Shown here: positions 1 to 64,000 of the stretch, in pieces
How the letters are laid out: the number at the start of each line of letters is the position of its first letter
Numbering within the stretch: the first letter of the stretch is position 1
Assembly (NCBI GenBank): GCA_964583485.1
Contig: CAZOVC010000002.1
Location: 2,959 to 66,958 of the forward strand
Source: an uncultured Candidatus Saccharibacteria bacterium
GTDB taxonomy: Bacteria; Patescibacteriota; Minisyncoccia; Minisyncoccales; GWA2-38-27
Direction: 5' to 3'
DNA length: 64,000 bases
Position numbers and translations under genes: made by a program
The notes under the pieces: model-generated
What the model was told of the DNA's origin: nothing
The model's input: the letters and a program-made list of their open reading frames with translations, nothing else
Database searches by the model: none

Positions 1-224
<224 letters not shown>

Positions 225-731
225 TTATTTAGCTATTTTTACTCTAGCAGGTCTGATAACCTTGCTGTTTAAAATATAGCCCTTTTTAAATTCTTTAATA
301 ATAGTTCCAGATTTAGAATCGCTTTCAGCCATCTCCACTGATTCATGAAAATTAGGATCAAAATCTTTTTTTAAACAATCTATTTGTTCTACTCTTTGAT
401 TCTTTAAAAACTCTAATATCTGGTTTTTAATATTTAATATTCCCTTAACCCATTCATTTTTTTCTAAATCTTTGGGAAGTTTCTTCTCGGCAATATATAT
501 ATTATCTAAAATATCTAAAATATCCAATATTAATCCCTGATTAGCGAATTTCATCAGCTCGCTTACTCTTTCTGCTTCCTGTTTTTTGTAATTCAAAAAA
601 GAAGCTCTTTCTCTTTTCCAGTTTTCTAAATATTCCTGCTCTTTGTTTTTTTTATCTTGTTCTTTATCTTTTTCTTTATCTTTTTTATCATTCATACATC
701 TCATTATAAACAAGTCAAAAACAAAAGTCAA
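225..731 (-). CDS. grpE: Nucleotide exchange factor GrpE (true start probably an internal Met near 695)
   Basis: K/E-rich N-terminal tail and a GrpE-like C-terminal region (LKKDFDPNFHESVEMAE...KGYILNSKVIRPARVKI). Classic grpE-dnaK order. Confidence 0.75.
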   Translation of the reverse strand: MTFVFDLFIMRCMNDKKDKEKDKEQDKKNKEQEYLENWKRERASFLNYKKQEAERVSELMKFANQGLILDILDILDNIYIAEKKLPKDLEKNEWVKGILNIKNQILEFLKNQRVEQIDCLKKDFDPNFHESVEMAESDSKSGTIIKEFKKGYILNSKVIRPARVKIAK

Positions 732-770
732 TCTGCGGTTGATATCTGCGGTTGATATCGGATATCAACC
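731..770. promoter_or_regulatory. Tandem 13-nt direct repeat (atctgcggttgat x2) followed by a perfect inverted repeat ggttgatatc-g-gatatcaacc, immediately upstream of grpE
   Basis: Read directly from the sequence. It is not a CIRCE or CtsR consensus. Its position makes it a candidate operator for the grpE-dnaK operon. Confidence 0.3.
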
Positions 771-781
771 AGCAATACTTT

Positions 782-1072
782 TTAAATTTTTTTAACTTTC
801 TTTCCTTTAAATTGCTTAATTTCTTGAAGCATTCCTTCTGTGGGCTCGCCGTATATCCACATTTCATCACACATCTCTAATAATTTTCTTCCCATTTCCA
901 TTCCAATTTCTCTTTCTTTTGAATCATCGTCATTTAAAAATTGGGTAAAATAAATATGAGGTGTAATAGGTATATGCCCAGCTAATACTACTTCCCTTGA
1001 ATACTTTTTAGCTCTTTCTATATTTTCTTCTATATTCCCCCTCAACGGACTACAAATAAATATCTTTTTCAT
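782..1072 (-). CDS. Small hypothetical protein (DUF4406-like, nucleoside deoxyribosyltransferase-like fold suspected)
   Basis: 96-aa ORF MKKIFICSPLRGN...HIPITPHIYF...CDEMWIYGEPTEGM, recalled as DUF4406-like from memory only. Confidence 0.4.
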   Translation of the reverse strand: MKKIFICSPLRGNIEENIERAKKYSREVVLAGHIPITPHIYFTQFLNDDDSKEREIGMEMGRKLLEMCDEMWIYGEPTEGMLQEIKQFKGKKVKKI

Positions 1073-1110
1073 AATTTTTTGATTTTTTATTATATTCTTG
1101 CGTTAAGCTC

Positions 1111-1135
1111 TTGCGTTAAGCTTAGCTTAACGCAA
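1111..1135. repeat. Perfect 25-nt palindrome ttgcgttaagct-t-agcttaacgcaa, with a partial direct copy at 1098-1110; member of a 3-copy palindrome family
   Basis: The identical 25-mer recurs at 2716-2740. A related palindrome, aagtaagct-t-agcttactt, is at 2093-2111. All three are intergenic, at the ends of minus-strand genes. Confidence 0.5.
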
Positions 1136-1148
1136 TCTATTTTCTACT

Positions 1149-2063
1149 TTATTTTTTAATTGAGATAGTTTCTGATTGAAAAAGATTTATTAAATCTTGT
1201 TTAAACTGCTCTAAATCCACTAAACCTCCGTAATAATCCAATGGAACCTGGACAGAATACTGTTCAAATTTCTGCCAGGCCTCTTCTTCTTGACCAGCCA
1301 GCAGATAATTGACTGTAATGCAAACCAATAAAGGAGAATAATTCTCAAACTCTTCTGTTTCCTGTTCTGCTAATTGTTCTTTCAAATGATTTTCACAAAT
1401 AAAAGCTTCTTCAAGATAATCTTTTTCAAAATCAACATTATTGATTATAAACTGATCGTCTTCTACTTCTAAATATTGAGCAAAGAAATAGGAATTAACA
1501 TAAGGGGTATAAAAATAGGCAAACCTATCATCAAAAATCTTTATATAAAGATTTTTACCTTTCATAACTAAGCCTTCCTCTAAAATATGGGTCTCTCCCA
1601 AATCTAAAGTTCCTATAAATTTTAATTCATTATTTTCATCCAAGCAAAAGATATATTCGCTGAAACAACAGTGGGCGCCTCCCGAATAATCGCTAACAAT
1701 AATATATTTATTCCATTGATATTTAAAAGCTAAAATATCTAAAACCATATATAAAGGAGTGCTGGCAAAAACTTTTTCTCCTTTATTATAAACTTCAAAA
1801 TATCCGAATTCAAAACTTTCTAAATCTGGGGGATATATAACAAACTCAGCTGTACCAATCTCATACCTGTATTCTTCATCATATGGAACCTCTCCTGTTT
1901 TTAGAATTGAGAAATCCTTCCAGTCCAAAGTTCCTTCTTCGTCTTCAGATTTCTCTTGATCGGGCTGATAAAAAAAGAGATAAAAAACCACTGCTCCAAT
2001 TATAAAGGTAAATATAATAATTGTTATTACTATAGTTATTAAAACTAATATTTTTTTATCCAT
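1149..2063 (-). CDS. Hypothetical membrane-anchored protein (N-terminal TM helix, acidic extracytoplasmic domain)
   Basis: 304-aa ORF with hydrophobic N-terminus LVLITIVITIIIFTFIIGAVVFYLFF. No recognisable family. Confidence 0.55.
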   Translation of the reverse strand: MDKKILVLITIVITIIIFTFIIGAVVFYLFFYQPDQEKSEDEEGTLDWKDFSILKTGEVPYDEEYRYEIGTAEFVIYPPDLESFEFGYFEVYNKGEKVFASTPLYMVLDILAFKYQWNKYIIVSDYSGGAHCCFSEYIFCLDENNELKFIGTLDLGETHILEEGLVMKGKNLYIKIFDDRFAYFYTPYVNSYFFAQYLEVEDDQFIINNVDFEKDYLEEAFICENHLKEQLAEQETEEFENYSPLLVCITVNYLLAGQEEEAWQKFEQYSVQVPLDYYGGLVDLEQFKQDLINLFQSETISIKK

Positions 2064-2092
2064 AGATTTAACTTAATCAATTCTTTAATTTA

Positions 2093-2111
2093 AAGTAAGC
2101 TTAGCTTACTT
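2093..2111. repeat. Palindrome aagtaagct-t-agcttactt, related to the 1111/2716 palindromes through the shared aagcttagctt core
   Basis: Read from the sequence. Lies about 30 nt upstream of the start of the 1149..2063 gene. Confidence 0.4.
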
Positions 2112-2282
2112 AAGTATTATTAAAGAAAATATTTAAAGATGGTAAATAACATCTTTTCTTTCAACAATAATTTTCCAACCAACGCGTTTCGCGTATTGAT
2201 AAAGTTTTTTATATATGACCTTTCATTTTCATTCTACCCCTTCGCTTCGTTCAGGGCAAGTAGAAAATCGCCCAAAAAGCGA

Positions 2283-2312
2283 TAAAAAAAGGAAGGTTTA
2301 ATCCTTCCTTAA
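2283..2312 (-). terminator. Rho-independent terminator on the minus strand (stem aaggaagg/ccttcctt followed by a T7 run)
   Basis: The minus strand reads aaggaaggattaaaccttcctttttttatcgc, directly downstream of the 2339..2551 gene. Confidence 0.5.
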
Positions 2313-2338
2313 TTAGTTGAAACCCTTAAAAACCTAAT

Positions 2339-2551
2339 TTATGTAGCAAAGCAAGAAGATGAAATTGCAGCAGTTTTACAATCAGGATCACCACATAATC
2401 GAATTTGGTTGGATTTAAAAGTTTTCTCCCTTTTTTCCTCTGCGCCTAGGTTCCTTGGCACAAATCCTCCAGGGGTTTCAAGAAAGTCTTCGTCTAAAAA
2501 AGGGGCGTGCCTTTTCCCACATATTGGACAAATCATCTTCTTTCCCTTCAA
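2339..2551 (-). CDS. Small zinc-ribbon protein (CPICG ... CGDPDC)
   Basis: 70-aa ORF with two Cys pairs. Has its own AT-rich upstream region (2552-2700) and a downstream terminator. Confidence 0.4.
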   Translation of the reverse strand: MKGKKMICPICGKRHAPFLDEDFLETPGGFVPRNLGAEEKREKTFKSNQIRLCGDPDCKTAAISSSCFAT

Positions 2552-2715
2552 AAATTATTCAAAAACTTGTATTCCATTGAAACTACTATTTATATTATAC
2601 ACCCGTTTTTTAATATTGTCAATGTTTTTGGGGTGGGTTAATCAATTTCTTCGCCCTTCCGTAGTTTTAACGAAGGAGGGTTTGATTTTTATTTAAAACT
2701 AGGCCCGGTCTACTT

Positions 2716-2740
2716 TTGCGTTAAGCTTAGCTTAACGCAA
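2716..2740. repeat. Second perfect copy of the palindrome ttgcgttaagcttagcttaacgcaa
   Basis: Identical to 1111-1135. Lies 25 nt downstream of the stop of the SWIM-domain gene. Confidence 0.5.
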
Positions 2741-2764
2741 ATCGAGCTTCAACCTTAATAGACC

Positions 2765-3631
2765 TCAATAATCGTCCCGATGCTCATTAAATTTTTGAAG
2801 TCTTTGATTGAAAATAGCTTTCTCTTTGTTTAAAACATCAAATTTCTTAAGGGATTGATAAACATCTTCCAAATGAGCTTCAGTAAACTCATGTAAACCT
2901 TCGCTGTCATCTATCAGTTCCATAATAAACTTGTAATGAAATTTTTGGGCTTCTCGTAGGATTTCTATACCAACAAAGGGAGAAGTAGCAACCAAACGTT
3001 TCTTTATTATCCTCATTACTTCACAAAAAGCTGCCACCATCTCATCAGCACAGAAATAAATATCATACATTCTATAATTAGTCCATCCCTCAATCTCGCG
3101 AAATGCTTTTTGAACCTCTTTAAGAGAAAGAGGTCTATTCTTATCAGTATTAAAATGAGGCATCTTTGGCAAGCGACTATGCGGCCTCGGCTTTCCTCCT
3201 AATGCGGTTTCATCAGCAAGAACACGAAGTATTTCTAAATCAGCCTTAAGAGGATTTCTATAAAGTGCATTTATTTGGGCCCGAGAAATAAGCGGAGGAG
3301 CAATAGCATAAGATTTAATCTCTTCTTTTACTGGCCTGGCAATACTTCTCATTTCATCCCAAACAATTGCCACTGCCACCATATGTTTGCATATAGGACT
3401 ATACGATGAAGATCTATCGGCGTAAGGACAATTACACTCCCTACTTATTCCTCCACTAGTAAATTTAAGATTAACAACATATCGCTTTGCGCCCCTTACT
3501 GCAGCTTTAACTTCTTTTTCGCCGCTTTTGATAATATTAACTCTCCCACTATCTACGTAATCTTCTCCTCGATACCAAACCTCCTCATTAGTTTTATTTA
3601 GCAATAATTCAGTTGCTGATCTCATTTGCAT
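2765..3631 (-). CDS. SWIM zinc-finger domain protein
   Basis: Motif CNCPYADRSSSYSPICKHMVAV fits the SWIM pattern CxCx(n)CxH. 288 aa. Confidence 0.55.
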   Translation of the reverse strand: MQMRSATELLLNKTNEEVWYRGEDYVDSGRVNIIKSGEKEVKAAVRGAKRYVVNLKFTSGGISRECNCPYADRSSSYSPICKHMVAVAIVWDEMRSIARPVKEEIKSYAIAPPLISRAQINALYRNPLKADLEILRVLADETALGGKPRPHSRLPKMPHFNTDKNRPLSLKEVQKAFREIEGWTNYRMYDIYFCADEMVAAFCEVMRIIKKRLVATSPFVGIEILREAQKFHYKFIMELIDDSEGLHEFTEAHLEDVYQSLKKFDVLNKEKAIFNQRLQKFNEHRDDY

Positions 3632-3802
3632 AATTTATTTTTCTTTTTTCATAATTTTAATCAATTCTTTGATTTTTTATTTCAATTATCGAGGTTCGAT
3701 CTCGATAGAAATATAATCTCATATATTCAATTTAACTCTTTTCTAACTTAAATTCAAGGACGACGACGGGGGCCTTGAGGCCAAGCCGCCTAAGGGAGAC
3801 CC

Positions 3803-3852
3803 AAAGTGTGCAAAACCGAGTTTTGCACACTCATTACGACGAATATGATTGT
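3803..3852. other. Copy 1 of a conserved 50-nt element carrying a perfect 10-bp inverted repeat (gtgtgcaaaa-ccgag-ttttgcacac); candidate operator or small RNA module
   Basis: 49 of 50 nt identical to 50778-50827. Intergenic, between the GT2-GtrA gene and the SWIM gene. Confidence 0.45.
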
Positions 3853-3951
3853 GAGGATTTTGGGGACGGTATCCCCTGCGAAGCATTGCGATAATAAAAA
3901 AGCCCAAATATAATTTTGTTCATAAATGGGCTTTAAAGAATAGAATCGAAT

Positions 3952-5364
3952 TTATTTCTTAAAAACAATGAATTTATAACCCAGAAAGTTCCAAACCATA
4001 GAAAACATAGTAGCAATTAACGCTCCAACAGTTGCCCAAATCTTGGGAGAAATTCCAGCTTGAGGACCAATTAAATTTACCGCCAAAGAAGCAATTCCCA
4101 CATTTATTACCAGCCCAATCGCGCTTATTATTAAAAATTGCAAAAACTCTGTTCCAGTTTTTTCAACCTTTATCTTTTTAAAGGTCCAGAATTTATTCCA
4201 AAGAAAACTGTTAATTATGGCTATTAAGAAAGAAACTCCTTTAAAAACTGGATAAAAAAGACCAGCAGTAATTCCGGTTAAAAGAATCTGTAAATTAAGC
4301 GCTCCCCAATCAATCAAAGTATTGGAAATTCCTACGGTTGCAAATTTTCCAGCCTGAAAAATAACTGGAACCTTTTTTCCTAAAACATAGGTAATATAAA
4401 GAGAAATTGCAGCTGCAATTGGAACAATAACTGCTAAAAATAAACCCCCACACCAAAAATTTGGTAGTGGGGGTAAACCCAGATAAAGTCCCCAGGTCCA
4501 AAAATCAAGTTCTAAGGTTTTTAAAATTGTAAAAGCCAGCCAGGCAACCATCTCGCCGATAATTAAAGCAGAAATCAAATCAGTTTTTCTCCAAGTAGCT
4601 GATTCTGCTTTTTCTTCTTTTTTCTCATACTTTCCCAAAATCAGATTCTGTTTGATTTTGAATGTCTCAAAAAGCATTTTAACCATACTTTTAAATTTTA
4701 CTTTGCTTTGCGCGTCATTTACCCAGGTTATGGGAATTTCTTTAATTTTATAGCCCAGTTTTTTTGCTATAACCAGAACTTCTGGATCAAATCCAAAATG
4801 GCGAATAAAGATTCTGGAAAAAATATCTTGAGCCGCTTTTTCTTTAAAACCTTTGAAACCGCATTGAGTATCTTTAATTTCCCAAAGGCCAATAATTATT
4901 TTTCTAACTAATTTAAAACCTCCTCCCAAAATTACTTTTCTTATCCAGGGTTGAGGCACAGACAGAACCGCTCCCTTAATATCTCTTGAGCCAATAACAA
5001 TATCATATCCTGCTTCAAATTCCGGCCACATTTTCTCAACCTGATCAATTGAAGTTGAATTATCAGCATCAGTAAAAATTCTATATTCTCCCTTGGCTTC
5101 AAATATCCCCTGTTTTACTCCAAAGCCCTTGCCCAGACGTTCTTTGAACTCAAGGACTTTTAAGTTTTCTATCTCCGGCATCAAATTCTTTACCTTCTCA
5201 ACCGTTCTGTCGCTTGAACCATCGCTTACTACAATAATTTCAGAAGTATATATTTGCTTTTTCAAATAATTATTGATTTCTCGCAAAGTTTTGGGCAATC
5301 TTTTTTCTTCATTATAAGCCGGAATAATGACTGAAAGATAGGTTTTTTGATTTTGATTATCCAT
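3952..5364 (-). CDS. Polyprenyl-phosphate glycosyltransferase: GT2 catalytic domain fused to a C-terminal GtrA-like membrane domain
   Basis: N-terminus IIPAYNEE...VVSDGSSD is a GT2 signature. C-terminus has several TM helices ending NSFLWNKFWTFKK, a GtrA motif. Carries an in-frame palindromic insert at 4441-4477. Confidence 0.7.
   Translation of the reverse strand: MDNQNQKTYLSVIIPAYNEEKRLPKTLREINNYLKKQIYTSEIIVVSDGSSDRTVEKVKNLMPEIENLKVLEFKERLGKGFGVKQGIFEAKGEYRIFTDADNSTSIDQVEKMWPEFEAGYDIVIGSRDIKGAVLSVPQPWIRKVILGGGFKLVRKIIIGLWEIKDTQCGFKGFKEKAAQDIFSRIFIRHFGFDPEVLVIAKKLGYKIKEIPITWVNDAQSKVKFKSMVKMLFETFKIKQNLILGKYEKKEEKAESATWRKTDLISALIIGEMVAWLAFTILKTLELDFWTWGLYLGLPPLPNFWCGGLFLAVIVPIAAAISLYITYVLGKKVPVIFQAGKFATVGISNTLIDWGALNLQILLTGITAGLFYPVFKGVSFLIAIINSFLWNKFWTFKKIKVEKTGTEFLQFLIISAIGLVINVGIASLAVNLIGPQAGISPKIWATVGALIATMFSMVWNFLGYKFIVFKK
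4441..4477. repeat. Copy A of a bulged palindromic element (taaacccccacaccaaaaatttggtagtgggggtaaa), inserted in frame inside the GT2-GtrA coding sequence; encodes LPPLPNFWCGGL
   Basis: Nearly identical to 14700-14736 and degenerately to 42911-42946. All copies keep the same single-base bulge asymmetry (CACACC versus GGTAGTG). Confidence 0.6.
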
Positions 5365-5415
5365 TGCTTTTATTTTAACATTAAAGATGTTAAAATACTA
5401 TTAAGAGAATATACT

Positions 5416-7173
5416 ATGTCTAATCGTCTCACAAATTTAATCGCCGGGCTCCTGCTTATTATGGTATTCTTGGTTTGCTTTTTCGGTATGAAGAATGATT
5501 CAGCCACAATGGATGAAATGTCTCATATCCCGGCTGGCTATTCTTATTTAACACAGAAAGATTTTCGGATTAACCCGGAGCATCCGCCATTGGTAAAAGA
5601 CTTAGCCGCTGTTCCGCTTCTATTTTTAGACCTAAATTTCCCAGAAGACCATACTTCCTGGACTCAAGGAACTAATGAACAATGGAACTTCGGTTCTCAA
5701 TTCTTATATTATTCAGGAAATAATCCTGATCAAATTTTGTTTTGGGCCAGAATCCCAATGATTCTGCTTTTAATATTTTTAGGCTGGTTCATATTTCGCT
5801 GGGCAAAAGAATTAGGAGGAAACAAAGTTGCTCTTTTGGTCTTAACCCTATTTTCCTTCTCCCCTACTTTTTTAGCCCATGGAAGATTGGTAACTACTGA
5901 CGTGGCTGCGACCTTGGGAGTAGTTATGGCTTCTTATTTCTGGATAAAATTTCTAAAAAGTCCCACAAAAAAGAATATAATCTTAGCCGGCCTGATATTT
6001 GGAGTATCAATGCTTTTAAAGTTTTCTTTAGTTCTGGTTGTTCCCCTCTTTGCTGTAATTACTATTGTTTATACTCTCTTAAGGAAAAAACCTCTCCTAA
6101 AATATATTGGTTTGGCTTTTTTAGCAGGGATAATTGGAATGGTTCTTATCTGGCCGGTTTATCAGTTTCATCTTTTAAATTATCCAGCTGAACGCCAATT
6201 GCAGGATTCTAAGATTATTTTATCTTCGGGGGGTATAAATACTATAGAAAGTATTTGCGTCTGGATGGCTGATAAACCCGGATTAAGACCTTATGCTCAT
6301 TACTTTTTAGGGCTTCTAATGGCCAGTCAAAGAGTATCCGGCGGCAACACTGTGTATTTTTTTAATGAAATTTCAAATAGGGGCTGGTGGTATTATTTCC
6401 CTGTTGTTTACCTTTTAAAAATTCCTTTAGCTTTTCATATTTTAACCTTGATTGCTCTTTTATATGTATTCTGGCTAATTATAATTAAAAGGCCTTTCTG
6501 GCAAAATGTTTTTCATAGAATAAAAGAATGGATAAAAAATCATTTTCCCGAATTTTCAATGTTGGTATTTTTGGCAATTTATTGGTTCACTTCCATAACC
6601 GGAGCTCTTAATATTGGAATAAGGCATATTTTGCCTGTTTTTCCTTTCACATATATTTTAGTTGGTTTAGGAATATCAAAATGGATAAAAAGAATATCCA
6701 GCGCATCCTGGAAAAAAATGGGAATTTCTCTTGTCTCTGCGCTTCTGGGCTTTTACATAATTTCTTCTCTTTTGATTTGGCCCCACTATCTAACCTATTT
6801 TAATGAAATTGCCAAGGGTTCTAAAAATGGGTACAAATATGCAGTGGATTCAAACTATGATTGGGGCCAGGACTTGAAAAGACTAAAAAAATGGGTGGAT
6901 GAAAATGAGATTGAGAAAATTTATCTTAGTTATTTTGGCGGAGGCAACCCTGAATATTATCTAAAGGAAAAATATGCTCCCTGGTGGGGTGACCGTAATA
7001 AAAAAGAACTTCCTCAAGGAAGTTATTTAGCAGTCTCTTTAACATTGCTTCAGGGAGGTAAGGGAAATCCTGCTCCCGGTTTTGACCAGCCAACCGGCTA
7101 TTATCGCTGGCTTGACGATTATGAGCCAATAACTAGAATTGGCAATTCAATATTTATTTATTATATTAATTAA
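5416..7173 (+). CDS. GT-C fold glycosyltransferase (ArnT/PMT/GT39-like, uses a polyprenyl-phosphate-sugar donor); integral membrane
   Basis: Many TM helices and an N-terminal DE motif (MDEMSHIPAGYSY). Divergent from the GT2-GtrA gene, so the pair looks like a donor-synthesis and transfer unit. Start chosen at the Met at 5416 to avoid overlapping the divergent gene. Confidence 0.6.
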   Translation: MSNRLTNLIAGLLLIMVFLVCFFGMKNDSATMDEMSHIPAGYSYLTQKDFRINPEHPPLVKDLAAVPLLFLDLNFPEDHTSWTQGTNEQWNFGSQFLYYSGNNPDQILFWARIPMILLLIFLGWFIFRWAKELGGNKVALLVLTLFSFSPTFLAHGRLVTTDVAATLGVVMASYFWIKFLKSPTKKNIILAGLIFGVSMLLKFSLVLVVPLFAVITIVYTLLRKKPLLKYIGLAFLAGIIGMVLIWPVYQFHLLNYPAERQLQDSKIILSSGGINTIESICVWMADKPGLRPYAHYFLGLLMASQRVSGGNTVYFFNEISNRGWWYYFPVVYLLKIPLAFHILTLIALLYVFWLIIIKRPFWQNVFHRIKEWIKNHFPEFSMLVFLAIYWFTSITGALNIGIRHILPVFPFTYILVGLGISKWIKRISSASWKKMGISLVSALLGFYIISSLLIWPHYLTYFNEIAKGSKNGYKYAVDSNYDWGQDLKRLKKWVDENEIEKIYLSYFGGGNPEYYLKEKYAPWWGDRNKKELPQGSYLAVSLTLLQGGKGNPAPGFDQPTGYYRWLDDYEPITRIGNSIFIYYIN

Positions 7174-7254
7174 CCCCGGTTAAATACTGCTTCGCAGTAA
7201 TTTCACCAAAGGTGAAATTATTTAACTGGGTTAACGATTTTCAGGGTAAACCCT

Positions 7255-8007
7255 TCAACGATTTTCAGGATAAATATAGATTTTTTTAAATCGCAAGTCA
7301 ACATATTCAAGATTCTCTCTATTTTCAAGAGAGATTTTTTCTTTCAGCAAAATACCAAACTCTTCTAATTGCCAGTCCAGGTCTTTTTCAGGATTAAAAT
7401 AGATACTCCAACCTTCCATAGTTTTAACATCTATTCTTTTTTCAGATTTTATCAGGATTTCCTCAATAGGAATCTTTAAATCACTTTTTAACACAGAATT
7501 TATTTTTAAAATCTGGTTTAACTGTTCTTTTTGAACAATGTCTTGCTCGCTTTTAATAATTAACATTTCAGAAGGTATCTCCGAAATCTTTTCAAAAATC
7601 ACTGCTTCTTTGTCAATAAAGAAATATTCTTCATTTTTAGAAAAAACAACAACTGGTTTTCTTTCTTCAATTTGAACTAATAAAACATCGGGAAGATCTC
7701 TTTTTATATCTATATTTGCAATTTGAGGATATTTTTCTAAAAGCATCCTATCTATTTCTTGCAAATCAGCCAGAAAAATATTCTTAGCATTATCGGAAAT
7801 GATAATTCTAATTTCTTCAGCAGAGGTTTTCTCGGCTCCCAAAACTGCTATATTTTTTATTTGAAAGACAGAAGAAAAAATAAAAAAATAAAATAAACCT
7901 GATAAAATAATAAAAAACAAAAGACCCAGCCCAAAAAACTTATTCTTAAAGATATTAAAAATGGACTTTTTCTTTTTTGTCCTGAATGATTTTTTATATT
8001 TCCTCAT
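7255..8007 (-). CDS. ftsQ: Cell division protein FtsQ/DivIB-like (TM helix plus POTRA domain)
   Basis: Basic N-terminus, a single TM helix, then FQIKNIAVLGAEKTSAEEI. Overlaps femAB by 4 nt. Confidence 0.5.
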   Translation of the reverse strand: MRKYKKSFRTKKKKSIFNIFKNKFFGLGLLFFIILSGLFYFFIFSSVFQIKNIAVLGAEKTSAEEIRIIISDNAKNIFLADLQEIDRMLLEKYPQIANIDIKRDLPDVLLVQIEERKPVVVFSKNEEYFFIDKEAVIFEKISEIPSEMLIIKSEQDIVQKEQLNQILKINSVLKSDLKIPIEEILIKSEKRIDVKTMEGWSIYFNPEKDLDWQLEEFGILLKEKISLENRENLEYVDLRFKKIYIYPENR

Positions 8008-9035
8008 AGACCTCTTTTGATTTTCCTTATTTTTTCAAATGGACGCGTTATTAAAATATACACCCTTGAAAGAGGCAGATCCTGAGTTTGAACATAATCC
8101 TTTCTATAGCCCCCAAAACCCTTTTTAAACAGGCTTAAACCGGCCCAGGCATGGTTTTTATTGCTATCAGGAGCAATACCCCAGAAATTATATCTTTGAC
8201 ATCCCCGCTTTTTAGCTTCTTTTATTGCCTCCCATTGCAAAAGATATGAAACTGGAATTTTGTTGTACTTTGATAAAGAAGCTCCATGATGATAAAACCC
8301 GATATTTTGCCAAAAAACAATAATAGCTGAAGAAACAATTTCATTCTTATATTTTCCTAAAAAGATCAAGATCTCATCATCCGGCAAAAAAGAGGAAAAT
8401 TGATTCTGAATATATTTTAAGGAAAAAGGCGTAAACTTATGGTGTTTTGCTGTAAAGCAATAAATTTCATTAAATTTTTTCAAGTCCTCAATGTTTTGGG
8501 TCTTTACTATTTCAATATCTATATTCTTTTCTGCCTGACGAATTAAATAACGAGCGGTCTTCCTCATATTCATCAAAAGTTCTTGTTCTGACCCTTTAAC
8601 ATCTAATTCCCATGTTGCTTCAGGATGAATATGAATAGGAGCATTTCTAAAACCCAGCTCTTCAAAAATCTTAATATTCTCTTCATTTCTTTCATAAATC
8701 GGCGCAATTCTAATAAAATGCGCCTTTTCCTGTTTAGCAATTTCTTTTAGTTTATTTGTAAGGTGACCGAGTGCCTTTTTGCTAAAAGTGACTCGGTCAC
8801 TTTTCGTAATTGGCCCATGAGGAACAAACAAAAAAGTTCCACGCTTTGCTTTTACTTTTATAACTAAAGCAACACTAATCAATTGTTCATTGTCATATAT
8901 TCCAAATCTCCAAATCTTCTCTCCTTCTCTTTTCTGAAATTCTCCCCAATTCCAAGAATCCAAAAACGTTTTCTCATCACATTTCAATAAAAACCCTTCC
9001 CAAACATCCTTATTATTTATTTCCTTTATTTCCAT
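8004..9035 (-). CDS. FemAB-family peptidoglycan-branch aminoacyltransferase (tRNA-dependent)
   Basis: 343-aa ORF recalled as matching the FemAB family. Sits in an overlapping operon with the DegT and ftsQ-like genes. Confidence 0.6.
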   Translation of the reverse strand: MEIKEINNKDVWEGFLLKCDEKTFLDSWNWGEFQKREGEKIWRFGIYDNEQLISVALVIKVKAKRGTFLFVPHGPITKSDRVTFSKKALGHLTNKLKEIAKQEKAHFIRIAPIYERNEENIKIFEELGFRNAPIHIHPEATWELDVKGSEQELLMNMRKTARYLIRQAEKNIDIEIVKTQNIEDLKKFNEIYCFTAKHHKFTPFSLKYIQNQFSSFLPDDEILIFLGKYKNEIVSSAIIVFWQNIGFYHHGASLSKYNKIPVSYLLQWEAIKEAKKRGCQRYNFWGIAPDSNKNHAWAGLSLFKKGFGGYRKDYVQTQDLPLSRVYILITRPFEKIRKIKRGL

Positions 9036-10270
9036 ATTTTAAGAAAATCTACTATTTTTTTAGCCTGTTTTTTTGATATATTTATATGAGTAGGAAGATT
9101 TAATGTTTGCTTTGACAATTTTTCTGCCTTTGGGCAGGTGCCAAGCTTATAACCTACTCTATCTAAATTTGTATCATCTGGAGCAATCGGGCTTGTGTAC
9201 CAATCCCCTATTAAGATATTTTTTCTCCACATCTTTTTAATTATTTTATGAGCTTTGCTATGTTTTATTGTAAATCTTAAAAATATAGAATTATCTTTTG
9301 GAGGAAGTTTAAAAGAAGTATTTTTTAGATTTTCAAAAAAGAAATCAGCAATTTCCTGTCTGTGTTTATTAAACCTCTCTAATTTCTTAAATTGATTTAA
9401 GGCAAGAATTGCCAAGGCATTAGGCATTCTTTTTGGAAAATATGACGGCTTTCTGCCCTGTTTTTCCTTCCAATGGACTGCTTTAGACATAAAATGAAGC
9501 CATTGGAATATAACTAAGACATACTTCCCATTTATTCTATAACTGGGCAGAATAAAGCTCATAAATATGGGATGTAATAACTGTTGTTTAATCCAAAAAT
9601 ATGATGGATAACTAAACTTGTCCTGAGCTTGCTGAAGTTTTTCAGCAAGCGAAGGGTCATTAGTAACAACCATTCCTCCATATACAGAAGAAATTACCTT
9701 ATCTCTGGAAAAACTAAAGAAAGCAGCTTTACCAAAACTACCTACTTTTTGATTGTAGTATTCAGCTCCTAACGCATGAGCGCAGTCCTCAATTAATATT
9801 AAATTATTCTCTTGGGCAGTTTTTCTAATTTCATTCATATTAGCAGGAATTCCAAATGTATGTTGAACCATTATAGCTCTACTTTTATCACTTACCTTAT
9901 TTCTTAAATCTTCTATATCAATATTAAAAGTATTTTCATCGCAATCAACATAAACTGGCTTTAAGCCATTCCATAAAATAGGATTTACAGCAGCATTGCA
10001 AGTAAATGCCTGAAGCAAAACTTCGCTTCCAGGTTCTAAATTAAGTCCTCTCAAAATAGCCATTAAGCAAGCTCTCCCGCTATTAAAAGCAAAAGCATAT
10101 TTTACACCTAAATATTTTTTAAACTCGTTTTCCAATTCTTCAATTGCCTCGCCGCGTCTCCACTTCCATAGACAAAAAACCAATTTCAAAGCTAGCCAAA
10201 TATCATCTTTTTCTACATTTGGCGATAATGATATTGTAATTGGTTTAAGGTATTGACAAATTTTAAGCAT
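9026..10270 (-). CDS. DegT/DnrJ/EryC1/StrS-family PLP-dependent sugar aminotransferase
   Basis: FNSGRACLMA...SFSRDKVISS (PLP lysine), then YGGMVVTND. Confidence 0.7.
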   Translation of the reverse strand: MLKICQYLKPITISLSPNVEKDDIWLALKLVFCLWKWRRGEAIEELENEFKKYLGVKYAFAFNSGRACLMAILRGLNLEPGSEVLLQAFTCNAAVNPILWNGLKPVYVDCDENTFNIDIEDLRNKVSDKSRAIMVQHTFGIPANMNEIRKTAQENNLILIEDCAHALGAEYYNQKVGSFGKAAFFSFSRDKVISSVYGGMVVTNDPSLAEKLQQAQDKFSYPSYFWIKQQLLHPIFMSFILPSYRINGKYVLVIFQWLHFMSKAVHWKEKQGRKPSYFPKRMPNALAILALNQFKKLERFNKHRQEIADFFFENLKNTSFKLPPKDNSIFLRFTIKHSKAHKIIKKMWRKNILIGDWYTSPIAPDDTNLDRVGYKLGTCPKAEKLSKQTLNLPTHINISKKQAKKIVDFLKIWK

Positions 10271-10354
10271 TATGATATAATGTAGTTAGTAGAAAATAAG
10301 TTAATTGTAAAGTTATAAATTTGTTCACTAACAATTTGGAAAGGATAGATAACC

Positions 10355-10753
10355 ATGGAAAAATACAAAAAATTAGATTTTAGAATGACTCCAGCGCCGA
10401 ATGCTCAAATACAAAATGCTCATGAGGAATTAGAAAAAGCTTCTAAAGATGTAGACGAAAGATTCAATGCCTACGAGGAAACCTGTAAAAAAGTGGCTGA
10501 AACAGATTGGAATTTCTTACACCTTGGTGGACTTAAGGATAGACAAAAAGGACTGGAACTTCACAATTCTGTTGAAAAAACCCGCGAGGAAAGTCTTAAA
10601 GACGAAGAAAAAGCCCTTCAGGTCTACTTAGATGCTTGCAAGGTAAAAGCTGAAAAAATTAAGCTCCTTCATGGCACGATTTGTTTTTGTCAAGAAGCGA
10701 AAAAGGCCGGGTGGTTTAAGGGAAAATCTTGGTCCCCCTCTACAAAAGTGTGA
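10355..10753 (+). CDS. Hypothetical protein
   Basis: 132-aa ORF preceded by aaaggatag as RBS and followed by a terminator. Confidence 0.45.
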   Translation: MEKYKKLDFRMTPAPNAQIQNAHEELEKASKDVDERFNAYEETCKKVAETDWNFLHLGGLKDRQKGLELHNSVEKTREESLKDEEKALQVYLDACKVKAEKIKLLHGTICFCQEAKKAGWFKGKSWSPSTKV

Positions 10754-10777
10754 TCTTTCCATTTTATTCGGGTCATA

Positions 10778-10815
10778 AGGCGTCAAATTCTGTCAAAAGG
10801 ATTTGACGCCCTTTT
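10778..10815 (+). terminator. Rho-independent terminator (stem ggcgtcaaat/atttgacgcc then cttttatttt)
   Basis: Read from the sequence, directly downstream of the 10355..10753 gene. Confidence 0.5.
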
Positions 10816-10818
10816 ATT

Positions 10819-12150
10819 TTATTTTGAAGAACTAAAGAAATTAACTAAATCTTTCGGTACCCTACCTTCTAAAAGAACTACATCTCCATCTTTACAAAAT
10901 TCCTTTATTTTAGCAATAATATCTTCTGGATTTTCAATTAACAAAATGTTTTTGCTCTCTCCCTTTATTTCTTCAAAGTAATCTTTTGTTGTGATTATTG
11001 CTAAATCGCAAGTTTCTGCGATTTTTTTACCAATTCTTTTATGAATTTGCTTTGATACTTTTCCTAATTCTATTAAGCAAGGCATAACAATAACTCTTTT
11101 TCCTTGATAAAGTTTGAAATACTCTAAATCAGCAATTACTCCATCTGGATTTGCAGAATAAGAAGCGTCAAGAATAGTTAATCCATTGCTTTTCAAAAGC
11201 TTCATTCCTCCTTGTTCTGGTTTAATTTTCAAACAGGCCCTTGAAATTTCTACTAAACTCATTCCTAATTTTTTAGCACAGGATGCAGCCAGTAAAATAT
11301 TATTTATGTTGTGTTTCCCTAATAAATTAATCTTGAAATCTACTCCATCAACTTTGAAAGAAACAAACTCTTTTTCAACAACAATGTCTGTAGCAGTTAA
11401 ATCTAAATTATTATAATCTATTTTGACTTCTGAACACTCTAAAATCTCATTTTTGGCTTTTTTAATATTCTCTAAAGAGCCAAAAGTAGATAAATGTTGT
11501 TCATTTATGCCAGTTAATATGCCTATTTTTGGCTGAAGCATTTTGCAAACCTGTTTGATTTTTCCTCTTTCATAAGCTCCTATTTCAGCGATAAAAATCT
11601 GGTGAAAGAAACCGAGCTCCTTTAAAATTGTTTTAGCAATTCCTATTTCAGCATTTATATTCCTTTCAGTTTTTAAAACATTATACTTTTCAGAAAGAAT
11701 TATTGCTAAAAACTCTTTAGTTGAGCTCTTGCCGTAGCTTCCAGTAATGCCAATAACTATAAGATTTTTGAATTGTTCTCTTTTTTTCTTGGCTTTGTTT
11801 AAACTAATTTTTATCCAAATATTTGCAGGGATTTGAAACAATGAAATTAAAACTGAAATAAATATTGGCGCGAAAATAATTAAAAATACAAGTAAAAGTA
11901 AAGAGTAAAAATAAAATAAAATAAAAATTTCAAGCAATACTCCAAAAATTAAAATAACAATAACTTTTAAGGTTAATTTGGGATATCTAATACCATGAAA
12001 ACTAAAAAGAAACTTCCTTATTTTTTGCGTCTCAAAATGCGCTTTAAATCTTCCTAAATGATATTCTTTTAATTGCCAAAGCCAAACCCAAAAAACGAGC
12101 AGCTTTGTAAAAACCAAAAACCAAACAATGCTAATTAATATTTTTATCAT
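10819..12150 (-). CDS. murF: Mur ligase family protein, MurF-like, with an unusual N-terminal TM region of about 120 aa
   Basis: VIGITGSYGKSSTKEF P-loop of Mur ligases and a C-terminal DGDVVLLEGRV segment. Confidence 0.5.
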   Translation of the reverse strand: MIKILISIVWFLVFTKLLVFWVWLWQLKEYHLGRFKAHFETQKIRKFLFSFHGIRYPKLTLKVIVILIFGVLLEIFILFYFYSLLLLVFLIIFAPIFISVLISLFQIPANIWIKISLNKAKKKREQFKNLIVIGITGSYGKSSTKEFLAIILSEKYNVLKTERNINAEIGIAKTILKELGFFHQIFIAEIGAYERGKIKQVCKMLQPKIGILTGINEQHLSTFGSLENIKKAKNEILECSEVKIDYNNLDLTATDIVVEKEFVSFKVDGVDFKINLLGKHNINNILLAASCAKKLGMSLVEISRACLKIKPEQGGMKLLKSNGLTILDASYSANPDGVIADLEYFKLYQGKRVIVMPCLIELGKVSKQIHKRIGKKIAETCDLAIITTKDYFEEIKGESKNILLIENPEDIIAKIKEFCKDGDVVLLEGRVPKDLVNFFSSSK

Positions 12151-12878
12151 AAATTCTTGCTTATTACTTCAGCTAATTCATCCGGGGCTTTTATATTAAT
12201 ATCATGGCCCACGTTGAGAATAATCTCTAATTTTGAATCTTTTATTTTTTGATTAATAATTTTTGCATCATTTAATGAAGTGATATTGTCTTTTTCGCCC
12301 CAAATAATAACTGCTGGAATTTGAATCTGGGAAAGAACATCTGAAAGATCTTGTTTAATTACTTTCAAATAAATTTCTTTTATTACACCGTTAACAGAGG
12401 GATAATCGCTTTTTGTAATGAATCTATAAAACGCTCGTCTTAATAAAGAAGAAGATAAAAAACGAGATGGGAAAATTTTAGAAAGGATATAGAAAAATCT
12501 TTTTTTAGGCGTCTTTCTCCTAAAACAAGCAGCGCTTATTAAAAACAGCTTATCTATTTTCTCTGGGAATTTCAAACCGCATTTAACTGCTAAAGCGCCG
12601 CCAAAAGAATGCCCCAAAAGATAAAATTTGTCCAAATTCAAAAAATTAACAAAATCTTCAACAAAATCGCAATAATTATCAAGATTCCAAGCCCTTTGTG
12701 GTTTATCACTTTGTCCAAAACCAGGTAAATCTGGAATAATTACCTTTATTCCATTTTGAGATAATAACTCCCCTACCCTCCGCCACCTTTCAGAATTAGA
12801 CCCCCAGCCATGCAAAATCAGGAGAGGTCTACCCTCTCCTAAAGTTTTGTAATTAATTTTTAATCCTTTAATAATCAT
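12147..12878 (-). CDS. Alpha/beta-fold hydrolase
   Basis: LLILHGWGSN ... GHSFGGALA nucleophile elbow. Confidence 0.65.
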   Translation of the reverse strand: MIIKGLKINYKTLGEGRPLLILHGWGSNSERWRRVGELLSQNGIKVIIPDLPGFGQSDKPQRAWNLDNYCDFVEDFVNFLNLDKFYLLGHSFGGALAVKCGLKFPEKIDKLFLISAACFRRKTPKKRFFYILSKIFPSRFLSSSLLRRAFYRFITKSDYPSVNGVIKEIYLKVIKQDLSDVLSQIQIPAVIIWGEKDNITSLNDAKIINQKIKDSKLEIILNVGHDINIKAPDELAEVISKNL

Positions 12879-14137
12879 TTTATCTCTTTAAAGCCAGTGT
12901 ATTTCTGAAGAACTTCCGGCACCTTAACGCTTCCGTCTTTTTGCTGATAATTCTCAATAATAGCAATTATTGTTCTTCCTATGGCAAAAGCAGTGCCATT
13001 TAAAGTATGAACAAACTTTAATTTATTATTTTTATCCCGATATCTAATACTTAATCTCCTGGCCTGAAAATCAGCGCAATTAGAAGTAGAATGAGTTTCT
13101 CGATAACGATTTTCAGAAGGAATCCAAGATTCAATATCATAAGTAGCGGCTGACGGTCTTGCTAAATCTCCTGTGCAAATTTGTACAACTTGATAAGCTA
13201 TTTTTAAAAGCTTCATCAGTTTTTCTTGGCAAGACAGAATGAATTGATGTTCTTGCGCAGATTTATCTGGATGACAAAAACTAAACATCTCAATTTTATC
13301 AAATTGATGAACTCTTAAAATCCCTTTGGTATCTTTTCCATAAGAACCAGCTTCTCGACGAAAACAAGTTGAAAAACCAAGATATCTTTTTGTAAGATTC
13401 CTTTGTTCAAAAATCTCATCTGCATGCATAGTCCCAATTGGTTGTTCAGCAGTGCCTGCTAAAAATAAATCGTCTTTGGGAAGATAATACGCTTCTTCTA
13501 CATCTGATTGTTCTAAATATCCCATTCCTCTTATTTTGTCTGATTTTATCATTACCGGAGGAATAATTGGTATAAATTCTTCTTTTACTAAAGTATCAAA
13601 AGCTAAGTTTATTAAACCAAATTCAAGCAAGACAGCTTGATTTTTTAAATAACCAAAACGAGTTCCTGAAACTTTTGCCGCTCTTTTTACATCAATCAAA
13701 TCAAGTTTTTCAGCAATTTCCATATAACCTTTTGGTTTGAAATCAAACTTTGTCTTTTCTCCAACTTTCCGCATAACAACATTATCGTTTTCATCTTTAC
13801 CAACCGGCACATCATCTAAAGGCGTATTTGGGACTTGATACGTCAATATCTCAAACTTTTTATCAATCTTTTTCAAACTCTCTTTTAATTTATCGCCCTT
13901 TTTATCTATTTTCTGCATCTTTGAAATAATCTTTTTCTTTTCTTTTTTATCTTTTGCTTTACTAATTTCTTTGCCCGCTTTATTCTTCTGGGCAAAGATT
14001 TTTTCTAATTCTGTTTGAATTCTTCTCTTTTTCTCATCTGTTTTCAAAAGCTGGTCAATATCAATCTTGATTTGCTTGTTCTGGCAAGCTTGTTTAACTT
14101 TTTTTGGATTTTCTCTAATGAATTTTATATCTAACAT
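12875..14137 (-). CDS. serS: Seryl-tRNA synthetase
   Basis: N-terminal coiled-coil arm followed by a class II core. 420 aa. Confidence 0.85.
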   Translation of the reverse strand: MLDIKFIRENPKKVKQACQNKQIKIDIDQLLKTDEKKRRIQTELEKIFAQKNKAGKEISKAKDKKEKKKIISKMQKIDKKGDKLKESLKKIDKKFEILTYQVPNTPLDDVPVGKDENDNVVMRKVGEKTKFDFKPKGYMEIAEKLDLIDVKRAAKVSGTRFGYLKNQAVLLEFGLINLAFDTLVKEEFIPIIPPVMIKSDKIRGMGYLEQSDVEEAYYLPKDDLFLAGTAEQPIGTMHADEIFEQRNLTKRYLGFSTCFRREAGSYGKDTKGILRVHQFDKIEMFSFCHPDKSAQEHQFILSCQEKLMKLLKIAYQVVQICTGDLARPSAATYDIESWIPSENRYRETHSTSNCADFQARRLSIRYRDKNNKLKFVHTLNGTAFAIGRTIIAIIENYQQKDGSVKVPEVLQKYTGFKEIK

Positions 14138-14138
14138 A

Positions 14139-15629
14139 TTACTTTGGACGCATTGTAGGAAATAGAATTACTTCTTTTAACGAGTGCGAATCAGTTAATA
14201 AAGCTGTTAATCTGTCGATTCCCATTCCAAAGCCAGCAGCCGGAGGCATTCCATACTCCAGGGCCTCAATAAAGTCCTTGTCCATTCTCTGAGCTTGTTC
14301 AAAACCTTTTTTAAATATCTTTTCCTGCTCTTTAAATCTTTGCTCTTGAACAAGAGGATTATTTAATTCAGAAAAAGCTTTGACTAACTCAATTCCCATA
14401 GCAATAAATTGAAAGCTCGCTGATTTAGAAGGATTTTTATCTAATGGCTTTGCCAAAGGAAAAGTTTCTGCAGGATAATGGATAACAAATGTTGGCTGTT
14501 CTATTTTAGGCCTAATAACTTTTTTAAATATCTCATCAGTTATTTCAAACTTTCCTCCTTTGCTCTCTATGCCTAACTTTTTTGCTTCTTTTCTAAGAGC
14601 GTTCTCATTTATTTCCTCTAAATCAATTTTAGTGTGTTTTCTAAATATCTCATTAAATTCAACCCTTTTATACGGAGCCTTAAAGTCTAATCTCTTTCCT
14701 TTACCCCCACTACCAAAATTTTGGTGTGGGGGTTTATATTCAATAATTGTTTTATTAAATAAGTTTTTAATCACAAAAGCAAGCATTTTTTCTGTAAACT
14801 TCATCAGCTCTTTATAATCAGCATAAGCCCAATAAAACTCAAGCATTGTAAAATCAGGGTTATGAGCCCTATCTATTCCTTCATTTCTAAAGCATCTTCC
14901 TATTTCATATATTTTTTCAAACCCGCCTACTAAAAGACGTTTTAAATATAGTTCTAAAGATATTCTTAGATATAAGTCAATGTCTAAAGCATTTAAATGA
15001 GTTTTAAACGGCTTTGCCGTAGCTCCTCCATAAATTGGCTGTAAAATCGGCGTTTCTACTTCTAAAAACCCTTCTTTATCTAAAAATGACCTGATTTCTT
15101 TAATAATTCTTGAACGTAATTCAAACCTTTCTTTAACTTCAGGATTAAAAATCAAATCCAAGTATCTTTTGCGATAACGCTCTTCAACATCTTTTAATCC
15201 ATGCCATTTTTCAGGCAAAGGCAAAAGCGATTTGACCAGAATCTTGTAATCAGCAGCTTCTAAGGTTTTCTCTCCTTTTTTGGTTTTGAATAAAATCCCT
15301 CTTATTTCAATAAAATCGCCGATGTCAAAATTGTCCAGAAAAAACTGAAAACTCTTTTCTCCCAACCGGTCTTTTTTGAATAAAGTTTGGATTTGGGCTG
15401 CGCCGTCTTTAATGTGGGAGAAAACCAATCCGCCGTGCTGTCTCAAAGATATTATCCTGCCTGCTAAAATTATTTCTTTTTTCAGCCGAGCCAGTTTGCT
15501 AAAATCCTCAAGAGCTTGTTGGCAAGTATGGGTTCTTTTTGTCTGGCCTGGATAAGCCGAAAACCCGACATTCTCAATTGCCTTAAGTTTCTTTATTCTA
15601 TTTTTCCGAATTTCATCAATAGTCGCCAT
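14139..15629 (-). CDS. lysS: Lysyl-tRNA synthetase, class II; carries an in-frame palindromic insert
   Basis: CFRNEGIDRAHNPDFTMLEFYWAYADY motif 2 region and a GFGMGIDRL motif 3. Segment KPPHQNFGSGGKG is encoded by the palindromic element at 14700-14736. Confidence 0.88.
   Translation of the reverse strand: MATIDEIRKNRIKKLKAIENVGFSAYPGQTKRTHTCQQALEDFSKLARLKKEIILAGRIISLRQHGGLVFSHIKDGAAQIQTLFKKDRLGEKSFQFFLDNFDIGDFIEIRGILFKTKKGEKTLEAADYKILVKSLLPLPEKWHGLKDVEERYRKRYLDLIFNPEVKERFELRSRIIKEIRSFLDKEGFLEVETPILQPIYGGATAKPFKTHLNALDIDLYLRISLELYLKRLLVGGFEKIYEIGRCFRNEGIDRAHNPDFTMLEFYWAYADYKELMKFTEKMLAFVIKNLFNKTIIEYKPPHQNFGSGGKGKRLDFKAPYKRVEFNEIFRKHTKIDLEEINENALRKEAKKLGIESKGGKFEITDEIFKKVIRPKIEQPTFVIHYPAETFPLAKPLDKNPSKSASFQFIAMGIELVKAFSELNNPLVQEQRFKEQEKIFKKGFEQAQRMDKDFIEALEYGMPPAAGFGMGIDRLTALLTDSHSLKEVILFPTMRPK
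14700..14736. repeat. Copy B of the bulged palindromic element (tttacccccactaccaaaattttggtgtgggggttta), in frame inside lysS
   Basis: Its reverse complement matches copy A at 36 of 37 positions. Also explains the antisense ORF 14560..14817 containing PLPPLPKFWCGG. Confidence 0.6.
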
Positions 15630-15738
15630 TAACTAATTTTACCAAATAGCTAAAATAAAAACAAGGAACTAAGCTCGTTAAACTATAAAAACACCTTAAC
15701 TTTGCCATCACAATATTAAAGTGTTTCTTTTTCTTTAT

Positions 15739-15770
15739 GCCAAAAATTGTCCAATCGGACAATTTTTGGC
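15739..15770. promoter_or_regulatory. Palindrome gccaaaaattgtcc-aatc-ggacaatttttggc, immediately upstream of the cassette 1 promoter
   Basis: A paralogous palindrome, gccaaaaatccgacgatcgtcggatttttggc, sits upstream of cassette 2 at about 17264-17297. Confidence 0.45.
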
Positions 15771-15775
15771 ACACC

Positions 15776-15804
15776 TTGACAGGTTTGAATTAATATGATA
15801 TGCT
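15776..15804 (+). promoter_or_regulatory. Sigma-70-type promoter: TTGACA, 17-nt spacer, extended -10 TG-a-TATGCT (cassette 1)
   Basis: The promoter core is almost identical to the cassette 2 promoter at 17378-17406. Confidence 0.5.
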
Positions 15805-15896
15805 GTAAATAGTAAACCTCGTTAAAAAATGAGATTTTCTAACGGGGTAAAAAGAATAAATTCTTTGTTTAAAATTTTATTTGGAAAGGAAATAAA

Positions 15897-16292
15897 ATGA
15901 AATTGGCAAATGTTTATCCAGTAATAGCAGTAATAGTAATTTCTGTCTGTGCGGCTACATTCATTCATTTCATTTTTGTCCCCGAATTCAAGCAGCCCAA
16001 GTTACCGGACATACGCGTAAGCGTATCAAGAGGAAATCCTGAAGAGGACAAACTCGGAGAGATGACAGTCACTACTCACAACCGATGGGGAAAAAATAGA
16101 GTAGTTGTTTTCCACGATTATGGTTTTAATGGAAAGAACTATTGTTTTGACGGAATATTAGACGCGGTTGATGACCCTGAAGGATTAAAATACGGTCATA
16201 CAGATCGGAAAACATGGGAAGAAAGATTTTCTGAAGTTCTAAAAGAATACATAACCGGCAAAAGACCAAAATTCACAGAACCATCTCAATAG
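15897..16292 (+). CDS. Small secreted or membrane-anchored hypothetical protein (cassette 1 cargo)
   Basis: N-terminal TM helix VYPVIAVIVISVCAATFIHFIF. Flanked by the shared promoter and terminator modules. Confidence 0.5.
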   Translation: MKLANVYPVIAVIVISVCAATFIHFIFVPEFKQPKLPDIRVSVSRGNPEEDKLGEMTVTTHNRWGKNRVVVFHDYGFNGKNYCFDGILDAVDDPEGLKYGHTDRKTWEERFSEVLKEYITGKRPKFTEPSQ

Positions 16293-16351
16293 CACAAAAG
16301 CACAAAAAAAGACCCCTTATGAGTTTTACCCTCAAAAAAGGGTCGCAACAA

Positions 16352-16385
16352 AACGTCAAGTTCTACAAAGCTTGGCGTTTTTTTA
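16352..16385 (+). terminator. Rho-independent terminator aacgtcaagttctacaaagcttggcgttttttt (shared cassette 3' module, copy 1)
   Basis: A near-identical copy lies at 17826-17859. Confidence 0.5.
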
Positions 16386-16772
16386 TTAGCTTATTTTATT
16401 AATAATAAACTGGTTTGCTTTTTGGGTTGCTTCCAATGCTTTTTTGCATTCGTCTTTAGAATAAATCGCAACTTCAGAAGGATATCTTGTCTCAACATAA
16501 TATCTATTCAAAAAAGATACTTCTCTTGTTAATTCTTCGAAATCCTTATTTATTTCTTTGCAGAGATTTAAAAGCCGAATTAAATCATGAATTTTCGGAA
16601 ATTTATTCTTCTTAGAAATTAAAAATGCTTTAAGAGTTTTTTCTACTGTTTGATGACAATGAAAACATATAGAATCAGTAGGACCATTTTCTTTGAGAAG
16701 AATTTCTGCTGTTTTTAAATCATTTTGTGCTTTGAAAATCCATTCTTCAGGTTTTAAATTATTTTGCGGCAT
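16386..16772 (-). CDS. HEPN-domain toxin component (HepT-like)
   Basis: 128-aa ORF ending NRYYVETRYP, HEPN-like. Overlaps the upstream nucleotidyltransferase gene by 14 nt. Confidence 0.65.
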   Translation of the reverse strand: MPQNNLKPEEWIFKAQNDLKTAEILLKENGPTDSICFHCHQTVEKTLKAFLISKKNKFPKIHDLIRLLNLCKEINKDFEELTREVSFLNRYYVETRYPSEVAIYSKDECKKALEATQKANQFIINKIS

Positions 16773-17082
16773 AAATAGTTTTGCCTTGATTAATAATATC
16801 TTTGATAAAAAAGTCGCCTAAAGATAATCGTTTTTTTATCTCTTGAGGAGTATAGACCAAAATATCCAAAGCCATCTTTCTATCTAAAAGCATTCTATCT
16901 AATTCTAAATGACGTTTTGTTCTTGGTTTTTTGCTTTTTTTAATTACAAATAAATCTACATCACTATCTTCGTGAGGTTTTCCATAAACAAAACTGCCGT
17001 AGAGGATTATCTTCTCTGGTTTATACTTTTCTACAATCTGCTTAGCAATATTCTCAATCTCTTTTTGATGCAATTTGCTCAT
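16759..17082 (-). CDS. Nucleotidyltransferase antitoxin component (MntA-like)
   Basis: LYGSFVYGKPHEDSDVDLFV nucleotidyltransferase motif. Standard MNT-then-HEPN order. Confidence 0.7.
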   Translation of the reverse strand: MSKLHQKEIENIAKQIVEKYKPEKIILYGSFVYGKPHEDSDVDLFVIKKSKKPRTKRHLELDRMLLDRKMALDILVYTPQEIKKRLSLGDFFIKDIINQGKTIYAAK

Positions 17083-17377
17083 TATTTAATTCTACCAAAT
17101 AATATATTTTAGGTCAAAACCCTGTAGAGAAAATTTGATTTGCCCTGCAAGAAAAGATTTTCTAAAAGAAAATCTTTATCAAATTTCTTCTACGGGATCA
17201 AAAGAAAAAAAACAAGGAACTAATTATAAACTATTTTTTCATAAACCATCTTTATCTTTGTATGCCAAAAATCCGACGATCGTCGGATTTTTGGCACCGT
17301 CTCTTAAATTTCTTAATTTTTTGACTCTTAATCTCGACTCCTAATATAGACGGCCGTCTGTTTTGAGAGTCAAACTA

Positions 17378-17406
17378 TTGACAGGTTTGAACTAATATGA
17401 TATACT
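17378..17406 (+). promoter_or_regulatory. Sigma-70-type promoter: TTGACA, 17-nt spacer, TATACT (cassette 2)
   Basis: Paralogous to 15776-15804. Preceded by nested palindromes at 17264-17375. Confidence 0.5.
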
Positions 17407-17461
17407 GTAAGTAGTAAAAAAGAACTAAAAATCTTTATTCATAATTTGGAAGGGAATTGAA

Positions 17462-17758
17462 ATGAATGAAAAAAAGAGAATAATAATAGCAGGAGCAGCA
17501 AAAACAATAGGACTAATAGTAGTTATTCTTGCTATAACTATGTCTATAGCTATGTATTGCGACATTGATCCATTTGGACATAAATGTTTTTCTGCCGGTG
17601 ACCAATGGGGAAAACAAAATATCAACTTCTTCCATGATCCTAATGGCGAATTAGAAAAAGTTACTTATACTATTTATGTTGAACCGAACTCGCCGGATTG
17701 GGGAACATGGCAAAGAAGATTTTTGGAATTTCAACAAGAAAAAACTATAAACTGGTAG
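17462..17758 (+). CDS. Small secreted or membrane-anchored hypothetical protein (cassette 2 cargo, not recognisably related to cassette 1 cargo)
   Basis: 98-aa ORF with an N-terminal TM helix. RBS ggaaggg. Confidence 0.5.
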   Translation: MNEKKRIIIAGAAKTIGLIVVILAITMSIAMYCDIDPFGHKCFSAGDQWGKQNINFFHDPNGELEKVTYTIYVEPNSPDWGTWQRRFLEFQQEKTINW

Positions 17759-17825
17759 AAAAATGGAACCGGTTCGATAGCACAAAAAAGGCCCCTTGTG
17801 AGATACCCTCATAAGGGACTAAAAC

Positions 17826-17859
17826 AGAACGTCAGGTTCTACCAAGCTTGGCGTTTTTT
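17826..17859 (+). terminator. Rho-independent terminator aacgtcaggttctaccaagcttggcgttttttt (shared cassette 3' module, copy 2)
   Basis: Matches 16352-16385 at 32 of 34 positions. Confidence 0.5.
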
Positions 17860-18974
17860 TACTGGCTTAAATAAGTTACCATATAATCAGCGATTATTCT
17901 GGCAGCGTTAGGCCGGGAAAATTCTTTTGCTCTTTCTGTCATTTGTTTTAACCTTTCTGGCTGAGAAAATAAATTTTTAATTCTTTCTAAAACAAAATGC
18001 GGTCTTAAGTTTGCTTCTTCTATTACTAAACTAGCCCCATTTTCAGCATAAGCATAAGCATTTTTAACTTGATGATTTTGAGCTGATTCCGGCAAAGGAA
18101 CTAATATGCTTGGTTTTCCTATCAGCGCAATTTCAAAAATAGTTCCTGCTCCGGCCCTGCTAATAATCAAATCAGCTGCTGAATAAGCATTAGCTATTTC
18201 AATTTCATTTAAAAACGGGGAAGGATGATAATACCTTCTAAAGTCTTCTGTTATTACAACTTCCGCCTCTTTTCTTATCTGTTCAAAATTACTCTTGCCT
18301 GTTTGATGAATTATTTCATAATCTTTTAAAATATTGGGCAGAATTGACAATATTTTATCATTTATTCTTTGAGCGCCTTGAGAACCGCCTAAAATTAGAA
18401 TTACTGGTTTTTCTCCTGTTAAATTAAATAATTTCTTTGCTTCTTGTTTAGAGCCTTCTAAAATCTCTTTTCTCGCGGGATTGCCAATTGAAAGCATTTT
18501 TTTTGCTGGAAAGTATTCTGTCTTTTTAATAGAAAAAGAGATAAAAATCTCTAAAGCAAATCTGCCTGCTATTCTGTTAGCTAAACCAGGAGAAATATCT
18601 GATTCATGCAAAAAGATTGGAACCATTAAAATCCAACCAGAAATAGAAGCGGCTATTGATCCATATCCTCCTTTGCTGAAAATAACATCTGGGGAAATGA
18701 TAAAAATGTGATAAAAGGCCTGAAGAATTCCAATAGGAAGCTTAAATATATCAATAACATTCTTAAAAGAAAAATATCTTCTAATTTTGCCGGCTAAAAT
18801 TGTTTTTACCTCAACCCCCTCTTTCAAAAGAAGCTCTTTAGAAAATTTATCCTTAGGTCCTAAGTAAAAAAACTCAAAACCTGCATTAGGATAATTCTTC
18901 TTCATTTCTCTGATAACAGCGACTATTGGAAAAATATGACCAGCGGTTCCTCCGCCAGTAAATAGTATTTTCAT
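17859..18974 (-). CDS. murG: UDP-N-acetylglucosamine--N-acetylmuramyl-(pentapeptide) pyrophosphoryl-undecaprenol GlcNAc transferase
   Basis: MKILFTGGGTAGHIFPIVAV N-terminus. 371 aa. Confidence 0.88.
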   Translation of the reverse strand: MKILFTGGGTAGHIFPIVAVIREMKKNYPNAGFEFFYLGPKDKFSKELLLKEGVEVKTILAGKIRRYFSFKNVIDIFKLPIGILQAFYHIFIISPDVIFSKGGYGSIAASISGWILMVPIFLHESDISPGLANRIAGRFALEIFISFSIKKTEYFPAKKMLSIGNPARKEILEGSKQEAKKLFNLTGEKPVILILGGSQGAQRINDKILSILPNILKDYEIIHQTGKSNFEQIRKEAEVVITEDFRRYYHPSPFLNEIEIANAYSAADLIISRAGAGTIFEIALIGKPSILVPLPESAQNHQVKNAYAYAENGASLVIEEANLRPHFVLERIKNLFSQPERLKQMTERAKEFSRPNAARIIADYMVTYLSQ

Positions 18975-18988
18975 ATTAATTTATTATA

Positions 18989-20077
18989 TCACTTTTTACT
19001 TGATTTTGAAATATTTAAAAGAATTCCTATTCCAATCAGTTCTGCGACTATATGCGAGCCCCCATAACTAATAAACGGCAAAGGAATACCGGTTAATGGT
19101 AAAATGCCAATCATTGCCCCCATGTTAATAAAGGCCTGAATGCAAATCCAGCAGCTTATGCCTATTGCCAGAAGTTGAGAAAATTTATTCTGAGACATTT
19201 TGGCAATTCTAAATCCTTTCCAAAGCAAAAGCAAAAAAAGAGAAATTAGAACAATAGAACCGACAAATCCAGTTTCTTCGGCAAATATGGCAAAGATTGA
19301 ATCTGACATTGTTTGAGGAATCCAGCCAAACTTTTGCGCAGACATACCAAGACCTAACCCAAAAATTCCTCCAGAACCAATAGTAATCAGAATTTGTTTT
19401 ATTTGATAACCCATTCCCATCGGATCAATTCCTGGATTTAAAAAAACTAAAATCCTTTTCATTCTATATGGAGCGATTTTTATTAATCCAAATATTCCTC
19501 CCGCGCATATTAAAATTGCTAAAGCAGTATGCCAAAAAGGAAAACCCGACGAGAAATACATTAAAATGCCAACCGAAATAATTACTGCTAAAGTACTAAC
19601 ATCTGATTGCAGGGTCAAAAGAAAAGCAAGAACTCCTAATATTATTAAAAAAGGAATCAAAGTAAAAGCCTTCTTATTTTTCAGAAAACTAGTTAACAAG
19701 GCGGAAAGATAAATAATAAAAGTAAGTTTTAAAAATTCAGACGGCTGAAAAGTAAAAAATCCCAAATTCATCCAACGAGGCGCTCCTCCAGCAATAATAC
19801 CTATTTTGGGGATAAAAACTAAAGCCATAAAGGCCAGATTTATTAAAATAAATATCAGGGCATATTTTTTTAAAAATGACAAGCTTATTTTAAACGCAAT
19901 AAAACCCAATGCGAGACCGACAGATAATCGAATAATCTGATGCAAAAGATAATAAGTTGTTTTGCCAAACTTTTCTTGGGAAAAATTTGCTGATACGTTA
20001 GCTAAAACTAAAATTCCTATGATTAATAAAATACATGTTACGATAGCTAAAAAATAATCAAACTTATGCTTTTTCAT
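18989..20077 (-). CDS. ftsW: SEDS-family peptidoglycan polymerase FtsW/RodA
   Basis: Ten TM helices. C-terminal LPLTGIPLPFISYGGS motif. Confidence 0.85.
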   Translation of the reverse strand: MKKHKFDYFLAIVTCILLIIGILVLANVSANFSQEKFGKTTYYLLHQIIRLSVGLALGFIAFKISLSFLKKYALIFILINLAFMALVFIPKIGIIAGGAPRWMNLGFFTFQPSEFLKLTFIIYLSALLTSFLKNKKAFTLIPFLIILGVLAFLLTLQSDVSTLAVIISVGILMYFSSGFPFWHTALAILICAGGIFGLIKIAPYRMKRILVFLNPGIDPMGMGYQIKQILITIGSGGIFGLGLGMSAQKFGWIPQTMSDSIFAIFAEETGFVGSIVLISLFLLLLWKGFRIAKMSQNKFSQLLAIGISCWICIQAFINMGAMIGILPLTGIPLPFISYGGSHIVAELIGIGILLNISKSSKK

Positions 20078-20083
20078 AAATAG

Positions 20084-20131
20084 AATACGAGAACTGTTCT
20101 CGTAGAGCTCTACGAGAACAGTTCTCGTATT
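20084..20131. promoter_or_regulatory. 48-nt perfect nested palindrome (aatacgagaactgttctcgtagag|ctctacgagaacagttctcgtatt) spanning the murD stop codon and the murD-ftsW junction
   Basis: Read from the sequence. Half of it encodes the murD C-terminus IRELFS. Confidence 0.5.
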
Positions 20132-21363
20132 GCTTTAACAAATTGTTCTCCTCTGTCAAATTCGTTCTCAAATAAATTAAAACTTGCTGCTCCGGGAGAA
20201 AGCAAAATAATATCTCCTTTTTGAGCCAAGCTCCTTGCCCTTTTAACTGCTTCTTTCATAGACCTTGCAGAAAAAGCAGGGACCCGGGTCTCTGTCAGCT
20301 CCCTTTTCAATTTATCAGAAGCTGTTCCCGGCAATAAAATAAGATGTTCTACGTTCTTTTTTATCTCTTTAGCTAATTGTTTGTAGTTTAATTTCTTGTC
20401 TTGACCACCGGCAATAAGGATAATTCTTGAAGTGGAAAACCTCTTTATTGCCAATATAGCTGATTGGGGCGTGGTAGCGGTAGTATCGTTAATATACTTT
20501 ACTTCATTTTTTATCGCAACCAGTTCTTGCCTATTGGGAACACCTCTAAAATTAGAAAGAACTTTTTTAATGTTCTTTTTGGGAATTTTGAAAATTTTAG
20601 CAACAGAAACAGCGGCGGAAATGTTGGAATCCCTGAAAAAATAAACTTTTGACAGCGCTTCTTTGGCCAGATTTCTTGTTTCAGGATTATTATAATTTAG
20701 AATTAAAATATCGTTTTTCTTCTGATATTTAAAAATCGACTTCTTTGCTTCAATATAGTCATTAAAGTTTTTATATCTATTTAAATGGTCTGGAAAAAGA
20801 GTGGTGATAACGGCTATATGAGGACTTTTCTTTAAATCCTCTAACTCAAAACTGGAAAGTTCCAAGACAACTTTTGTTTTTTTATTTACCCTGCCTAAAA
20901 CCTCCAGGGGCGAGATTCCGATGTTTCCGGCCAAAACAGTATTTGGAAACTTAGTTTCCAAAAATAAATAAATAAGAGTGGCGGTGGTTGATTTGCCTTT
21001 AGTGCCGGTAATTCCAATAATTGACGCCGGGCATAAATCAAAAAATATATCTATGTCTGTTTTTACAGAAATATTATTATCTTTGGCGATTTTTAAATAT
21101 TTAGATTCTCTAAAAACACCAGGGTTCTTGATAATTAAATCAGCATTAATAAAATCTTCTTTTCTGTGTTTACCTAATACAAATTTAACCCGGTTAAGTT
21201 TTTTAAGTTTTTTAATTGACTCTTTCAGTTCCTTTCTGGTTTTCAAATCAGTAACTAAAACTTTAGCTCCTTGTTTATGGAAAAACTTAGCAGCGCCAAC
21301 TCCCCCGCCGAGCAAACCCAACCCCATAATCACAATCTTTTTGTTTTTAAATAATTTTTTCAT
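20110..21363 (-). CDS. murD: UDP-N-acetylmuramoylalanine--D-glutamate ligase
   Basis: IVIMGLGLLGGGVGAAKFF Rossmann N-terminus and a GITGTKGKSTT P-loop. Confidence 0.88.
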   Translation of the reverse strand: MKKLFKNKKIVIMGLGLLGGGVGAAKFFHKQGAKVLVTDLKTRKELKESIKKLKKLNRVKFVLGKHRKEDFINADLIIKNPGVFRESKYLKIAKDNNISVKTDIDIFFDLCPASIIGITGTKGKSTTATLIYLFLETKFPNTVLAGNIGISPLEVLGRVNKKTKVVLELSSFELEDLKKSPHIAVITTLFPDHLNRYKNFNDYIEAKKSIFKYQKKNDILILNYNNPETRNLAKEALSKVYFFRDSNISAAVSVAKIFKIPKKNIKKVLSNFRGVPNRQELVAIKNEVKYINDTTATTPQSAILAIKRFSTSRIILIAGGQDKKLNYKQLAKEIKKNVEHLILLPGTASDKLKRELTETRVPAFSARSMKEAVKRARSLAQKGDIILLSPGAASFNLFENEFDRGEQFVKAIRELFS

Positions 21364-21364
21364 A

Positions 21365-22153
21365 TTAAAACGGGTCCCTTATTATTGGTTTAATTTCTTG
21401 GTTTAAACAAAATTTGCTTATCTTTTTTAAATTATAGGGCTGGTCGCTGAAGAAAAATTGGTGCTTGCCGACGGCCGAAGATTCAACGAATGCGGGATTA
21501 TTTTTCAAAAATAATTTAAGCTCTTTTGCCAAGCTTTTTGCCGGATTGACAATTCTGATTTTTTCTCCGATTTCTTTTCTTATCGCTTTTTCCAACATCG
21601 GATAATGAGTGCAAGCTAAAATTAAAGTGTCCACTTCCCTATTTTTGAATTCCTTCAAATATTTTTTAACTATCTCTTTGATTATTTCCCCATCAATCCA
21701 GCCCTCTTCAACCAAAGGAACAAACAAAGGACAAGGTTTTGAATAAATTTTCAGATTTGGCTCTAATGCTAAAAGTTTCTTTTCCCAAGCGCCGCTTTTT
21801 ATTGTCCCTGGCGTGCCGATAATCCCAATTTTTTTATTTCTGGTTGTTAAAATGGCTTCTTTTGCCCCTGGGCTTATCATCTCAAAAATCGGCACTCTTT
21901 TAAATTCTTTTTTCAGTAAATCGGTTGCCCAGGCCGAAGAAGTATGGCAGGCAACAACAATAATTTTAGCTCCTTTTGCTAAAAGCCATTCCGTTATTTT
22001 TACTGAATATCTCCGGACAAAATCAGCCCCTTTAGTGCCGTAAGGCAAACGGGCTGTGTCGCCGAAATAAATTATCTGGCAATCGGACAGTTCTTTAAAA
22101 ATCTCTTTGACAACCGACAACCCCCCAACCCCAGAATCAAAAATTCCAATCAT
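21365..22153 (-). CDS. murI: Glutamate racemase
   Basis: MIGIFDSGVGGLSV ... VVACHTSS ... ILACTHYP. Confidence 0.85.
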   Translation of the reverse strand: MIGIFDSGVGGLSVVKEIFKELSDCQIIYFGDTARLPYGTKGADFVRRYSVKITEWLLAKGAKIIVVACHTSSAWATDLLKKEFKRVPIFEMISPGAKEAILTTRNKKIGIIGTPGTIKSGAWEKKLLALEPNLKIYSKPCPLFVPLVEEGWIDGEIIKEIVKKYLKEFKNREVDTLILACTHYPMLEKAIRKEIGEKIRIVNPAKSLAKELKLFLKNNPAFVESSAVGKHQFFFSDQPYNLKKISKFCLNQEIKPIIRDPF

Positions 22154-22265
22154 TATTTCAGTATATTAAAAAAACATTCATTTGACAAATTTTGGCAAAA
22201 AAGATAAACTCTTTAAGTAGACGTTAACAAGTTAAAATTTGTTCTTTAAAATAGAAAGGTTAAAT

Positions 22266-22952
22266 ATGGTGAATAGAATAAGAAGAATAATAAGAAGAAA
22301 GAAAAGAAACGCCCGCTATAGACTAAATATATTTTGGTTTAAAAAAAAGAAAGAATTCAGTATAGATAATTTAATTATTATTACCAATCCTGTGTACACT
22401 GATGATTTTAGAATAAGAAAAAGAGCGCTTAGAGAATTCTTAGCAAGAACGGATAAGGTGTTTGAAGAATTTTCTCGCATGCTTAACGCGGCTCGGGACA
22501 TCTTGGAGAAAGACGAACCGCTAAAACAAGGGTTCTGGGATCAATTTTTAGGCATACGCACTGTTGATAATTTTGCCGAATTGATTTACGCGGGCGAAGC
22601 TATGGCGGCCGAAAGATTCACTCAAGACATCAAGAGCGGAGTTATAATTCCTAAACAGGCTAAAAAGGTATGGATATCCCTTTTTATAAAATTTACGGAT
22701 GAAAATTCGAGAAAGAATATATGGAATAAAATTAAGCGGTTTAATCCGGAGGATAGAGAAATAAAAAGCCTATTTGATATGGATGGAAATCAAGAAATTA
22801 TGCGCTCGCTTCCCAAAATAGCCGCCGAAGTAAGAAAGATTCTTAAACAGAATAAAAAAATAGAAGATAAAAGAAAAGGACTTCTTAGCGATCTAAGAAA
22901 ATTTATTGACGCCGCAATAAAAGAAAAAGAGGCAAAACAAAAGCAGGAATAA
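22266..22952 (+). CDS. Hypothetical basic protein (alternative start at 22239)
   Basis: Arg/Lys-rich N-terminus. No family recognised. Confidence 0.4.
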   Translation: MVNRIRRIIRRKKRNARYRLNIFWFKKKKEFSIDNLIIITNPVYTDDFRIRKRALREFLARTDKVFEEFSRMLNAARDILEKDEPLKQGFWDQFLGIRTVDNFAELIYAGEAMAAERFTQDIKSGVIIPKQAKKVWISLFIKFTDENSRKNIWNKIKRFNPEDREIKSLFDMDGNQEIMRSLPKIAAEVRKILKQNKKIEDKRKGLLSDLRKFIDAAIKEKEAKQKQE

Positions 22953-22977
22953 AGGAATACCCTGCTTTTTTTATTTT

Positions 22978-24036
22978 TTAGCCGAGGAGACGAATGGCGA
23001 CGCCGATGATTGCCATTACAACTCCAATTACCCAAAAGCGCATTGTGATTTTAGAATAAGGCCAGCCCCTGGCTTCAAAATGATGATGAATCGGAGCTGC
23101 TAAGAAAACTTTTTTCTTTCTGAATTTTTTTGACAAAAGTTGAATAATTACAGAACCAGACTCAATAACAAGCAAAAAACCGATTATTGGCAAAACTAAA
23201 ATAGAATCAGTTAAAAAAGCAACTACTGTTAAAGCGCAGCAAAGGCCCAGCATTCCGGTCTCTCCCATATAAAATCTGGCCGGCGGGATATTAAACCATA
23301 AGAAAGCTAAAATTGCTCCGGCGATTACAGCGCAAAAAGCAGCTAAATCAATCTGGCCGTTAAACAAAGCAATACCTCCAAAAGCAGCAAAGATTACAGC
23401 AAAAGCTCCTCCAGCCAAACCGTCTAAACCATCAATTACTCCTCCGCTGTAGGTTGCCAGCATTATTAAAACAAAAAGAGGAACATACCAGAGACCTATA
23501 AAGAAATCTCCATTCCCGGGAATATGAATAGTGCTGTATCCTAATTTGTAATAAAACCAATAAGCTCCGATTAACCCGATTAAAGTAACTAAGATTAATC
23601 TGTATTTTAACATTAAGCCGCCTCCGATATATTTACCCATTTTTAACACTTGCAAAACGTCATCTAAAAGCCCTACTAAAGAAGCTGCAATTAAGGCAAA
23701 AAGGGGCAGCCAGGTTTGAGACCTGCTTAAAAAGTTTAGCTTTTTAAACCACCAAATATCTGTTTTAGACAATAAGAAAAAAAGAACAGCTAAGATTAAA
23801 ACACTTGTCCAAATAAGAAGTCCTCCAAATCTTGGAACATGGACTTCTTTTTCAGAATGAAATTTCTTAAAGAAAAAAAGCTCTTTATTATCTATTGATT
23901 TAGTTCTAATTTCTTTTCTCCAAAGCTTGTACTTATACAAGAAATGAGTAAGAATCGGGGTCAACCAAAAAGCTAAAATAAAGCTCATTGCTCCAAGCAT
24001 AAAAATTTTAATAACATTTATCGTAATCTCGTTCAT
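22978..24036 (-). CDS. mraY: Phospho-N-acetylmuramoyl-pentapeptide transferase
   Basis: 352-aa polytopic protein with C-terminal LAAPIHHHFE motif. Confidence 0.88.
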   Translation of the reverse strand: MNEITINVIKIFMLGAMSFILAFWLTPILTHFLYKYKLWRKEIRTKSIDNKELFFFKKFHSEKEVHVPRFGGLLIWTSVLILAVLFFLLSKTDIWWFKKLNFLSRSQTWLPLFALIAASLVGLLDDVLQVLKMGKYIGGGLMLKYRLILVTLIGLIGAYWFYYKLGYSTIHIPGNGDFFIGLWYVPLFVLIMLATYSGGVIDGLDGLAGGAFAVIFAAFGGIALFNGQIDLAAFCAVIAGAILAFLWFNIPPARFYMGETGMLGLCCALTVVAFLTDSILVLPIIGFLLVIESGSVIIQLLSKKFRKKKVFLAAPIHHHFEARGWPYSKITMRFWVIGVVMAIIGVAIRLLG

Positions 24037-24075
24037 TGTCTTATTATAGTATTTTAATAAAAACCATGCAAACTA

Positions 24076-24104
24076 TTGACAAATTTAAACAATGGGTGTA
24101 TAAT
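24076..24104 (+). promoter_or_regulatory. Consensus sigma-70 promoter: TTGACA, 17-nt spacer, TATAAT
   Basis: Perfect hexamers, about 65 nt upstream of the 24171 start. Confidence 0.55.
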
Positions 24105-24170
24105 GTAGGTAGTTATTTCCACCATAATTAAGAAACTGGAAAGAAAAACTCTTTTTTAGGAGACATAACA

Positions 24171-24545
24171 ATGGTAGAAGAAAAAGCTCTTTCAATGAAG
24201 GAAGCGAAAGAAAAGTTGGCTGAACTGAAAAAACATATGCCTAAAGCCAGCGGTGAAATTGTCTACAAATTCGGACGTTTTCTCGCAGAACGCCTTAATC
24301 CTCAATTAGTCCCGCAGGGCTTTGTAATGGCTTGTGAACTCGCTCTTTACGATTTGCAAGAGGGAATAGATGGCTACAGTAATCAACCCATTCAAAGCAG
24401 CCTTGTTGGCTATCCACCAATGATTTATGGTCTTCTCCGTATGGAGATTCCGAGAATCGCCGAGGCAATCTTCCCAGAGGACTTTGCAACAAGCGTAAAG
24501 ACTATATTTGAGGAAATCAAGGCAACAATGCGAGAAAAAAAGTAG
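24171..24545 (+). CDS. Hypothetical protein
   Basis: 124-aa ORF with RBS aggagac. Followed by two hairpin terminators at 24571-24607 and 24631-24660. Confidence 0.45.
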   Translation: MVEEKALSMKEAKEKLAELKKHMPKASGEIVYKFGRFLAERLNPQLVPQGFVMACELALYDLQEGIDGYSNQPIQSSLVGYPPMIYGLLRMEIPRIAEAIFPEDFATSVKTIFEEIKATMREKK

Positions 24546-24570
24546 TCTTCAACAATGCACTAAAAGGCTT

Positions 24571-24607
24571 TGCCAGTTGTCCCAAACAACTGGCTTTTTT
24601 TATACAA
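24571..24607 (+). terminator. Rho-independent terminator (gccagttgt/caactggc then T7)
   Basis: Read from the sequence. Confidence 0.5.
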
Positions 24608-24872
24608 GAACTTTCTCATTCCGCCATTTTAATAAAAAACAAGCTTTTGGCTTGTTATATTTTAACCTCTATCTGAAATGGAATAATAGTCGTAAAGTGT
24701 TGGCTAAAAACCACATATCGTAATATCCGGCATATTTTAATTATAATATTTTGACAGGTTTTGACAATGGTATTGGTTTTTGATAAAATTAAAATAGAAT
24801 CATTATGAAAAAGCATGCTCTATTTAGAGGTGCTTTTTCTTTATAAACTGTTCGACACCGAGTGTCTAACAT

Positions 24873-25823
24873 CTATCTAATTGCGTTGATGAATTTGCGT
24901 GTTTCTGCGAAGCGGTCTTCGGCGCCTAAAACAATACTAACAAAATAACTTCCTTCTTCTTCTGGATTATCTAAAACCAAAAGCAAACAACCGCCAGCTT
25001 CAATACCCCAACCGGTCTTTCCTCCAATTATCTCTGGAATTTCTCTTAAAAGTTCATTAGTATTTTCAGGAATAAAGTGATGAAACGTATTATCTAAGTT
25101 TAAAACTTCATAAGATTGATTGGTTGTGATTTCAAAAATTTGAGGATAATTTACCAATATATATTTTGCAAGTTTCACAATATCTCTAACAGTTGAAACA
25201 TTTTTTAATTCTTCGGGATTATCCGGCTCAAGGCCAGTAGGATTAACAAAATAAGTGTTTTCAAGCCCTATTTTTTTAGAATAAAGATTCATTAACTCAA
25301 CAAATCCTTGCCTGCCAATCGGTTCAGTTAAAGCAAAAGCGGCATCATTGCTTGACTCAATCAATGCGATATACAAAAGGTTTTTAACTGACAAGCTCTC
25401 ACCTATTTTTAATTCTCCATATTTAGATTTGCCTTCCTGCTCTACTGCTTCTTTCGTTATTTTAACTGGTTGAGATTCAGTATAAACTTCATCAAGATCA
25501 AAAACTACCAAAGCTGTCATTAGTTTAGTTAAAGAAGCAATGGCCAATGATTCTTGAGGGTCTTTTTCAAATAAAATCTTCTCCTGACCATTTTCATTAA
25601 TCTTAACTAAAATTGCGGCTTTGGCATTAATTTCTAAAGATTTAAAGCGTTGCTGAAGCTCTTTTTCTAATTTTAATTCTTCGGTCTGCCTATTTGAAAT
25701 TCTTAAACTTCTGTTTAATTCTTCTTCAAACCAAGAATCTTGTAGATTTTCTGCCAAAACATTCATTCCCCACCAAAAAGGCAGGCTCAAAACAAGAGAA
25801 ATTAATAAAATTTTTAATCTCAT
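24873..25823 (-). CDS. D-alanyl-D-alanine carboxypeptidase (S11, PBP5/6-like)
   Basis: SxxK (ASLTK), SxN (SSND) and KTG (GGKTGWG) motifs, with an N-terminal signal sequence. Confidence 0.7.
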   Translation of the reverse strand: MRLKILLISLVLSLPFWWGMNVLAENLQDSWFEEELNRSLRISNRQTEELKLEKELQQRFKSLEINAKAAILVKINENGQEKILFEKDPQESLAIASLTKLMTALVVFDLDEVYTESQPVKITKEAVEQEGKSKYGELKIGESLSVKNLLYIALIESSNDAAFALTEPIGRQGFVELMNLYSKKIGLENTYFVNPTGLEPDNPEELKNVSTVRDIVKLAKYILVNYPQIFEITTNQSYEVLNLDNTFHHFIPENTNELLREIPEIIGGKTGWGIEAGGCLLLVLDNPEEEGSYFVSIVLGAEDRFAETRKFINAIR

Positions 25824-27226
25824 TTTATTTTTATTTTCAATTCTTTTAATTGTTCTTCTGAAATCTCTGAAGGAGCATCCATCATTAAATCCCTGCTATC
25901 CCCTGTTTTTGGAAAAGCAATAACCTCTCTAATATTTGGTTCTTTAAACAAAATAGCTAAAAACCTATCCAGCCCGGGAGCAATTCCGCCATGAGGCGGT
26001 ACGCCATATTGAAAAGCTCTTAATATATGACCGAATTTATCTTTAATATCCTTTTTCTTGTATCCGATTATCTCAAATACTGCTCCCAGAGCTTCGGATT
26101 TATGGTTTCTTATACTCCCCCCTCCTATTTCTGAACCATTTAATACAATGTCATATTGAGTAGTTAAAATGTTTTTAATATTCTTTTTCTTTAGCAAATC
26201 ATGCCTAAACTCTGGTTTTGGAGCTGAAAAGGGATTATGAGTAAAAGTCCATTTATTCTTATCATCTTTTTCAAAAAATGGAAAATCAACTACCCAGCAA
26301 AAGGCCAGCAAATCAGGATTATCTTTGTCCTTGCGTAAATCGGGCCTATCGCTCTTATGCTTTTTCATTGCTTTTTCATAAGTGAGTCGCGGAAAAGGAA
26401 TTTCTTGAATTTTCTTTTCAGGATATAGTTTTTTAACTAAAGTAATAAACAAATTTTCAGTTAAGCGCATTACATCTTTTTGTTCTACAAAAGACATTTC
26501 TATATCTAATTGAGTATGCTCGGGCTGTCGGTCGCCTCTTGGATCTTCATCGCGAAGACAATGAGCAATTTGAAAATATCTTTCAAAGCCAGCAATTTGC
26601 AATAATTGCTTATACTGCTGGGGCGACTGCGGCAAGGCAAAAAACTTGCCTGGCTGCAATCTGGAAGGAACTACAAAATCGCGAGCTCCTTCTGGGGTTG
26701 ACTTGGTTAAAATAGGTGTTTCAATCTCAATAAATTTCTCTTTTTGCAAAAAATCACGCATAAACTGAATAACTCTCTGTCTTTCTATCATATTCTTTCT
26801 TAATCTTTCCCTTCTTAAATCCAAATAGCGGTATTTCATTCTCTTTTCCTCATTTATCTCATATCCATTTCCGTCAATAGAAAAAGGCAGGGTTTTTGCT
26901 TTAGATAAAACTTTCAAATTTTCAATTGAAACTTCTATTTTTCCAGTTTCAATTTTCGGATTCACCATTTTAGGAGGCCGATTAGAAACCCTTCCTACTG
27001 CCTCAATAACCCATTCGGGCCGAATTTCTTTAGCAATATCTGAAGTATCTACCAATTGAACAATCCCGCTCATATCGCGAAGGTCAATAAAAATAATCTT
27101 GCCGTGCGACCTTATAGAATTAACCCATCCGCAAACTTTCACGCTTTTACCAAGATATTTAGTTGTTTCTTTATTAACAATTCTTTCCATTAAATTCATT
27201 ATATACAAATTTCTTAAACTTGACAA
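25820..27226 (-). CDS. aspS: Aspartyl-tRNA synthetase, short form lacking the GAD insertion
   Basis: CLRDEDPRGDRQPEHTQLDIEMSF and NGSEIGGGSIRNH motifs. 468 aa. Confidence 0.8.
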   Translation of the reverse strand: MSSLRNLYIMNLMERIVNKETTKYLGKSVKVCGWVNSIRSHGKIIFIDLRDMSGIVQLVDTSDIAKEIRPEWVIEAVGRVSNRPPKMVNPKIETGKIEVSIENLKVLSKAKTLPFSIDGNGYEINEEKRMKYRYLDLRRERLRKNMIERQRVIQFMRDFLQKEKFIEIETPILTKSTPEGARDFVVPSRLQPGKFFALPQSPQQYKQLLQIAGFERYFQIAHCLRDEDPRGDRQPEHTQLDIEMSFVEQKDVMRLTENLFITLVKKLYPEKKIQEIPFPRLTYEKAMKKHKSDRPDLRKDKDNPDLLAFCWVVDFPFFEKDDKNKWTFTHNPFSAPKPEFRHDLLKKKNIKNILTTQYDIVLNGSEIGGGSIRNHKSEALGAVFEIIGYKKKDIKDKFGHILRAFQYGVPPHGGIAPGLDRFLAILFKEPNIREVIAFPKTGDSRDLMMDAPSEISEEQLKELKIKIK

Positions 27227-27312
27227 ACGTTATTGCTTTGCTAACATTAAAATAGCTGTTTTAAACAATTTAACCGGGTAAATAAGGATTTTGTTTTGAA
27301 AGGAATCAAGAA

Positions 27313-27498
27313 ATGTTAATACTAAGCAGACAAAGAGATGAGTCAATTATGATCGGTGATGATGTAGAGATCATTATCGTGGATGTCAGAGGCGGCAAAG
27401 TGCGTCTTGGAATTACAGCCCCAAGGGCAGTTCCTGTGCACCGAAGAGAGATTTATGACGCGATTCAACTAGAGAAAAAAGAAAAGTGCGATAGTTAA
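27313..27498 (+). CDS. csrA: Carbon storage regulator CsrA (RNA-binding translational regulator)
   Basis: MLILSRQRDESIMIGDDVEIIIVDVRGGKVRLGITAPRAVPVHRREIY is near-canonical CsrA. Confidence 0.8.
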   Translation: MLILSRQRDESIMIGDDVEIIIVDVRGGKVRLGITAPRAVPVHRREIYDAIQLEKKEKCDS

Positions 27499-27527
27499 AC
27501 TATCGCACTCTTTTTTTTATCTTAATT
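27490..27527 (+). terminator. Rho-independent terminator (gtgcgatag/ctatcgcac then T8)
   Basis: Read from the sequence. Confidence 0.5.
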
Positions 27528-27528
27528 T

Positions 27529-27681
27529 ACATTGCTGGTCCGCCTGGCGGCGTTGTTGGCGGCGTCATAGGCGGTCCGCCTCCTTCTTTTTTCTTGAAAA
27601 TCTTATCCTTAAAGATATAAAGCAATATTGCTACTATCACCACAGCGGCTACGATTATTCCAATAGTTGTGGAACTCATAA
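27529..27681 (-). CDS. Unlisted small membrane protein of about 50 aa (MSSTTIGIIVAAVVIVAILLYIF...GGGPPMTPPTTPPGGPAM)
   Basis: Translated by hand from the minus strand. One TM helix and a Pro/Gly-rich tail. Below the ORF-track size cut-off. Confidence 0.3.
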
Positions 27682-27737
27682 TTTTTAAAAATTAATATCT
27701 TTGTTAAGACCTTTCTTTTTTAATTTTCTCTTTTTTA

Positions 27738-28925
27738 TCAAACCTTGTCAAGTAATTTATACACATCTCCTGCGCCCATAATTATTACTACTTCCCCGCC
27801 CTTTAAATTTCTTTTCAAATAATCCTTTATTTTTTCTTTTGGCAAATATAATTTTTCAGCTTTTTTAATCTTTTTAACTAATTCTTTTGAACTTATTTTT
27901 TCTTTTATTTCCTTTTTTTCTCTGCCAGCCACATCATAAATATCAGTAATTATTAATTTATCTATTAAAGCATTAGAAAAAACTCTGACAAAATCATTAA
28001 ATAAATAAAAGGTTCTTTGGTATTGATGGGGCTGAAAAATACACCAGATTTCTTTATCTGGGAATTTCTCTCTGGCTGCTTGCAGCGTTGCTTTTACCTC
28101 TGTTGGGTGGTGGGCATAATCAGAAATAAACGTTGTCTTCCCCTTTTTTATAATCTCAAAACGTCGCCAAACTCCTTTATATTCTGACAATGCCTGAAAA
28201 GAAACTTTATCTGAAACTCCCAATGCCCTAGCTGTATTTAGAGCTGCTAATGCATTATAAATATTATGCTCTCCGGGAACCTGCAAAATTTCTTTTAATT
28301 TTTCTGCTTCTTTTTGTTTTAAACTATATTTTCTGGCATCTATCAAAACACCGTGTTTTGGCAAATGTGAAATAAACTTTTTATATGTCTTTAAAATATG
28401 GTCTAAATCTCTATAATAATCCAGATGTTCTCTTTCAATGTTAGTTAAAACAATAATTTTAGGCCAATAATTTAAAAAAGAGGCCTGCCATTCATCTGCT
28501 TCAATAACAAGATATTTGCTCTTCCCTATTCTAAAATTATTCCCATGAAATTCTTTTAATTTAGTGCCGATAATCACGGTTGGGTCAAGCTCTGCTTTCA
28601 TTAAAATTAAAGCAATCATTGCGCAGGTTGTGCTTTTGCCATGAGTGCCAGAAACAGCGACAGTAAAGTATTCTTTAGTAAGCTCTCCCAATGCTTGGGG
28701 GTAGGTCTGAATTTTAATTTTAAGCTTCTTTGCCTGTTTAATTTCAGGATTATCTGGTGTGATTGCTGGACTATGAATTACTAAATCAGCATCTTTAGGC
28801 ACATTCTTAGTTTTATGAGGCCCTAAAGCAAGATCAGAGCCGGTAATTTTATGGCCCTTTGCTAAATAATATCCTGCCAGAGCGCTAACTCCAATACCAC
28901 CTATACCAATAAAATGTATTTTCAT
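27738..28925 (-). CDS. murC: UDP-N-acetylmuramate--L-alanine ligase
   Basis: MKIHFIGIGGIGVSALA ... SGTHGKSTT. Confidence 0.88.
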   Translation of the reverse strand: MKIHFIGIGGIGVSALAGYYLAKGHKITGSDLALGPHKTKNVPKDADLVIHSPAITPDNPEIKQAKKLKIKIQTYPQALGELTKEYFTVAVSGTHGKSTTCAMIALILMKAELDPTVIIGTKLKEFHGNNFRIGKSKYLVIEADEWQASFLNYWPKIIVLTNIEREHLDYYRDLDHILKTYKKFISHLPKHGVLIDARKYSLKQKEAEKLKEILQVPGEHNIYNALAALNTARALGVSDKVSFQALSEYKGVWRRFEIIKKGKTTFISDYAHHPTEVKATLQAAREKFPDKEIWCIFQPHQYQRTFYLFNDFVRVFSNALIDKLIITDIYDVAGREKKEIKEKISSKELVKKIKKAEKLYLPKEKIKDYLKRNLKGGEVVIIMGAGDVYKLLDKV

Positions 28926-29479
28926 AATAAGTTTGCTGATTCAAGTATGATATATTCCGGTCCTCCCCTCTTTAACACGCTTTCCATTATTTCAATTGAA
29001 TCAACTGGAAAACTCAAACCTATTTCTTCATCAACGCTGGGCGCCTCTTCCGGCTCAATCCTCTGCCATTCCCATTTTCTAATCCTTCCTAAAGTAATGT
29101 GAGGAGAAAACTGTCTTTTTTCTGAGATAGTTAAAGATTTATCCAAATCATCTTTAAGAGAAGCAAATTCTTCTGATTTCTCCCCCATTGCCCAAACCAT
29201 GCGAGGAACTTGCCCGGAACGAAGCCGAAGAGGGCCATAGCATATTTTAATTAAATTAACAGAAAATGATGAATGCCTGGAACCAGCTTCTTTTACAGCT
29301 TTACAAACTTCTACAAGTTCTTCATCTGTAATATATCCTAAAAAAGCCAAAGTAATATGAATATTATTTAACTTTGTCCATTTGATTGGAAGTTCCGGCC
29401 ATTTCTCTTTATATCCTGCTAACTTCTTCTTAACATCTTCTGGTAAATTTATAGCAATAAATATTCTCCGCCTTTTCAT
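28922..29479 (-). CDS. thpR: RNA 2',3'-cyclic phosphodiesterase (2H family, ThpR/LigT)
   Basis: Two H-x-T-x motifs, HITLAFLG and HITLGRI. Confidence 0.7.
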   Translation of the reverse strand: MKRRRIFIAINLPEDVKKKLAGYKEKWPELPIKWTKLNNIHITLAFLGYITDEELVEVCKAVKEAGSRHSSFSVNLIKICYGPLRLRSGQVPRMVWAMGEKSEEFASLKDDLDKSLTISEKRQFSPHITLGRIRKWEWQRIEPEEAPSVDEEIGLSFPVDSIEIMESVLKRGGPEYIILESANLL

Positions 29480-29577
29480 TACTTAATCTTGACACAACTC
29501 TAATAAAATGTAAAATACGATATTAGCTCATTTGTCTAAATTAACCAGAACTTTAACATTTTTGAAAGGACAAGAAA

Positions 29578-29847
29578 ATGGAAAAAGGAATATTGTTTTT
29601 ACTTCCAAAAAGAAGGGGATTAGAACGCTTGGCCATATCAGAAGGTTCTGATGCTAAAAACGCAACTAAATTTAAAGTCCGCACTTTAGCATTTCCTAAG
29701 AATGTAGTTTCTGTCAACTCCCTTGAACCAGCAGAGCCGTTGATACATACCAATAGAAAAAAGGTTGGAAAGGATATAAAAAAGGCTTTAAAGGTTCATG
29801 GTCCAACCATAATCCGTTACCTTCTAGAAAGGATAGAAAGGACATAA
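29578..29847 (+). CDS. Hypothetical small protein
   Basis: 89-aa ORF with RBS aaaggacaag. Terminator-like hairpin (gctcaag...cttgagc plus T-run) at about 29890-29920. Confidence 0.35.
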   Translation: MEKGILFLLPKRRGLERLAISEGSDAKNATKFKVRTLAFPKNVVSVNSLEPAEPLIHTNRKKVGKDIKKALKVHGPTIIRYLLERIERT

Positions 29848-30033
29848 AAAAACCAAGGCAGAAATCTTATTTTTTGAATAAATCACAAAAAGCTCAAGTC
29901 AAACGATTTGAGCTTTTTCTTTTTTATATTTCTTATATTTTTTATATTTCTTTTCTATCTATATTCAATATATAATATATTCATATTCACTATATTAATA
30001 TTCACTATATTCAATTATTCAATTAAATTCTAC

Positions 30034-30063
30034 AAACTACTACACTACGTAGTGTTGTAGTTT
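30034..30063. promoter_or_regulatory. Near-perfect 30-nt palindrome aaactactacactacg|cgtagtgttgtagttt, upstream of the yerC-like gene
   Basis: A paralogous palindrome lies at 30662-30695, just downstream of the same gene. Confidence 0.45.
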
Positions 30064-30123
30064 ATGGAATTGTGTTACAATTAAATTATAATTAAATAAT
30101 TAATAAACAAAAATAAAAATAAT

Positions 30124-30630
30124 ATGAAAAAATACTCACAAATTTCAAACAAAGAAAAGAGTAATTTATTGCAAGAATTCTGCGAAGCAATTTCTGTTTT
30201 AAATAACCCAAAAGAAATAATGGACTTTATAACTGACCTATTAACAAAACAAGAAACTATAATGGTAGCTAAAAGAATTAAAATTGCAAAAATGCTAATT
30301 ATTGGAAAAGATTATCAAGAAATTCGGAATTCCTTAAAAACAAGCCCTGGTACAATATCTAAAATAAATCAATGGTTATTAGAATCAGGAGAGGGTTTTA
30401 GAATAATTGCGCAAAGAACCAAAAGAAAAGAATCTAAAAAGATAAAATCGGAATATAGTGAATTAAAAAAACTCAAAAGACGATACCCTATTATGTTTTG
30501 GCCAGAACTTTTAATCAAAGATATAATAAAAACAATGAACGCAAAGCAAAAAGATAGAATTAAAAAATCTATAAAAAATTTAGATCGTAAATCTGAAATA
30601 TACAAACAAATAGATAAAGCTTTAAAATAA
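30124..30630 (+). CDS. Trp-repressor-like DNA-binding protein (YerC/YecD family)
   Basis: LLTKQETIMVAKRIKIAKMLIIGKDYQEIRNSLKTSPGTISKINQWL resembles the YerC/TrpR HTH. Confidence 0.55.
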   Translation: MKKYSQISNKEKSNLLQEFCEAISVLNNPKEIMDFITDLLTKQETIMVAKRIKIAKMLIIGKDYQEIRNSLKTSPGTISKINQWLLESGEGFRIIAQRTKRKESKKIKSEYSELKKLKRRYPIMFWPELLIKDIIKTMNAKQKDRIKKSIKNLDRKSEIYKQIDKALK

Positions 30631-30661
30631 CAAGTCTCAAAAAAGTAAACATAAAAGTTCC

Positions 30662-30695
30662 ACAAACTACTGCACTACGTAGTATAGTAGTTTGT
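30662..30695. promoter_or_regulatory. Second copy of the caaactact..cactacgtagt..agtagtttg palindrome
   Basis: Read from the sequence. Together with 30034-30063 it flanks the yerC-like gene. Confidence 0.45.
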
Positions 30696-30775
30696 TACAT
30701 TTTCTTATAATTGTAAAAAAATGTGGAAAGATGAAACATAGAAAAAATAAGAGATTATATAAAAAAATAAGAAAT

Positions 30776-30895
30776 ATGGTAAAATTAAAGTATGAAAATT
30801 AGTATTAAAAATACTATGGTAAAATTAAAGTATGAAAATTAGTATTAAAAATACTATGGTAAAATTAAAGTATGAAAATTAGTATTAAAAATACT
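30776..30895. repeat. Three perfect tandem copies of a 40-bp unit (atggtaaaattaaagtatgaaaattagtattaaaaatact), the last one overlapping the start codon of the 30872 gene
   Basis: Units start at 30776, 30816 and 30856. Each carries the ATG and first 8 codons (MKISIKNT) of the downstream ORF. Confidence 0.9.
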
Positions 30896-31150
30896 GGAGA
30901 AAATACAGTAAACTTAATGAGAAAGATTGGTTATCTTTTTCATAAAGAAAATCAATTTGTTAGACCTTTGGAAAGAAGCGGTTATCCAAGATTTCATTTA
31001 TATATCAAAGAAAACAAAGAAGAAATAATTTTTAACTTACATCTTGACCAAAAAAAACCACTATATAAAACAGCTCATGATCACGCAGCGGAATATGAAG
31101 GAGAAGTCGTTGAAGCCGAAGCCCAAAGAATAAAACAAATATTAAGATGA
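30872..31150 (+). CDS. Hypothetical small protein
   Basis: 92-aa ORF. Overlaps the next gene by 4 nt (ATGA). Confidence 0.45.
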   Translation: MKISIKNTGENTVNLMRKIGYLFHKENQFVRPLERSGYPRFHLYIKENKEEIIFNLHLDQKKPLYKTAHDHAAEYEGEVVEAEAQRIKQILR

Positions 31151-31815
31151 CCAATAAGAAAATCGCTCAAATATTATATAAAATAGAAGAACTTTTGAAT
31201 ATAAAAGGAGTGGCTTTTAAGCCGCAAGCTTACCATAAAGCAGCTCATGTTTTAGAAAACTTAAAACAAGACGTTTCCGAGATATATAAAAAGAAGGGAA
31301 GAAAAGGATTTGAAGAAATTCAAGGCATAGGCAAAAGCATTGCTAAAAAGATTGAAGAATATATTAAAAAAGGACAAATCAAATATTATACAGAACTAAC
31401 AGAAGAAACAGCTATTCGCCAGATTGTCACTTTTTATTTCAAAACCAAGGGATTGAGTTTGGATGAAATTAAAAGAGATGCTAAAAAAAGAAAAATAGTT
31501 TACTCAAGATTCACCAAACCAGCTAAACAACTTTTAGAATTAGCAGGTTCTGTAAAAAAAGCCAAGCAGGCAATTGATAAAGTAGCTAAATGGGCAAAAT
31601 CAAGGAATTTGGATTATGCAATAGAGACAGTTTTCAAAAAATGGCTGGAATTAGACCGTTTAAAGCCAAAAGAAATAGTTAAAAAGCCGTTCTTCCAGGG
31701 GAAGCCAATGATTTGGAGCCAAACAAAAAGAAAATGGTATGTAATTAGCGATGATGGTGAATGGTTGGAATTCGCTGGAAAAGAATCTGAGATTATATGG
31801 CGAATTGTGAAATGA
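31147..31815 (+). CDS. Pol X (DNA polymerase beta)-like N-terminal 8-kDa/HhH protein without a polymerase palm domain
   Basis: IAQILYKIEELLNIKGVAFKPQAYHKAAHVLENL ... IQGIGKSIAKKIEEYIKKGQI fits the Pol beta lyase and HhH fingers pattern. Only 222 aa. Confidence 0.45.
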   Translation: MTNKKIAQILYKIEELLNIKGVAFKPQAYHKAAHVLENLKQDVSEIYKKKGRKGFEEIQGIGKSIAKKIEEYIKKGQIKYYTELTEETAIRQIVTFYFKTKGLSLDEIKRDAKKRKIVYSRFTKPAKQLLELAGSVKKAKQAIDKVAKWAKSRNLDYAIETVFKKWLELDRLKPKEIVKKPFFQGKPMIWSQTKRKWYVISDDGEWLEFAGKESEIIWRIVK

Positions 31816-31819
31816 ATTT

Positions 31820-32635
31820 ATGAAAACTATATTTTTAGGTAAAGGAGAATTTGGAGAAATTGTCCTAAAAGGGCTTATTGAAAACGGATATAAGAACCAT
31901 GTTTCGCTTCGCTCAACAGAACCTTGTAATTCTTTGAATTATAAGCCTGTTTTAGTTAATGACTTTAAGAAAATAAAAGAATTAAAGCCAGATTTAGTTA
32001 TTATTGCTTCTTATGGCAAAATTATTCCTAAAGAAATTTTAGAAATTCCTCAATACGGCTGTCTTAATCTTCATGGTTCTCTTTTGCCAAAATATCGCGG
32101 CCCCTCCCCTATTCAAACAACCATTCTTAATGGAGATAAAAAAACTGGAGTGACAATAATTTTAATGGATGAGAAAATAGATCATGGTGAGATAATTTCT
32201 AATTCCAAATTCCTAATTTCTAATAAAAAGATTACCTATCAAGAACTTAATAAAAAATTAGCTGGGTTGGGAGTAGAATTATTAATAGAAACTATTCCAA
32301 AATGGATAAAAGGGGAAATTAAGGCAAAACCGCAGAATCATTCAAAAGCAACTTATACAAAGATTTTGAAAAGAGAAGATGGAAAAATTGACTCGTCAAA
32401 ATCACCTGAAGAAATTGAAAGAAAAATCAGGGCTTTTAATCCCTGGCCTGGCACTTTCTTTTTTATTAAACATAAAGATAAAGTTTTAAGAGTTAAAATT
32501 TTAAAAGCTGATATTTCAAAAAATAATAAATTAATAATTAAAAAACTCCAGCCCGAAGGCAAAAAACCAATGACCTTTGAAGAATTTAAAAGAGGATATC
32601 ATTTTAATACAAGTAAGAATTTTTTGAAAGAATAA
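31820..32635 (+). CDS. fmt: Methionyl-tRNA formyltransferase (short)
   Basis: LVIIASYGKIIP ... NLHGSLLPKYRGPSPIQ (SLLP motif). Confidence 0.75.
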   Translation: MKTIFLGKGEFGEIVLKGLIENGYKNHVSLRSTEPCNSLNYKPVLVNDFKKIKELKPDLVIIASYGKIIPKEILEIPQYGCLNLHGSLLPKYRGPSPIQTTILNGDKKTGVTIILMDEKIDHGEIISNSKFLISNKKITYQELNKKLAGLGVELLIETIPKWIKGEIKAKPQNHSKATYTKILKREDGKIDSSKSPEEIERKIRAFNPWPGTFFFIKHKDKVLRVKILKADISKNNKLIIKKLQPEGKKPMTFEEFKRGYHFNTSKNFLKE

Positions 32636-33186
32636 CTAACATAAAACAGAGCAGCAAGCAATCCGCAAGTTCCAAACAAGATATCTTCCCAAAAATCAAC
32701 TTTTATTTCCTGCTTTGTGTCAAAAAACAGTTTTGTGCCAAACGCTTGATCAATATTATACTGCAATATCTCCCAAAGAAAAAGACAAACAAATAAAATA
32801 GCGAAAAGATAAAACAATAGTTTTCTCTTTTTAATTTCTTCTCCATTTATCCTCATAACAGGCAGCCAAAGCAATAAAAAGATTATTAAAGAAAAGAAAG
32901 CCACGGCAAAATGAAGAAATCTATCATATTCAAAACCAAGCTGATGAAGAATTAAACTGCCGGGAGCATTTGAAATAACTATAAAAAAAGCAAAATATTC
33001 AATTTTTTTAACCCATTCATTTTTAACAGTTTTCTTAATGTTTGCATCAAACTTATAAAAAAAACGAGGCAGAAGAATTAACAATATTACAATAAAGCCG
33101 TAGGAAATAAGAACAATGCCTCTGCTTTTTGTAAAAAGTTCAATTAAAACAGTCGCGATTGAAACGGTTAAAGAAGCGATAATCAT
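32599..33186 (-). CDS. Hypothetical polytopic membrane protein (VanZ-like?)
   Basis: 195 aa, 5-6 TM helices. Confidence 0.45.
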   Translation of the reverse strand: MIIASLTVSIATVLIELFTKSRGIVLISYGFIVILLILLPRFFYKFDANIKKTVKNEWVKKIEYFAFFIVISNAPGSLILHQLGFEYDRFLHFAVAFFSLIIFLLLWLPVMRINGEEIKKRKLLFYLFAILFVCLFLWEILQYNIDQAFGTKLFFDTKQEIKVDFWEDILFGTCGLLAALFYVSYSFKKFLLVLK

Positions 33187-33361
33187 AAAATATGTTTAAA
33201 CTAATTTTACTGCATATTTTTATTATAACATACTTTTTCTCATGGCTTTAATCTTCTACCCTGAAATAAAAAAGCAAGGAAAGAAGTCGGGAGCCACGCA
33301 ATTCCTGCTTTCTTACATTTGTAACTTTCTTACATTTGTAAGTCTCCCAAAATACTTCCTT

Positions 33362-33433
33362 CCTTGCTTATTGGAGGGAGATGGAATCGAACCATCGACC
33401 TGTCGTCTAAGACGACCTGCTCTCCCAACTGAG
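33362..33433 (-). tRNA. tRNA gene, 72 nt; anticodon loop reads UCUUAGA, so anticodon UUA (candidate ochre-suppressor tRNA); identity needs confirmation
   Basis: The minus strand reads GGGGGGA-TA-GCTC-AGTTGGGA-GAGC-A-GGTCG-TCTTAGA-CGACA-GGTC-GATGG-TTCGATT-CCATC-TCCCTCC-A. The acceptor stem pairs 7/7 with one G-U, the D stem is GCTC/GAGC, and the T arm is GATGG/CCATC with a TTCGATT loop. Position 33 is C and 27:43 is G:A, both unusual, so the anticodon register is uncertain. Confidence 0.7.
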
Positions 33434-33468
33434 CTATCCCCCCGATTTAAGGTACTACTACTATTATT

Positions 33469-33491
33469 ATTATAGCAATCTGATTATTCCT
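33469..33491 (-). promoter_or_regulatory. Consensus sigma-70 promoter on the minus strand (TTGACA, 16-nt spacer, TATAAT) about 25 nt upstream of the tRNA 5' end
   Basis: The minus strand reads TTGACAggaataatcagattgcTATAATaataatagtagtagtaccttaaatcGGGGGG. Confidence 0.55.
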
Positions 33492-33516
33492 GTCAACAAA
33501 TTTTTATTATAACACA

Positions 33517-33795
33517 TTATTTCTTTCTTATCTTAATTGCTTTTCCTTCAGTCAGGGCTTCAGCCACTTTCTTCCGAGCCGAAGTTAAAATTCGCTGAAG
33601 GGTGCTTTGGGAAACTTTCATTTTCTTTGCCGCTCCTTTTTGCTCTAAATCTTTCAAATCGCAAAGTCGCAACGCCTCCAGTTCGTCTATGGTTAAATCA
33701 ACCTCTTCCAATATAGATAAAGGCACTGCTCGGGGCTTAAAATAGACCACATCTGGATCAAATAATACTCTTCTTGGTTTTATTGGTCTGGCCAT
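33517..33795 (-). CDS. DUF134 (UPF0251) predicted DNA-binding protein
   Basis: MARPIKPRRV...EALRLCDLKDLEQKGAAKKMKVSQSTLQRILTSARKKVAEAL. Confidence 0.6.
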   Translation of the reverse strand: MARPIKPRRVLFDPDVVYFKPRAVPLSILEEVDLTIDELEALRLCDLKDLEQKGAAKKMKVSQSTLQRILTSARKKVAEALTEGKAIKIRKK

Positions 33796-34649
33796 AATTG
33801 ATTGAGATTTTTGAAAATCTCTTGAATTTCTTTTTTAACCCTTAAATTGGTTTTTAAGATTGGTTTTAAGTTGGCGATAGCTTTAAATATCTTTTGGTCA
33901 TAAGATATTTTACCCAAAAGGTTTTTGCCAGCCCATTTCTCTATTTTATCACTCAATTGAGAATTAATATCCCATTTATTTATTACCAAACCCCAAGATA
34001 TCTTGAAATGATTGACAACTTCCAAAACTCTTTTTAAATCAGTAAATCCAGAAGGCGTTGGCTCAGTAACTAAAATAACAAAGTTTGAGTCCTGCAAAGA
34101 AGCAATCACTGGACAACCAGTGCCGGGAGAAGAATCAATAAGCATTAAATTATATTTAAATTTCTCAGCTTCTTTTTTAATTTCGGTAACCACTTTACCA
34201 GAACCTGTTTCGCCTGGGTAAAGTTGACCTGAAACTAAAGGAAAACCATACTTTGTTCTCTTAATTCTAATTTCACCGTTCTGAACAGATTTAAGAGTTA
34301 TTGCTTTTTGGGGACATATAATCTCACAAGCTCCGCAACCCTCGCATAAAAATGGATTTACTTTAGGTTTGCCTTTTACCATTTTTATTGCCTCAAAACG
34401 ACACTTTTCAGCGCATAAACCACAACCGTTACATTTTTTAAAATTAACTTCTGCCTTAGCCGAGGTAACGACTGGCAAGGTCCTGTCCCATTTTTTTATC
34501 CCTCCTAACCAAATAGCCAAATTAGGAGCATCAACATCGCAATCAACTGCCACAATCTTTTTTTTGTCCTTAACAAAAAGCATTGCCAAAACCGAACACA
34601 ACATAGATTTTCCTACCCCTCCTTTTCCTGAAGCAATTACAAGTTTCAT
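33780..34649 (-). CDS. MinD/Mrp-superfamily P-loop ATPase with an inserted 2x[4Fe-4S] ferredoxin domain (COG1149-like), copy 1
   Basis: SGKGGVGKS Walker A plus CNGCGLCAEKC and CEGCGACEIICP cluster motifs. Confidence 0.65.
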   Translation of the reverse strand: MKLVIASGKGGVGKSMLCSVLAMLFVKDKKKIVAVDCDVDAPNLAIWLGGIKKWDRTLPVVTSAKAEVNFKKCNGCGLCAEKCRFEAIKMVKGKPKVNPFLCEGCGACEIICPQKAITLKSVQNGEIRIKRTKYGFPLVSGQLYPGETGSGKVVTEIKKEAEKFKYNLMLIDSSPGTGCPVIASLQDSNFVILVTEPTPSGFTDLKRVLEVVNHFKISWGLVINKWDINSQLSDKIEKWAGKNLLGKISYDQKIFKAIANLKPILKTNLRVKKEIQEIFKNLNQLWPDQ

Positions 34650-35413
34650 CTTTTTTTAAAAATTAAAGAAATTAAAAATATAAAAGTTGAAGATAAAATA
34701 ATCAAGGGACCAGCTGAAAAACCTGTGAGTTTAAACAACAACAATCCAAAAATGGCAGAAATTATTCCTATTGCTAAGGCTCCGAAAGAATAATAAGAAA
34801 GAGTCCTCCCAAAATTATTTGAAGCAGAGGCTGGAATTACTAACATTGCCACCGTTAAAAGACCCCCTACTATTTTTACTTCCAAAGCAACAATTAAGGC
34901 AATAGAAGCTAAATAAATTAGATTATATTTTTTAACATTAACTCCTTCTACTTTTGCTAAATCTTCTGAAATTCCAGATAAAATCATCTTTGAGTAAATC
35001 TTTTTAATAATCAAAAAAACAATTATTCCTAAAATTACAGCGAGAATTGTATCAATCAAACTTATTTTGCTAATATCTCCTATTAATGCCTCTTCGGCTT
35101 GAGAAACTGGCAAAATTAGAAAACTAAGAGCAACGCCAGCAGCAAAGACCAAGCCAGTTAAAGCTTCCATCGGCAATTTTGTCTTGATTTCCAAAAGCCA
35201 GATTATAACAGCCCCGATGACTATGGTTCCTAATGCTCCCCAAAAAATATTGAAATGGTAAAGCAAAGCCAGAGCTGCCCCAGGTAAAGCCAAGTGCCCC
35301 AGCGGTCCTCCTATCAAAGCCATTCTTTTGGTGAGCATTAAAGAGCCCAAGTATCCTGCCGCTCCTCCAATGAAAATTACTGTAATTAAACTTAAAATAA
35401 ATTGAGAAAACAT
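34646..35413 (-). CDS. ABC-3 family metal (Zn/Mn) ABC transporter permease
   Basis: 255-aa polytopic protein of ZnuB/TroCD type. Confidence 0.7.
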   Translation of the reverse strand: MFSQFILSLITVIFIGGAAGYLGSLMLTKRMALIGGPLGHLALPGAALALLYHFNIFWGALGTIVIGAVIIWLLEIKTKLPMEALTGLVFAAGVALSFLILPVSQAEEALIGDISKISLIDTILAVILGIIVFLIIKKIYSKMILSGISEDLAKVEGVNVKKYNLIYLASIALIVALEVKIVGGLLTVAMLVIPASASNNFGRTLSYYSFGALAIGIISAIFGLLLFKLTGFSAGPLIILSSTFIFLISLIFKKR

Positions 35414-35444
35414 ATTATTTGAAAATTAAAAATTGAAAATTATT

Positions 35445-36149
35445 TTAGTGGGTATGTTCGTAAAATTTAATTTCTGTTCCATATAGTTTCTCTAAATTTT
35501 CTGGAGTTAAAATTTCCTTAGGAAGCCCGGAACAAATTGCTTTTTTATTTAGACACAAAACATTAGTAGAATACTTATAAACAATATTTAAATCATGAGT
35601 AATTAGCAAGATGGTCAAATTTCTCTCTTCCCAAAATTTATGCAAAAGAGAATAAATAGTTTCTTCTCCTCCGATATCAATTCCGGCGGTTGGCTCATCA
35701 AAAAATAAAACTTGAGGATTCCCTATTAAACTCCAGCCAATCAACATTCGCTGGAATTGACCAGAAGATAAATTTCCCGGGTCTTTCTCCAAAATTTTTG
35801 GATTTTCTAATCCTACCAATTTTAACATTCTAAGAATTTTTTCATCGGAACTTTCTTTAAATTTAAAAAACTCCTTTACTGAAATTGGTATTTCTTTAAA
35901 TTTTGAACGAGACAAGCGTTCAGGCAGATAACCAATCTTTAGACTTTCTGGTGATGTCCAAGAAATTTCACCCTGATAAGATATTAACCCTAGTAAAGCT
36001 CTAAAAAGAGTAGTTTTGCCAGCTCCATTTGGCCCTAAAATAGTAAAAATTTCTCTTTCTTTAACTTTAAAAGACAAATTCTCAATGATTTTCTCGTCAT
36101 CTAATTCCACATTCAAATTTTTTACTTTTAAAATTGAATTTTCTGGCAT
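35445..36149 (-). CDS. Metal ABC transporter ATP-binding protein (ZnuC-like)
   Basis: GPNGAGKTT Walker A and an LSSGQ signature. Confidence 0.75.
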   Translation of the reverse strand: MPENSILKVKNLNVELDDEKIIENLSFKVKEREIFTILGPNGAGKTTLFRALLGLISYQGEISWTSPESLKIGYLPERLSRSKFKEIPISVKEFFKFKESSDEKILRMLKLVGLENPKILEKDPGNLSSGQFQRMLIGWSLIGNPQVLFFDEPTAGIDIGGEETIYSLLHKFWEERNLTILLITHDLNIVYKYSTNVLCLNKKAICSGLPKEILTPENLEKLYGTEIKFYEHTH

Positions 36150-36155
36150 AATTAC

Positions 36156-36791
36156 TTAAATTTTTTCTAAAATTTTAAAATCTTTTTTTAAGATTTCTTT
36201 CATATTTGAATTATAGGTTGCCACGGCCGGGTGATAAAAAGAAATAATTTTTACTTCTTTAATCTCTCTTCTTTTTTGTTCAAAAAGGGAACTCTGAACA
36301 TCTTCTGCAGTAACTTGAGGTTCAAATACTTTTCCGTGAATTTTACTAATTCCTTGAATTTGGTCTTTTAATCCAAACTTTTCCATTAAAAATTCCATTG
36401 CAAATCTCCCCAAAGGACAAATAATCTCTGGGTTAATAATTTCAATCTGTTTTTCCAAATAAGGAACGCAAGCTTCGATTTCCTCTTTTTGAGGATCGCG
36501 ATTACTTGGAGGTCTACATTTTAAAATATTGGCAATATAAACATCTTCTCTTTTTATACTAACAGATTCTAAAAGATCATCCAAAATTTTTCCTGCTGCA
36601 CCGCAAAAAGGATGACCGGTTTTATCTTCTTGAACTCCAGGCGATTCCCCAACAAACATTATTTTTGCCTGATGGCTCCCCTCTCCAATTACAGGATAAG
36701 TCCTTGTTTTATATAAAAAACATTTTCTACAACTTATAACCTCCTCTTTAATTTTTCTAAATTCTTGCCCTATATCCATAATTATGTTCAA
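36156..36791 (-). CDS. Family 4 uracil-DNA glycosylase (Fe-S)
   Basis: GEGSHQAKIMFVGESPG...HPFCGAAG motifs and an N-terminal Cys cluster. Confidence 0.7.
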   Translation of the reverse strand: MNIIMDIGQEFRKIKEEVISCRKCFLYKTRTYPVIGEGSHQAKIMFVGESPGVQEDKTGHPFCGAAGKILDDLLESVSIKREDVYIANILKCRPPSNRDPQKEEIEACVPYLEKQIEIINPEIICPLGRFAMEFLMEKFGLKDQIQGISKIHGKVFEPQVTAEDVQSSLFEQKRREIKEVKIISFYHPAVATYNSNMKEILKKDFKILEKI

Positions 36792-36819
36792 GGAGACCCG
36801 CTCTCCTTATTCTAAATTG

Positions 36820-36999
36820 CTAGAGATGACAGGTAGGACAGATATTGTCGGGCTTGGAATTTTTACCAATATTAGGGGCAGAAATTAATTTCTCCACCAT
36901 CTCGCTTTGGCATTTTGGGCATTTTATTTTCTCTTTTCCAAAAATTAATTTTTCAAACTTGTGGCCGCATTTTTGGCACTTGTATTCATAAGTAGGCAT
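36820..36999 (-). CDS. FmdB-family zinc-ribbon protein (unlisted 59-aa ORF)
   Basis: Hand translation gives MPTYEYKCQKCGHKFEKLIF...CPKCQSEM...CPTCHL, a classic FmdB N-terminus. Confidence 0.5.
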   Translation of the reverse strand: MPTYEYKCQKCGHKFEKLIFGKEKIKCPKCQSEMVEKLISAPNIGKNSKPDNICPTCHL

Positions 37000-37025
37000 A
37001 AATTTAAAGAAGTGAATTAAGTTTA

Positions 37026-37313
37026 TTAATTTCTTCCGCCGCGACCGCGACCTCTTCCTCTACCTGCGCCCATTCCTCTTCCTTCAAATCGCGAGGATCG
37101 ATAAGGAGATGGAGTTTCTGTTTCAGTTTTTCCTTCTTTGTCTATTTTTTCTATTGCTCCAATTGGGCAAACACCTTTTCCTCCGCACTGTTCAAGTTTT
37201 TCTTGATTAACAATTTCTGCCTTCCCATCAGCTCCTATTTTGGTTGCTCCGGGACAATTTACAATACAAATCTGGCAACTGGTACATTTTGATTTATTTA
37301 TTCTATATGACAT
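37026..37313 (-). CDS. 4Fe-4S ferredoxin-like protein with a Gly/Arg-rich C-terminal tail
   Basis: CTSCQICIVNCP ... CGGKGVCPIGAI followed by GRGMGAGRGRGRGRGGRN. Confidence 0.5.
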   Translation of the reverse strand: MSYRINKSKCTSCQICIVNCPGATKIGADGKAEIVNQEKLEQCGGKGVCPIGAIEKIDKEGKTETETPSPYRSSRFEGRGMGAGRGRGRGRGGRN

Positions 37314-37370
37314 AAATTTTAATTTGGACTATATTGTGTTATCCGATTTTTTCAAAAATCAAATCGACTT

Positions 37371-38639
37371 TTATTTAATGTTATTTGCTATTCTTGTTAA
37401 GGCTAAAGAAAAGGCTGCCTCTCCTGAAGAAATACCCTTCTCTTTTTTAAATTCCCAAACCCTATCAAAGGCTTGACCTATTTTCTTTGAAACTTCTCTT
37501 AATACTTCCTTTTTGTTCTTTAACTGCCTTTCCTTGCCTTGAACCCACTCAAGGTAAGAAGCAATAACTCCACCAGCATTAACTAAAATGTCAGGAACAA
37601 TAATTTTATTATTTTTCATTAGAATCGCTTCTCCTTTTTCAGTAAGGGGTCCGTTAGCTATAGAAAGTATGTATTTTGCTTTAATATTAGGAGCGTTTTC
37701 TTTGGTAATTACACTTTCAACCGCTGCCGGAACTAAAACATCAACATCCAGCTCAAGAAGTTCTTTATTAGAAATCTCTTTTCCTTCTTGAAAATCACAA
37801 ACTGAACCTCGGCAGTAACATCCAGCTATTTTATTGTTTATTTCTCTACACTCTGAAACCTTTTCTGGGTCAAGACCTTGTTTTAAATATATCCCTCCAT
37901 TTTTCTCTGAAAGAGCTACAATTTTATAGCCCTTTTCAAAAGCATATTTAGCAAAATGCTCACCGACATTGCCAAATCCCTGGATAGCAAGAGTAGTTTT
38001 TTTGGGGGAAAAATTATAAATTTCTTTCAATTTTTCTAAAACAACAAAAGCCCCATATCCCGTAGCTTCTTTTCTTCCTTTAAGACCCCGCAACTCAATC
38101 GGTTTTCCAGTAAAAGATTCTGGGGTGAATTTTCCCGCTAATTTAGAATATTCATCCACCATCCAAGCCATAATCTGAGGATTAGTATTAACGTCAGGAG
38201 CAGGGATATCAGTATCCGGTCCAATAAACGGAAAAACTTCTCTTACATACTGACGGGAAACTTCCTCTAATTCTCTCCGGCTCAAATTAAACGGGTTAAC
38301 TGTCACTCCTCCTTTTGCTCCTCCGAAAGGCAGCCCAACCAGAGAAGTCTTCAAAGACATTAGTATAGATAAAGCCACTACTTCTTTTTCAGAAACTCTT
38401 GGATGAAAACGAATGCCTCCTTTATAAGGCCCTAAAGTATTGTTATGTTGAGAACGATACCCTAAAAAAATCTCCTTCTTGCCATTGTCTTTAATAACAG
38501 GCACCTGAAACTTGACCACTCTTCGCGGGATTCTTATTTGCTTGGCAATTTGGCTGGAAAGTTCATTAAACTCAATTGTTCTTTCTATCTTTTTTTGAAT
38601 AGAATCTAAAAAAATTTCCTTTGGCATATTATGTTTCAT
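37371..38639 (-). CDS. gdhA: Glutamate dehydrogenase (Glu/Leu/Phe/Val dehydrogenase family)
   Basis: LGPYKGGIRFHP and GLPFGGAKGG motifs. Start trimmed to the Met that overlaps the ferredoxin stop codon. Confidence 0.8.
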   Translation of the reverse strand: MKHNMPKEIFLDSIQKKIERTIEFNELSSQIAKQIRIPRRVVKFQVPVIKDNGKKEIFLGYRSQHNNTLGPYKGGIRFHPRVSEKEVVALSILMSLKTSLVGLPFGGAKGGVTVNPFNLSRRELEEVSRQYVREVFPFIGPDTDIPAPDVNTNPQIMAWMVDEYSKLAGKFTPESFTGKPIELRGLKGRKEATGYGAFVVLEKLKEIYNFSPKKTTLAIQGFGNVGEHFAKYAFEKGYKIVALSEKNGGIYLKQGLDPEKVSECREINNKIAGCYCRGSVCDFQEGKEISNKELLELDVDVLVPAAVESVITKENAPNIKAKYILSIANGPLTEKGEAILMKNNKIIVPDILVNAGGVIASYLEWVQGKERQLKNKKEVLREVSKKIGQAFDRVWEFKKEKGISSGEAAFSLALTRIANNIK

Positions 38640-38817
38640 CTTCAATTTTTTGAATAGCGTCAAAAGGGCAAATTTCCTGACACGTTCCACACTTTTGGCA
38701 TTTGCTTTGGTCAATAAAAGCTTTTCCGTCTTCCCCTATTTTAATTGCTCCGTAAGGACAAGCTTGAAGACAAGCTCCACATCCGGCGCATTTTGACTTG
38801 TTAACTTTGAATTTCAT
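38629..38817 (-). CDS. 2x[4Fe-4S] ferredoxin
   Basis: CAGCGACLQACP and CQKCGTCQEICP. 62 aa. Confidence 0.75.
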   Translation of the reverse strand: MKFKVNKSKCAGCGACLQACPYGAIKIGEDGKAFIDQSKCQKCGTCQEICPFDAIQKIEDET

Positions 38818-38831
38818 ATTTTAATAATTTT

Positions 38832-39629
38832 CTAATTTTTTTCTTGTTTAATGAATAGACATTGTTCTTTTTTTGCTTTCCCATCTAAAACTGCTCTGAT
38901 AAACTCATTACAGGATTTAAATCCGCACTTTCCGCAATTCAAATTAGGAACTAAATTTTTCAACTCTTTGCCCTTTAAATATCTTTGTTGAACGGCAGTT
39001 TCATCAATAGTTTTATTTCCATAACAATAACCGCAAATTGCCGAAGGCATAGAATGCTTTAAAGTTAATTTTCCTGTTTTAATTTCCGGAGATGCTTTAA
39101 TAGCTTCAACAATATCAATCACTCCCTCGCCGGTTAACCCATTTACCTCTACTAACTTAGCTTGAGAATTAACACTTAAAATGTTATCTCTAAAAATTTC
39201 TCTCTCGGCTTGTGATATTAAATCTCCCTTGCTGACAGCCACAATATCCGCTTGAGTTAAAATAGGACCATAGCAATCAGGACTTCCAGAAATAACATCT
39301 AAAACGTTAATTCCTAATCCTTCTTTAATATAAGGGGAACAACGAAGACATAGGCCCGCTGTTTCCAAAATAATAATATCTTTATCTCGGTTTTCTTTAA
39401 TAATTTTGGGAATTTCTAAGGCAGTATAATGATCGGGGCAAAGTTCACCGGCTAATTTTTTAACAACCGGAATTTTGTATCTTTCAGAAATAAATTGGTC
39501 ATCTTTGGTATTCAGACAATCAAATTTAGCAAAAAATAATTTAAAGTCAGTTTTTAATTCCTGAATTGCATATTTGATAACACTGGTTTTTCCTGAACCG
39601 GGAGTTCCGGCAAAAATTACAAATTTCAT
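38832..39629 (-). CDS. G3E-family P-loop GTPase-like metallochaperone (HypB/UreG/CobW-like) with a Cys-rich C-terminal extension
   Basis: FAGTPGSGKTS P-loop, ETAGLCLRC, SKGD, and a C-terminal CGYC...CGKCGFKSC region. Confidence 0.45.
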   Translation of the reverse strand: MKFVIFAGTPGSGKTSVIKYAIQELKTDFKLFFAKFDCLNTKDDQFISERYKIPVVKKLAGELCPDHYTALEIPKIIKENRDKDIIILETAGLCLRCSPYIKEGLGINVLDVISGSPDCYGPILTQADIVAVSKGDLISQAEREIFRDNILSVNSQAKLVEVNGLTGEGVIDIVEAIKASPEIKTGKLTLKHSMPSAICGYCYGNKTIDETAVQQRYLKGKELKNLVPNLNCGKCGFKSCNEFIRAVLDGKAKKEQCLFIKQEKN

Positions 39630-39698
39630 ATTATTTCAAGATTATATAATTTTACCTCAGCGAATCAAGGTTCTGCCAAGCGTTAGCAAGGCAGGTTC

Positions 39699-40493
39699 TT
39701 ATTTCACTGGCTCACAAAATATTTCTACTTTTTCAACTTTTTCTCCTCCTCTTATTTTTTCTCTAATTTCTAAGCCATAATTTCCCACCCAATTAAAATA
39801 ATGACCAATACCTTTCTCTTTTAAAGTAGTTTTTAGAATTTTAACAATTCCTCCGTTTTTAACCACGATTCTTTTGTCGGTATTAAAAGCTAAAACAGGA
39901 TCGTGGGTAACAATTAAAACAATTTTCCCTTCCTCTGCTAAAATCTGCATTGCTTTTTCTTTATCAATTCCAGCATTCTCTATCTCATCAATTAAAATAA
40001 TCGGAGAAATACTAACATTAGCGACATCCGAAATCATTAAAGCCCGGCTTTGCCCTCCTGATAAATTCAGGAGATTCATCTCTGGTGAAATTGGTTCGCC
40101 GGTTATCTCGTTCGCTTCTTCAATAACTTCTTTTATTAATTTTGGATTAAATCTTTTCCCCCTGGCTTTCAAATGTAAACTCAAAAAATCTTTGACAGAA
40201 ATGTCTGTTAAAAAGTTCATAGATTGGGCCAAAGAGGCAATCAGTTTTCTTTTTGGGTCAAATCGTAATTTTTTATCCACCCTTTTATCATTTATTAAGA
40301 TCACTCTCTTACTTTTGGTATCGCCTTGAGCCAACCTTTCAATATCATAAAGAAGTTGGCTTTTTCCTGCTCCGGTTTGTCCTACAATAGCTACAATTTC
40401 TCCTTTTTTAATCTCAATTCTTTCAAATTTTTCTTTTTCCTCAAACTTATTTACTCCCGGTAAAATAGTAATTTTTTCGATTTCGGTTTTCAT
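39699..40493 (-). CDS. ABC-type ATPase (no cognate permease adjacent)
   Basis: GQTGAGKS Walker A, LSGGQ signature, ILIDE Walker B. Confidence 0.55.
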   Translation of the reverse strand: MKTEIEKITILPGVNKFEEKEKFERIEIKKGEIVAIVGQTGAGKSQLLYDIERLAQGDTKSKRVILINDKRVDKKLRFDPKRKLIASLAQSMNFLTDISVKDFLSLHLKARGKRFNPKLIKEVIEEANEITGEPISPEMNLLNLSGGQSRALMISDVANVSISPIILIDEIENAGIDKEKAMQILAEEGKIVLIVTHDPVLAFNTDKRIVVKNGGIVKILKTTLKEKGIGHYFNWVGNYGLEIREKIRGGEKVEKVEIFCEPVK

Positions 40494-41323
40494 AAATTAA
40501 AATTTAGTAATTTCCCTTTTGAATAAGCTTTAACAATTTTTTTTGAATAAGGAATTTCTTTTTCTATTTTTATTTTATATTTTCTAAGAATAGAAGAAAT
40601 TTTTCTTTTATCTCCCAGGTCAGCTTGATTTAAAATTACTTTAACTGGCACTCCAAGTTTTTGGCATAAATCCAAAATCAAATTTAAATCATAAACACCC
40701 ATTGGGGTAGGTTCAGTAACAGCATAAGCCAAATCACAATCCAAAAGAGCGGAAATTACCGGACAGTGAGTGCCAGCAGCCGTATCAAGCAAAACGTAAT
40801 CTGCCTTAATTTTTTCAGCAAAGTTCAAAGCAAATTTTTTGGTTTGAGTTACCACAGGACCCGTTTCCTCAAGACCTGGTTTGGCAACGCCAGTTACTAA
40901 CCAGTAATCTTTTTTAATTTTATTTAAAAAGACCTGCCCGACTTCCTCCTTTTTTGGCTGAATGGCTTTATGCGGACAGACTATCCAGCAAGCTCCACAG
41001 CCAGAACATAAATCTTTAATAAATATTGGATATTCCCCTGGAGCTTGAAAAACAGCATTACTTCGGCAGGTAGTAACACATAATCCGCATTTTTTACATT
41101 TTGTTTTATCTAATGTCGGAAATTCAGCGTATATTTTCTTTTCTGACTTTTGAATCTTAACTCCTATTAACAAATAATCATTGGGGCATTCAACGTCGCA
41201 GTCAACTAAAACAACTTTTTTGCCCTTTTTGACAAAATTATTTGCCATCAAAACAGCAACAGTTGACTTGCCAGTTCCTCCTTTTCCTCCCGTGATTGCT
41301 ATGGTTTTAATTCTTTTGGCCAT
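40490..41323 (-). CDS. MinD/Mrp-superfamily P-loop ATPase with an inserted ferredoxin domain, copy 2
   Basis: TGGKGGTGKST, plus CKKCGLCVTTC and CSGCGACWIVCP. Confidence 0.65.
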   Translation of the reverse strand: MAKRIKTIAITGGKGGTGKSTVAVLMANNFVKKGKKVVLVDCDVECPNDYLLIGVKIQKSEKKIYAEFPTLDKTKCKKCGLCVTTCRSNAVFQAPGEYPIFIKDLCSGCGACWIVCPHKAIQPKKEEVGQVFLNKIKKDYWLVTGVAKPGLEETGPVVTQTKKFALNFAEKIKADYVLLDTAAGTHCPVISALLDCDLAYAVTEPTPMGVYDLNLILDLCQKLGVPVKVILNQADLGDKRKISSILRKYKIKIEKEIPYSKKIVKAYSKGKLLNFNL

Positions 41324-42561
41324 TCTTTTATTATTTCTACCTCAATGCCAAAGTTTTCTAAATTTTGTTTAGCATTATCACCAATCTGTTGCGCTAAAAC
41401 TTTGTCCGCCCTCACTGCTTTGGTAAATCTTGCTCCATGAGGAGAACCTTGCTCAAAGTAGGGATTTTTAATCACTTTTTTTAATAAAATATTTCCATCT
41501 TTTTTATCTATAACTAAATACTGACCCGCGCCGAATTGTGAACTTAGTTCTTTATTTTCTAAAGGGATAATAATTCTTTCTCCCATTTTCTTAGGCCCGA
41601 TTTGCTCAAAGCCTTCCAGCGCTCCTATTCTCTTTCCCAGTTTAGGCAAAACAACGCTCCTGGCGAGCTCATAAGCCTCAATAGAAATAACTATTTGCTT
41701 TAATTCTGGAATATTTGTGAGCAATCTTTCCTCTAAAGTACTGATTATTTTTTGAACATCTTCAACTTTTAATTTTGGAGCCAGTTTAATTTTTATTTCA
41801 GCGAAATTAAAAGCTCCAATTTTTCTGGTTTTTAAATTAGAAATTTCTATTTTGTGGGAAGAACAAATCTTTTCAATTCTTCCTTCTACGTCTTTATTAG
41901 CTACATCCAGCAAAGAATCAGTAATCTCTCTTCCCACTCTAAATGCCTCATAGAGAATATAGCCGCCAATAAATAAAGCAATTATGGCATCCGCTGAATT
42001 GAAATATCTAACTAAACTAAGCCCCGCTAAAACACCAATTGAACTAAGAACGTCAGCTCTTGAATGCTCGGCATCAGCAACCAGGGCTAAACTTTGATGC
42101 TTTCTTCCGTAATGAAATTTTAATCTGGCTAAAACTTCTGTAATTAGAATGGAGATAACTACCACTGCTATTGCCCCAACACTAAGTTTGACTATTTTTT
42201 CTTCAAAAAATCCCGTAACTGCTTCATACAAAATCCAAATACCAGATACCGCCAGCAATAGAGCTACCAAAAAACCAGCCAAACTTTCTGCTTTCCAATG
42301 GCCGTAAGGGTGTTTTTCATCAACTGGCTTTCTGGCTATCTTCAATCCCAAAAAAGTAATAAAAGAAGAAAAAACATCCAAACCAGAATGTACTCCATCG
42401 GCAATTAAAGCCACACTGCCAATTAAAAAACCAAAAATTAGCTTAGATATTCCTAAACCTAAATTAACAAAAATGCTGATTATTGAAACAGATTGAGGGT
42501 TCATATTCTTCCTCGACCTCTCCTTCTCTGACCAGGTCCTGCTCCAAAACCAGGCCCGCAA
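41299..42561 (-). CDS. Cation diffusion facilitator (CDF) transporter fused to a C-terminal NifX/NafY-like domain
   Basis: CDF TM core with the HSGLDVFSS motif. The C-terminus (ERIIIPLENKELSSQFGAGQYLVIDK...VLAQQIGDNAKQNLENFGIEVEI) resembles the dinitrogenase FeMo-cofactor-binding fold. Confidence 0.55.
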   Translation of the reverse strand: MRAWFWSRTWSEKERSRKNMNPQSVSIISIFVNLGLGISKLIFGFLIGSVALIADGVHSGLDVFSSFITFLGLKIARKPVDEKHPYGHWKAESLAGFLVALLLAVSGIWILYEAVTGFFEEKIVKLSVGAIAVVVISILITEVLARLKFHYGRKHQSLALVADAEHSRADVLSSIGVLAGLSLVRYFNSADAIIALFIGGYILYEAFRVGREITDSLLDVANKDVEGRIEKICSSHKIEISNLKTRKIGAFNFAEIKIKLAPKLKVEDVQKIISTLEERLLTNIPELKQIVISIEAYELARSVVLPKLGKRIGALEGFEQIGPKKMGERIIIPLENKELSSQFGAGQYLVIDKKDGNILLKKVIKNPYFEQGSPHGARFTKAVRADKVLAQQIGDNAKQNLENFGIEVEIIKEWPKELKP

Positions 42562-42905
42562 GGCGCTGCTCCTTTCGCCTCTTGAAGCTTGCCTCTCTGA
42601 TATTCTTGAAGAACGTCTCGCACACTCATTGCTGGATTACCGAGAAAAATCTTTATTCCAGAAGTGCCTAAAACCATTGAAGCGTTAGGTCCAACATTTC
42701 CAGTAATCACTATCTCAACTTTCTCCTTAGCTACAATTTGGGCAGCCGAAATACCAGCGCCTCTCATCGCCTGCACCCCGGTATTTTTAATTGTTTTAAT
42801 TAGTTTTCCCTTATCACTAACAATCAAAAAATACATCGCTCTGCCAAAACGAGGGTCTAAAGCTGTATCTAAATTATTACCGGTAGCGCTAATACAAATT
42901 TTCAT
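42501..42905 (-). CDS. NifX/NafY-like (dinitrogenase iron-molybdenum cofactor family) protein with a Gly/Arg-rich tail
   Basis: MKICISATGNNLDTALDPRFGRAMYFLIV..., tail GPGFGAGPGQRRRGRGRI. Confidence 0.55.
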   Translation of the reverse strand: MKICISATGNNLDTALDPRFGRAMYFLIVSDKGKLIKTIKNTGVQAMRGAGISAAQIVAKEKVEIVITGNVGPNASMVLGTSGIKIFLGNPAMSVRDVLQEYQRGKLQEAKGAAPCGPGFGAGPGQRRRGRGRI

Positions 42906-42910
42906 AATAT

Positions 42911-42946
42911 TTTATCCCCACTACCAAAATTTGGTGTGGGGATTTA
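42911..42946. repeat. Copy C (degenerate) of the bulged palindromic element, filling the whole intercistronic gap and supplying the TAA stop of the upstream (minus-strand) gene
   Basis: The sequence tttatccccactaccaaaatttggtgtggggattta spans from the NifX-like start codon to the DUF5320-like gene stop. Confidence 0.5.
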
Positions 42947-43168
42947 TCTGGTTCTGGTCATTGCCCCGCCGCATTTAGGGCATTTGTGTTCATAGCAAGG
43001 CACTCCTCTTTGATGAGGCGTTTTTGTCCCACAACTTGGACAAACACATTCACCCCCAGGACCTAAACCGTAACCACCGGACTGACGACCACGACCGCCG
43101 CCCCTGCCTAAACCTTGTCCTGTTCCTGGCCCCTGACCAGCAGGACCTGTACCATTAAAATTTGGCAT
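42944..43168 (-). CDS. DUF5320-like N-terminal motif protein with a C-terminal zinc ribbon
   Basis: [28 protein letters not shown] ... CVCPSCG...CPKCGG. Confidence 0.45.
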
Positions 43169-43169
43169 A

Positions 43170-43427
43170 TTATTTTTTCTTTTTTAGTTCCTCAAGTCGG
43201 TCCTCAAAAACCTTCATCTGTTCTTTCAACGCATTCATATCTTCTTGAATCATTTCTTTTTCTTCTTTAGCAGTCGGCTGAGCTGCAGGATAATACCCCC
43301 AACGCCTCCAACCCCTTCCTCTGCCAAACCAACCTCGCCCAAAACCAATTCCGCCTCCGCAAGGGCCTAAACCTCTTCCCGTCATTGGACCTTGACTTAA
43401 AGGACCCGTTCCATCTCTAAATGGCAT
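43170..43427 (-). CDS. DUF5320-like protein (Gly/Arg-rich N-terminus plus C-terminal coiled coil)
   Basis: [42 protein letters not shown] ... [24 protein letters not shown]. Confidence 0.5.
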
Positions 43428-43515
43428 GATTTTTTTACTCTTAATTTTATTATATACAATAATCGACCTTTATCTCGTAGAAAAACGAAATTTCTCTTTC
43501 GGATTCTCTATTTTG

Positions 43516-43544
43516 ATTATAAACCCATAACCATACGGTGTCAA
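43516..43544 (-). promoter_or_regulatory. Consensus sigma-70 promoter on the minus strand (TTGACA, 17-nt spacer, TATAAT) heading the minus-strand gene run from 43427 down to 33517
   Basis: The minus strand reads TTGACAccgtatggttatgggttTATAAT. Confidence 0.5.
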
Positions 43545-43626
43545 CACTCTATTTATCCCCAACTTACTCCGCGGGATAAGGACTGTTAGAATCTGTTTAT
43601 TAAACCTATAAATAAAGCGCTTCTTG

Positions 43627-44046
43627 TTATTGCTGCGGTGGAGTTATTTCCGGTCTCAATTGAATTGATTGAGCAGCAATACTTCCATCTGAATTAACAG
43701 CGCCGTTTACAGTAATATTTTTGCCAATTTCAAGATCGCTCAAAGCGCCTTCTGCAGATTTTGTAATTTCCATAGAATCAGACAAGAATACGATTTTTGA
43801 TCCCCCGTCCTGAATCTTAAGCGTAATGCTTTTGTCGTCTTGGGAAATAATTTCTCCAACAATTAATCCGCCTCGAAAGCCACCGCCACCATTTACGCCA
43901 GGCTCTCTTAATCTTTGCGAATCTTGAAAATCCGCTTGAAGGAAACGACCTTGAGGGCTTTTACTATCAGCATATTTCATCCCACCATAAAATGAACCAC
44001 CTCCAACTACTACTAACGAAATTATAATAATAATTATTTTTTTCAT
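43627..44046 (-). CDS. Secreted hypothetical protein (signal/TM helix plus Gly-rich segment)
   Basis: 139-aa ORF. Related in layout to 47851..48288. Confidence 0.4.
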   Translation of the reverse strand: MKKIIIIIISLVVVGGGSFYGGMKYADSKSPQGRFLQADFQDSQRLREPGVNGGGGFRGGLIVGEIISQDDKSITLKIQDGGSKIVFLSDSMEITKSAEGALSDLEIGKNITVNGAVNSDGSIAAQSIQLRPEITPPQQ

Positions 44047-44081
44047 ATAATTTTTTAGTTATGATTAATTAATTGATTTAT

Positions 44082-45299
44082 TTATTCATATCTTAACGCT
44101 TCTATTGGATTCAATGACGCCGCTCGTCTTGCTGGATAATAGCCAAAGACGATCCCGATTGTGGCTGACACCCCGAACGCAAGAATAATTGCTTGAACAG
44201 AGACCTGAGTGGCAATGCCGGTAAATTGAGTAACAAGAATTGAGATAATCCATCCAAGGATTATGCCCATCGCGCCTCCCAAAAAAGTGAGCGTTACTGC
44301 TTCGGCGAGAAACTGTATTGAAATATCTTTTTTCTTCGCGCCTATGGATTTACGGAGTCCGATTTCGCGCGTACGTTCGGTTACGGTTGTAAGCATCATA
44401 TTCATAATGCCAATACCACCGACGATGAGTGAAATGCCAGCAATAGCAGCAAGTAGAATTGTAAAAGTATCAGTAACTTGTGTTGCTGCTCCAACAATAT
44501 CTGCCTGTGAGACAATAGAAAAATCCGGGCTTTGTGGATCAACACTATGCTTGTCAGCAAGCATAAGAGTTGCTTCCTGTTGAACTTGAGGCATAAGACC
44601 CTTGGTCTCAACACTTATTGCAATAGATGAAAGATAATCCCCGCCAGCTAAAATTTTCTGCATAGTAATAAGCGGCACAAATACAGTATCATCAGAATTA
44701 AAAAAACCCGCACCACCCTTTGGCTGAAGCACCCCGACAACTTTAAAGTTAAGCTTATTGATGCGTATAGTTTTACCAATTGGATCTTGATATTCAAATA
44801 GATCAGTGGCAACAGTAGAGCCTAATACTGCGACCCGGCCTACACTTCGCATATTGTTTTCAGTAATAAAAGAGCCATTTTCTACTGATACATTCCGCAC
44901 TTCGGCATATTCGGGAGACACGCCAATTACTGTTGAATTAGTATTGTTTCCTAAGGGTGAAATGATTTGATATCGTCCTTGCCGTTCCGGCGATATATAT
45001 GCTATTCCAGCGACTTGACGAAGCGTATCAACATCATCATTTATGAGTGTTTGCGCCGAACCACGACCTTGAGACACAAAACCTTTACCCTGTTGGGAAA
45101 ACCCAGGACTTACAGTAAGTAAATTTGAACCAAGACTTTCAATACTTGATTGAATTTGTCCCGATGCGCCTTGACCAATAGAAACCATAGCGATAACCGA
45201 ACCAATGCCGATGACAATACCAAGAACTGTAAGACCAGACCTCGCCTTATTTGCTGAAAGAGCGGTATATATTTCTTGAAAAATATCTTGAACTTTCAT
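44082..45299 (-). CDS. MacB/FtsX-family ABC efflux permease
   Basis: MacB periplasmic core followed by an FtsX 4-TM domain. 405 aa. Confidence 0.75.
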   Translation of the reverse strand: MKVQDIFQEIYTALSANKARSGLTVLGIVIGIGSVIAMVSIGQGASGQIQSSIESLGSNLLTVSPGFSQQGKGFVSQGRGSAQTLINDDVDTLRQVAGIAYISPERQGRYQIISPLGNNTNSTVIGVSPEYAEVRNVSVENGSFITENNMRSVGRVAVLGSTVATDLFEYQDPIGKTIRINKLNFKVVGVLQPKGGAGFFNSDDTVFVPLITMQKILAGGDYLSSIAISVETKGLMPQVQQEATLMLADKHSVDPQSPDFSIVSQADIVGAATQVTDTFTILLAAIAGISLIVGGIGIMNMMLTTVTERTREIGLRKSIGAKKKDISIQFLAEAVTLTFLGGAMGIILGWIISILVTQFTGIATQVSVQAIILAFGVSATIGIVFGYYPARRAASLNPIEALRYE

Positions 45300-45300
45300 T

Positions 45301-46020
45301 TTAGGTTGTGATGTTGTAATTATTAATAACGCGCCGATTTTTCACCCTTCCATCTTCCACGATGTTCCCATCACGAATATGAATAATACGTTCGGCATGC
45401 TCGGCAACATATTGTTCGTGAGTAATTAAAACAATCGTGCGACCTTGTTCTTGGTGAAGCCGTTGAAAAGTATCAAGCACCACTTCGCCGGTTTTGGTAT
45501 CAAGATTACCTGTCGGCTCATCGGCAAGCACGAGCGTCGGATTATTAACTAAAGCGCGGGCAATAGCGACTCTTTGCGCCATTCCACCAGAAAGTTGATT
45601 GGAATAATGATTCCAAAAGTTTTCTGGAAAGGCCGAACCACGCAAGGCCTCCTTTGCTTTATTTTCCCGTTCTTCTTTAGAGACGCCGGCGTATACTAAA
45701 GGAAGCATTACATTGCGAAGCACAGTGGTTCGTGGCAAAAGATTGAACGTCTGAAACACGAAGCCAATTTTTTGTACCCGAATATCTGCCAGTTCGTCAT
45801 CGGATAATTTTGACACGTCTTTGTTATTAAGTAAATATTGACCATTAGTAGGTGTATCTAAACATCCAATGATATGCATTAATGTTGACTTGCCAGAACC
45901 AGAAGGTCCCATAATAGCGACGAATTCGCCGTCATTGATTTTGAACGACGCGCTTTTGAGCGCGTGCGTTTCTATCTCTCCATTTTTGTAAATTTTGGCG
46001 ATATTTTTGCATTCAATCAT
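45301..46020 (-). CDS. ABC transporter ATP-binding protein (MacB/LolD type)
   Basis: GPSGSGKSTLMHIIGCLD, LSGGMAQR, LVLADEPTGNLD. Confidence 0.85.
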   Translation of the reverse strand: MIECKNIAKIYKNGEIETHALKSASFKINDGEFVAIMGPSGSGKSTLMHIIGCLDTPTNGQYLLNNKDVSKLSDDELADIRVQKIGFVFQTFNLLPRTTVLRNVMLPLVYAGVSKEERENKAKEALRGSAFPENFWNHYSNQLSGGMAQRVAIARALVNNPTLVLADEPTGNLDTKTGEVVLDTFQRLHQEQGRTIVLITHEQYVAEHAERIIHIRDGNIVEDGRVKNRRVINNYNITT

Positions 46021-46024
46021 AATA

Positions 46025-47848
46025 TTATCTCATCATACGAATTCCGCCAGTTCCGCCAGTGTTAAAACCAGGCGCTTGGACAGAAGAGGAGTTTTGTTGT
46101 ATCTGCGTGGACTGCGCAGAAGTTGGCTGAATAGTTCTTGTGACAATCACATCTCCCTCCTGAAGTCCTTTTAAAATCTCGGTGAATTCATCATTGGAAA
46201 GACCAATTTCTACTTGCTGCTGACGAGTAGGGTTTTCAAAAACCGCACCGCTTACATTAGCGGCCGCAACAGACATATCGAAATCATCGGGGATCTCCAC
46301 GTAACTTATCCCACCCTGTGACTTCACAGCAGAATTCGAAACAAGAAGAACATTTGGTTTTGCATCTGTAATAATCGCAGCTGTAACGCTCATACCTGGT
46401 TTAACTAATTCGTTCATCGTATCCAGAGTGACGATAATATCATAAGTAACCAGTCCTTGATTTGTTGAAGCAATGCTCGCAATGTCGGTTACTTTTCCTG
46501 TGAGCGTTAGTCCATCCATGATATCAAAAGTTAAAGTAACCGGCTGATTTAATTTTACTTTCGCAATGTCTATTTCATTAAGAGCCAAATTCGCTATATA
46601 TTGCTTGGTCATTAATGTTGCAAGAGTTGTGGAAGAAGAAACAGAATCGCCAACTTTAATATCAATTTCTTCAATAACGCCGTCAAATGGAGCGCGAATA
46701 AAATGGCCAGCAAGCTTTTCTTTAGCATCCAAAAGCGCTGATTCTTTTTGGGCTACAATATTTTCCTGAGACCTGATGTCTCTAGAATCAACTCCAGCCA
46801 TTAGTTCTTCAAGAGCCAGCTTTCTCTCATCAAATTTTTCCTGAGCAGATTGTAATGCCCACTCAGAATCTTCAATTTTCTCAGGAGTGTTTTCTATAGT
46901 ATCATCAATAGTATCTTTAATATCTTGAAGAGAACTTATATTAGAGGAAACAGAAGAAGCATCGCTTTCAATTTTGGGCTTCATTTTATCAATATGAGAA
47001 GATATATTAAGATGCTGATAATCTTTAAGTATAATCGCATCAAACATATGGCGAGCGCTGTCTAGGGTTTGAGAAATTGCTCGAGTCGTCTCAAGAGTAT
47101 CGTTTATCAGCTCATCAACGGTATCGCGGTCATCGTCTTGAAAAACAGTTATAAAAAATGCATAGTTTTTATTAAAAAGATTATTAGCTCTATAATAATC
47201 GCTCAAGAGTTTTTGCGTGAATAAAGATCCCTGGCCCAATATCAGTTCGTACCCAGAAATATGCTTTTCAGCGCTTGGTTCTGTTCCCAATACGTCTTTC
47301 AGGTCTTTCATATAATTAGATAACTTAAGAAAAACAGCGACAACAGTATTGTAGCCGTCTTCGTAAGCTGTTACCAACAAGCTTTCGGTATCTATTTCAA
47401 TATTTTCATAGCTTTCTTTCGCCTTATTCAAATCACGTTTTGCCTGAGCTAAAGCGACCTCGGCCTGACGTAGAGATTGAGCATCGGGTTGAGAAAGAAG
47501 ATCATCCAATTTTTCTTTGGCATCATCTAAGGCAATTTCAGCATCACTTACCGAACGCTCTGTGTCCCGTGGATCAGTAACGGCTAAAAGAGATCCTTTC
47601 TTCACCTCTTGCCCTTTTGTTACATATACAGCAATAATCTTGCCAGAAACTTCCGGCTTCAGGTCAATTTGATCGGAAACATCAATCTGACCATTTCCAG
47701 AGATTGAAATGATAAGTGTGCCTTTTTGAACTTGCGCAGTTGCATAGCGAACCATACCATCATTGCTAAAAATTTTTGTGTAGCCGAAATATCCACCAGT
47801 GATAATCAACATTAAAATTATTACTGTTATAAATTTATGTTTAAACAT
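46025..47848 (-). CDS. HlyD/MacA-family periplasmic adaptor with an unusually long coiled-coil insert
   Basis: N-terminal TM helix, a lipoyl-like GKVTDIA... region and beta-barrel segments. 607 aa. Confidence 0.55.
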   Translation of the reverse strand: MFKHKFITVIILMLIITGGYFGYTKIFSNDGMVRYATAQVQKGTLIISISGNGQIDVSDQIDLKPEVSGKIIAVYVTKGQEVKKGSLLAVTDPRDTERSVSDAEIALDDAKEKLDDLLSQPDAQSLRQAEVALAQAKRDLNKAKESYENIEIDTESLLVTAYEDGYNTVVAVFLKLSNYMKDLKDVLGTEPSAEKHISGYELILGQGSLFTQKLLSDYYRANNLFNKNYAFFITVFQDDDRDTVDELINDTLETTRAISQTLDSARHMFDAIILKDYQHLNISSHIDKMKPKIESDASSVSSNISSLQDIKDTIDDTIENTPEKIEDSEWALQSAQEKFDERKLALEELMAGVDSRDIRSQENIVAQKESALLDAKEKLAGHFIRAPFDGVIEEIDIKVGDSVSSSTTLATLMTKQYIANLALNEIDIAKVKLNQPVTLTFDIMDGLTLTGKVTDIASIASTNQGLVTYDIIVTLDTMNELVKPGMSVTAAIITDAKPNVLLVSNSAVKSQGGISYVEIPDDFDMSVAAANVSGAVFENPTRQQQVEIGLSNDEFTEILKGLQEGDVIVTRTIQPTSAQSTQIQQNSSSVQAPGFNTGGTGGIRMMR

Positions 47849-47850
47849 AT

Positions 47851-48288
47851 TTATTTAAAAATTCTTATAAGTTTGGCTTCAATTTGACCTTCTTCATTCG
47901 GCGATCCAATAATGACCACGCAATCGCCAACTTTCAAACCATCTTTTACGGTTTCCATCCCTTTTTTGATTACCGTATCTTGGGTGGTTATAACTATCTT
48001 TTCCATATCGCCGCGACCCTTAATAACAAAACCGTTATCTTTGAGTTCAATAATTTCTCCGAACGCGCCGTGACCTTCAATAAAATCTCCGGGCAAAGGC
48101 GGCATTTTTTGCCAATCGCCGAAAAATCCGCCTCGCGGTCCGGCAAAGTTTTTGTGATAACCTTCTGCCCATTGATAAGAAAACTTTACTTTCATTCCGC
48201 CAACAAACATACCGGCGCTAAATATTAAAACAACCACCGCAAAACCGGCAAGACCAATAATAATCCATTTAAGAACATCTTTATGCAT
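47851..48288 (-). CDS. Secreted hypothetical protein
   Basis: 145-aa ORF with an N-terminal TM helix. Confidence 0.4.
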   Translation of the reverse strand: MHKDVLKWIIIGLAGFAVVVLIFSAGMFVGGMKVKFSYQWAEGYHKNFAGPRGGFFGDWQKMPPLPGDFIEGHGAFGEIIELKDNGFVIKGRGDMEKIVITTQDTVIKKGMETVKDGLKVGDCVVIIGSPNEEGQIEAKLIRIFK

Positions 48289-48697
48289 AAATTTTTAGAT
48301 ATCTTAATAATAATCTTTTTTTGTATAAAAATAAGCGAAGGGTAAAAACAGATATTCCAAGACTTACTGTAAAAGCCATCATACCCATAAGCGGTAATGA
48401 TTCAAGTATGGCTAAGCTAAAATCTTGCCACATAGCTAAAAACATTCCAAAATCACTTACTGCGGTAGAGACAAAATAAAGAATTCCAGAATTATCTACT
48501 TGAGTTACAAGCATCGCTCCAGAAATAGGTGTGGCAATTAAAGAGATTAATAAAAGAGATAAAAATCCAAACAGCAATCTTTTGGTATGTCGCAGTTCCT
48601 GCTCTCGCTTAATTACAAGAATGATACGGTCAAAAAGACCTACAGGCGGTTCTTTGGGTTTAAGATTAGTAAAAAGTTTTTCAAAATCTTTACGCAT
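48281..48697 (-). CDS. Membrane protein, possible anti-sigma factor partner of the upstream ECF sigma
   Basis: 138 aa, 3 TM helices, directly downstream of the ECF sigma gene. Confidence 0.35.
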   Translation of the reverse strand: MRKDFEKLFTNLKPKEPPVGLFDRIILVIKREQELRHTKRLLFGFLSLLLISLIATPISGAMLVTQVDNSGILYFVSTAVSDFGMFLAMWQDFSLAILESLPLMGMMAFTVSLGISVFTLRLFLYKKRLLLRYLKIYA

Positions 48698-48741
48698 AGT
48701 TCGACAAGCTCACTACAAGCATCTCTACTTATTAATACGAT

Positions 48742-48775
48742 AAAAGGATGCATTTTGGTGCATCCTTTTGTTACT
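48742..48775. terminator. Palindromic terminator aaaaggatgca-ttttgg-tgcatcctttt (bidirectional stem)
   Basis: Read from the sequence. Lies between the ECF sigma gene and its downstream partner. Confidence 0.45.
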
Positions 48776-48796
48776 AAAAGTTTAAATATACTATTT

Positions 48797-49375
48797 TTAG
48801 GATTTGGATAATAGTCCTTTAAGCTGAATTAGAGCTCGTCTGTGCCTGCTTTTAACAGTATTCAAAGACTCTCCCAGGACCTCGGCAATTTCTCTAAAAG
48901 TAAAATGATCGTTATAACGAAGGAATAAAACCATGCGGTATTTCAGAGTTAATTGATTCATCGCCGCATTAAGCATTTCTGCGATACGAGCTTGTTCAAA
49001 GATTTCATTAGGCAGAAGCGTAGGATCTGCGAGCGTCTTAGTAAGTAAGTTTTCTCCTGCTTCGTTTTCAAAATTAGAAAATGGCACAGCTTTTTTCTTT
49101 CTTAAACAATCAATAGAGGTATTTTTGGCAATACTGAAAATCCAAGTTTTGAAACTTTTCTGTTTATCAAATTTCTTGAGGTTGCGCCAGACTTTTACAA
49201 AAACTTCCTGTGTTATATCCTCAACTTCCTGTCCGTTGCCGACATATCGATAGACAAAGCTATAAATCGGCTTAAGATAGCGTTTTATTAAAATCTCCAG
49301 CGATTTCTCATCGCCTGCGAGATAATCAGTTATAAGTTGTTCATCCGAACAATCCATACTTATACAAAATACCAC
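48797..49375 (-). CDS. ECF-type RNA polymerase sigma factor (sigma-70 family, regions 2 and 4)
   Basis: DITQEVFVKVWRNL (region 2) and TFREIAEVLGESLNTVKSRHRRALIQL (region 4). Confidence 0.8.
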   Translation of the reverse strand: MVFCISMDCSDEQLITDYLAGDEKSLEILIKRYLKPIYSFVYRYVGNGQEVEDITQEVFVKVWRNLKKFDKQKSFKTWIFSIAKNTSIDCLRKKKAVPFSNFENEAGENLLTKTLADPTLLPNEIFEQARIAEMLNAAMNQLTLKYRMVLFLRYNDHFTFREIAEVLGESLNTVKSRHRRALIQLKGLLSKS

Positions 49376-49514
49376 TTATCTCCTAAAAAGTCCAGATAAA
49401 AGCAGTGGATCAAAAACCGCCAATTAGGCGATTTTTGATGCGGCTCGGTCAGGAGTTGTTTTAAGTTAAAATGAGACACAGAAAGCGATATTTTGAACTG
49501 TCTCATTTGCTGTA

Positions 49515-50078
49515 CTATTTTCTAAGAACTGCCAGATAAGGATATTTCAATTCTAGGATTTGATAAACTTTTCTTAACTTACACTTACCTCCTGATTTTA
49601 TTAAATATTCTCCTCTCGTTGGTAGATTATCCTCTCTCCATCTACCATCCATACAAAGCCATTTAATCCCCTTAGACGCCTTAACTTTTTCTAGCTCATG
49701 GACAGCTTTTACTATAAATGCGGAAGCGCGATCCCCTCCCCCAAAAGGATGTGGAACTTTAATTGATTGGGGTATTTTTTTCCACTTATCGGAGTTCGCA
49801 AATTTAAATTGTTTAGAAAAGAATACTTTTCCTTTTGGGTCCTGTGCATTTTTACTATCGGAGCAAAAAACGAAAACATTTTTACCATGTTTTTTAATTT
49901 CCTTCGCCCATAGGTTTATTGTTTCCTCCGGCCTGTGCTGAAAAGACCATAAGGTCCAGCCATTTCTCTTAATTTCTTGCTTTTTGCGCGAGATTATACA
50001 ATCGCATGGCTCTCCAGCGGCAACGCCAAAAGGATGCCAAAAACCGATCTTAAATTTATTCTTATTTAGTTTGTCCAT
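49515..50078 (-). CDS. Hypothetical protein
   Basis: 187-aa ORF. No family recognised by eye. Confidence 0.4.
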   Translation of the reverse strand: MDKLNKNKFKIGFWHPFGVAAGEPCDCIISRKKQEIKRNGWTLWSFQHRPEETINLWAKEIKKHGKNVFVFCSDSKNAQDPKGKVFFSKQFKFANSDKWKKIPQSIKVPHPFGGGDRASAFIVKAVHELEKVKASKGIKWLCMDGRWREDNLPTRGEYLIKSGGKCKLRKVYQILELKYPYLAVLRK

Positions 50079-50174
50079 AACATTCCTTAGTGATGACTCT
50101 CGACGGAGTCTTATATTTCAAATTCTAACACAAAACGAGACAAATGAGACACTATAAAAGAGGTATTTTGTGTT

Positions 50175-50744
50175 TCAATCCTTTGGGCCAATCTTTCTTA
50201 AAATTTCAAGAACCGCATCAAAAAATATCCTTATTATGACTTCCCACCATTTTTTCTCTGAATAAAGAGGTTTGCCATTCTGAAAATATCTTTTCTGTAA
50301 TTCAAAACCGATATTATTCAAATCAATCATCAATCCCATATAATCTCGGAATTCAGCATACTCAATTGTCGCTATGTCTATATCCGTATATCTAGAACTA
50401 TAATTGATTTGATTATATTTGCCATGCCAAATCTCTCCAATTCTTAAGAATAATTGATGTGCGTTTCGACCTATTTCCTGTAATGATTTAGCAAATAATA
50501 ATGGTGGCTTGCCTCTTTTGAGTTTTTTTAAATTCTCATTCGATAATTCTATCAACCTTTCCGCAAACAAAGTTATTTCATTAAAAATTCCATCTAAATC
50601 CATTGGGATATTTTCTCTTCTTGAATGCCTTTTTCTCCTACGGAGAATCTTTTTAGTATATTTTACCAATTTTATGAAATCTTCGATTATCTCTTTATTG
50701 GACTGATTACTATAATCTGTTGTTCCTGTAAATATATTTTGCAT
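50175..50744 (-). CDS. Hypothetical protein
   Basis: 189-aa ORF. Confidence 0.4.
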   Translation of the reverse strand: MQNIFTGTTDYSNQSNKEIIEDFIKLVKYTKKILRRRKRHSRRENIPMDLDGIFNEITLFAERLIELSNENLKKLKRGKPPLLFAKSLQEIGRNAHQLFLRIGEIWHGKYNQINYSSRYTDIDIATIEYAEFRDYMGLMIDLNNIGFELQKRYFQNGKPLYSEKKWWEVIIRIFFDAVLEILRKIGPKD

Positions 50745-50777
50745 ATTTGTATTAAATTAATATTGGATTAGTAAATG

Positions 50778-50827
50778 AAAGTGTGCAAAACCGAGTTTTG
50801 CACACTCATTACGACGAATATAATTGT
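50778..50827. other. Copy 2 of the conserved 50-nt element with the 10-bp perfect inverted repeat; here it is followed 65 nt downstream by a plus-strand rho-independent terminator (50892-50923), so it may be the 5' part of a plus-strand sRNA of about 150 nt
   Basis: 49 of 50 nt identical to 3803-3852. Terminator is gccaagtcgcc-taaa-ggcgactcggc plus T5. Confidence 0.45.
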
Positions 50828-51018
50828 AGAAAGAGGACGCTTCTCTCTTAAACAGGGTTTTAGGCTTTTTTGACGGCGACTGGGCGACAAAGCCAAGTCG
50901 CCTAAAGGCGACTCGGCTTTTTACTAATTTTACCTGAGTCTTGTGAACGGCTGGAAATCCTAGGAACTTGGACGCGAACGTCAAAATGCTCCGCAAACAA
51001 TCGTCTTAATATAATTGA

Positions 51019-51261
51019 TTAATTCTTCGCCTTCAACTTCCTAACAATATCAATGACGGCCAGAACTACGCCGACTCCCATCAGACCATAACCGACTAAA
51101 CGGCTTTCGCCGAAAATTAAGCCGGCGACAACAAAAGCAAAAGCCAATCCCGCCAAAGGCGTAAGCGGCTTTTGCATCTTTTTCCTGGTCAAAACAAGAG
51201 CGACCATAGTGCCAGCTATCGCGATGATTGATATTAAGATGTAGGTTTGGGATGAATTCAT
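51019..51261 (-). CDS. Small 2-TM membrane protein
   Basis: 80-aa ORF. Confidence 0.45.
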   Translation of the reverse strand: MNSSQTYILISIIAIAGTMVALVLTRKKMQKPLTPLAGLAFAFVVAGLIFGESRLVGYGLMGVGVVLAVIDIVRKLKAKN

Positions 51262-51611
51262 AGGGCTTTATTTTTTCTTTTTTGCAGATAACTCAAAAGA
51301 AAAAGGATTCCGACAACGGCAGCTGGACCGGATATGCCCACATACCAACTCCAGGGACGATCAAAACCGACCATAAAGACGTAAAACACGGCGGAACCGA
51401 AGAAAGCGATTGCTCCAACCAAGTTGTATTTCCAGGCAATCAAGATGACTGCAAGTAAAACAAATGATGGCAAGAGATGTATTAAAAATCCTAAAAAAGC
51501 CTGCCAGCCGCTATATTCCCCGAAAACGTCAAGCGCGAACAGGGACAAGAACAAAACGAAGGCGATACTTAAAATTCTTGGGAGCCAATGAATGATATTT
51601 ATGCTTTTCAT
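51258..51611 (-). CDS. Small polytopic membrane protein
   Basis: 117-aa ORF with 3-4 TM helices. Confidence 0.5.
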   Translation of the reverse strand: MKSINIIHWLPRILSIAFVLFLSLFALDVFGEYSGWQAFLGFLIHLLPSFVLLAVILIAWKYNLVGAIAFFGSAVFYVFMVGFDRPWSWYVGISGPAAVVGILFLLSYLQKRKNKAL

Positions 51612-51682
51612 ATTTTTATTATATCAAAAAAGCGTCGAAATGGCGATTCTTTGTGGCCGATCGACCCCGAACAAAGTTCGAT

Positions 51683-51712
51683 GTCCTGGACGGGTACGGG
51701 TTTAGGACGCCA
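51683..51712. repeat. Direct repeat aaagttcgatgtcctggacgggtacggg (copy 1), recurring at 53822-53851; together with aggcctctcggtcg (51728 and 53749) it brackets the high-GC island
   Basis: 28 of 30 nt identical between the two copies. Both lie in GC-rich non-coding DNA. Confidence 0.45.
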
Positions 51713-51922
51713 TAGGCCTCTCGGTCGGTCTCGATACTGCGCTGACTCGTGCTGTCTGTCCTGAACAAAATCCGAACCTTTTTTCAAGAAAATCCCGACG
51801 CTGATTTTTGATAATTTTCGCTCGGGCGGGCAAAAAGGAAGGGGGTTGGGGGGAAGGAATTTTTGCCCGCCCTCGCTTTTCCGTTGCCGCCGAATTTCGT
51901 GCCAGCGAAGCTGGCGCGCCGC

Positions 51923-52159
51923 CTAAATATCAAAATAACTGTCAATTTCTTCTCTCACTTCTTTAATCAGTTTTTTCTTTTCATCTTTCAATTCAAATGC
52001 TTCTTTTACCAATTTTGTAATTTTATCAATAGAATTTTTGTCTAAAATTGGTATTTTAAAATCAAGAAGACGATTTGAAATTGTTGGTATTGTTGATTGA
52101 ATTACAGTGTACTTTTCGCTTTGGCATCCGGCGACTTCTTTTATTGTTGGACTAAAAGG
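51923..52159 (-). pseudogene. Start-less C-terminal gene fragment (about 78 codons, ...IKEVAGCQSEKYTVIQSTIPTISNRLLDFKIPILDKNSIDKITKLVKEAFELKDEKKKLIKEVREEIDSYFDI*); probable remnant of a gene truncated by the GC-rich insertion
   Basis: Hand-translated from the minus strand. Host-like AT-rich codon usage. The open frame runs into the 52154-52241 hairpin with no start codon. Confidence 0.3.
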
Positions 52160-52241
52160 GGTCAGGTACCTTTTTTACCTTTTTTAGGTCTTCCCCTAGG
52201 ATTTAATGTTGAGTTAAAATAAAAGGTACCTGACCCCTTTT
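52154..52241. other. Large perfect hairpin: 21-bp arms aaaaggggtcaggtacctttt / aaaaggtacctgacccctttt around a 46-nt loop
   Basis: Read from the sequence. Lies at the junction between host-like DNA and the GC-rich segment. Confidence 0.5.
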
Positions 52242-52598
52242 ATTTTACACATCGTTGAAGTTGAAGTAGGGCGCGTTCGAGAAATCGCCATCAGCGTCAG
52301 GTTAATTGCCTCCACTCATCCATGTCACCAGACCGCGAAGTTTACTGCCTTAAGGATTATATCTTTTTGGTCTTGTATTTTATTCGGCAGCATCCCGCTA
52401 AAAGCGGGAACCTGCGCTAAGCAGAGGCAAGCAGTATCTCCTCAGCACAACACGCTCTTAGAAACCGTAGTCGCTAAGACTCTGGTTGCTTTTCTCCTAA
52501 AGAGAGAGTTCGGCGACAGCAATCCGTAAACTACTATGCATTAGCCTAAGCTCATTTATAAGTATATTGAATTCTAAAAAAGAAGCAAGTTTTTGAGA

Positions 52599-52636
52599 TA
52601 AAAAAAGAGGGTTATCCGTGTTAGTATGGATAACCC
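52599..52636 (-). terminator. Rho-independent terminator on the minus strand (gggttatcc/ggataaccc then tcttttttta)
   Basis: Downstream of the 52709..53578 gene and its octamer repeats. Confidence 0.55.
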
Positions 52637-52652
52637 TTAAAATTTGTCGCGA

Positions 52653-52716
52653 ATTCAAGGATCAAGATACAAGAAGTCAAAAGACTCAAGAACTCAAGAC
52701 TTCGAGATTCAAGACT
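52653..52716. repeat. Eight tandem degenerate octamers (minus strand: agtcttga atctcgaa gtcttgag ttcttgag tcttttga cttcttgt atcttgat ccttgaat) starting at the stop codon of the 52709..53578 gene
   Basis: 8-nt periodicity with a conserved tcttga core. Lies in the 3'UTR before the terminator. Confidence 0.45.
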
Positions 52717-53578
52717 GCGGGACAAACCCAGAGACAGAACCGCAGAGGCCGTGCGGGCCGTCAATCCTGCGCGTGTCGAACCCGACCCTGCCGCCGTAGA
52801 AGCCGAAGGACGGAACGTGAGAAAAGTCGTCGAAAGCGCCAGGAGCATACTCATCTCCAGCACAGTCGATCCAAAGATCGTCATAGTGTTGGAGACGCTC
52901 GGGATGGGTTAGTAACATGCACCCGATCTCGAATGCGCCAAGTCCGAACTCATTGGCCGTAAAAACCTCACGAGCTCGACGGACACTGCGACCCCGATGA
53001 CGGAGACCGAACTGAGCTGCCACGACCAGAATGTCGTAGCCCTTCTGCTGGTCAGCCAGTACTTCAAGCTTTTTCGCCGTGCGTTCGTGCTGTCGGAGAT
53101 GTTTCGCTCCAAGCTGGCCTTCACGGTAGTTGCAGAACTTGCCCTTGCGCTGTTGCTTAATCAGCTCCAGCACCTTCTCGACCGCCTCATTGTAAGTCTT
53201 GGCGACCGACTGCCAGCGAGGAATGGCAAACCATCCTTCAGCATTGACTGGAAGCGGCTGGGAAGCCAAGTTCTCGTCAGCGTAACCGATGCCAGGGAAA
53301 AGTTCGCGCAAGCGGTTCGTCTGTTCGGTAATACCCTTAGGCTTGTAGCCTGACAGATAGCCGTAGCTTGACTCTACCTCTTCATCGGCGAATTGGTTGG
53401 ACACAACCAGCTCCTGTATCAGTTTCATAATCTCTCTCTTGAGTTCGTCGCCACGCTCATTTAGTCGTTGAGCGTAGTCTTCGTCCAGCCCCGAATCATT
53501 ATACGCGGCTTCAAAAATACTCGTTGCTTGCCGACCCTTTGGGTCTCTTGACGTGATCAATGTCGTAGACATCGTCAT
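52709..53578 (-). CDS. Hypothetical protein encoded on a high-GC (about 55%) island; likely horizontally acquired
   Basis: 289-aa ORF with RBS AGGAGGcg-ATG. Its GC-rich codon usage is sharply different from the rest of the window. Confidence 0.5.
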   Translation of the reverse strand: MTMSTTLITSRDPKGRQATSIFEAAYNDSGLDEDYAQRLNERGDELKREIMKLIQELVVSNQFADEEVESSYGYLSGYKPKGITEQTNRLRELFPGIGYADENLASQPLPVNAEGWFAIPRWQSVAKTYNEAVEKVLELIKQQRKGKFCNYREGQLGAKHLRQHERTAKKLEVLADQQKGYDILVVAAQFGLRHRGRSVRRAREVFTANEFGLGAFEIGCMLLTHPERLQHYDDLWIDCAGDEYAPGAFDDFSHVPSFGFYGGRVGFDTRRIDGPHGLCGSVSGFVPQS

Positions 53579-53969
53579 CGCCTCCTTTCTACCCTATAAT
53601 GTAGGGCTCTAAAGTAAACCTTATTTTCAAAGAACTTCACTATGTTATAATTATAGCAAACTGTCAAGAAAAGTCAAGGGTTTAGTAAAAAATTGGGATT
53701 TGAAATTCGATTAATAAAAAACTCGTAATTCGTTATTTCGTGTTTTTTTGAGGCCTCTCGGTCGCAAGAACCGAGCACCAGCCTGCTCTGGTGCTGCGAT
53801 TCGAACTGTCTCAAATTCGAATAAAGTTCGATGTCCTAGACGGGTATGGGGACATTTTTCTCGAACTTTTTCCAAAATATGAGGCGGATCGGTCTCTCGA
53901 ACCGCGCTCAAGGTAGCTGCGGGAACTGGAAAACGTTAGAAATTGTTTAATAGCAGATTCGCTGGCATT

Positions 53970-54446
53970 CTAAGAATGTTTACTTAGAATAAACCCTTTA
54001 AGCCATTCCCCATCAGCAACCATAAGCTCTAAACTGCCAGCCGGCTTATGGATTGTTTCTTTCCGATAAACCTTAATCTGTTCAGGAGAAGACGTCCAAA
54101 TGCTAACCTTAGAAAGGCCAAATAATCGAGCCGATACTCCCCTAACATTTTCAACATTCTGAACCTTATCAAAGGAAATTGAATTAGAGCGTTTAATTAT
54201 TACCCCAGAATTTATCGTTATTTTGTCATTCTCTACAACAAAGGTTAAAAATTTAAAATAAAGGAGAAAATACACAAACACTGGTAAACCAATAAAGATT
54301 AGCAATGAAATAAAAACACCATACCAAACACCCTTATTAAAGACTAAAAATGGCAGAGATATTGTGAAAAACAAAAGAATGATTTTCGTTAAAACATACC
54401 ACTTAACTACGGATGGCAATTTAGTAGGAGTATTTTGATTTATCAT
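53970..54446 (-). CDS. Membrane protein with bacterial PH domain (YdbS/DUF304-like)
   Basis: Two TM helices followed by a PH-like region. Confidence 0.45.
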   Translation of the reverse strand: MINQNTPTKLPSVVKWYVLTKIILLFFTISLPFLVFNKGVWYGVFISLLIFIGLPVFVYFLLYFKFLTFVVENDKITINSGVIIKRSNSISFDKVQNVENVRGVSARLFGLSKVSIWTSSPEQIKVYRKETIHKPAGSLELMVADGEWLKGFILSKHS

Positions 54447-54470
54447 ATTATTTATTTTACTAAAAAATTG

Positions 54471-54680
54471 TTATTTTGGCGACTTACGACTTTTGTTTGT
54501 CGCCTTTTTTATTGATTCTTTTTTAAAAGCTTCACGCTCGATTAGGTCTGGCGCATAAACAGCCCTATAAAGATTAACTAATCTCGTGGCCTTATCCAGC
54601 GCCACTTGGTCAGAAAGTTCCTCGCCAAATCTCTTCTTATAAAGTTCCTTAAATTTTTCTAACGATTCTTTAGATATCAT
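54471..54680 (-). CDS. Hypothetical small protein
   Basis: 69-aa ORF. Confidence 0.3.
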   Translation of the reverse strand: MISKESLEKFKELYKKRFGEELSDQVALDKATRLVNLYRAVYAPDLIEREAFKKESIKKATNKSRKSPK

Positions 54681-54685
54681 CTTGA

Positions 54686-55216
54686 TTATTTTATTATTCC
54701 ATATCCCTCAGAAATCGGATCCTGAAAAAGAAAAAAGTGGGGAGGATAGAAAGTGAAAACCACAAAGGCCAATAGCAGTATTATCAACGATAAAAGAGAA
54801 ACGGTATTAAACCTTTGGGAGAACTCCGGCAACATCATAATCTTATAACTCACTATTTGGCCAATAACTACTGCCAAGATGAAAATCGAAATATCAATTG
54901 CCAAAAGGTTATAACCCAGCAGGGCCGTATAGGAATAAAAGAAAACAACTATCAATATGGGCATCAAATATATTCCCGAGGCCTTGGCGCAGAGAAAGTT
55001 ATTCGCCTTGCCCTTAAAAATTCGGCTCTCCAGCAGGGCCCAGATAAGAGCTGGGATTACGGCCAGCTTCAAATGCTCCCAGGTGCTTTCATTAACCGCT
55101 GAAAACGCTCCCGCGAGCCAAAACCTATTCAGCAAGTTAAAAGTGAAATGAAGCAAGCTCCCAGTCAAAGAAATGAAAACTATTCCCAATATCTCAAATT
55201 TAAAAACTCTGTTCAT
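54686..55216 (-). CDS. Hypothetical polytopic membrane protein
   Basis: 176 aa, 5 TM helices. Confidence 0.45.
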   Translation of the reverse strand: MNRVFKFEILGIVFISLTGSLLHFTFNLLNRFWLAGAFSAVNESTWEHLKLAVIPALIWALLESRIFKGKANNFLCAKASGIYLMPILIVVFFYSYTALLGYNLLAIDISIFILAVVIGQIVSYKIMMLPEFSQRFNTVSLLSLIILLLAFVVFTFYPPHFFLFQDPISEGYGIIK

Positions 55217-55233
55217 ATTTTTTTGTTACAATA

Positions 55234-55443
55234 CTATTTCTTTTCTTCTGGAGAAGATTTAATGATTTCTTCTATCTCCATCTCAGCTTTTTTGATTCTT
55301 CCCTCGCAAATAGTAATAAGCTCACGGGCACGTTTCACTTTGGCTGCCAGTTTGTCCACATCAACATTTCTCTCCTTTATATCTTCAAGAATACTTTGAA
55401 GCTCCTCGTAAGCTTCATCATAAGAGATTTGTTTTTCGTTCAT
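55234..55443 (-). CDS. xseB: Exodeoxyribonuclease VII small subunit
   Basis: 69-aa coiled-coil protein directly downstream of xseA. Confidence 0.7.
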   Translation of the reverse strand: MNEKQISYDEAYEELQSILEDIKERNVDVDKLAAKVKRARELITICEGRIKKAEMEIEEIIKSSPEEKK

Positions 55444-55450
55444 ATTTTTG

Positions 55451-56698
55451 TTAGTTAATAATGCTTTTTATTTCACCGTCTGATACGGTGGTTATCATAT
55501 TTTGGCCGGCCTTAACTTCTTTTATGCTTTTAATTGTTTTACCGCTGACTTTACTGACGCTAAATCCTAAACGAATGATATTAATGGGATCTGATAAATC
55601 TATCCTTAAGGAATATTGTTTTATGGTTTCTCTGATATTTTTAAAAAACTCCTTGCAGTAAAACGATAAATTCTTGCGATTTTCTTTTAATTCCTCTTTA
55701 TCTCCTTCTAAATAAAGAGTGCTTTCTCGATTGATTTGTTTTCTAATTTCTATTAAGTTCTGCAATTCTACTTTGGTAAGATTTCGGGAGGTATGAGCAA
55801 TTTCAACAGACAAAGCATCAATTTTTTCTAAAAACTCATTTACGCGCTCTACAAAGAAAGTTGCCGCAGTACTTGGAGTCTGCTGATAGGAAAATGCCAC
55901 CATGTCTGTAATCGTAAAATCTGTTTTATGCCCTATGCCGGTGATAACTGGGATTTGTAGGAAAGCTATCTTTTCTGCGATTTTTTTATTATCAAACCAA
56001 CTTAAATCAGTTTTTGAACCACCCCCTCGAACGATGACTACCGCGTCTACATTTCTTTGCTGATTGAAATAATCCAAGGCCTCGCAAACTTCTGGCTCAA
56101 CCTTTTCTCCCTGAACCGATGCGTTATGAAATCTTATCTTAAAGTAAATCCCACTCTTTTTGAGTTCGCTTATAAAATCAGTATATCCTTCTCTGCCTTT
56201 TTGAGTTATCAGTCCAATGTGTTGCGGTACTAACGGCAAAACTAATTTTTTGTTCTTATCCAATAAACCCCTCTTTTCTAAATCTTTGATAATCATTACC
56301 CGCGTTTGTGCAAGCTTACCTAAAGTGAATTCTGGGTCGATGTCTTTTATGACCACCTTATATTCGCCCCACGGAGGATAAACATCTATTCTGCACAACG
56401 CTCTAATTTCCAAACCGTCTCTTAACTCAGCATTACTTATCTGACTAAATTTCTGTAATATTTTATTGATATCGCTATTAAAAATAGAGGCGGAAATCTT
56501 GGAGATAATTTGATCTTTGTCTGGATTCTTTTCTTGCAACTGGAAAAAGATATTTTTTGAGCCCTTTTGTTTATCAAAACCAGTTACCTCACCACGAACC
56601 CAAATTAATTCAGCAAACGAACCCTCTAAAATTTGCTCTATTTCAGAATTGAGTTCTAAAATCGTATATGTTTTTTGCTGAGGGTTATTAATTTCCAT
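55451..56698 (-). CDS. xseA: Exodeoxyribonuclease VII large subunit
   Basis: N-terminal OB fold (IWVRGEVTGF) and catalytic core. 415 aa. Confidence 0.8.
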   Translation of the reverse strand: MEINNPQQKTYTILELNSEIEQILEGSFAELIWVRGEVTGFDKQKGSKNIFFQLQEKNPDKDQIISKISASIFNSDINKILQKFSQISNAELRDGLEIRALCRIDVYPPWGEYKVVIKDIDPEFTLGKLAQTRVMIIKDLEKRGLLDKNKKLVLPLVPQHIGLITQKGREGYTDFISELKKSGIYFKIRFHNASVQGEKVEPEVCEALDYFNQQRNVDAVVIVRGGGSKTDLSWFDNKKIAEKIAFLQIPVITGIGHKTDFTITDMVAFSYQQTPSTAATFFVERVNEFLEKIDALSVEIAHTSRNLTKVELQNLIEIRKQINRESTLYLEGDKEELKENRKNLSFYCKEFFKNIRETIKQYSLRIDLSDPINIIRLGFSVSKVSGKTIKSIKEVKAGQNMITTVSDGEIKSIIN

Positions 56699-56717
56699 AT
56701 TATTATTTCAAATCGAA

Positions 56718-58871
56718 TTAATCCCAATCGACTTTTTCAATCTTTGGGTTAAGTTTTTTCATCGAATTATACCACTTTTGAAATTGTGCTTTAGTATCCT
56801 CTTTTTCTTTTTGATCTAGTATCAACTCATAGCTCGTAAATAATTCTGGAGGATTCCCTATATATACTCCTTTCTTCCAAAATTTTACCAAGGCCTCCAT
56901 AATTTCTAACAGGCTTCTAGTATCGCATTTAGCTATTACTTGTATCATTCTTTCTGCCGACATCAACCATATACCATTATAACCTTGTATTTTTTTCTTT
57001 CCTTTCAAAAAATCAGAAATTCTTAATAACATTATTTTATACCAATGAATACAAATAAGTGGTTCCTCTTCTACCAAATCTTCTATAATCATCTCGAGGT
57101 GGCTATAAATATCTCTTTGATATGGACACTCTAGAAATAAATCAATATAGGGTTTTATTGTCTTAAACTCAATTTTGTTGTCTTTTAAAATTTTCCAGAA
57201 ATGCCAACTAATACTTCCGCGCAGTTCATTATAATTCCTATCTGTATTTTTAATCATCTCTATTAATTTTTTTTCTAATTTTTTGCCATCAAATTTAATA
57301 GTTGGTTGATCTTTATAATGTCTTTGGCGAAAAATACCGAAATAAACAAAAAGTGGAGCAGACTCATCTGTGATTTTTAGAGCATCTAAGACCCTTTCCG
57401 CTTCTTTTGTTGATAAATCTTTATAATACGCAAAAACATGGCATAGCCATTTTGCAATAGCTTTATAGTTCGGATTTTTAGCAACAAGTCCGACTAAATC
57501 AAAAGTTAATTTATTAAACTTTTTATATACTCTTCGATACGGTCTCTTGCCATAACCGTCGAGTAATTGTCTCCTTGCGGTAATTTCGGTTAGAGAAACA
57601 ATGGCTTGCTGTTTAATGTAAAGGTTTCTATGCTTTAGTAATTTTTCAGTATAATTTAAAGCTTTATTTATATATTTTTTATTTTTCTCCTCTCTTTGAA
57701 ACGCAAGTCTCTGGATTACCCAAGCAAGATGACCCAACACGGTAGTAATAATATGCGGATCTTCGCCATTGATAATTTGTTGATGGTAGTTAAATTTCGG
57801 ATCGCCTTTATAATTTTCTGGCTCAGCTGGATCTGGATCGTCTATAAATTTATCAATAATCCAGATAGCGTCATTAAATCTTTCTTTTTCGGCTAACCAA
57901 ATACCAAGTCGCACCATTTCTTCACGAGTAAATTTATCTATGAAAAGTTGATAGGGTTTTTTATCTTTTAGAAATTTTCTAAGGGCGGAAAATAGTTTTT
58001 CTTTATGTTCATCTCCTAATTTTTCTAACAAATAAAACCATTTTTCAAATAGTTGTTTTTGTTGTTTATTTGAAGGTTTAATTTTTTTCTTATCAAAAGA
58101 AGTCAAAAAATCTCGACTATAAAGAATTTCATGGAAAAATTGTCCATCTCTACTTTCAAATTGAAGCCAAATTTCTTCAATATTTTCGTAATTTAAAAGT
58201 TCTTTATAAGAGAAAGTTAGAGCCTCGATGAAATCGTTTGTTCTGTCGCCAAAAAAATACTTATTAACTAATAATAAAATTTTTCTATCTGCCGTTAACG
58301 CGCCTAGTTGTTTATTTGCGGTGGTGATTTTAGGGCCAATGTTTTGATGGATAGTTCCGGCGGGGTTGATTGACCTAACAGGGCCCATTGAAGCTGCCAA
58401 TGCTACCTTGTTCTCTTTTCCTTCGGATTTGCTTATTACTTCAAAATCTCCTATTCCCTCAACGAAGATATCTTTTTGATTGTTCCGAAGAGCATTGATA
58501 ATAATATCGGCTATTATTTTTTCCTGTCCAGCTTTAACTTTTAAATGCCAAGGAAAATTAAGAAAATAAATACCTCTCGGAAATTTTGAATCTTTTATAC
58601 GTTTGTCTAATTCTTCTTGTAATCTTTTTGTGTTATACCCTCTTGACATCGATTGCTCTAACTCCTCTCTCTCATGCACTTCTTTTATTTCGATCGCAAT
58701 CTTTGGTTGCACTAAAAAATAATCCGGAGCTTTGTATTGATTATTTTTATCGGGACAATCAATATCAACCTTTTTTATTTTTGGAAAATAGCTAGATAAA
58801 TAAAACTCAACAAGCGGCTTAATATATTTATCTTCCCTTTTAGGTTGTTTGTAGATAAAATCAATTTTCAT
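56718..58871 (-). CDS. Large hypothetical protein with an N-terminal PD-(D/E)xK-like nuclease motif and a long helical C-terminal region
   Basis: APDYFLVQPKIAIEIKEV fits the D...E-x-K pattern. No known family for the remaining 600 aa. Co-directional with the R-M gene. Confidence 0.45.
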   Translation of the reverse strand: MKIDFIYKQPKREDKYIKPLVEFYLSSYFPKIKKVDIDCPDKNNQYKAPDYFLVQPKIAIEIKEVHEREELEQSMSRGYNTKRLQEELDKRIKDSKFPRGIYFLNFPWHLKVKAGQEKIIADIIINALRNNQKDIFVEGIGDFEVISKSEGKENKVALAASMGPVRSINPAGTIHQNIGPKITTANKQLGALTADRKILLLVNKYFFGDRTNDFIEALTFSYKELLNYENIEEIWLQFESRDGQFFHEILYSRDFLTSFDKKKIKPSNKQQKQLFEKWFYLLEKLGDEHKEKLFSALRKFLKDKKPYQLFIDKFTREEMVRLGIWLAEKERFNDAIWIIDKFIDDPDPAEPENYKGDPKFNYHQQIINGEDPHIITTVLGHLAWVIQRLAFQREEKNKKYINKALNYTEKLLKHRNLYIKQQAIVSLTEITARRQLLDGYGKRPYRRVYKKFNKLTFDLVGLVAKNPNYKAIAKWLCHVFAYYKDLSTKEAERVLDALKITDESAPLFVYFGIFRQRHYKDQPTIKFDGKKLEKKLIEMIKNTDRNYNELRGSISWHFWKILKDNKIEFKTIKPYIDLFLECPYQRDIYSHLEMIIEDLVEEEPLICIHWYKIMLLRISDFLKGKKKIQGYNGIWLMSAERMIQVIAKCDTRSLLEIMEALVKFWKKGVYIGNPPELFTSYELILDQKEKEDTKAQFQKWYNSMKKLNPKIEKVDWD

Positions 58872-58873
58872 AT

Positions 58874-59335
58874 TTAAGTTTCCTTAAATTGATTTACAGA
58901 AGATTGGAATTTTGCCCTAAATTCATCTAACGATTGTCGGTCGATAAAATGAAGGTTGCGAATACCAATACAAGCTGATCTTATGTAATCTTCGGTATTG
59001 CCCTGAAATTCACCATCCGTTACTAAGTAAAATCCATCTATTTTATAATCTTTCCCATCTACATTTGTAAATTTCCCAAAAGCAATAGAGAGCTGTCCGA
59101 TTATTTCTTTTATTTTTTGTGTTGGCTTCCCGGTACATTTTATGTTGCCGGTTTTTATTTGCATACCATATGCCCTCAGCAGTCCGAAGACATCAAGTTT
59201 GAGAATCACTAAATCTAATCCGAATTCTCTTGAGCCGTGTTTATCTAAAATTCTCTCTTCGGGCTGTTTTATAGCTTCTAGAATAGATTTAATTTCCTTT
59301 CTTAGTTTGTCTTCTTTATTCATTTTTAATTCCAA
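58874..59335 (-). CDS. Small hypothetical protein, possible Mrr-like restriction endonuclease fold
   Basis: GLDLVILKLDVFG...YGMQIK segment. Overlaps the R-M gene start. Confidence 0.35.
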   Translation of the reverse strand: MELKMNKEDKLRKEIKSILEAIKQPEERILDKHGSREFGLDLVILKLDVFGLLRAYGMQIKTGNIKCTGKPTQKIKEIIGQLSIAFGKFTNVDGKDYKIDGFYLVTDGEFQGNTEDYIRSACIGIRNLHFIDRQSLDEFRAKFQSSVNQFKET

Positions 59336-61151
59336 ATAGCTTTTTAACTAATTCATCATTCTCCCCCTCCAGCTTTCCAATCTCGTTTTCTTTGCCTTCG
59401 GATTTGAGTTGGTGGCAGTTTTTGGAGACCTCGGCGAGTTTTTGGTGAAGTTCATTTTTTGAATCAAATTTTGGAATACCGATGTGCTCCATTACTGAAG
59501 GCGTACCAAAGCCCCGACCAGCAGAAGAAAAAGATTTAATAAAATCACGAACTGGTTTTGAATTGATAATGGCACAAAGATAGTGAGCTTCGGTTTCGTT
59601 CTCAACGGGGAAAATAACAGTTGTATCAAGAGAAATTATAGATTTATAACCGAAGGGAGTTTTAATCTCTGAAATAACTGTCGCCACAATATCCGTGGTC
59701 ATTCTTTTCCAAACCACTTTATAACGACTAAAAGTATAATTTCCGATGTTATACTGACTATAAAAAGGTGCGCCTGATTTCAAATGGAATTTTTTATACG
59801 ATGTTCTTGATAATAATTCTTCTCTAAATTTAGTTAAATAACTAAAAGTAAGTGGCCAATCAGATTTCATTCTAGATTCATCGTATCCCTTCATAGGATT
59901 ATCTTTATCGTTCACAAGGAGAACAAAGAAGTTTGAATCAAGTCCCCATCGTTTTATATTCGGTCCCTGAATCGCTGGATAAACTAAATTGGGTTCTATT
60001 TTTTCTTCTATCTTCTTAATTTTTGTTCTACCTCTTTCGGACAAGTTAGAAATAAGTAAATTACCATCTGATAGGACTTGTTTTACTTCAAGCCAAAATA
60101 TGCCATAGGGATCAGCCCAAGCGCCGGCTCGATCCTTATAAAAATTTTGCCCTTCAATGGCGAGTAAACCTTCCTCGCCAGTCTCAATCGTTTGCCAGGC
60201 GCCAACGTTTGTTCTAATTGGTTTGGCTATTAACTTTTTTCTGTTTAATAAAGTTAGAACCTCATTTAACAACTTATCCGTGGCGATTTTCCCTATGCCT
60301 TTTTTCTTATTCCAAACAATATAAGAAACTGGATATTCTGTTCTCTCTCCTTTTTTAAGGATTATTGCGGCAGTTTTATTTGTTGCTCCTTCAAATGGTT
60401 GAATAGAAACTAAATCGTGGGCTTTCAATATTTTTAGATAACTTCTGTCGCCTAATTGAAATCGTCTAAAACCTTCACCTGCTCCTTTAGCTTTAAAAAC
60501 TTCTTGGGTTATTAAGAACCCTAATTTTGCTCCATCTTTTAGATAATAATCAGACGAGGCATAAACAAAAAGCATTGAAAAATCTGGTTTTGCGCCGCCA
60601 AGCATTTGTGCATATCCTTTAAGCGAAAATAATCCATATTCTTTCCAGAGATGTCTTGTCGCTTCTCTATATTCTTCAGCAAGGAAATCCCATCTAATCC
60701 ATGGCGGATTACCAACAACAAAATCAAATTTACCGGCGACCATTGGAGCGAAGGCGTTTTTGAGGAAGCGGGCCCAAATGCCGTTTTTATTTTGTTTTTC
60801 AAGTTCCAAAATCTGATTGTAGAAATTTTTAACCACCTCTTGATTGATTGGGAAAAGTAGACCTTCCTTTTTAAATCTACTCATTGCTTCATTAACCGAG
60901 TACTGATTTTTTGTCATTTCTTCAACAAGTGGCGCAGCGTCAGCCAGCAAAAATCCGCCGTCTCGAACCCACTCGGCTGGCACTTGAAATTTTCCAACAG
61001 AAGTTGAAACTTCCAAAAACTCGCCAAAAAGATTTCCCGTTGTTCTCGTGGGAGTTAAAACCGAATCAGTAAGATAAATCGGAATTTCTACTCGTGGGAG
61101 TTCATTTGCTAAATCACCCAGAGCAAACAAATAATTGGTGCGGGGCGACAA
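59316..61151 (-). CDS. C-terminal part of an MmeI-like type IIL/IIG restriction-modification enzyme (N6-adenine methyltransferase motif IV plus target-recognition region)
   Basis: DFVVGNPPWIRWD (NPPW). TTG start. It continues the upstream ORF in a different frame. Confidence 0.6.
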   Translation of the reverse strand: MSPRTNYLFALGDLANELPRVEIPIYLTDSVLTPTRTTGNLFGEFLEVSTSVGKFQVPAEWVRDGGFLLADAAPLVEEMTKNQYSVNEAMSRFKKEGLLFPINQEVVKNFYNQILELEKQNKNGIWARFLKNAFAPMVAGKFDFVVGNPPWIRWDFLAEEYREATRHLWKEYGLFSLKGYAQMLGGAKPDFSMLFVYASSDYYLKDGAKLGFLITQEVFKAKGAGEGFRRFQLGDRSYLKILKAHDLVSIQPFEGATNKTAAIILKKGERTEYPVSYIVWNKKKGIGKIATDKLLNEVLTLLNRKKLIAKPIRTNVGAWQTIETGEEGLLAIEGQNFYKDRAGAWADPYGIFWLEVKQVLSDGNLLISNLSERGRTKIKKIEEKIEPNLVYPAIQGPNIKRWGLDSNFFVLLVNDKDNPMKGYDESRMKSDWPLTFSYLTKFREELLSRTSYKKFHLKSGAPFYSQYNIGNYTFSRYKVVWKRMTTDIVATVISEIKTPFGYKSIISLDTTVIFPVENETEAHYLCAIINSKPVRDFIKSFSSAGRGFGTPSVMEHIGIPKFDSKNELHQKLAEVSKNCHQLKSEGKENEIGKLEGENDELVKKLFGIKNE

Positions 61152-62505
61152 TAACCGCCAAAGGATTCAAGTCAAAACCCCAGATATTGGCGACAATTCT
61201 TTTAGCTATTTCAAGTGACGGCCATTTTTCTTTTTGTCCATGTTCTTTAGCTCGTTGAATGGCCAAAACAAGAAAAGTACCCGAGCCACAAGCGGGATCC
61301 AAAAATCTTTTAAGCGTATTACCGTCATAGCCAACCTCATTAAGTAGTAATTCCGCCAGCCAATCGGGCGTGTAATACTCGCCAAGGCGATGACGAACTT
61401 CCTGCGGGACTAAATACTGATAAAGTTTTTTAAGTAGGTCGCGGGTCGAAACAGGATCTAAAGTGCTTGTTGCTGGTTCGAATTCGGAAAGGGCTCGGCC
61501 AATTTCTCTAATCGCTTCTTTTAACTCCGGTGATTCAAAAGTATCAAGATACCAACGGAAGAAATCGCCTTCCAAAAAATTAGTAATTCCTTTTCGGGTG
61601 TAAACTCCGCCGTTTTCTATATCTTCAAGTTGTCTTTTAAGTTCGTCGTCAGAAATATGAGCAAACTGAGAAGCGAGAGATGAACTAAAAGACGTTTCTC
61701 TTAATGTTAAAAGTTCGGCAGCGATAAGTTTCATTAAAAAAGCAAAGTAGGTATGGACAGAAAATAAAAGCTCTTGAAAATCTGTTTCTTTGCCAACTCT
61801 ATAAAGTTTTGAAAGTGTGTCCGCTTCTTTTTCTTGCTGGCCACCCGTAAATTGTTCGCCATAAACAATGCCAAATAATCTTTTCCACTCATTAAAAAAT
61901 GTGCGGATGTGTATTTGATTACCCCAGTATTCCAAAGCGTTGGCAAGGGCCGAAACCATTTTGGGGGCGAGTTCGCTTTGAGGACCAAATTTTTGAGCTA
62001 AATTTTCAGCTGTGAGAGGAAGACGAGATAAAGCTCGTAGATAAATTAAAAAAGTTCTCGCACTTTCTGGATTAAAATCATAAGGCCCACGGATAGAAAG
62101 AAGAGGATATTGAACAAAGAAAATCTGTTCGCCGTCAAATCCTACTCCGACTAACTGCTTTAACTTTGTTTCTTTCGCCTCATCGGATAAATAATTCACT
62201 AACTGATCATAGGCGTGATCTATATTTTTCTTTGAAGAAAATGATTTTGGCGATTCGTATTCGATAATTACCTGTCCGTGCATTGCGTCTGAACGACCGC
62301 TATAAACAGACTTCTCATATTTTGGAGTTGACTTAAGATTTAATTCGGTCTTAAGCGGATCTAAAAGTTTTTCAAAACCAATTCGTAAATCTTCTTCTGT
62401 TTTGGCTTCGCGAAGTATATTTTTTGTTCCAGAAACCAAATCATCCGCTAATTTCGGGAGTGACTTTTGACTTTCATTTTTATTTGGTAAATCTTTAATT
62501 TTCAT
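61114..62505 (-). CDS. N-terminal part of the same MmeI-like enzyme (PD-(D/E)xK nuclease, helical spacer, SAM-binding motif I)
   Basis: RSDAMHGQVIIEYESPK (nuclease D...EYK) and LDPACGSGTFL (motif I). Ends 38 nt inside the next ORF, a frameshift at a GGGG run (61142-61145). Confidence 0.6.
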   Translation of the reverse strand: MKIKDLPNKNESQKSLPKLADDLVSGTKNILREAKTEEDLRIGFEKLLDPLKTELNLKSTPKYEKSVYSGRSDAMHGQVIIEYESPKSFSSKKNIDHAYDQLVNYLSDEAKETKLKQLVGVGFDGEQIFFVQYPLLSIRGPYDFNPESARTFLIYLRALSRLPLTAENLAQKFGPQSELAPKMVSALANALEYWGNQIHIRTFFNEWKRLFGIVYGEQFTGGQQEKEADTLSKLYRVGKETDFQELLFSVHTYFAFLMKLIAAELLTLRETSFSSSLASQFAHISDDELKRQLEDIENGGVYTRKGITNFLEGDFFRWYLDTFESPELKEAIREIGRALSEFEPATSTLDPVSTRDLLKKLYQYLVPQEVRHRLGEYYTPDWLAELLLNEVGYDGNTLKRFLDPACGSGTFLVLAIQRAKEHGQKEKWPSLEIAKRIVANIWGFDLNPLAVIVAPHQLFVCSG

Positions 62506-62506
62506 A

Positions 62507-63568
62507 TTAACCTCGGTTAAACTTATAACTTATCAATTCGTCGTAGGATTTATCTTTAAAAGCGCTTTTGTTCTTTTCAATAACATCTAATTCTCCCACT
62601 CCGTTTTTATTTCTTGCTCTGATATAACCATTACGTTCACCGCCTTCATCGGTCTTTATGTCTACCCGAATAGTATTTTCGTTTTTACGCTCAACTTTGA
62701 TAATTTTTGTTTTCTTTAAATCGTATATCAATTTTTCTGCGCCAGAAAAAGCACCTCCAGGCATTTTGGTAAAATCTAAATTATCGCTACCTCTAATTGC
62801 GAACTCCTCTCTTGAAAAAAGTTGCTTGAGCAATAATGTTTTAAGATGAATTACTAAATTTCTATCATATGCAGGAAGGAATTTTTGTAGATCGTCTTTT
62901 ATCTTTTTATCATCAAACTTACCAACCTTTTCATAGACATCTTGAAAAGATGCGGTCTTTTTATAAAACTCTAATTTTTTATTAACCATCTCCCAATCAA
63001 CATCAATTCCTTTTGATAATAAATACCAAAGGTCATAAACATCTCTTCCCTTAGCTCTAATTATAAAAGCTCTGATTTTTTCGGCTAAAACCTCCTGCCA
63101 CCCAAGATGTCGAATAATGGGCTGAGGACTAATAGGAAGATCAGTCTCTAATACCTTTTCTTCTTCTGTGAAAGGTTTCTCTCTAGTGGAGAATTCGATA
63201 TGGATATTTAAAGGAAATTTCATCTCTTCGGTTTGATAACTTAAAATACCCGAAAGAGATTTATTCCCCACATTAACCTTTTTTAAAGTCGTGTCAGGAA
63301 TAACTAAATTAACTTTTTTCAATACATCTTCTAAACAATCTTTCAATTCAGTAATTGTTAACTTGGCTGTGAAATCCAAGTCTTCCGAAAAACGAGAGGA
63401 TTTCAAAAGCAAGTGGATTGCCGTGCCACCTTTAAAATAAATATCTTGACTCTCTTTTCTACTATAGAGAACTCCCAAAAAGACAATCTGAATATATTCA
63501 CGAAGAATGGTAAATTCATCTATAGAAAATCTTTGAGATAGTTCTTTTATCTGTTCTTTTGAAATCAT
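62507..63568 (-). CDS. AbiEii/AbiGii-family nucleotidyltransferase toxin (type IV toxin-antitoxin, abortive infection)
   Basis: YFKGGTAIHLLLKSSRFSEDLDF is the diagnostic AbiEii motif. Confidence 0.7.
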   Translation of the reverse strand: MISKEQIKELSQRFSIDEFTILREYIQIVFLGVLYSRKESQDIYFKGGTAIHLLLKSSRFSEDLDFTAKLTITELKDCLEDVLKKVNLVIPDTTLKKVNVGNKSLSGILSYQTEEMKFPLNIHIEFSTREKPFTEEEKVLETDLPISPQPIIRHLGWQEVLAEKIRAFIIRAKGRDVYDLWYLLSKGIDVDWEMVNKKLEFYKKTASFQDVYEKVGKFDDKKIKDDLQKFLPAYDRNLVIHLKTLLLKQLFSREEFAIRGSDNLDFTKMPGGAFSGAEKLIYDLKKTKIIKVERKNENTIRVDIKTDEGGERNGYIRARNKNGVGELDVIEKNKSAFKDKSYDELISYKFNRG

Positions 63569-64000
63569 AATTTTAGTGATTTAAAATATTTTTTAAATGC
63601 ACGATTGTCTATTTTTGTGGCTAAGTCCTTTAACTTATTTTTATCAATAGAATCTAAGATAAGTTCTTCTACGCTTAAAGAACCTCTCCCCAAGGCAACG
63701 AAAAACAAAGCATCAATAAGCGCCTTTTCGGGGGTAGCAATAAGAAAACCATCTACCTGTTGATAATCTGAATAATATTTTTGATTGAGGTGCATATAGA
63801 CAAAATCCCTACCACCTGCTTCTATCTTTTTTGTGAGATTGGGAGTAATTGAAATAATCTGCTGAGGAGACTGAATTAAAATACCATAATAATTAAGCGC
63901 CGAATCCAAAGACACATAAGAAGGTTTGTATAAAAAATTAGCCAACTCAAAATCGGTAGGTTTATTTGAGATTAAATAATATACGCCCTTTGAGGCTCTT
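63565..64000 (-). CDS. AbiEi-family antitoxin/transcriptional regulator, partial (N-terminus lies beyond the window's right edge)
   Basis: C-terminal region ...ATPEKALIDALFF... . The reading frame stays open to the window edge. Overlaps AbiEii by 4 nt. Confidence 0.55.
   Translation of the reverse strand, partial: RASKGVYYLISNKPTDFELANFLYKPSYVSLDSALNYYGILIQSPQQIISITPNLTKKIEAGGRDFVYMHLNQKYYSDYQQVDGFLIATPEKALIDALFFVALGRGSLSVEELILDSIDKNKLKDLATKIDNRAFKKYFKSLKL

Follow-up and report, generated by a model that had tools for sequence, protein, structure and literature searches.

Does a bacterium in which TAA is the stop codon of most genes also carry a tRNA able to read that very codon and, if so, which amino acid would this tRNA insert and how efficiently? 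The question is raised by the sole tRNA gene of the window (the whole 64-kb stretch of DNA analysed here, from an uncultured bacterium), which ARAGORN places at 33372-33443 on the minus strand and reports as a tRNA-Stop with the anticodon tta at position 34. All 71 positions of the Rfam tRNA model RF00005 align with these 72 nt over their full length (55.6 bits where the gathering score is 29, E = 2.8e-09), and the MFE fold is a cloverleaf of -31.1 kcal/mol (z = -3.0). An earlier note on this DNA had described a single tRNA in the 64 kb with a cloverleaf fold, as the one ARAGORN match and the RF00005 score bear out; it left out that the gene lies on the minus strand and does not encode CCA. 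The gene and the parts of its product are the following:

33372..33443, minus strand: tRNA gene, 72 nt, CCA not encoded (ARAGORN, Rfam RF00005, MFE fold)
33372..33443, minus strand: RNA sequence of the tRNA, GGGGGGAUAGCUCAGUUGGGAGAGCAGGUCGUCUUAGACGACAGGUCGAUGGUUCGAUUCCAUCUCCCUCCA
Acceptor stem: G1-C72, G2-C71, G3·U70, G4-C69, G5-C68, G6-C67, A7-U66; discriminator A73
D-loop: AGUUGGGA, with G18, G19 and G20
Anticodon arm: G27·A43 and four Watson-Crick pairs; loop U32 C33 U34 U35 A36 G37 A38 (UCUUAGA)
T-arm: GAUGG-UUCGAUU-CCAUC

The body of the molecule has the 7-bp acceptor, 4-bp D and 5-bp T stems of the RF00005 cloverleaf at an above-threshold score. All nucleotides engaged in tertiary interactions are present (U8, A14, G15-C48, G18, G19, G53-C61, U54, U55, C56 and A58). 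The acceptor, D and T arms and the AGGUC variable loop are canonical, and it is the anticodon arm that is odd; the only non-standard pair flagged by the RF00005 alignment is the G·A at 27:43. No tmRNA was found in the window, either by ARAGORN or by Rfam.

Between A26 and A44, the anticodon arm comprises 16 nt instead of the usual 17. It can be aligned either with a G27·A43 mismatch and a 4-nt variable loop, or with an unpaired G27 and the usual AGGUC loop, and under either alignment four Watson-Crick pairs are left in the stem. With G27·A43 open at its top, the arm thus has a 4-bp anticodon stem, and with C at position 33, where 79 of the 89 comparison tRNAs have U, it departs from the 5-bp stem and 7-nt loop with U33 of an elongator tRNA. 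Both oddities to which the earlier note had drawn attention, C33 and G27·A43, are seen in the RF00005 alignment.

Despite its shortness, the arm leaves little room for doubt about the reading of the anticodon. ARAGORN and the Infernal alignment agree, the latter with high posterior probability, in placing UUA at positions 34-36 of a 7-nt loop, as the earlier note had done, and the sense anticodon that the note had envisaged as a possible outcome is assigned by neither ARAGORN nor the Rfam alignment. Moreover, the 15 nt from position 28 to 42 (GUCGUCUUAGACGAC) are perfectly palindromic about U35: UUA stays in the middle whether the symmetric loop has 3, 5, 7 or 9 nt, and nothing in this symmetry favours a shift to a sense anticodon such as CUU.

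The same palindrome permits pairing of U32 with A38 and of C33 with G37, which could close the loop; indeed, the MFE fold zips the arm into a 6-bp stem with a 3-nt loop. In the folding model, the C33-G37 pair has a probability of 0.98, the top value among the 89 comparison tRNAs. We considered such a closed loop as proof of non-function and rejected it as decisive: a 33-37 pair with a probability above 0.5 is also predicted in 16% of the ordinary tRNAs of the comparison set, and the prediction is therefore a caution, not a proof. According to the 'extended anticodon' concept of Yarus, U33, A37 and A38 favour efficient suppression, while C33, and G37 after A36, are unfavourable to efficient decoding by suppressor tRNAs. 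Of the three favourable residues only A38 is found here, and G37, though a purine, is unusual after A36. C33 together with G37 probably makes this tRNA a weak suppressor or a non-decoder.

Which amino acid it would carry is suggested by the tRNA body, in which the alanine identity set of G3:U70, A73 and G20 can be read straight from the sequence. The 5′ GGGGGGA pairs with the 3′ UCCCUCC, generating G3·U70, and the supporting alanine elements G2:C71 and G4:C69 are both present. Among the tRNAs of the fetched loci, G·U at 3:70 occurs in three of the four Ala tRNAs and is rare in other isotypes. In place of the NGC anticodon of a normal tRNA-Ala there is UUA, the arm around it has no relationship to that of any normal tRNA-Ala, and the molecule is not a normal alanine decoder. 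It has been reported that changes to the anticodon of E. coli tRNA-Ala hardly alter its charging, that alanine acceptor-stem elements moved into a foreign tRNA suffice for charging by AlaRS, and that an alanine suppressor with a UUA anticodon yields ~6% UAA readthrough (PMC11662663). Given G3:U70, A73 and G20, AlaRS should charge this tRNA whatever its anticodon, which would explain how a molecule with so divergent an anticodon arm can still be aminoacylated. The Lys- or Leu-type origin contemplated in the earlier note does not agree with an acceptor stem bearing the alanine set, and with a body of the alanine type the predicted inserted amino acid changes as well.

The gene appears to form a transcription unit of its own, composed of these elements:

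33469..33496, minus strand: sigma-70 consensus promoter, -35 TTGACA at 33491-33496 and -10 TATAAT at 33469-33474, 12/12 match
33444..33468, minus strand: 25-nt gap between the -10 hexamer and G1 (from the sequence)
33272..33369, minus strand: branched hairpin of 98 nt, beginning 3 nt after A73 (RNAfold)
33308-33324 and 33325-33341, minus strand: two copies in tandem of one 17-nt sequence, UUACAAAUGUAAGAAAG, within the hairpin (exact matches)
33262..33271, minus strand: U-run (T-tract) of the terminator, UUUUUUAUUU, directly after the hairpin

The TTGACA-16-TATAAT promoter proposed in the earlier note is confirmed with all 12 positions on the minus strand (33496..33469), its 16-nt spacer ending in TG before the -10. 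The interval given in that note holds the tRNA and omits the 3′ hairpin terminator as well as 5 nt of the -35, a hexamer that runs this far beyond the end coordinate. Perfect consensus promoters number five in the window against ~0.15 expected from shuffles, which shows that the organism does use such promoters. With 25 nt between the -10 and G1, the start site predicted from the promoter would leave a short 5′ leader of about 18 nt for removal by RNase P.

Downstream, the basal stem of the hairpin counts 16 bp (AAGCAAGGAAGGAAGU / GACUUCUUUCCUUGCUU) and encloses smaller hairpins. The hairpin alone is predicted at -41 kcal/mol and the 231-nt transcript region at -77.6 kcal/mol (RNAfold, z = -5.25). 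Together with the U-run, the hairpin looks in this folding model like the body of an intrinsic terminator and a 3′ trailer, one that a simple terminator scan missed because the loop exceeds the limit of the scan. Each of the 17-nt repeats holds the palindrome UUACAAAUGUAA, the window contains no further close copy of the repeat, and at a permissive threshold Rfam gave only chance-level matches for the trailer hairpin. A mini-ORF linked to the tRNA, considered on account of AUG-UAA motifs and an SD-like run in the trailer, was dropped, its support being the palindromic repeat only. From the arrangement of these elements, we infer that the tRNA is transcribed, processed and completed by CCA addition.

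How a UUA tRNA could be accommodated depends on the genetic code of the host, which is a standard-code, low-GC bacterium of the Parcubacteria type: the G+C content of the window is ~33%, and the homologues of the neighbouring genes are named Parcubacteria or Nealsonbacteria. Under the standard code, 67 non-overlapping long ORFs occupy 87% of the window, and they end in TAA (37), TGA (21) or TAG (9). The earlier note had remarked that genes here routinely end in TAA, which at 55% of the long ORFs is the commonest stop. A second in-frame stop follows within 20 codons in 32 of the 37 TAA-ended ORFs. When the window was scanned for open stretches in the same frame with one stop between them, four TAA cases came up. 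One joins two unrelated adjacent genes, as judged by gene order and Pfam calls; another falls within a longer ORF that uses a different frame; and the two that were translated correspond to a separate small gene beside its neighbour and to non-coding-looking sequence. No convincing TAA-interrupted gene, and no gene needing TAA readthrough, was found in the 64 kb. In the window, the codon is neither depleted at gene ends nor convincingly placed in-frame within genes, as it would be in a recoded genome; TAA is a stop codon in this host.

The genes next to the tRNA are housekeeping, metal or Fe-S related by Pfam, and the flanks contain no phage or mobile-element genes within ±10 kb. Of the ochre suppressor suspected in the earlier note, the UUA anticodon call holds; the accompanying ideas of phage-derived DNA and recoding are not supported, given TAA as the main stop, flanks free of phage genes and no related tRNA in the pattern scans of IMG/VR.

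The tRNA, its promoter and the hairpin recur together in six JGI contigs, which with the window make seven contigs of one species, and the neighbouring proteins have exact copies in several JGI metagenomes. All seven contigs are 100% identical over the tRNA, promoter and hairpin, and the one SNP seen among them sits downstream of the terminator. In the single strain with measurable divergence, the differences cluster at 35216-35459, 1.8 kb away, with none near the tRNA, and the population data are thus uninformative on selection.

Relatives were compared in eleven contexts, retrieved through homologues of the DUF2238 neighbour and of the ParA-like/Fe-S neighbour. Eight of them keep one flank of the junction, and three that are more distant (L106-L108) keep neither. 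The UUA tRNA is absent from all eleven, including the equivalent sites in the eight. On the DUF2238 side, the relatives with 79-84% protein identity retain the downstream gene order without the UUA tRNA; upstream of DUF2238 comes prfB-ftsE-ftsX-tRNA-Gln(CUG) in three of these four, and a pilin-like gene in the other (L109). The closest DUF2238 relative (87%) has neither tRNA nor hairpin within the 174 nt of upstream sequence at hand, and distant ones (60-73%) have no tRNA and neither flank in common with the window. On the other side, relatives of the ParA-like/DUF134 block (84-86%) keep the block with no tRNA after DUF134, and in Parcubacteria DG_72 a large serine recombinase is inserted after the same DUF134 gene. 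BLAST of the region from promoter to hairpin against all fetched loci gave generic D-arm matches only. In view of this absence on both sides of the junction, the unit of ~250 bp comprising promoter, tRNA and hairpin is a species-specific insertion at a synteny breakpoint.

Wider scans led to the same picture. In the GTDB species genomes, the pattern GAGC-N8-TTA-N6/7-AGGTC-N3-GGTTCRA gave 98 matches, none related; many of them resemble Lys tRNAs with a shortened U run and are probably assembly errors. Five patterns run against IMG/VR (D arm plus TTA; the exact anticodon arm; an alanine D arm with a 16-nt arm; the 3′ half; the 5′ half) returned nothing related. BLAST against GenBank phages gave only generic 79% matches to tRNA-Arg of T4-like phages, and against E. 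coli genomes no match. A search of JGI metagenomes for an alanine-type D arm with TTA and AGGTC yielded two matches, neither of them an orthologue, the source samples seemingly lying outside that collection. One of the two (L119) is itself a tRNA of the alanine type (G3:U70, A73, G20); its anticodon arm, closed and AU-rich, measures 16 nt and has a loop of 6 nt.

The assignment as a UUA (ochre-type) tRNA is formally upheld. As to its role, the reading that we tentatively prefer is a genuine, independently transcribed, lineage-specific and alanine-accepting tRNA-Sup(UUA) whose anticodon stem is in effect 4 bp long and which would cause weak readthrough at most. Its gene would have arisen or arrived recently in one species of the Parcubacteria type. 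On the ribosome, the tRNA would read UAA, and probably UAG too, as alanine, and it would be a poor decoder because position 33 has C where U is near-universal, position 37 has G where A is usual after A36, and the 32-38 and 33-37 pairs can close the loop. As these features lead one to expect weak suppression at most, a strongly promoted copy could be tolerated even where more than half of the long ORFs end in TAA, and such putative weak readthrough of UAA/UAG could be afforded, as this AT-rich genome has further in-frame stops a short way downstream.

The main rival is a decaying, non-decoding alanine paralogue, that is, a duplicated or transferred gene of the tRNA-Ala type whose anticodon arm was scrambled, the UUA being accidental and the gene perhaps still transcribed. 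The state of the arm fits such decay, since it is one nucleotide short, has a G·A mismatch or a bulged G27, carries C33 and G37, and zips into the 6-bp stem with a 3-nt loop in the MFE fold; the restriction to one species at a synteny breakpoint and the cost of an active suppressor where TAA is the main stop point in the same direction, and L119, with its defective 6-nt loop, shows that derivatives of this kind arise. On the other hand, outside the anticodon arm all stems, tertiary nucleotides and identity elements are flawless, random decay would not spare a 12/12 promoter and a strong terminator of the gene's own, and closure of the 33-37 pair is weak evidence in the light of its frequency in ordinary tRNAs. 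The intact core, the identity elements, the perfect promoter and the terminator thus argue against simple decay; the defects of the loop and the restriction to one species, for their part, speak against an important role in decoding, and on balance we regard a degenerate paralogue as rather unlikely. Less likely still is an alanine carrier or tRNA mimic, which would donate alanine for the aminoacylation of cell wall or lipids, serve as a decoy that diverts a toxin or anticodon nuclease, or titrate AlaRS. The features for folding, processing and AlaRS recognition are all intact, only the part that AlaRS ignores has diverged, and the promoter is strong; charged tRNAs or mimics with a role other than decoding have precedents in tmRNA and in the non-proteinogenic tRNA-Gly of staphylococci. 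However, Pfam detects no Fem/MurM-type transferase, aminoacyl-lipid synthase, cyclodipeptide synthase or toxin gene in the 20 kb around the tRNA, and conservation is confined to one species, which makes this explanation improbable. We consider it equally doubtful that the bacterium keeps on purpose a tRNA(UUA) that is strongly expressed, charged with alanine and deliberately weakened in its anticodon arm, either as a readthrough factor or as an alanine donor or decoy. In one version of this reading, low-level readthrough of UAA and UAG would be built in and would add short C-terminal extensions proteome-wide; in the other, the tRNA would be a dedicated alanine donor or decoy outside normal decoding. 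Evolutionary support for function is absent, the seven contigs belonging to one species and the relatives lacking the tRNA.

The remaining two explanations question the stop-codon reading itself or the code of the host. A misregistered sense tRNA, for instance a Lys(CUU) read from positions 33-35, would not be a stop reader at all. CUU is present in the loop, the arm that is one nucleotide short brings some ambiguity of register, and the nearest full-length matches in a comparison set that is biased are Lys(CUU) and phage Arg(UCU) tRNAs, with which it shares the D and T arms. Nevertheless, the concordant placement of UUA at 34-36, the symmetry of the stem palindrome about U35 and the G3:U70 of the acceptor stem, against G3-C70 in the Lys tRNAs compared, render a shifted register very improbable. 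Least credible is stop-codon recoding, whether in a host reading TAA as sense or through a recoded phage or mobile element that left a suppressor tRNA behind. Phage-borne suppressor tRNAs are well known, the tRNA sits at the junction of two synteny blocks, and DG_72 has its serine recombinase at the same DUF134 spot. Yet the coding density of 87% is attained in the standard code with TAA as the commonest stop, the same-frame ORF pairs across TAA are separate genes or non-coding, no phage genes lie within ±10 kb, and scans of IMG/VR gave no related tRNA; to our knowledge, recoded phages reassign TAG or TGA, not TAA. Recoding of TAA at the level of the host is close to refuted.

The preferred alanine-accepting tRNA-Sup(UUA) resembles several known systems in part. 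The E. coli ochre suppressors supG/supL (tRNA-Lys), supC (tRNA-Tyr) and supB (tRNA-Gln) are single-base anticodon mutants of resident tRNAs that retain U33 and a modified A37, insert Lys, Tyr or Gln, read both UAA and UAG with their UUA anticodon, and are tolerated only through weak suppression. The tRNA described here, in contrast, is the product of a separate gene, has an arm unlike the standard one and should insert alanine. The UGA-reading short-stem tRNA likewise has an anticodon stem shortened at its top pair, and such shortening has been linked to changes in how stop codons are decoded. That tRNA is near-cognate to its codon, whereas UUA is fully cognate to UAA, and the short stem would thus not be needed for recognition. 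With the tRNA-like domain of tmRNA it shares alanine charging through G3:U70 without use of an anticodon; tmRNA, however, has no anticodon arm and instead an mRNA-like tag frame, pseudoknots and SmpB, while the present molecule is a complete 72-nt cloverleaf. Engineered PASS-tRNAs are also AlaRS substrates by virtue of G3:U70 and A73, regardless of the anticodon, but they are designed molecules with optimised anticodon arms, and this is a natural tRNA with a suboptimal one (PMC11662663). As in the suppressor tRNAs of recoded phages reported by Borges et al. 2022, the anticodon matches a stop codon; unlike those phage systems, the window has neither phage context nor in-frame stops.

The closest counterparts come from a survey of 42,109 bacterial genomes, which presents tRNA-Sup(UUA) as a recognised class, with 4-bp anticodon stems in 20.5% of its members, among the types most often so built, and in which ~0.3% of the genomes with a standard code have suppressor tRNAs, a sporadic occurrence (Fakih et al., NAR 2026, PMC13092985). 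Our tRNA agrees with this predicted class in being a chromosomal UUA tRNA with an open top stem pair in a genome where UAA is still a stop, and both the class and the present gene are predictions from sequence (PMC13092985). It differs from the class by its alanine-type body, C33 and G37, the perfect promoter and a long structured trailer. The tRNA-Sup(UUA) class is thus already known, and the alanine identity is the new element.

With one gene in one uncultured species and no evolutionary support as yet, the general importance of the finding is limited. If active, the tRNA would be a naturally occurring ochre suppressor that inserts alanine, in a genome where most genes end in TAA; it would show how far an anticodon arm can be weakened, by C33, G37 and a 4-bp stem, to make a stop-reading tRNA tolerable, and it would offer a natural template for the alanine suppressor tRNAs now engineered for therapy. 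If inactive, it would indicate that what gene finders call "tRNA-Sup" in metagenome-assembled genomes can be a derivative of the alanine type, charged independently of its anticodon, and that such calls are not to be read as evidence of recoding. Considered together, L119 and the tRNA of the window hint at alanine-body tRNAs with non-standard anticodon arms as a possible unrecognised class.

An alanine-type tRNA body with an unusual anticodon arm was also found outside the window, by a metagenome pattern scan, and alanine identity elements were found on an annotated phage tRNA:

L119, 1907-1982 (-), second alanine-type tRNA, in JGI Ga0164320_10031095
L117, 300-373, annotated tRNA-Arg(UCU) of Klebsiella phage JIPh_Kp122 and its Jiaodavirus relatives

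The metagenomic tRNA carries G3:U70, A73 and G20, encodes its CCA and has a 16-nt anticodon arm (UUUGA-AUUUAU-UCAAA) with a loop of 6 nt; ARAGORN assigns it the two-base anticodon 'tt'. Its source organism is unrelated to that of the window, and the sequence of this tRNA hints that aberrant AU-rich anticodon arms recur on alanine bodies. The phage tRNA, which is the top phage BLAST match to the window's tRNA (79% identity), bears G3·U70 and A73, both of them alanine identity elements.

Among GTDB species genomes, the pattern scan returned tRNAs with the following anticodon loops:

CUUUAAA, in Microcoleus and other Oscillatoriales genomes (L007, L011, L016, L035, L051, L054, L072, L073, L082, L088, L094, L096, L099)
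CUUUAAU, in Actinomycetota MAGs (e.g. L021, L025, L038, L066, L077, L083)

The former, a canonical loop with a UUA anticodon, U33 and A37, defines a family common to many filamentous cyanobacteria (example member, GCUUACAUACUAGCUCAUUGGUAGAGCAUUUCUCUUUAAAGAAAAGGUCGCGGGUUCAACUCCUGCGUAUGUGC), which looks like a conserved ochre-type tRNA. The latter occupies, at many Actinomycetota loci, the place of the CUUUUAAU expected for tRNA-Lys(UUU), and ARAGORN reports these tRNAs as 'Lys|Stop (tt)'. They probably reflect homopolymer deletions in long-read assemblies and are unlikely to be real suppressors.

In the window, the tRNA is placed at a rearrangement junction (33186-33520), as seen by comparison with relatives. 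In the DUF2238-side loci L105, L110 and L111, prfB-ftsE-ftsX-tRNA-Gln(CUG) lies upstream of DUF2238, and in Parcubacteria DG_72 (L120, DUF134 side) genes for a large serine recombinase and for HTH proteins immediately follow DUF134. Repeats were found in the terminator hairpin of the tRNA and elsewhere:

33308-33341 (-), two identical 17-nt tandem repeats (TTACAAATGTAAGAAAG) inside the hairpin
51668-51700 and 53818-53850, 33-nt direct repeat, 91% identical, copies 2150 bp apart
52153-52242, perfect 22-nt inverted repeat

Each 17-nt repeat contains a 12-nt palindrome, and a search of the window for a further close copy found none. The 33-nt direct repeats may be the ends of an inserted element; the segment between them has a G+C content of 0.456 versus ~0.33. 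When the window is compared with L006, another strain of its species, 57 of the 65 differences fall inside a 244-bp tract (35216-35459) at an ABC-transporter gene junction, a clustering that is a recombination-tract signature.

Perfect TTGACA-N16/17-TATAAT promoters number five in 64 kb, versus 0.15 expected:

2622 (-)
10253 (+)
24076 (+)
33496 (-)
43544 (-), with two small Gly/Arg-rich genes downstream, one of them DUF5320-like

Finally, G+C falls to 0.274 within 30001-32000, where the GC and AT skews switch sign; this block spans plus-strand genes (Trp-repressor-like, HHH_8 and fmt).

Follow-up and report, generated by a model that had tools for sequence, protein, structure and literature searches.

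Which function does a ten-kilobase run of co-directional iron-sulfur and metal-handling genes serve in a Patescibacteria genome, and does the run constitute one unit? The genes lie within a 64,000-nucleotide stretch of DNA (the window), and an earlier note had read them as a self-contained metallocofactor or Fe-S delivery module built on a recurrent but functionally unassigned neighborhood. The nearest relatives, Parcubacteria DG_72 and Nealsonbacteria, bear out the Patescibacteria host proposed there. Genes, coordinates and arrangement were likewise confirmed: all 16 minus-strand open reading frames are present, spanning 33517-43427 (about 10 kb; every feature described below is on this strand). 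After correction of starts (CDF transporter, ATG 42504; glutamate dehydrogenase, ATG 38627; UDG, probably ATG 36779), neighboring genes are separated by -25 to +69 nt and five of them overlap, in agreement with the tight packing first described. Pfam and NCBIfam profiles upheld nearly all of the domain calls and, with them, the theme of metal transport and Fe-S proteins; the interpretation placed on the cluster is partly supported.

A sigma-70-type promoter (TTGACA-17 nt-TATAAT, 43516..43544), whose 12/12 match to the consensus can be read directly in the sequence, stands at the cluster head as claimed. No terminator-like site was found in the minus-strand intergenic gaps of the cluster, but two weaker promoter-like sites (10/12 each) fall in the two largest gaps, before the G3E gene (39668-39641) and before the tailed ferredoxin gene (37355-37328). 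Control of the whole cluster by one promoter, and hence a single transcript for all 16 genes, is thus plausible from the sequence but not proven.

A comparison with 80 species-level genomes fetched through DUF134 (the best matches to this DUF134, biased to close relatives) revealed the same frame, whole or in part, across the set. Of the wider range named in the note (anaerobic Firmicutes, Thermotogae and archaea), the analysis covered archaeal-labelled MAG loci (L094 and L098), alongside the Desulfovibrio literature. This frame comprises seven genes in an order conserved across Patescibacteria: DUF5320, a DUF5320-like zinc ribbon, a NifX protein with a Gly/Arg tail, a CDF transporter::NifX fusion, a MinD-type ferredoxin ATPase (copy 2) and, beyond a variable slot, a second such ATPase (copy 1) and DUF134. 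The slot between the ATPases is hypervariable. It holds nine genes in the window, arranged in sub-blocks that recur elsewhere (ABC ATPase/G3E-FeS/ferredoxin/GDH; FmdB/UDG4; ZnuC/ZnuB), and in relatives it is empty or contains CMD, Trx/FTR-B, LigD_N, HD, lactamase_B, UDG or ZnuCB. Counted over the 48 species-level loci in which upstream DNA reaches 6 kb or more, the two ATPases occur together in 24, the NifX domain in 26, the CDF transporter in 25 and DUF5320 in 31; a bare DUF5320-DUF134 pair accounts for 17, about one third of DUF134 operons, so the tie between this regulator pair and the Fe-S frame is not a strict one.

One locus, L037, has a layout nearly identical to that of the window, with protein identities of 59-87%. 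Together with the recurrence of the frame or its parts in 80 genomes, this shows that the arrangement, with its recurrent neighborhood of DUF134, MinD-ferredoxin, NifX and DUF5320 genes, is not due to chance. The expansion seen here was singled out as notable, and its exact form is indeed rare (1/79 genome loci), but the frame itself is common in the phylum. Because the frame is syntenic among relatives but slot content varies, and because the ABC/G3E/ferredoxin trio within the slot is an independent module, the cluster is a composite rather than one indivisible, self-contained module.

Nor is the neighborhood wholly unassigned, since the closest systems on record are the ORP complex of Desulfovibrio and IssA, an iron-sulfur storage protein from Pyrococcus. 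The frame's NifX-domain protein (134 aa, 42501..42905; PF02579, E 1e-19, 71 bits) is homologous to ORP and MTH1175, its best PDB matches being the orange protein 2WFB (8e-17) and MTH1175 (1e-16), the latter a member of the IssA clade (PMC5524996). It ends in the tail GPGFGAGPGQRRRGRGRI, and a cationic Gly/Arg tail is kept in 25 frame-position homologues (median length 36 aa, pI 11.8, 28% Gly); NifX copies outside the frame position have a pI of 8.3 and 6% Gly. IssA itself joins a NifX-type domain to a thioferrate-binding tail of cationic, Gly/Arg/aromatic character (PMC5524996). The likeness to IssA, taken from its published description, lies in the NifX domain and cationic Gly/Arg tail, but the tail here is 26 aa long and aromatic-poor, whereas that of IssA is 70 aa.

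In the Desulfovibrio complex, Orp3 and Orp4 are paralogous MinD-like 2x[4Fe-4S] proteins and Orp8 is the orange protein (PMC6345978). Orp3/Orp4 co-purify with Orp8 and receive Fe-S clusters from MrpORP (PMC6345978; PMC4672049), the protein that delivers them in this complex (PMC6345978). The frame similarly combines two paralogous, Orp3/Orp4-like MinD-ferredoxin ATPases with an orange-protein-like NifX protein, and the NCBIfam MrpORP model matches the two NifX domains as well as the two ATPases. MrpORP itself, for which Fe-S transfer activity has been demonstrated, is however absent from the cluster. The ligand of the orange protein is moreover a Mo/Cu cluster rather than an Fe-S one.

Both ATPases carry the ferredoxin insert that had been read in them, of the 2x[4Fe-4S] type, and they share 36% identity. 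Copy 2 (277 aa, 40490..41323; CbiA/ParA and Fer4) has a deviant Walker A motif, GKGGTGKS, and its eight cluster cysteines, C46 (DCDVECPN) and C187 (GxHCPV) are 100% conserved over 39 homologues. In copy 1 (289 aa, 33780..34649; MinD/CbiA domain match), the cluster-2 cysteines and C179 (PGTGCPV) are 100% conserved, and the cluster-1 cysteines C73 and C76 are kept in only 67% of homologues. The CDF transporter (41299..42504; PF01545 170 bits, ZT_dimer, TIGR01297 223 bits) has a start codon that overlaps the upstream stop as ATGA. Its translation contains HxxxD in each of TM2 and TM5, a site that appears to be of the Zn2+/Fe2+/Co2+ type and suggests the metal transported. The NifX-like domain attributed to this transporter escapes Pfam in the window's own sequence, but the fusion is supported by a partial NCBIfam MrpORP match to the C-terminal domain (E 3e-5), by PF02579 annotation on many homologues and by hhalign profile-profile comparison (97.6% probability, E 4e-12).

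Two DUF5320-like proteins had been called, and the first clears the family cut-off with ease (85 aa, 43170..43427; PF17253, E 2e-20, 74 bits vs 27). It consists of an N-terminal MPxxDGTGPxGxGPxTGRGxGxCG motif, a stretch rich in Gly, Arg and aromatic residues, and a coiled-coil helix at the C terminus; as assessed over 43 homologues, the N-terminal region has a pI of 10.4, 30% Gly and 16% aromatic residues. The second (74 aa, 42944..43168) falls below the cut-off at 22 bits, its match being confined to the Gly/Arg-rich N-terminal half. Towards the C terminus, the other half forms a conserved 6-Cys ribbon (CxCPxCG..PHxRGxPCY..KCPxCG) for which Pfam has no entry, and orthologues occupy the same position in at least 15 loci.

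The last gene encodes a DUF134/UPF0251 protein and candidate autoregulator (92 aa, 33517..33795; PF02001, E 9e-26, 91 bits), with homologues 84-100% identical over many CPR lineages. In an AlphaFold2 model its helices superpose at 0.6-1.1 A on sigma-70 region 4 and the DeoR HTH, which by this model makes it a sigma-region-4/DeoR-like HTH protein; no conserved metal or redox ligands were found in DUF134. At operon heads we identified a 20-bp palindrome, TTATGRRTATATAYYCATAA (that is, TTATGGGTATATACTCATAA), overlapping the -10 element and present once per genome locus. The window contains a single match (0 expected by chance in 64 kb), the candidate DUF134 operator TTATGGGTTTATAATCAAAA (43511..43530), a 3-mismatch copy with a degenerate right half-site that overlaps the spacer and -10. 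The palindrome is associated exclusively with these operons. This previously undescribed control site tracks the operon's DUF134 protein across the phylum, and sequence conservation is very high in both. In a palindrome-only metagenome scan, DUF5320, DUF134 or NifX lay directly downstream at 106/110 informative loci. DUF134 is the likely binder and autoregulator, although a different protein, encoded elsewhere, could bind the palindrome.

A second new feature of these operons is a leader element, the conserved motif AAAGGTCG (43464..43471), unique in the window. AAGGTC is present in 63 of 143 distinct leaders (shuffle mean 2.7), and in about 40 leaders the motif sits in the loop of a covarying hairpin, on its 3' side; neither motif nor hairpin matched an Rfam family. 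In the subclade of the window, L014 and L025, the hairpin lies 5' of the motif rather than enclosing it (in the window, TAGAGAAtcCGAAAgagaaaTTTCGtTTTTCTA, 43478..43510, predicted by RNAfold of the leader).

A reading that we judge to have about an even chance of being right is that the cluster belongs to an operon family found throughout the Patescibacteria and organized in three layers: control, an ORP/IssA-like frame and a cargo slot. Gene content and synteny are observed directly; the binder of the palindrome, the complex, the inorganic species held in it, the metal transported and the physiological signal are inferred. DUF134, as a small dimer-capable HTH protein, would bind the palindrome over the spacer and -10 and exert negative autoregulation, with the AAAGGTCG leader element as a second control point. 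The two ATPases would dimerize on ATP and form a complex with the orange-protein/IssA-like NifX protein, whose cationic tail, together with the Gly/Arg/aromatic-rich DUF5320 proteins, may hold an anionic iron-sulfur species, either a cluster or a thioferrate-like polymer. The CDF transporter, through its fused second NifX domain, would couple membrane metal flux to this iron-sulfur pool, and the cluster would serve to store or traffic Fe-S in connection with the transport of metals. The slot would gather genes whose products feed the system or rely on it: in the window, the G3E GTPase with its own 4-Cys domain and its constant partners, the orphan ABC ATPase and 2x[4Fe-4S] ferredoxin, as well as GDH, the tailed ferredoxin, the FmdB ribbon, the Fe-S enzyme UDG4 and the ZnuBC importer.

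Several slot genes are recurrent cargo. The family 4 UDG (36156..36791, from TTG 36791; TIGR00758 214 bits) is the commonest (20/79 DUF134 loci), and the FmdB-family zinc ribbon (59 aa, 36820..36999; 59 bits, with PF09723 and TIGR02605 matching) is also found in the slots of L015 and L037. ZnuCB lies directly upstream of the copy 1 ATPase in L014, L015, L025, L030, L034, L037 and others. In the window, the ZnuC-like ABC ATPase (234 aa, 35445..36149; PF00005) scores 149 bits, below the equivalog cut-off of 306, and the ZnuB-like ABC-3 permease (255 aa, 34646..35413; PF00950, E 2e-43) has a stop that overlaps the ATPase start by 4 nt. The tailed ferredoxin (95 aa, 37026..37313; Fer4/Fer4_15) looks like a single-cluster type, with six Cys, and its cationic Gly/Arg tail (pI 11.8) is shared by one homologue only (L064). 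Glutamate dehydrogenase (418 aa, 37371..38627; ELFV_dehydrog domains, GdhA_Arch 408 bits) adjoins the ABC/G3E/ferredoxin block in L037 and L221 as well. For the cargo genes GDH, LigD_N and HD, an Fe-S logic is not obvious.

The independent trio begins with an orphan ABC-type ATPase (264 aa, 39699..40493; PF00005), which has no adjoining permease partner of its own and only generic nucleotide-binding-domain matches in the PDB. It lies directly upstream of the G3E/FeS gene in 8/8 neighborhoods, including the window and L037. The HypB/UreG-like G3E GTPase (265 aa, 38832..39629; cobW plus a C-terminal PF04060 FeS, 4-Cys domain) carries a CxxC beyond its ExxG motif, and certain of its Cys and His residues are invariant; the top Foldseek matches of its AlphaFold2 model (pLDDT 78.5) are HypB 2HF8 (4e-11) and UreG, and identity to homologues from other phyla is about 80%. 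The third member is the 2x[4Fe-4S] ferredoxin (62 aa, 38629..38817; Fer4, E 3e-19); in every neighborhood examined, a small ferredoxin gene comes next after the G3E gene or next but one. The trio as a whole keeps about 80% identity in Babeliales, Wolfebacteria and CPR3, and its usual companions there are thioredoxin, a protein resembling FTR-B and a CsoR-like regulator; inside DUF134 operons it is found in L018, L219, L037 and the window.

All 16 minus-strand open reading frames claimed for the operon by the earlier note were found where it had placed them (ORF list for 32-45.5 kb of the window), and correction of three over-extended starts gives an operon coding span of 33517-43427. The corrected starts are ATG 42504 (-) for the CDF transporter gene, in an ATGA overlap with the stop codon of the NifX-like gene, ATG 38627 (-) for the glutamate dehydrogenase (GDH) gene and, probably, ATG 36779 (-) for the UDG gene. 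Intergenic distances then range from -25 to +69 nt, with five overlapping gene pairs. A perfect sigma-70 promoter (TTGACA-17-TATAAT, 12/12) lies at the head of the operon at 43544-43516 (-), and no terminator-like sites were found in the minus-strand intergenic gaps of the operon. Two promoter-like sites (10/12) are present in its two largest gaps, before the G3E GTPase gene and before the tailed ferredoxin gene, so the single promoter originally proposed is the simplest reading but unproven. Because the minus strand carries 53 of the 61 long ORFs of the window, co-directionality by itself is weak evidence. This strand bias and the internal promoter-like sites speak for a chance juxtaposition in a compact, mostly co-directional genome, with no shared regulation or function; the five overlapping gene pairs speak against it.

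Nearly all of the domain assignments made in the earlier note were borne out by Pfam and NCBIfam profile searches against curated cut-offs. The first gene (43170-43427, -) encodes a DUF5320 protein (PF17253; 74.4 bits, cut-off 27, with the whole model aligned) and the last encodes DUF134 (UPF0251; PF02001, 90.8 bits against 27). The second gene (42944-43168, -), also called DUF5320-like, scores 22 bits against the cut-off of 27, and its match covers model positions 1-50 only, that is, the N-terminal half. Its product is related to the first protein (phmmer E 3e-5) and, judged from its sequence, is better described as a DUF5320 N-terminal motif followed by a novel 6-Cys ribbon. This C-terminal half (6-Cys/1-His), which no Pfam or NCBIfam model matches, is highly conserved between the window protein and its orthologues (GFGLGPxGECxCPxCGxxxPHxRGxPCYxxKCPxCGxxMTR).

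The NifX-like protein matches PF02579 (71 bits, E 1e-19). The CDF protein shares with FieF/YiiP, CzcD/ZitB and MamB/MamM transporters the full-length superfamily model (PF01545; TIGR01297, 223 bits against a cut-off of 82), the cytoplasmic dimerisation domain (ZT_dimer, PF16916, 34.7 bits) and HxxxD motifs in TM2 (ADGVHSGLD) and TM5 (ADAEHSRAD), a signature of Zn/Co/Cd-type sites. Among specific NCBIfam models it nevertheless scores best with MamB/MamM and FieF, which are iron-type, and reaches the cut-off of none of them. Unlike these transporters, it has an extra C-terminal NifX-like domain. Pfam does not detect this domain in the window protein, but the proposed fusion is upheld by a partial NCBIfam match to MrpORP, in the Di-Nase domain of that model (E 3e-5), by PF02579 annotations on many close homologues of the window CDF and by a profile-profile comparison of 57 CDF C-terminal domains with the NifX proteins of the same loci (97.6% probability, E 4e-12, 76 columns).

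Each of the two MinD/CbiA ATPases (copies 1 and 2, hereafter MinD-Fd1 and MinD-Fd2) carries a 2x[4Fe-4S] insert, with a deviant Walker A (GKGGxGKS) and two CxxCxxCxxxCP motifs. This CbiA/ParA P-loop architecture interrupted by two Fer4 motifs fits the COG1149 description; no solved structure was found for the MinD-ferredoxin family. The two copies are 36% identical to each other and share a fully conserved cysteine after switch II (PGTGCPV / GxHCPV). DCDVECPN is invariant in MinD-Fd2, and many MinD-Fd1 homologues have lost two cysteines of the first ferredoxin cluster. The remaining genes encode an ABC ATPase (PF00005), a G3E GTPase with a cobW domain and a PF04060 4-Cys domain (PF02492, 38.7 bits against a cut-off of 20.7), a 62-aa 2x[4Fe-4S] ferredoxin, a GDH with ELFV_dehydrog domains, a 95-aa ferredoxin with six cysteines and a Gly/Arg tail, an FmdB zinc ribbon, a family 4 UDG (UDG4) and ZnuC-like (ABC_tran) and ZnuB-like (ABC-3) proteins. 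The last two score below the ZnuC and ZnuB equivalog cut-offs (149 bits against 306 and 100 against 284), so that the pair can be placed in the ABC-3 family but zinc is only a putative substrate, and no ZnuA-type binding-protein gene is adjacent to ZnuCB or within the cluster.

The closest relatives of the CDF::NifX protein are from Parcubacteria bacterium DG_72 (88% identical) and complete Candidatus Nealsonbacteria genomes (83%), in agreement with the Patescibacteria-like host named in the earlier note, and the window's contig is also present in several JGI and Logan metagenomes. We compared the neighbourhoods of five increasingly distant CDF::NifX homologues, together with 80 species-level genome loci obtained via a DUF134 alignment and annotated by phmmer with the 16 window proteins and 10 extra queries. 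A recurrent frame emerged in the order DUF5320, DUF5320-like Zn ribbon, tailed NifX, CDF(::NifX), MinD-Fd2, an interior slot, MinD-Fd1 and DUF134; in the window, frame genes are translationally coupled by ATGA and longer overlaps. At the 48 loci for which 6 kb or more of DNA upstream could be read, both ATPases are found in 24, a NifX domain in 26, a CDF in 25 and DUF5320 in 31; the CDF::NifX fusion is common in Parcubacteria. The adjacent DUF5320-DUF134 pair stands alone at 17 of the 48, about a third, including the loci of the cultured Minisyncoccus archaeiphilus (L056) and of Candidatus Microsyncoccus (L060).

The slot is empty in L012 and holds CMD in L011, CMD, LigD_N and HD in L013, ZnuCB in L014 (DG_72) and a Trx/FTR-B fusion, FmdB, lactamase_B, UDG, LigD_N and ZnuCB in L015. 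The commonest cargo genes among 79 loci are UDG4 and ZnuC (20 each), followed by CMD (10) and Trx (8), and G3E is present in one. A layout close to that of the window was identified in L037 (CDF::NifX-MinDFd2-ABC-G3E/FeS-Fd-GDH-FmdB-(lactamase remnant)-UDG4-ZnuC-ZnuB-MinDFd1-DUF134), whose proteins are 59-87% identical to the window's. Scattering among relatives, an outcome that would have spoken against the module proposed in the earlier note, is thus not seen for the frame genes and is seen only in part for those of the interior slot. The persistence of frame order in dozens of species-level genomes, the near-identical expanded layout of L037 and the restriction of a palindromic site to the operon head already contradict chance juxtaposition, to which we give almost no credence. 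As a separate observation, the cargo gene seen most often beside MinD-Fd1 and DUF134 encodes the Fe-S enzyme UDG4 (L013, L015, L024, L030, L034, L037, L043, L048, L050, L063-L068, L072, L081, L083, L088, L090 and L093), sometimes with a LigD phosphoesterase domain alongside.

Alignment of the 170 nt upstream of DUF5320 in ~45 loci led to the identification of TTGACA-N7-8-GTTATGGGTATATACTCATAAT, in which a near-perfect 20-bp palindrome (TTATGrGTAT/ATACyCATAA) overlaps the -10 element. The palindrome occurs once per locus, with zero mismatches to the degenerate pattern, in 25 genome loci and heads the cluster in 45 of the 67 informative loci, most of the rest being truncated. The window contains a sole match at 43511-43530 (-), with three mismatches and 0 matches expected by chance; the mismatches degrade the right half-site and create the consensus TATAAT, a variant shared by DG_72. 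In an independent test, a metagenome collection was scanned with the palindrome alone, which yielded 120 loci, 110 of them with the site off the contig edge. The first downstream gene is an operon gene in 106 of these 110 (DUF5320 in 76, DUF134 in 26, a Zn-ribbon relative in three and NifX in one), which marks the palindrome as specific to these operons.

Of the candidate DNA-binding proteins, DUF134 alone occurs in every case. Its matches to Sigma70_r4 and HTH_3 are weak, and it matches a DeoR HTH in the PDB (E 4e-4), where no DUF134 structure was found beyond generic HTH matches. Three helices of its AlphaFold2 model (pLDDT 69 overall, 72-86 in the helices) can be overlaid on sigma region 4 and on HTH domains of DeoR/SorC type with deviations of 0.6-1.1 A, with weak E-values for a short domain. 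The protein is 84-100% identical across many CPR lineages, which parallels the conservation of the site, and has no His/Cys ligands. The position of the palindrome over the -10 element suggests repression by a dimer, and we regard a regulatory architecture autoregulated by DUF134, taken alone, as probable. The order is different in MAGs labelled Methanosarcinales (L094) and Aenigmatarchaeota (L098), where DUF134 comes first instead of last (DUF134-NifX-MinDFd-(CDF::NifX)-MinDFd) and no palindrome is present. DUF134 in these two MAGs shares 60-64% identity with the window protein, so mis-binning is possible.

Downstream of the palindrome, the leaders of the window and ~60 related loci contain a AAAGGTCG motif, often on the 3' side of the loop of a covarying hairpin. 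Of 143 distinct leaders, 63 contain AAGGTC, compared with a shuffle mean of 2.7 and maximum of 8; its median distance from the palindrome is 15 nt downstream. A stem of at least 6 bp around a loop ending 3' in (A)AAGGTCG or xAGTCx is present in 41 of 91 motif-bearing leaders, and 28 of the 91 do better than 95% of the shuffled versions of themselves, compared with ~5 expected. The stems are diverse (GGCAG/CTGCC, GATAGYC/GRCTATC, GGTAAC/GTTACC, GAGGGG/YYCCTC), and in an alignment of 35 hairpins, preselected for a stem, all seven pairs are changed on both sides (covariation score 0.54, compared with 0.31 for shuffles and 0.09-0.22 for slid controls); the shuffle comparison on the 91 motif-bearing leaders is the fairer test. 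In about half of the leaders the motif occurs without a stem. It comes after the hairpin, and not in its loop, in L014, L025 and the window (motif at 43464-43471 (-), hairpin at 43478-43510), and pair-only operons have CTAGTCA-type loops in place of AAAGGTCG. Placement of AAAGGTCG within a second promoter (TTGAAA-17-TATAAT) fits L050, L064 and L065 but not most loci, the window included. Rfam searches returned no family for the leader of the window (gathering threshold) or of ten hairpin-bearing loci (E-value threshold). The motif may act in the RNA or may be a second site on the DNA.

The earlier note described this neighbourhood as functionally unassigned, a description that does not wholly hold: it has a counterpart in the orange-protein (ORP) complex of Desulfovibrio and resembles IssA, the iron-sulfur storage protein of Pyrococcus furiosus, which forms thioferrate nanoparticles. 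In the ORP complex, Orp3 and Orp4 are Mrp/ParA/MinD-like paralogues with two [4Fe-4S] ferredoxin motifs each and 41% similarity (PMC6345978), and the orange protein itself is Orp8, which belongs to PF02579 and has a bound Mo/Cu-S cluster (PMC6345978, PMC4672049). Orp9/MrpORP, in which an Mrp/NBP35 domain with a CXXC motif is fused to PF02579, transfers Fe-S clusters to the complex of Orp3, Orp4 and Orp8, which co-purify (PMC6345978, PMC4672049). The operon shares two paralogous MinD/ParA-like 2x[4Fe-4S] ATPases, compared with Orp3/Orp4 by description only, and a single-domain PF02579 protein, which matches the D. gigas orange protein 2WFB (E 7.7e-17). Both systems also have a PF02579 domain fused to another protein, are clustered and co-regulated, and occur in anaerobe-associated genomes.

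The two systems differ in several respects. MrpORP is without a counterpart in the operon, where the second PF02579 domain sits on the CDF instead; matches to the MrpORP model NF041136 are partial (23-52 bits against a cut-off of 450), and the cluster has no Mrp-type protein. The orp operons DVU2105-2103 and DVU2107-2109 are under sigma-54 and OrpR (PMC8359166, PMC3897727). Two divergent sigma-54 operons with OrpR/IHF thus contrast with a single sigma-70 operon with a palindromic operator and DUF134 here, where the locus encodes no enhancer-binding protein. The operon further adds the DUF5320 proteins, cationic tails and a cargo slot between the ATPase genes. No literature linking Patescibacteria to ORP or IssA was found.

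Similarity to ORP also raises the possibility that the two MinD-like ATPases place a structure in the cell, as first proposed for ORP. The ATPases belong to the MinD/ParA class with its deviant Walker A, and a division role and polar localisation have been discussed for ORP and MrpORP (PMC3897727, PMC4672049, PMC6345978). Such a role was never demonstrated for ORP, however, the neighbouring genes are all metal or Fe-S related with no division gene among them, and the ferredoxin insert and conserved GxxCPV cysteine are more in keeping with a redox or cluster chemistry. We therefore consider a positioning function very unlikely.

IssA consists of a globular domain and a 70-residue cationic Gly/Arg/aromatic tail (14 aromatic residues) proposed to bind anionic thioferrate; its clade includes MTH1175, and a mesophilic "IssX" clade has high-pI, Gly-rich tails (PMC5524996). 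The window NifX protein, whose second-best solved match is MTH1175 (1e-16), shares with IssA the PF02579/IPR003731 globular domain, after which it has a high-pI, Gly-rich cationic tail with a cysteine that may correspond to the disordered IssA tail. Its tail is 26 aa long (pI 11.8, 31% Gly, 4% aromatic), and the frame-position NifX tails of 25 relatives are similar (medians of 36 aa, pI 11.8, 28% Gly, 21% Arg+Lys and 8% aromatic). Other NifX copies in the same loci are without such tails (pI 8.3, 6% Gly). Compared with IssA, the tail here is shorter (26 aa against 70), aromatic residues are few, the genomic context differs, and aromatic-rich cationic sequence is found on separate small proteins, the DUF5320 proteins. 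In these, an almost invariant MPxxDGTGPxGxGPxTGRGxGxCG is followed by GRGWGRGFG-type repeats and a C-terminal coiled coil; the N-terminal region (median 57 aa, pI 10.4, 30% Gly, 16% aromatic) resembles the IssA tail in Gly/Arg/Trp/Phe repeat chemistry, a likeness of composition only. An encapsulin-cargo reading of the Gly/Arg tails was rejected, since there is no gene for a shell and synteny is lacking for the EncFtn-like genes near L011 and L012.

We propose that the operon is autoregulated by DUF134 and that its frame would form an ORP-like ATPase/NifX complex. The tailed NifX and DUF5320 proteins would act as IssA-like cationic carriers that hold anionic Fe-S species, the fused CDF::NifX would tie this Fe-S pool to membrane metal flux, and the slot genes would encode clients and suppliers of the system. 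We put the chances of this scheme as a whole at about even. A broader version, in which DUF134, the palindrome and the AAAGGUCG leader hairpin form a phylum-wide, hitherto undescribed autoregulatory circuit for storage or trafficking of anionic Fe-S polymer by IssA-like NifX and DUF5320 'tails', is speculative and, on balance, unlikely; the RGG-like region of DUF5320 might also bind leader RNA. If true, ORP-type clusters of anaerobes would gain a regulator and a function, and would do so in culturable organisms (Minisyncoccus).

The ORP likeness could instead point to a heterometallic (Mo/W/Cu-S) cluster, with the ORP-like protein binding Mo-Cu-S and the CDF and G3E proteins supplying other metals. 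The best solved homologue, 2WFB, is a Mo/Cu-cluster orange protein. The PF02579 family binds FeMo-co and its precursors (PMC5524996); the domain is shared with NifX, NafY and the NifB C-terminal domain, where it binds complex anionic metal-sulfur clusters, but nitrogenase and nif genes are missing here and the best matches are to ORP and MTH1175, not to NifX or NafY. Against a heterometallic cluster, neither the cluster of genes here nor its relatives yielded a molybdate/tungstate transporter or molybdopterin gene, and an anionic Fe-S polymer would suit the cationic tails better. We also know of no reason for Mo/W enzymes in a reduced Patescibacteria genome, which counts further against this assignment, and we judge it highly improbable.

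A stronger competitor to Fe-S storage and trafficking is a redox or oxidative-stress regulon that involves no Fe-S machine in a physical sense. Thiol-redox, DNA-repair and metal genes would be co-regulated by DUF134, for which DUF5320 might serve as a Cys-bearing sensor partner, and the ORP-like proteins would merely be one set of redox-sensitive members. Cargo across loci is indeed dominated by thioredoxin/FTR-B, CMD (AhpD-like), UDG4, the LigD phosphoesterase domain, HD and lactamase_B, and the loci with DUF5320-DUF134 alone and a near-invariant GxGxC cysteine of DUF5320 (39 of 43 homologues) also count in its favour. Expression of orp in Desulfovibrio is likewise under a redox-sensing regulator (PMC8359166). 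The translational coupling of the frame genes, the fixed order of the frame across the phylum and the covalent NifX-CDF fusion argue for a physical system, however, and the 64-kb window contains no peroxidase, superoxide reductase, thioredoxin or FTR-B-like gene. A purely regulatory grouping thus seems unlikely to us, though it deserves more weight than the heterometallic or positioning readings.

The three genes at 38629-40493 (-) within the slot form an independent module of their own. Homologues of the G3E/FeS protein are 76-89% identical (~80%) in MAGs labelled Babeliales, Wolfebacteria, CPR3, Parcubacteria and others, and we inspected six neighbourhoods anchored on it (L016, L017, L018, L219, L220, L221). 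All six have an orphan 265-aa ABC ATPase gene immediately upstream of G3E and a small 2x[4Fe-4S] ferredoxin gene after it, directly or one gene on. This trio is usually accompanied by a thioredoxin, a PF02943 FTR-B-like protein and a CsoR-family regulator; the FTR-like pairing of thioredoxin and FTR-B-like protein is thus found elsewhere, whereas the window is without both and has no CsoR or CMD homologue either. DUF5320 and DUF134 lie within 6 kb of the trio in three of the six. One of these neighbourhoods, L018, has the order DUF5320-like small protein - DUF134 - x - ABC-G3E-Fd-FTRB (Pfam calls its first gene DUF5320, and its best phmmer match is the window's Zn-ribbon protein), and in L219 the trio is inside a palindrome-headed DUF5320-NifX-NifX-ABC-G3E-Fd-Trx-FTRB-MinDFd-x-CDF-DUF134. 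The arrangement in L221 (GDH-ABC-G3E-Fd-x-ZnuC-ZnuB) is without any ORP frame, and GDH and ZnuCB therefore accompany the trio elsewhere too.

The G3E protein has a Walker A (GTPGSGKT), ETAG followed by an invariant CLRC, SKGD, an invariant CGYC and the PF04060 Cys set. Foldseek places its AlphaFold2 model (pLDDT 78.5, pTM 0.77) closest to HypB 2HF8 (E 4e-11) and UreG; by sequence it is only remotely HypB-like (48 bits against an equivalog cut-off of 121). It shares with HypB/UreG GTPases and COG0523 zinc chaperones, the latter encoded beside znu genes, the fold, Walker A, ExxG, the Cys motif after ExxG and SKGD, and has ZnuCB in the same operon. It differs in scoring below equivalog cut-offs, in its PF04060 4-Cys domain, in the lack of hydrogenase or urease and in its constant pairing with the orphan ABC ATPase and small ferredoxin, usually with thioredoxin and an FTR-B-like protein.

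Several of these features would suit an operon for zinc (divalent cation) homeostasis, in which a CDF exporter, a ZnuBC importer, a G3E metallochaperone and several zinc ribbons answer to a metal-responsive DUF134 and the NifX and ferredoxin parts are accessory. Site A of the CDF (HxxxD/HxxxD) is a Zn-type signature, the closest relatives show a tight coupling of ZnuCB to MinD-Fd1, the G3E GTPase has a HypB/UreG-like structure with CxxC after ExxG, FmdB and the DUF5320-like protein are Cys ribbons, and in L221 GDH-ABC-G3E-Fd-ZnuCB occurs with no ORP frame. However, both ZnuCB and G3E belong to the optional cargo (ZnuC at 20 and G3E at one of 79 loci), the constant partners being the MinD-Fd and NifX genes. 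The absence of a ZnuA-type gene beside ZnuCB, the lack of His/Cys ligands in DUF134 and the iron-type MamB/MamM and FieF models that lead the specific CDF matches (NCBIfam, all below cut-offs) likewise tell against zinc, and we think this explanation improbable, less plausible than the redox regulon.

The gene families and the ORP-type neighbourhood were already known. New, per the literature searched, are the architecture (CDF::NifX, the DUF5320 pair and the cargo slot), the palindromic operator, the leader motif and the trio module; the same search found no description of the CDF::NifX fusion, no described function for the trio and no functional study of DUF134, DUF5320 or COG1149/1433/1342. 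The function of the anaerobe-specific ORP complex has been a standing question since its description in 2011, and little is known of iron, sulfur and trace-metal handling in ultra-small Patescibacteria. The locus offers testable handles on both: a defined operator for a conserved 92-residue HTH protein (DUF134), a minimal two-gene DUF5320-DUF134 unit present even in a cultured species, a fixed seven-gene frame and a cargo list with possible clients (UDG4, ferredoxins) and possible suppliers (ZnuBC, G3E GTPase) among its members. It is thus an experimentally tractable entry to the function of DUF134, DUF5320 and ORP-type clusters. The trio, ~80% identical across distant candidate phyla and without a described function, is a second lead.

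Directly upstream of the operon are genes for a MacB/FtsX-type ABC exporter and a YknX/RND-adaptor-like protein (43627-46020, -). Related clusters have a similar set next to them, in L013 on the downstream side of DUF134 and in L016 on the upstream side of the G3E module, which could be coincidence or a loose association. GC content is 0.41-0.46 at 42000-46000 and 52000-54000 of the window, compared with 0.31-0.35 elsewhere; the rise at 42-44 kb is explained by the Gly/Arg-rich proteins that the first operon genes encode. A ~2-kb stretch at 50.7-52.7 kb has no ORF of at least 120 aa.

At the other end, 74 nt downstream of DUF134, lies the only tRNA gene in the 64 kb (33372-33443, -), with its own 12/12 promoter with an extended-10 TG at 33496-33469 (-). 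ARAGORN calls it tRNA-Stop with anticodon UUA, and it scores 55.6 bits against the Rfam tRNA model. Its anticodon loop is UCUUAGA (C33 instead of U33), it has a G27-A43 mismatch, and G3:U70 in the acceptor stem and A73 are alanine identity elements. A similar tRNA(UUA) is absent from 60 related loci, and an exact search of viral contigs with its anticodon and T arms gave no match. TAA is the commonest stop codon (33 of the 61 long window ORFs and 10 of the 16 operon genes), and a role as a general ochre suppressor therefore seems unlikely. The tRNA(UUA) is also present on another contig of the same organism (L001).

Follow-up and report, generated by a model that had tools for sequence, protein, structure and literature searches.

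A GC-rich 2.2-kb island in a Candidatus Saccharibacteria contig is probably a decayed diversity-generating retroelement

What does a GC-rich stretch with bracketing repeats, hairpins and an orphan gene fragment represent in a Candidatus Saccharibacteria contig? The initial annotation, made from the letters of the window (here, the whole 64,000-nucleotide stretch of DNA analysed), had taken 51.62-53.95 kb for a foreign high-GC island and had suggested either a small integrated element that disrupted a resident gene or an assembly chimera. In this study, we found that the GC-rich stretch is, in all likelihood, a decayed CPR-type diversity-generating retroelement (DGR) on a 2.2-kb inserted island. 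This kind of element is already known and is common in Patescibacteria/CPR; the present copy is in a decayed state. The features that had been listed separately are parts of one DGR remnant, a unifying identity that was absent from the initial annotation. They are as follows (TR, template repeat; VR, variable region).

51620..51751, minus strand: resident intergenic module outside the island, present in the empty site of the related contig L093
51752..53916, minus strand: inserted island in full, 2,165 bp as measured against the empty site of L093
51752..51922, minus strand: multicopy module whose hairpin has a C-rich loop (G-rich on the plus strand), 91% identical to positions 3840-4015 of L011
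51923..52159, minus strand: AT-rich, start-less C-terminal ORF fragment inside the island, resembling a type I R-M specificity (S) subunit
52153..52242, no strand assigned: perfect hairpin with 22-bp arms (52153-52174 and 52221-52242), adjoining the TR break point
52250..52302, minus strand: TR stub, the first ~50 of ~131 nt, by its match to the TR of L001
52303..52554, minus strand: structured leader RNA of about 250 nt, directly 5' of the TR, with 8 covarying helices
52561..52566, minus strand: -10 box TATACT of the leader/TR transcript (column block TATAAT/TATACT conserved in 33 loci)
52600..52637, minus strand: hairpin AGGGTTATCC-loop-GGATAACCCT followed by a T-run, conserved across loci
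52653..52716, minus strand: octamer array of about seven or eight units (NNCTTGAN), starting at the stop codon
52709..53578, minus strand: DGR variable (target) protein gene, 289 aa, by homology to the family; ribosome-binding site AGGAGG at 53581-53586
52712..52845, minus strand: VR, homologous to the TR and spanning the last ~45 codons
53650..53677, minus strand: putative target-gene promoter (TTGACT, 16-nt spacer, TATAAT, with TG before it)
53816..53916, minus strand: island-borne intergenic module holding the second direct-repeat copy (53818-53850)

The target gene and its cassette

A homology search with the 289-aa protein revealed 2,842 homologues, most of about 288 aa, forming a DGR target family. 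Relatives were encoded in 196 candidate stretches of the species-genome collection, and nearly all of the 80 loci listed belonged to Patescibacteria. The full cassette order in relatives was target gene with the VR at its 3' end, CTTGA octamers, hairpin, promoter, leader, TR, avd and RT. A TR of ~131 nt lay nearby in 37 of the 79 non-redundant loci examined, and TR and VR in these relatives differ almost only at TR adenines (17 of 17 mismatches in L001, 20 of 20 in L027 and 24 of 24 in L060). The family proteins P0022 and P0026 were identical at 278 of 288 residues, all 10 differences falling within residues 247-276. RT was found in 34 related loci, beside the TR in 31 of them, with the motifs IGNLTSQ...YTDDF; locus L022 matched Pfam RVT_1 at 2e-24 and bAvd (PF22296) at 8e-16. 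Retron, group I/II intron, TnpB/IscB-type guide RNA and gene-conversion cassette were dropped as candidates in view of the neighbouring Avd and RT genes in relatives and the adenine specificity of their TR/VR mismatches.

The 289-aa gene with its AGGAGG site, already noticed in the initial annotation, was confirmed on the minus strand; its promoter-like site matched 11 of 12 consensus positions and lies in a region kept in L001 and L007. The protein was 53-84% identical to the family, in which the VR columns were the sole hypervariable ones, as befits a DGR target. It has a helical N-terminal part and a C-type-lectin-like C-terminal part, and the predicted C-type-lectin-like fold would bear the VR; the structure model is of moderate confidence overall (pLDDT 73) and of low confidence in the VR itself. 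No match to the protein was found in the Pfam, NCBIfam, PADLOC and PHROGs profile libraries or in a PDB sequence profile search.

GC content exceeded 50% only at ~52600-53500, that is, in the gene (0.50-0.58), and was 0.35-0.47 elsewhere in 51620-53950, with 51850-52300 AT-rich; the proposed GC of well over 50% across the whole stretch therefore holds for the gene and not for the remainder. The target gene was GC-rich in 74 of 75 family loci, and its GC was higher than that of its own host-like RT gene in all 24 complete cassettes (target-gene GC3 was 0.73 in genomes of ~40% GC). High GC is a family-wide trait of the target gene, not the mark of recent foreign origin for which it had been taken. 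Adenine-specific depletion was rejected as its source, because A and T were both depleted at third positions.

The octamers, which had been reported as a tandem array at the stop codon followed by a terminator, have a period of 8 and lie directly 3' of the stop codon. Across the family, the CTTGA array adjoins the VR and never the TR, and its conservation is consistent with the functional element suggested earlier. The 52600-52637 hairpin would be the terminator of the target gene. Judged by sequence, it may also correspond to the hairpin/cruciform that DGRs carry 3' of the VR (PMC3240598): an inverted repeat followed the VR and was lacking after the TR, although its geometry was unlike the BPP-1 type. 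Pairing of the octamer array with the leader (RNAduplex) gave -40.7 kcal/mol for cognate versus -39.0 kcal/mol for non-cognate combinations (57/5000 permutations), a small difference with scattered sites.

The leader was conserved in all 33 aligned TR-bearing loci, and that of the window was 90-98% identical to that of L001. Covariation analysis of this alignment gave 58 pairs, 95.6% paired, with 340 compensatory cells versus 54-76 in slid controls; none of 500 shuffles did as well. Folded as a single sequence, the window leader was no better than shuffles (z -0.97), and thus the evidence for structure is comparative only. The structured, ORF-free DNA noted earlier at 52270-52620 is accordingly conserved and structured on the minus strand, as seen from the relatives' alignment and not from the window sequence by itself. 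Searches against Rfam 15 gave no match to the leader in the window at the gathering threshold or at E<=10, nor in five related loci at E<=0.1. No description of the leader or the octamer array was found in the literature compared, with Paul et al. 2017 (PMC5436926) outside this comparison; the published DGR analyses compared examined only 40 nt upstream of the TR.

The TR stub matched the TR of L001 at 59 of 61 positions when the comparison was started ~10 nt further upstream, within the leader. Missing from the window were the 3' portion of the TR (about 60% of it), the stem-loop 3' of the TR, avd and RT: neither an RT-like ORF nor a tblastn match to RT was found within its 64 kb (the rest of the genome being outside view), and Avd had no match there (best E 0.14). 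Among RT, an adenine-only TR/VR pair and Avd, which together make a complete functional DGR cassette, none was found within the window.

In intact relatives, one transcript combines the ~260-nt structured leader and the 131-nt TR, and an Avd-RT complex copies it into cDNA that carries errors at adenines; this cDNA overwrites the VR at the end of the gene for the C-type-lectin-fold protein, and the octamer array and hairpin would tell recipient from donor. Of this cassette, the window still has the target gene and the leader, each with its promoter, as well as the octamer array, the hairpin and the beginning of the TR. The remaining TR, the stem-loop, avd and RT are lost, their place being taken by the 22-bp-arm hairpin and the S-subunit-like remnant, and the cassette cannot serve as donor.

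Island boundaries and flanking modules

In L093, the sequence corresponding to 53917 is joined straight to that of 51751 (the neighbouring bPH_2 protein is 82% identical). This empty site in a related contig defines the 2,165-bp island and supports the insertion proposed in the initial annotation. Both island joints carry the 4-nt microhomology CAGC; therefore, the boundaries are movable by 3-4 nt. Parsimony over three related contigs suggests an insertion rather than a precise deletion in L093. Further empty or occupied sites were not found among the close XseA relatives L106-L109, in which gene order after xseB differs. The carrier of the homologous protein P0002 is a sister strain, with XseA 99% identical. 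The block, whose insertion is documented by the empty site, may have arrived by recombination at a '...CCCGCAG' site resembling a tRNA-Gln 3' end, a mechanism that we infer.

The hairpin at 52153-52242 has arms that are 100% complementary (z = -5.7) and are 22 nt long; it is real as reported earlier, with the arms one base pair longer than the 21 bp at 52154-52241 given then. No copy was present in any other locus, and Rfam gave only spurious sub-threshold plastid and miRNA matches; the hairpin could be a scar left by deletion or insertion, or else a terminator. The AT-rich, start-less fragment was confirmed on the minus strand and showed weak matches to S-subunit and MAD5 C-termini (E 7e-5 and 1e-3; E 1.2e-3 for PADLOC Specificity_I). 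Only the C-terminal helix matched, with NCBIfam MAD5 at 21.8 bits versus a cutoff of 400, and what its sequence indicates is resemblance to an S subunit, not membership. Since the fragment sits inside the island and the empty site holds no such gene, the idea of a disrupted resident gene was not supported. The G-rich-loop hairpin was located at 51824-51872, with 13-nt perfect arms (51824-51836 and 51860-51872).

The direct repeat is real at 51673-51700 and 53823-53850, the earlier position of 51683 being off by 10 nt. It extends to 33 nt at 91% identity (51668-51700 and 53818-53850), where chance expectation is none. The first copy lies in the resident module 51620..51751 together with the 14-mer AGGCCTCTCGGTCG (51714-51727); the second 14-mer copy (53751-53764) lies outside the 53816..53916 module. 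The order of 14-mer and repeat is opposite at the two copies, as had been observed. The 53816..53916 module was also found after tRNA-Gln in L001.

Alternative explanations

An assembly chimera, or contaminating sequence of a high-GC organism joined to a low-GC genome, would account for the local GC jump, and the family-wide GC-richness of the gene already argues against it. Moreover, contigs L087, L088 and L089 from other metagenome assemblies cross both island ends, L091 lies inside the island, and all four are 100% identical to the window over the covered spans; the contig of a fifth assembly, L090, differs only at its own contig end, diverging inside the 51752..51922 module. The independent identical assemblies thus refute the chimera, to which we assign next to no probability. 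A self-mobile integrative element that used the 33-nt direct repeats as att and targeted tRNA-Gln-like sequences would explain the empty site, the bracketing repeats and the left joint '...cccgcag', at which the window, L092 and L093 all have a breakpoint and which equals the tRNA-Gln 3' end in L001, where the same module and the cassette follow. However, no integrase/recombinase or other mobility gene was present in the 2.2-kb island (its ORF list contains the 289-aa gene only), the joints lie outside the repeats, and the content is a mosaic of DGR remnant, S-subunit scrap and multicopy module. The repeats, which the initial annotation had considered att-like, belong to a dispersed module of intergenic DNA that also occurs in L001, L007 and L093, with at least 3 copies within 11 kb of L001. 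A self-mobile element therefore appears quite improbable.

The VR could also be a live remote target that a complete DGR elsewhere in the genome rewrites in trans, with leader and TR stub as debris. The array and hairpin of the window are intact, as is the ORF; roughly every second family locus is a lone gene that keeps the flank elements; in L001, VR/TR mismatches are adenine-only even though no RT lies within 5 kb; and remote targets are acknowledged in PMC8144416. Nevertheless, the VR was identical in every contig from five other samples (contigs retrieved by exact protein sequence), the 90% cluster of the protein consisted of two start-site variants only, and P0002 shared the same VR despite a differing N-terminus (84% overall identity). 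No TR able to have written the window VR was found among the 37 sampled TRs, each of which showed at least 15 non-adenine mismatches (22 for the closest full-length match), and we regard remote targeting of this VR as rather unlikely. The TR stub and the VR of the window differed at 19 of 54 nt, only 9 of these at TR adenines. Because the VR is mismatched to the stub at non-adenine positions and is identical in the other five contigs, the window DGR is most likely a fossil, and the target gene most likely a frozen variant that is still expressed. The ORF is intact and every family-invariant residue is kept; thus, 'fossil' refers to the diversification machinery and not to the gene. Of the 49 family loci flanked by at least 3 kb on each side, 22 were lone target genes keeping the octamer array and hairpin, which would fit decay and also remote targeting in trans.

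Relation to known systems

For the window, these results are mainly a clarification: the 'foreign GC island' is a DGR relic, the assembly is sound, and GC is a family trait, not a mark of transfer. It is conceivable, although we hold it only tentatively, that the leader with its own promoter is a scaffold or control for Avd-RT and that the octamer array marks the recipient VR for cDNA integration, both being undescribed functional parts of CPR DGRs, with lone cassettes perhaps serviced in trans. Three observations at the level of the family could interest DGR researchers should they hold up: the large, strongly covarying leader 5' of the TR; the array beside the VR and never the TR, a candidate recognition element for cDNA integration; and the high target-gene GC3 against the host-like RT composition. 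Since roughly half of the loci are lone genes, RT-centred surveys probably undercount this protein family.

The island resembles tRNA-associated genomic islands in its insertion by a tRNA 3'-end-like sequence, its direct repeats and the empty site in a relative, but those repeats are dispersed modules and not a duplicated att core, no integrase is present, and its size is only 2.2 kb. The RT-10 RNA motif (Weinberg et al. 2017, PMC5737381) is, like the leader, a structured RNA within a DGR template transcript; it lies between TR and RT, whereas the present leader precedes the TR and has no Rfam 15 match. Compared with C-type-lectin-fold DGR proteins (Mtd, TvpA 2y3c) and FGE-sulfatase-like domains, the 289-aa protein had no match to PF03781, Pfam or PDB sequences.

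The DGR of Bordetella phage BPP-1 (mtd-VR/IMH-hairpin, avd, TR, Sp, brt) likewise has its VR at the 3' end of a gene for a C-type-lectin-fold protein, a donor/recipient distinction 3' of the repeat and an inverted repeat downstream of the VR. The stem-loop just 3' of the TR in relatives is similar to the Avd-binding stem-loop of Handa et al. (10.1101/2023.10.23.563531). In BPP-1, however, avd lies between VR and TR, and the sequence that matters upstream of the TR amounts to only ~20-40 nt; here, a dedicated promoter and a 260-nt structured leader come before the TR. Another difference is that avd is encoded here on the opposite strand. Hairpins of the BPP-1 type lie 4-34 bp from the VR and combine a stem of 7-10 bp with a GRNA tetraloop (PMC3240598); the hairpin here has a 10-bp stem and a 9-12-nt loop, and lies ~70 nt from the VR behind the octamer array.

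The closest known systems are the DGRs of CPR/Patescibacteria (RT clade 2, Roux et al. 2021, PMC8144416; architecture B3, Wu et al. 2018, PMC5758913), which come from the same host group. The window copy differs from them in being without RT, avd and about 60% of the TR, and the ~260-nt covarying leader and the VR octamer array are absent from the descriptions in these two papers. On the other hand, complete relatives of the window copy have in common with them the gene set of target, TR, avd and RT and the adenine-only TR/VR mismatches; in both, target proteins are without recognisable domains or transmembrane segments, and the elements are almost entirely cellular, not viral (4 matches in IMG/VR).

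The inserted island and its setting

The initial annotation read 51620-53950 as a high-GC foreign island or an assembly chimera. All of the features it listed are present, and the main ones are given here with the modules that we identified. Two needed adjustment: the perfect hairpin has arms of 22 nt rather than 21, and the first copy of the direct repeat lies at 51673-51700 instead of 51683.

Features of the island and its edges
51620-51751 and 53816-53916: copies of a TTCGA-rich intergenic module
51673-51700 and 53823-53850: direct repeat, 33 nt at 91% when extended
51714 and 53751: 14-mer AGGCCTCTCGGTCG
51752-51922: multicopy module with a C-rich loop
51824-51872: hairpin with a G-rich loop
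52153-52242: perfect hairpin, arms of 22 nt
52270-52620, minus strand: leader, aligned with 32 other loci
52653-52716: octamers of period 8, starting at the target gene's stop codon
52709-53578, minus strand: 289-aa ORF (target gene), with promoter-like site TTGACT-16-TATAAT (11 of 12 consensus positions matched)

Contigs of four other metagenome assemblies were 100% identical to the window across the spans covered, three of them (L087-L089) crossing both island ends and one (L091) lying inside the island; thus, an assembly chimera could be ruled out. A fifth contig (L090) differed only in its last 50 nt, within a multicopy hairpin module. Moreover, scanning with the neighbouring bPH_2 protein (82% identical) revealed an empty site in a related contig, L093, which joins the equivalent of window ...53917 ('...ccagttctcgcag') directly to that of 51751... 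('cacgagtcagcgcag...'). The island therefore spans 51752-53916 (2,165 bp), and each joint carries CAGC. Another contig, L092, likewise breaks at '...cccgcag', and in the related locus L001 cccgcag is the 3' end of a tRNA-Gln, after which come the module, promoter and target gene seen in the window. Thus, the stretch is real and is an insertion, as the first of the two initial readings had proposed. The direct repeats described as bracketing the island are the end portion common to two kinds of dispersed intergenic module, with three copies within 11 kb of L001 and one each in L007 and L093; one window copy was resident and the other was brought by the island. No integrase was found in the 2,165 bp, and recombination via shared short sequences would be a more likely route than self-mobility.

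Several related genomes carry the TTCGA-rich family 3' of genes (L001 4671-4790, 7400-7640 and 8400-8630; L007 5590-5710; L093 838-990); it ends in a terminator-like hairpin. One L001 copy is directly 3' of the tRNA-Gln, and the module had no Rfam match. The other module has a 13- to 16-bp stem and a 23-nt C-rich loop (G-rich on the plus strand), and recurs in L011 (1-55, 3840-4015 and ~4170-4240); L090 and L011 end or diverge within it, as expected of an assembly-breaking repeat.

The host is a CPR bacterium, judging by the window XseA, which was 85% identical to a Nealsonbacteria protein. Gene order at this locus is variable among close relatives: 3' of xseB, window 54471-55443 differs from L106 3355-5641, whose XseA is 93% identical, which places the island in a variable genomic region. 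The sole tRNA of the 64-kb window (33372-33443, minus strand; Rfam tRNA, 55.6 bits) was assigned anticodon TTA by ARAGORN ('tRNA-Stop', would read UAA); its anticodon loop is tCTTAga, with C replacing U at position 33, and it could be a suppressor or otherwise odd tRNA.

A probable decayed diversity-generating retroelement

The 289-aa protein had no match in Pfam, NCBIfam, PADLOC or PDB sequence searches; homology search revealed 2,842 homologues, the best 120 of which, mostly of ~288 aa, shared 48-100% identity with it. Among GTDB contigs (one genome per species), 196 stretches code for a relative, and almost every one of the 80 loci listed belongs to Patescibacteria. The family is conserved throughout except for the last ~45 residues; the homologues P0022 and P0026 share 278 of 288 residues, and all ten differences fall within residues 247-276. 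In L001, the 3' end of the gene recurs downstream as a near-copy, and 17 of 17 differences lie at adenines of that copy. A template repeat (TR) of ~131 nt was found in 37 of 79 non-redundant family loci, its mismatches to the variable region (VR) at the target gene's 3' end being overwhelmingly at TR adenines (20/20 in L027, 24/24 in L060 and 22/22 in L072) and the variable positions being AAC codons in TR. A reverse transcriptase (RT) with the motifs IGNLTSQLFAN...YTDDF, typical of diversity-generating retroelements, is coded beside TR in 31 loci, and a ~115-aa gene lies between the two on the opposite strand; in L022 these scored 2e-24 for RVT_1 and 8e-16 for bAvd, respectively. The adenine-biased mismatches and hypervariable C-terminus are the signature of a diversity-generating retroelement (DGR), and the window element is very probably DGR-derived.

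The cassette in relatives runs from target gene with VR through octamer array, conserved hairpin with T-run, promoter (TTTGnTATAAT), leader (~260 nt), TR (ending CCGAAGTCTCTCC), a strong stem-loop and convergent avd to RT. In ten loci the leader-TR module is upstream of the target gene and inverted, with RT also on that side in most. Five loci (L034, L051, L056, L063 and L070) carry two tandem target paralogues, each with its own array and hairpin, and therefore represent multi-target cassettes. A LOOT RNA (RF03000; 73.9 bits, gathering score 46.4) lies just 3' of the L027 target gene at 6996-7124 (plus strand).

In the window, TR homology covers ~50 nt and ends at about 52250. Next to this stub (59/61 identical to the L001 TR), on its 3' side, come the 22-bp hairpin and an ORF fragment that has no start and resembles the C-terminus of a type I S subunit. 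No RT or Avd was detectable within the 64 kb. Having lost 60% of TR along with the stem-loop, avd and RT, the cassette cannot act as a donor. The gene looks frozen as a recipient too. Over 54 compared positions, its VR and the stub disagree at 19, only nine of them TR adenines. Against the 37 TRs sampled, the VR never had fewer than 15 non-adenine mismatches, and the closest match of full length had 22; the L001 control gave none. The target gene was identical in all five other contigs recovered, which were retrieved by exact protein match and are weaker evidence than read mapping, and its 90% cluster holds two start-site variants only. The homologue P0002 has the same VR in a gene 84% identical overall, with the differences in the N-terminal half. 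Alternatively, but less probably, the VR may be rewritten in trans by a DGR outside the window; in favour of this, among 49 well-flanked family loci, 22 have the target gene alone, still with array and hairpin. On balance, the mismatch pattern and sequence identity make it probable that the window element is no longer diversified. L001 represents a milder stage of decay: its TR is complete, 63 codons remain from the end of avd, and no RT lies within 5 kb. Its VR nevertheless differs from TR at 17 adenines and nowhere else, which points to recent activity or to an RT that works in trans. The L001 cassette (6274-6645) is of CPR type in a MAG labelled Humimicrobiaceae (Actinomycetota).

GC content, leader RNA and octamer array

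The reported GC jump holds over the target gene (52600-53500, 0.50-0.58), the only part of 51620-53950 above 50%, but the remaining interval has 0.35-0.47, with an AT-rich core at 51850-52300. In 74 of 75 related loci, in genomes of ~0.42 GC, the gene had a higher GC than its flanking DNA (mean 0.58 vs 0.42), and in all 24 complete cassettes its non-VR core (GC 0.58, GC3 0.73) exceeded its own RT gene, which is host-like (0.40 and 0.44). High GC is therefore a trait of the gene family and not a sign of recent foreign origin. At third codon positions, depletion affects A and T alike.

The structured ORF-free DNA at 52270-52620 proved to be the leader. RNAalifold analysis of the window and 32 loci predicted 58 pairs, with compensatory changes in 46; 95.6% of cells were paired (33-54% with slid partners), compensatory cells numbered 340 (54-76 in slid controls), and no shuffle out of 500 gave values this high. 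Frequent G-U pairs indicate that the transcribed strand is that of the target gene. No Rfam family matched.

The octamer array was also borne out. Of 81 distinct loci, 52 have at least four [CT]T[TC]G[AGT] motifs, spaced 7-9 nt apart, in a chain 3' of the stop codon; the window chain has seven, and the longest across 1,620 shuffles had three. At most one motif was found 3' of TR in 36 of 37 loci. A hairpin of conserved sequence (GGGTTATCC...GGATAACCC) follows the array.

Comparison with known DGRs

The window element belongs, in decayed form, to an established kind of element: the literature already covers CPR DGRs (RT clade 2, architecture B3), including their targets, which lack recognisable domains (PMC5758913, PMC8144416). 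No description of the long leader or octamer array was found in the literature searched, Paul et al. 2017 being outside its coverage. Most of the interest lies in features seen at family level: the leader RNA, the octamer array and the GC anomaly. DGR RNA elements analysed to date comprise a spacer and stem-loop downstream of TR and 40 nt upstream (10.1101/2023.10.23.563531), and the RT-10 motif lies between TR and RT (PMC5737381). In BPP-1, efficient retrohoming needs a hairpin 4-34 bp downstream of VR (PMC3240598). By analogy, the array and hairpin found here may be its counterpart, but their geometry differs from that of the BPP-1 hairpin.
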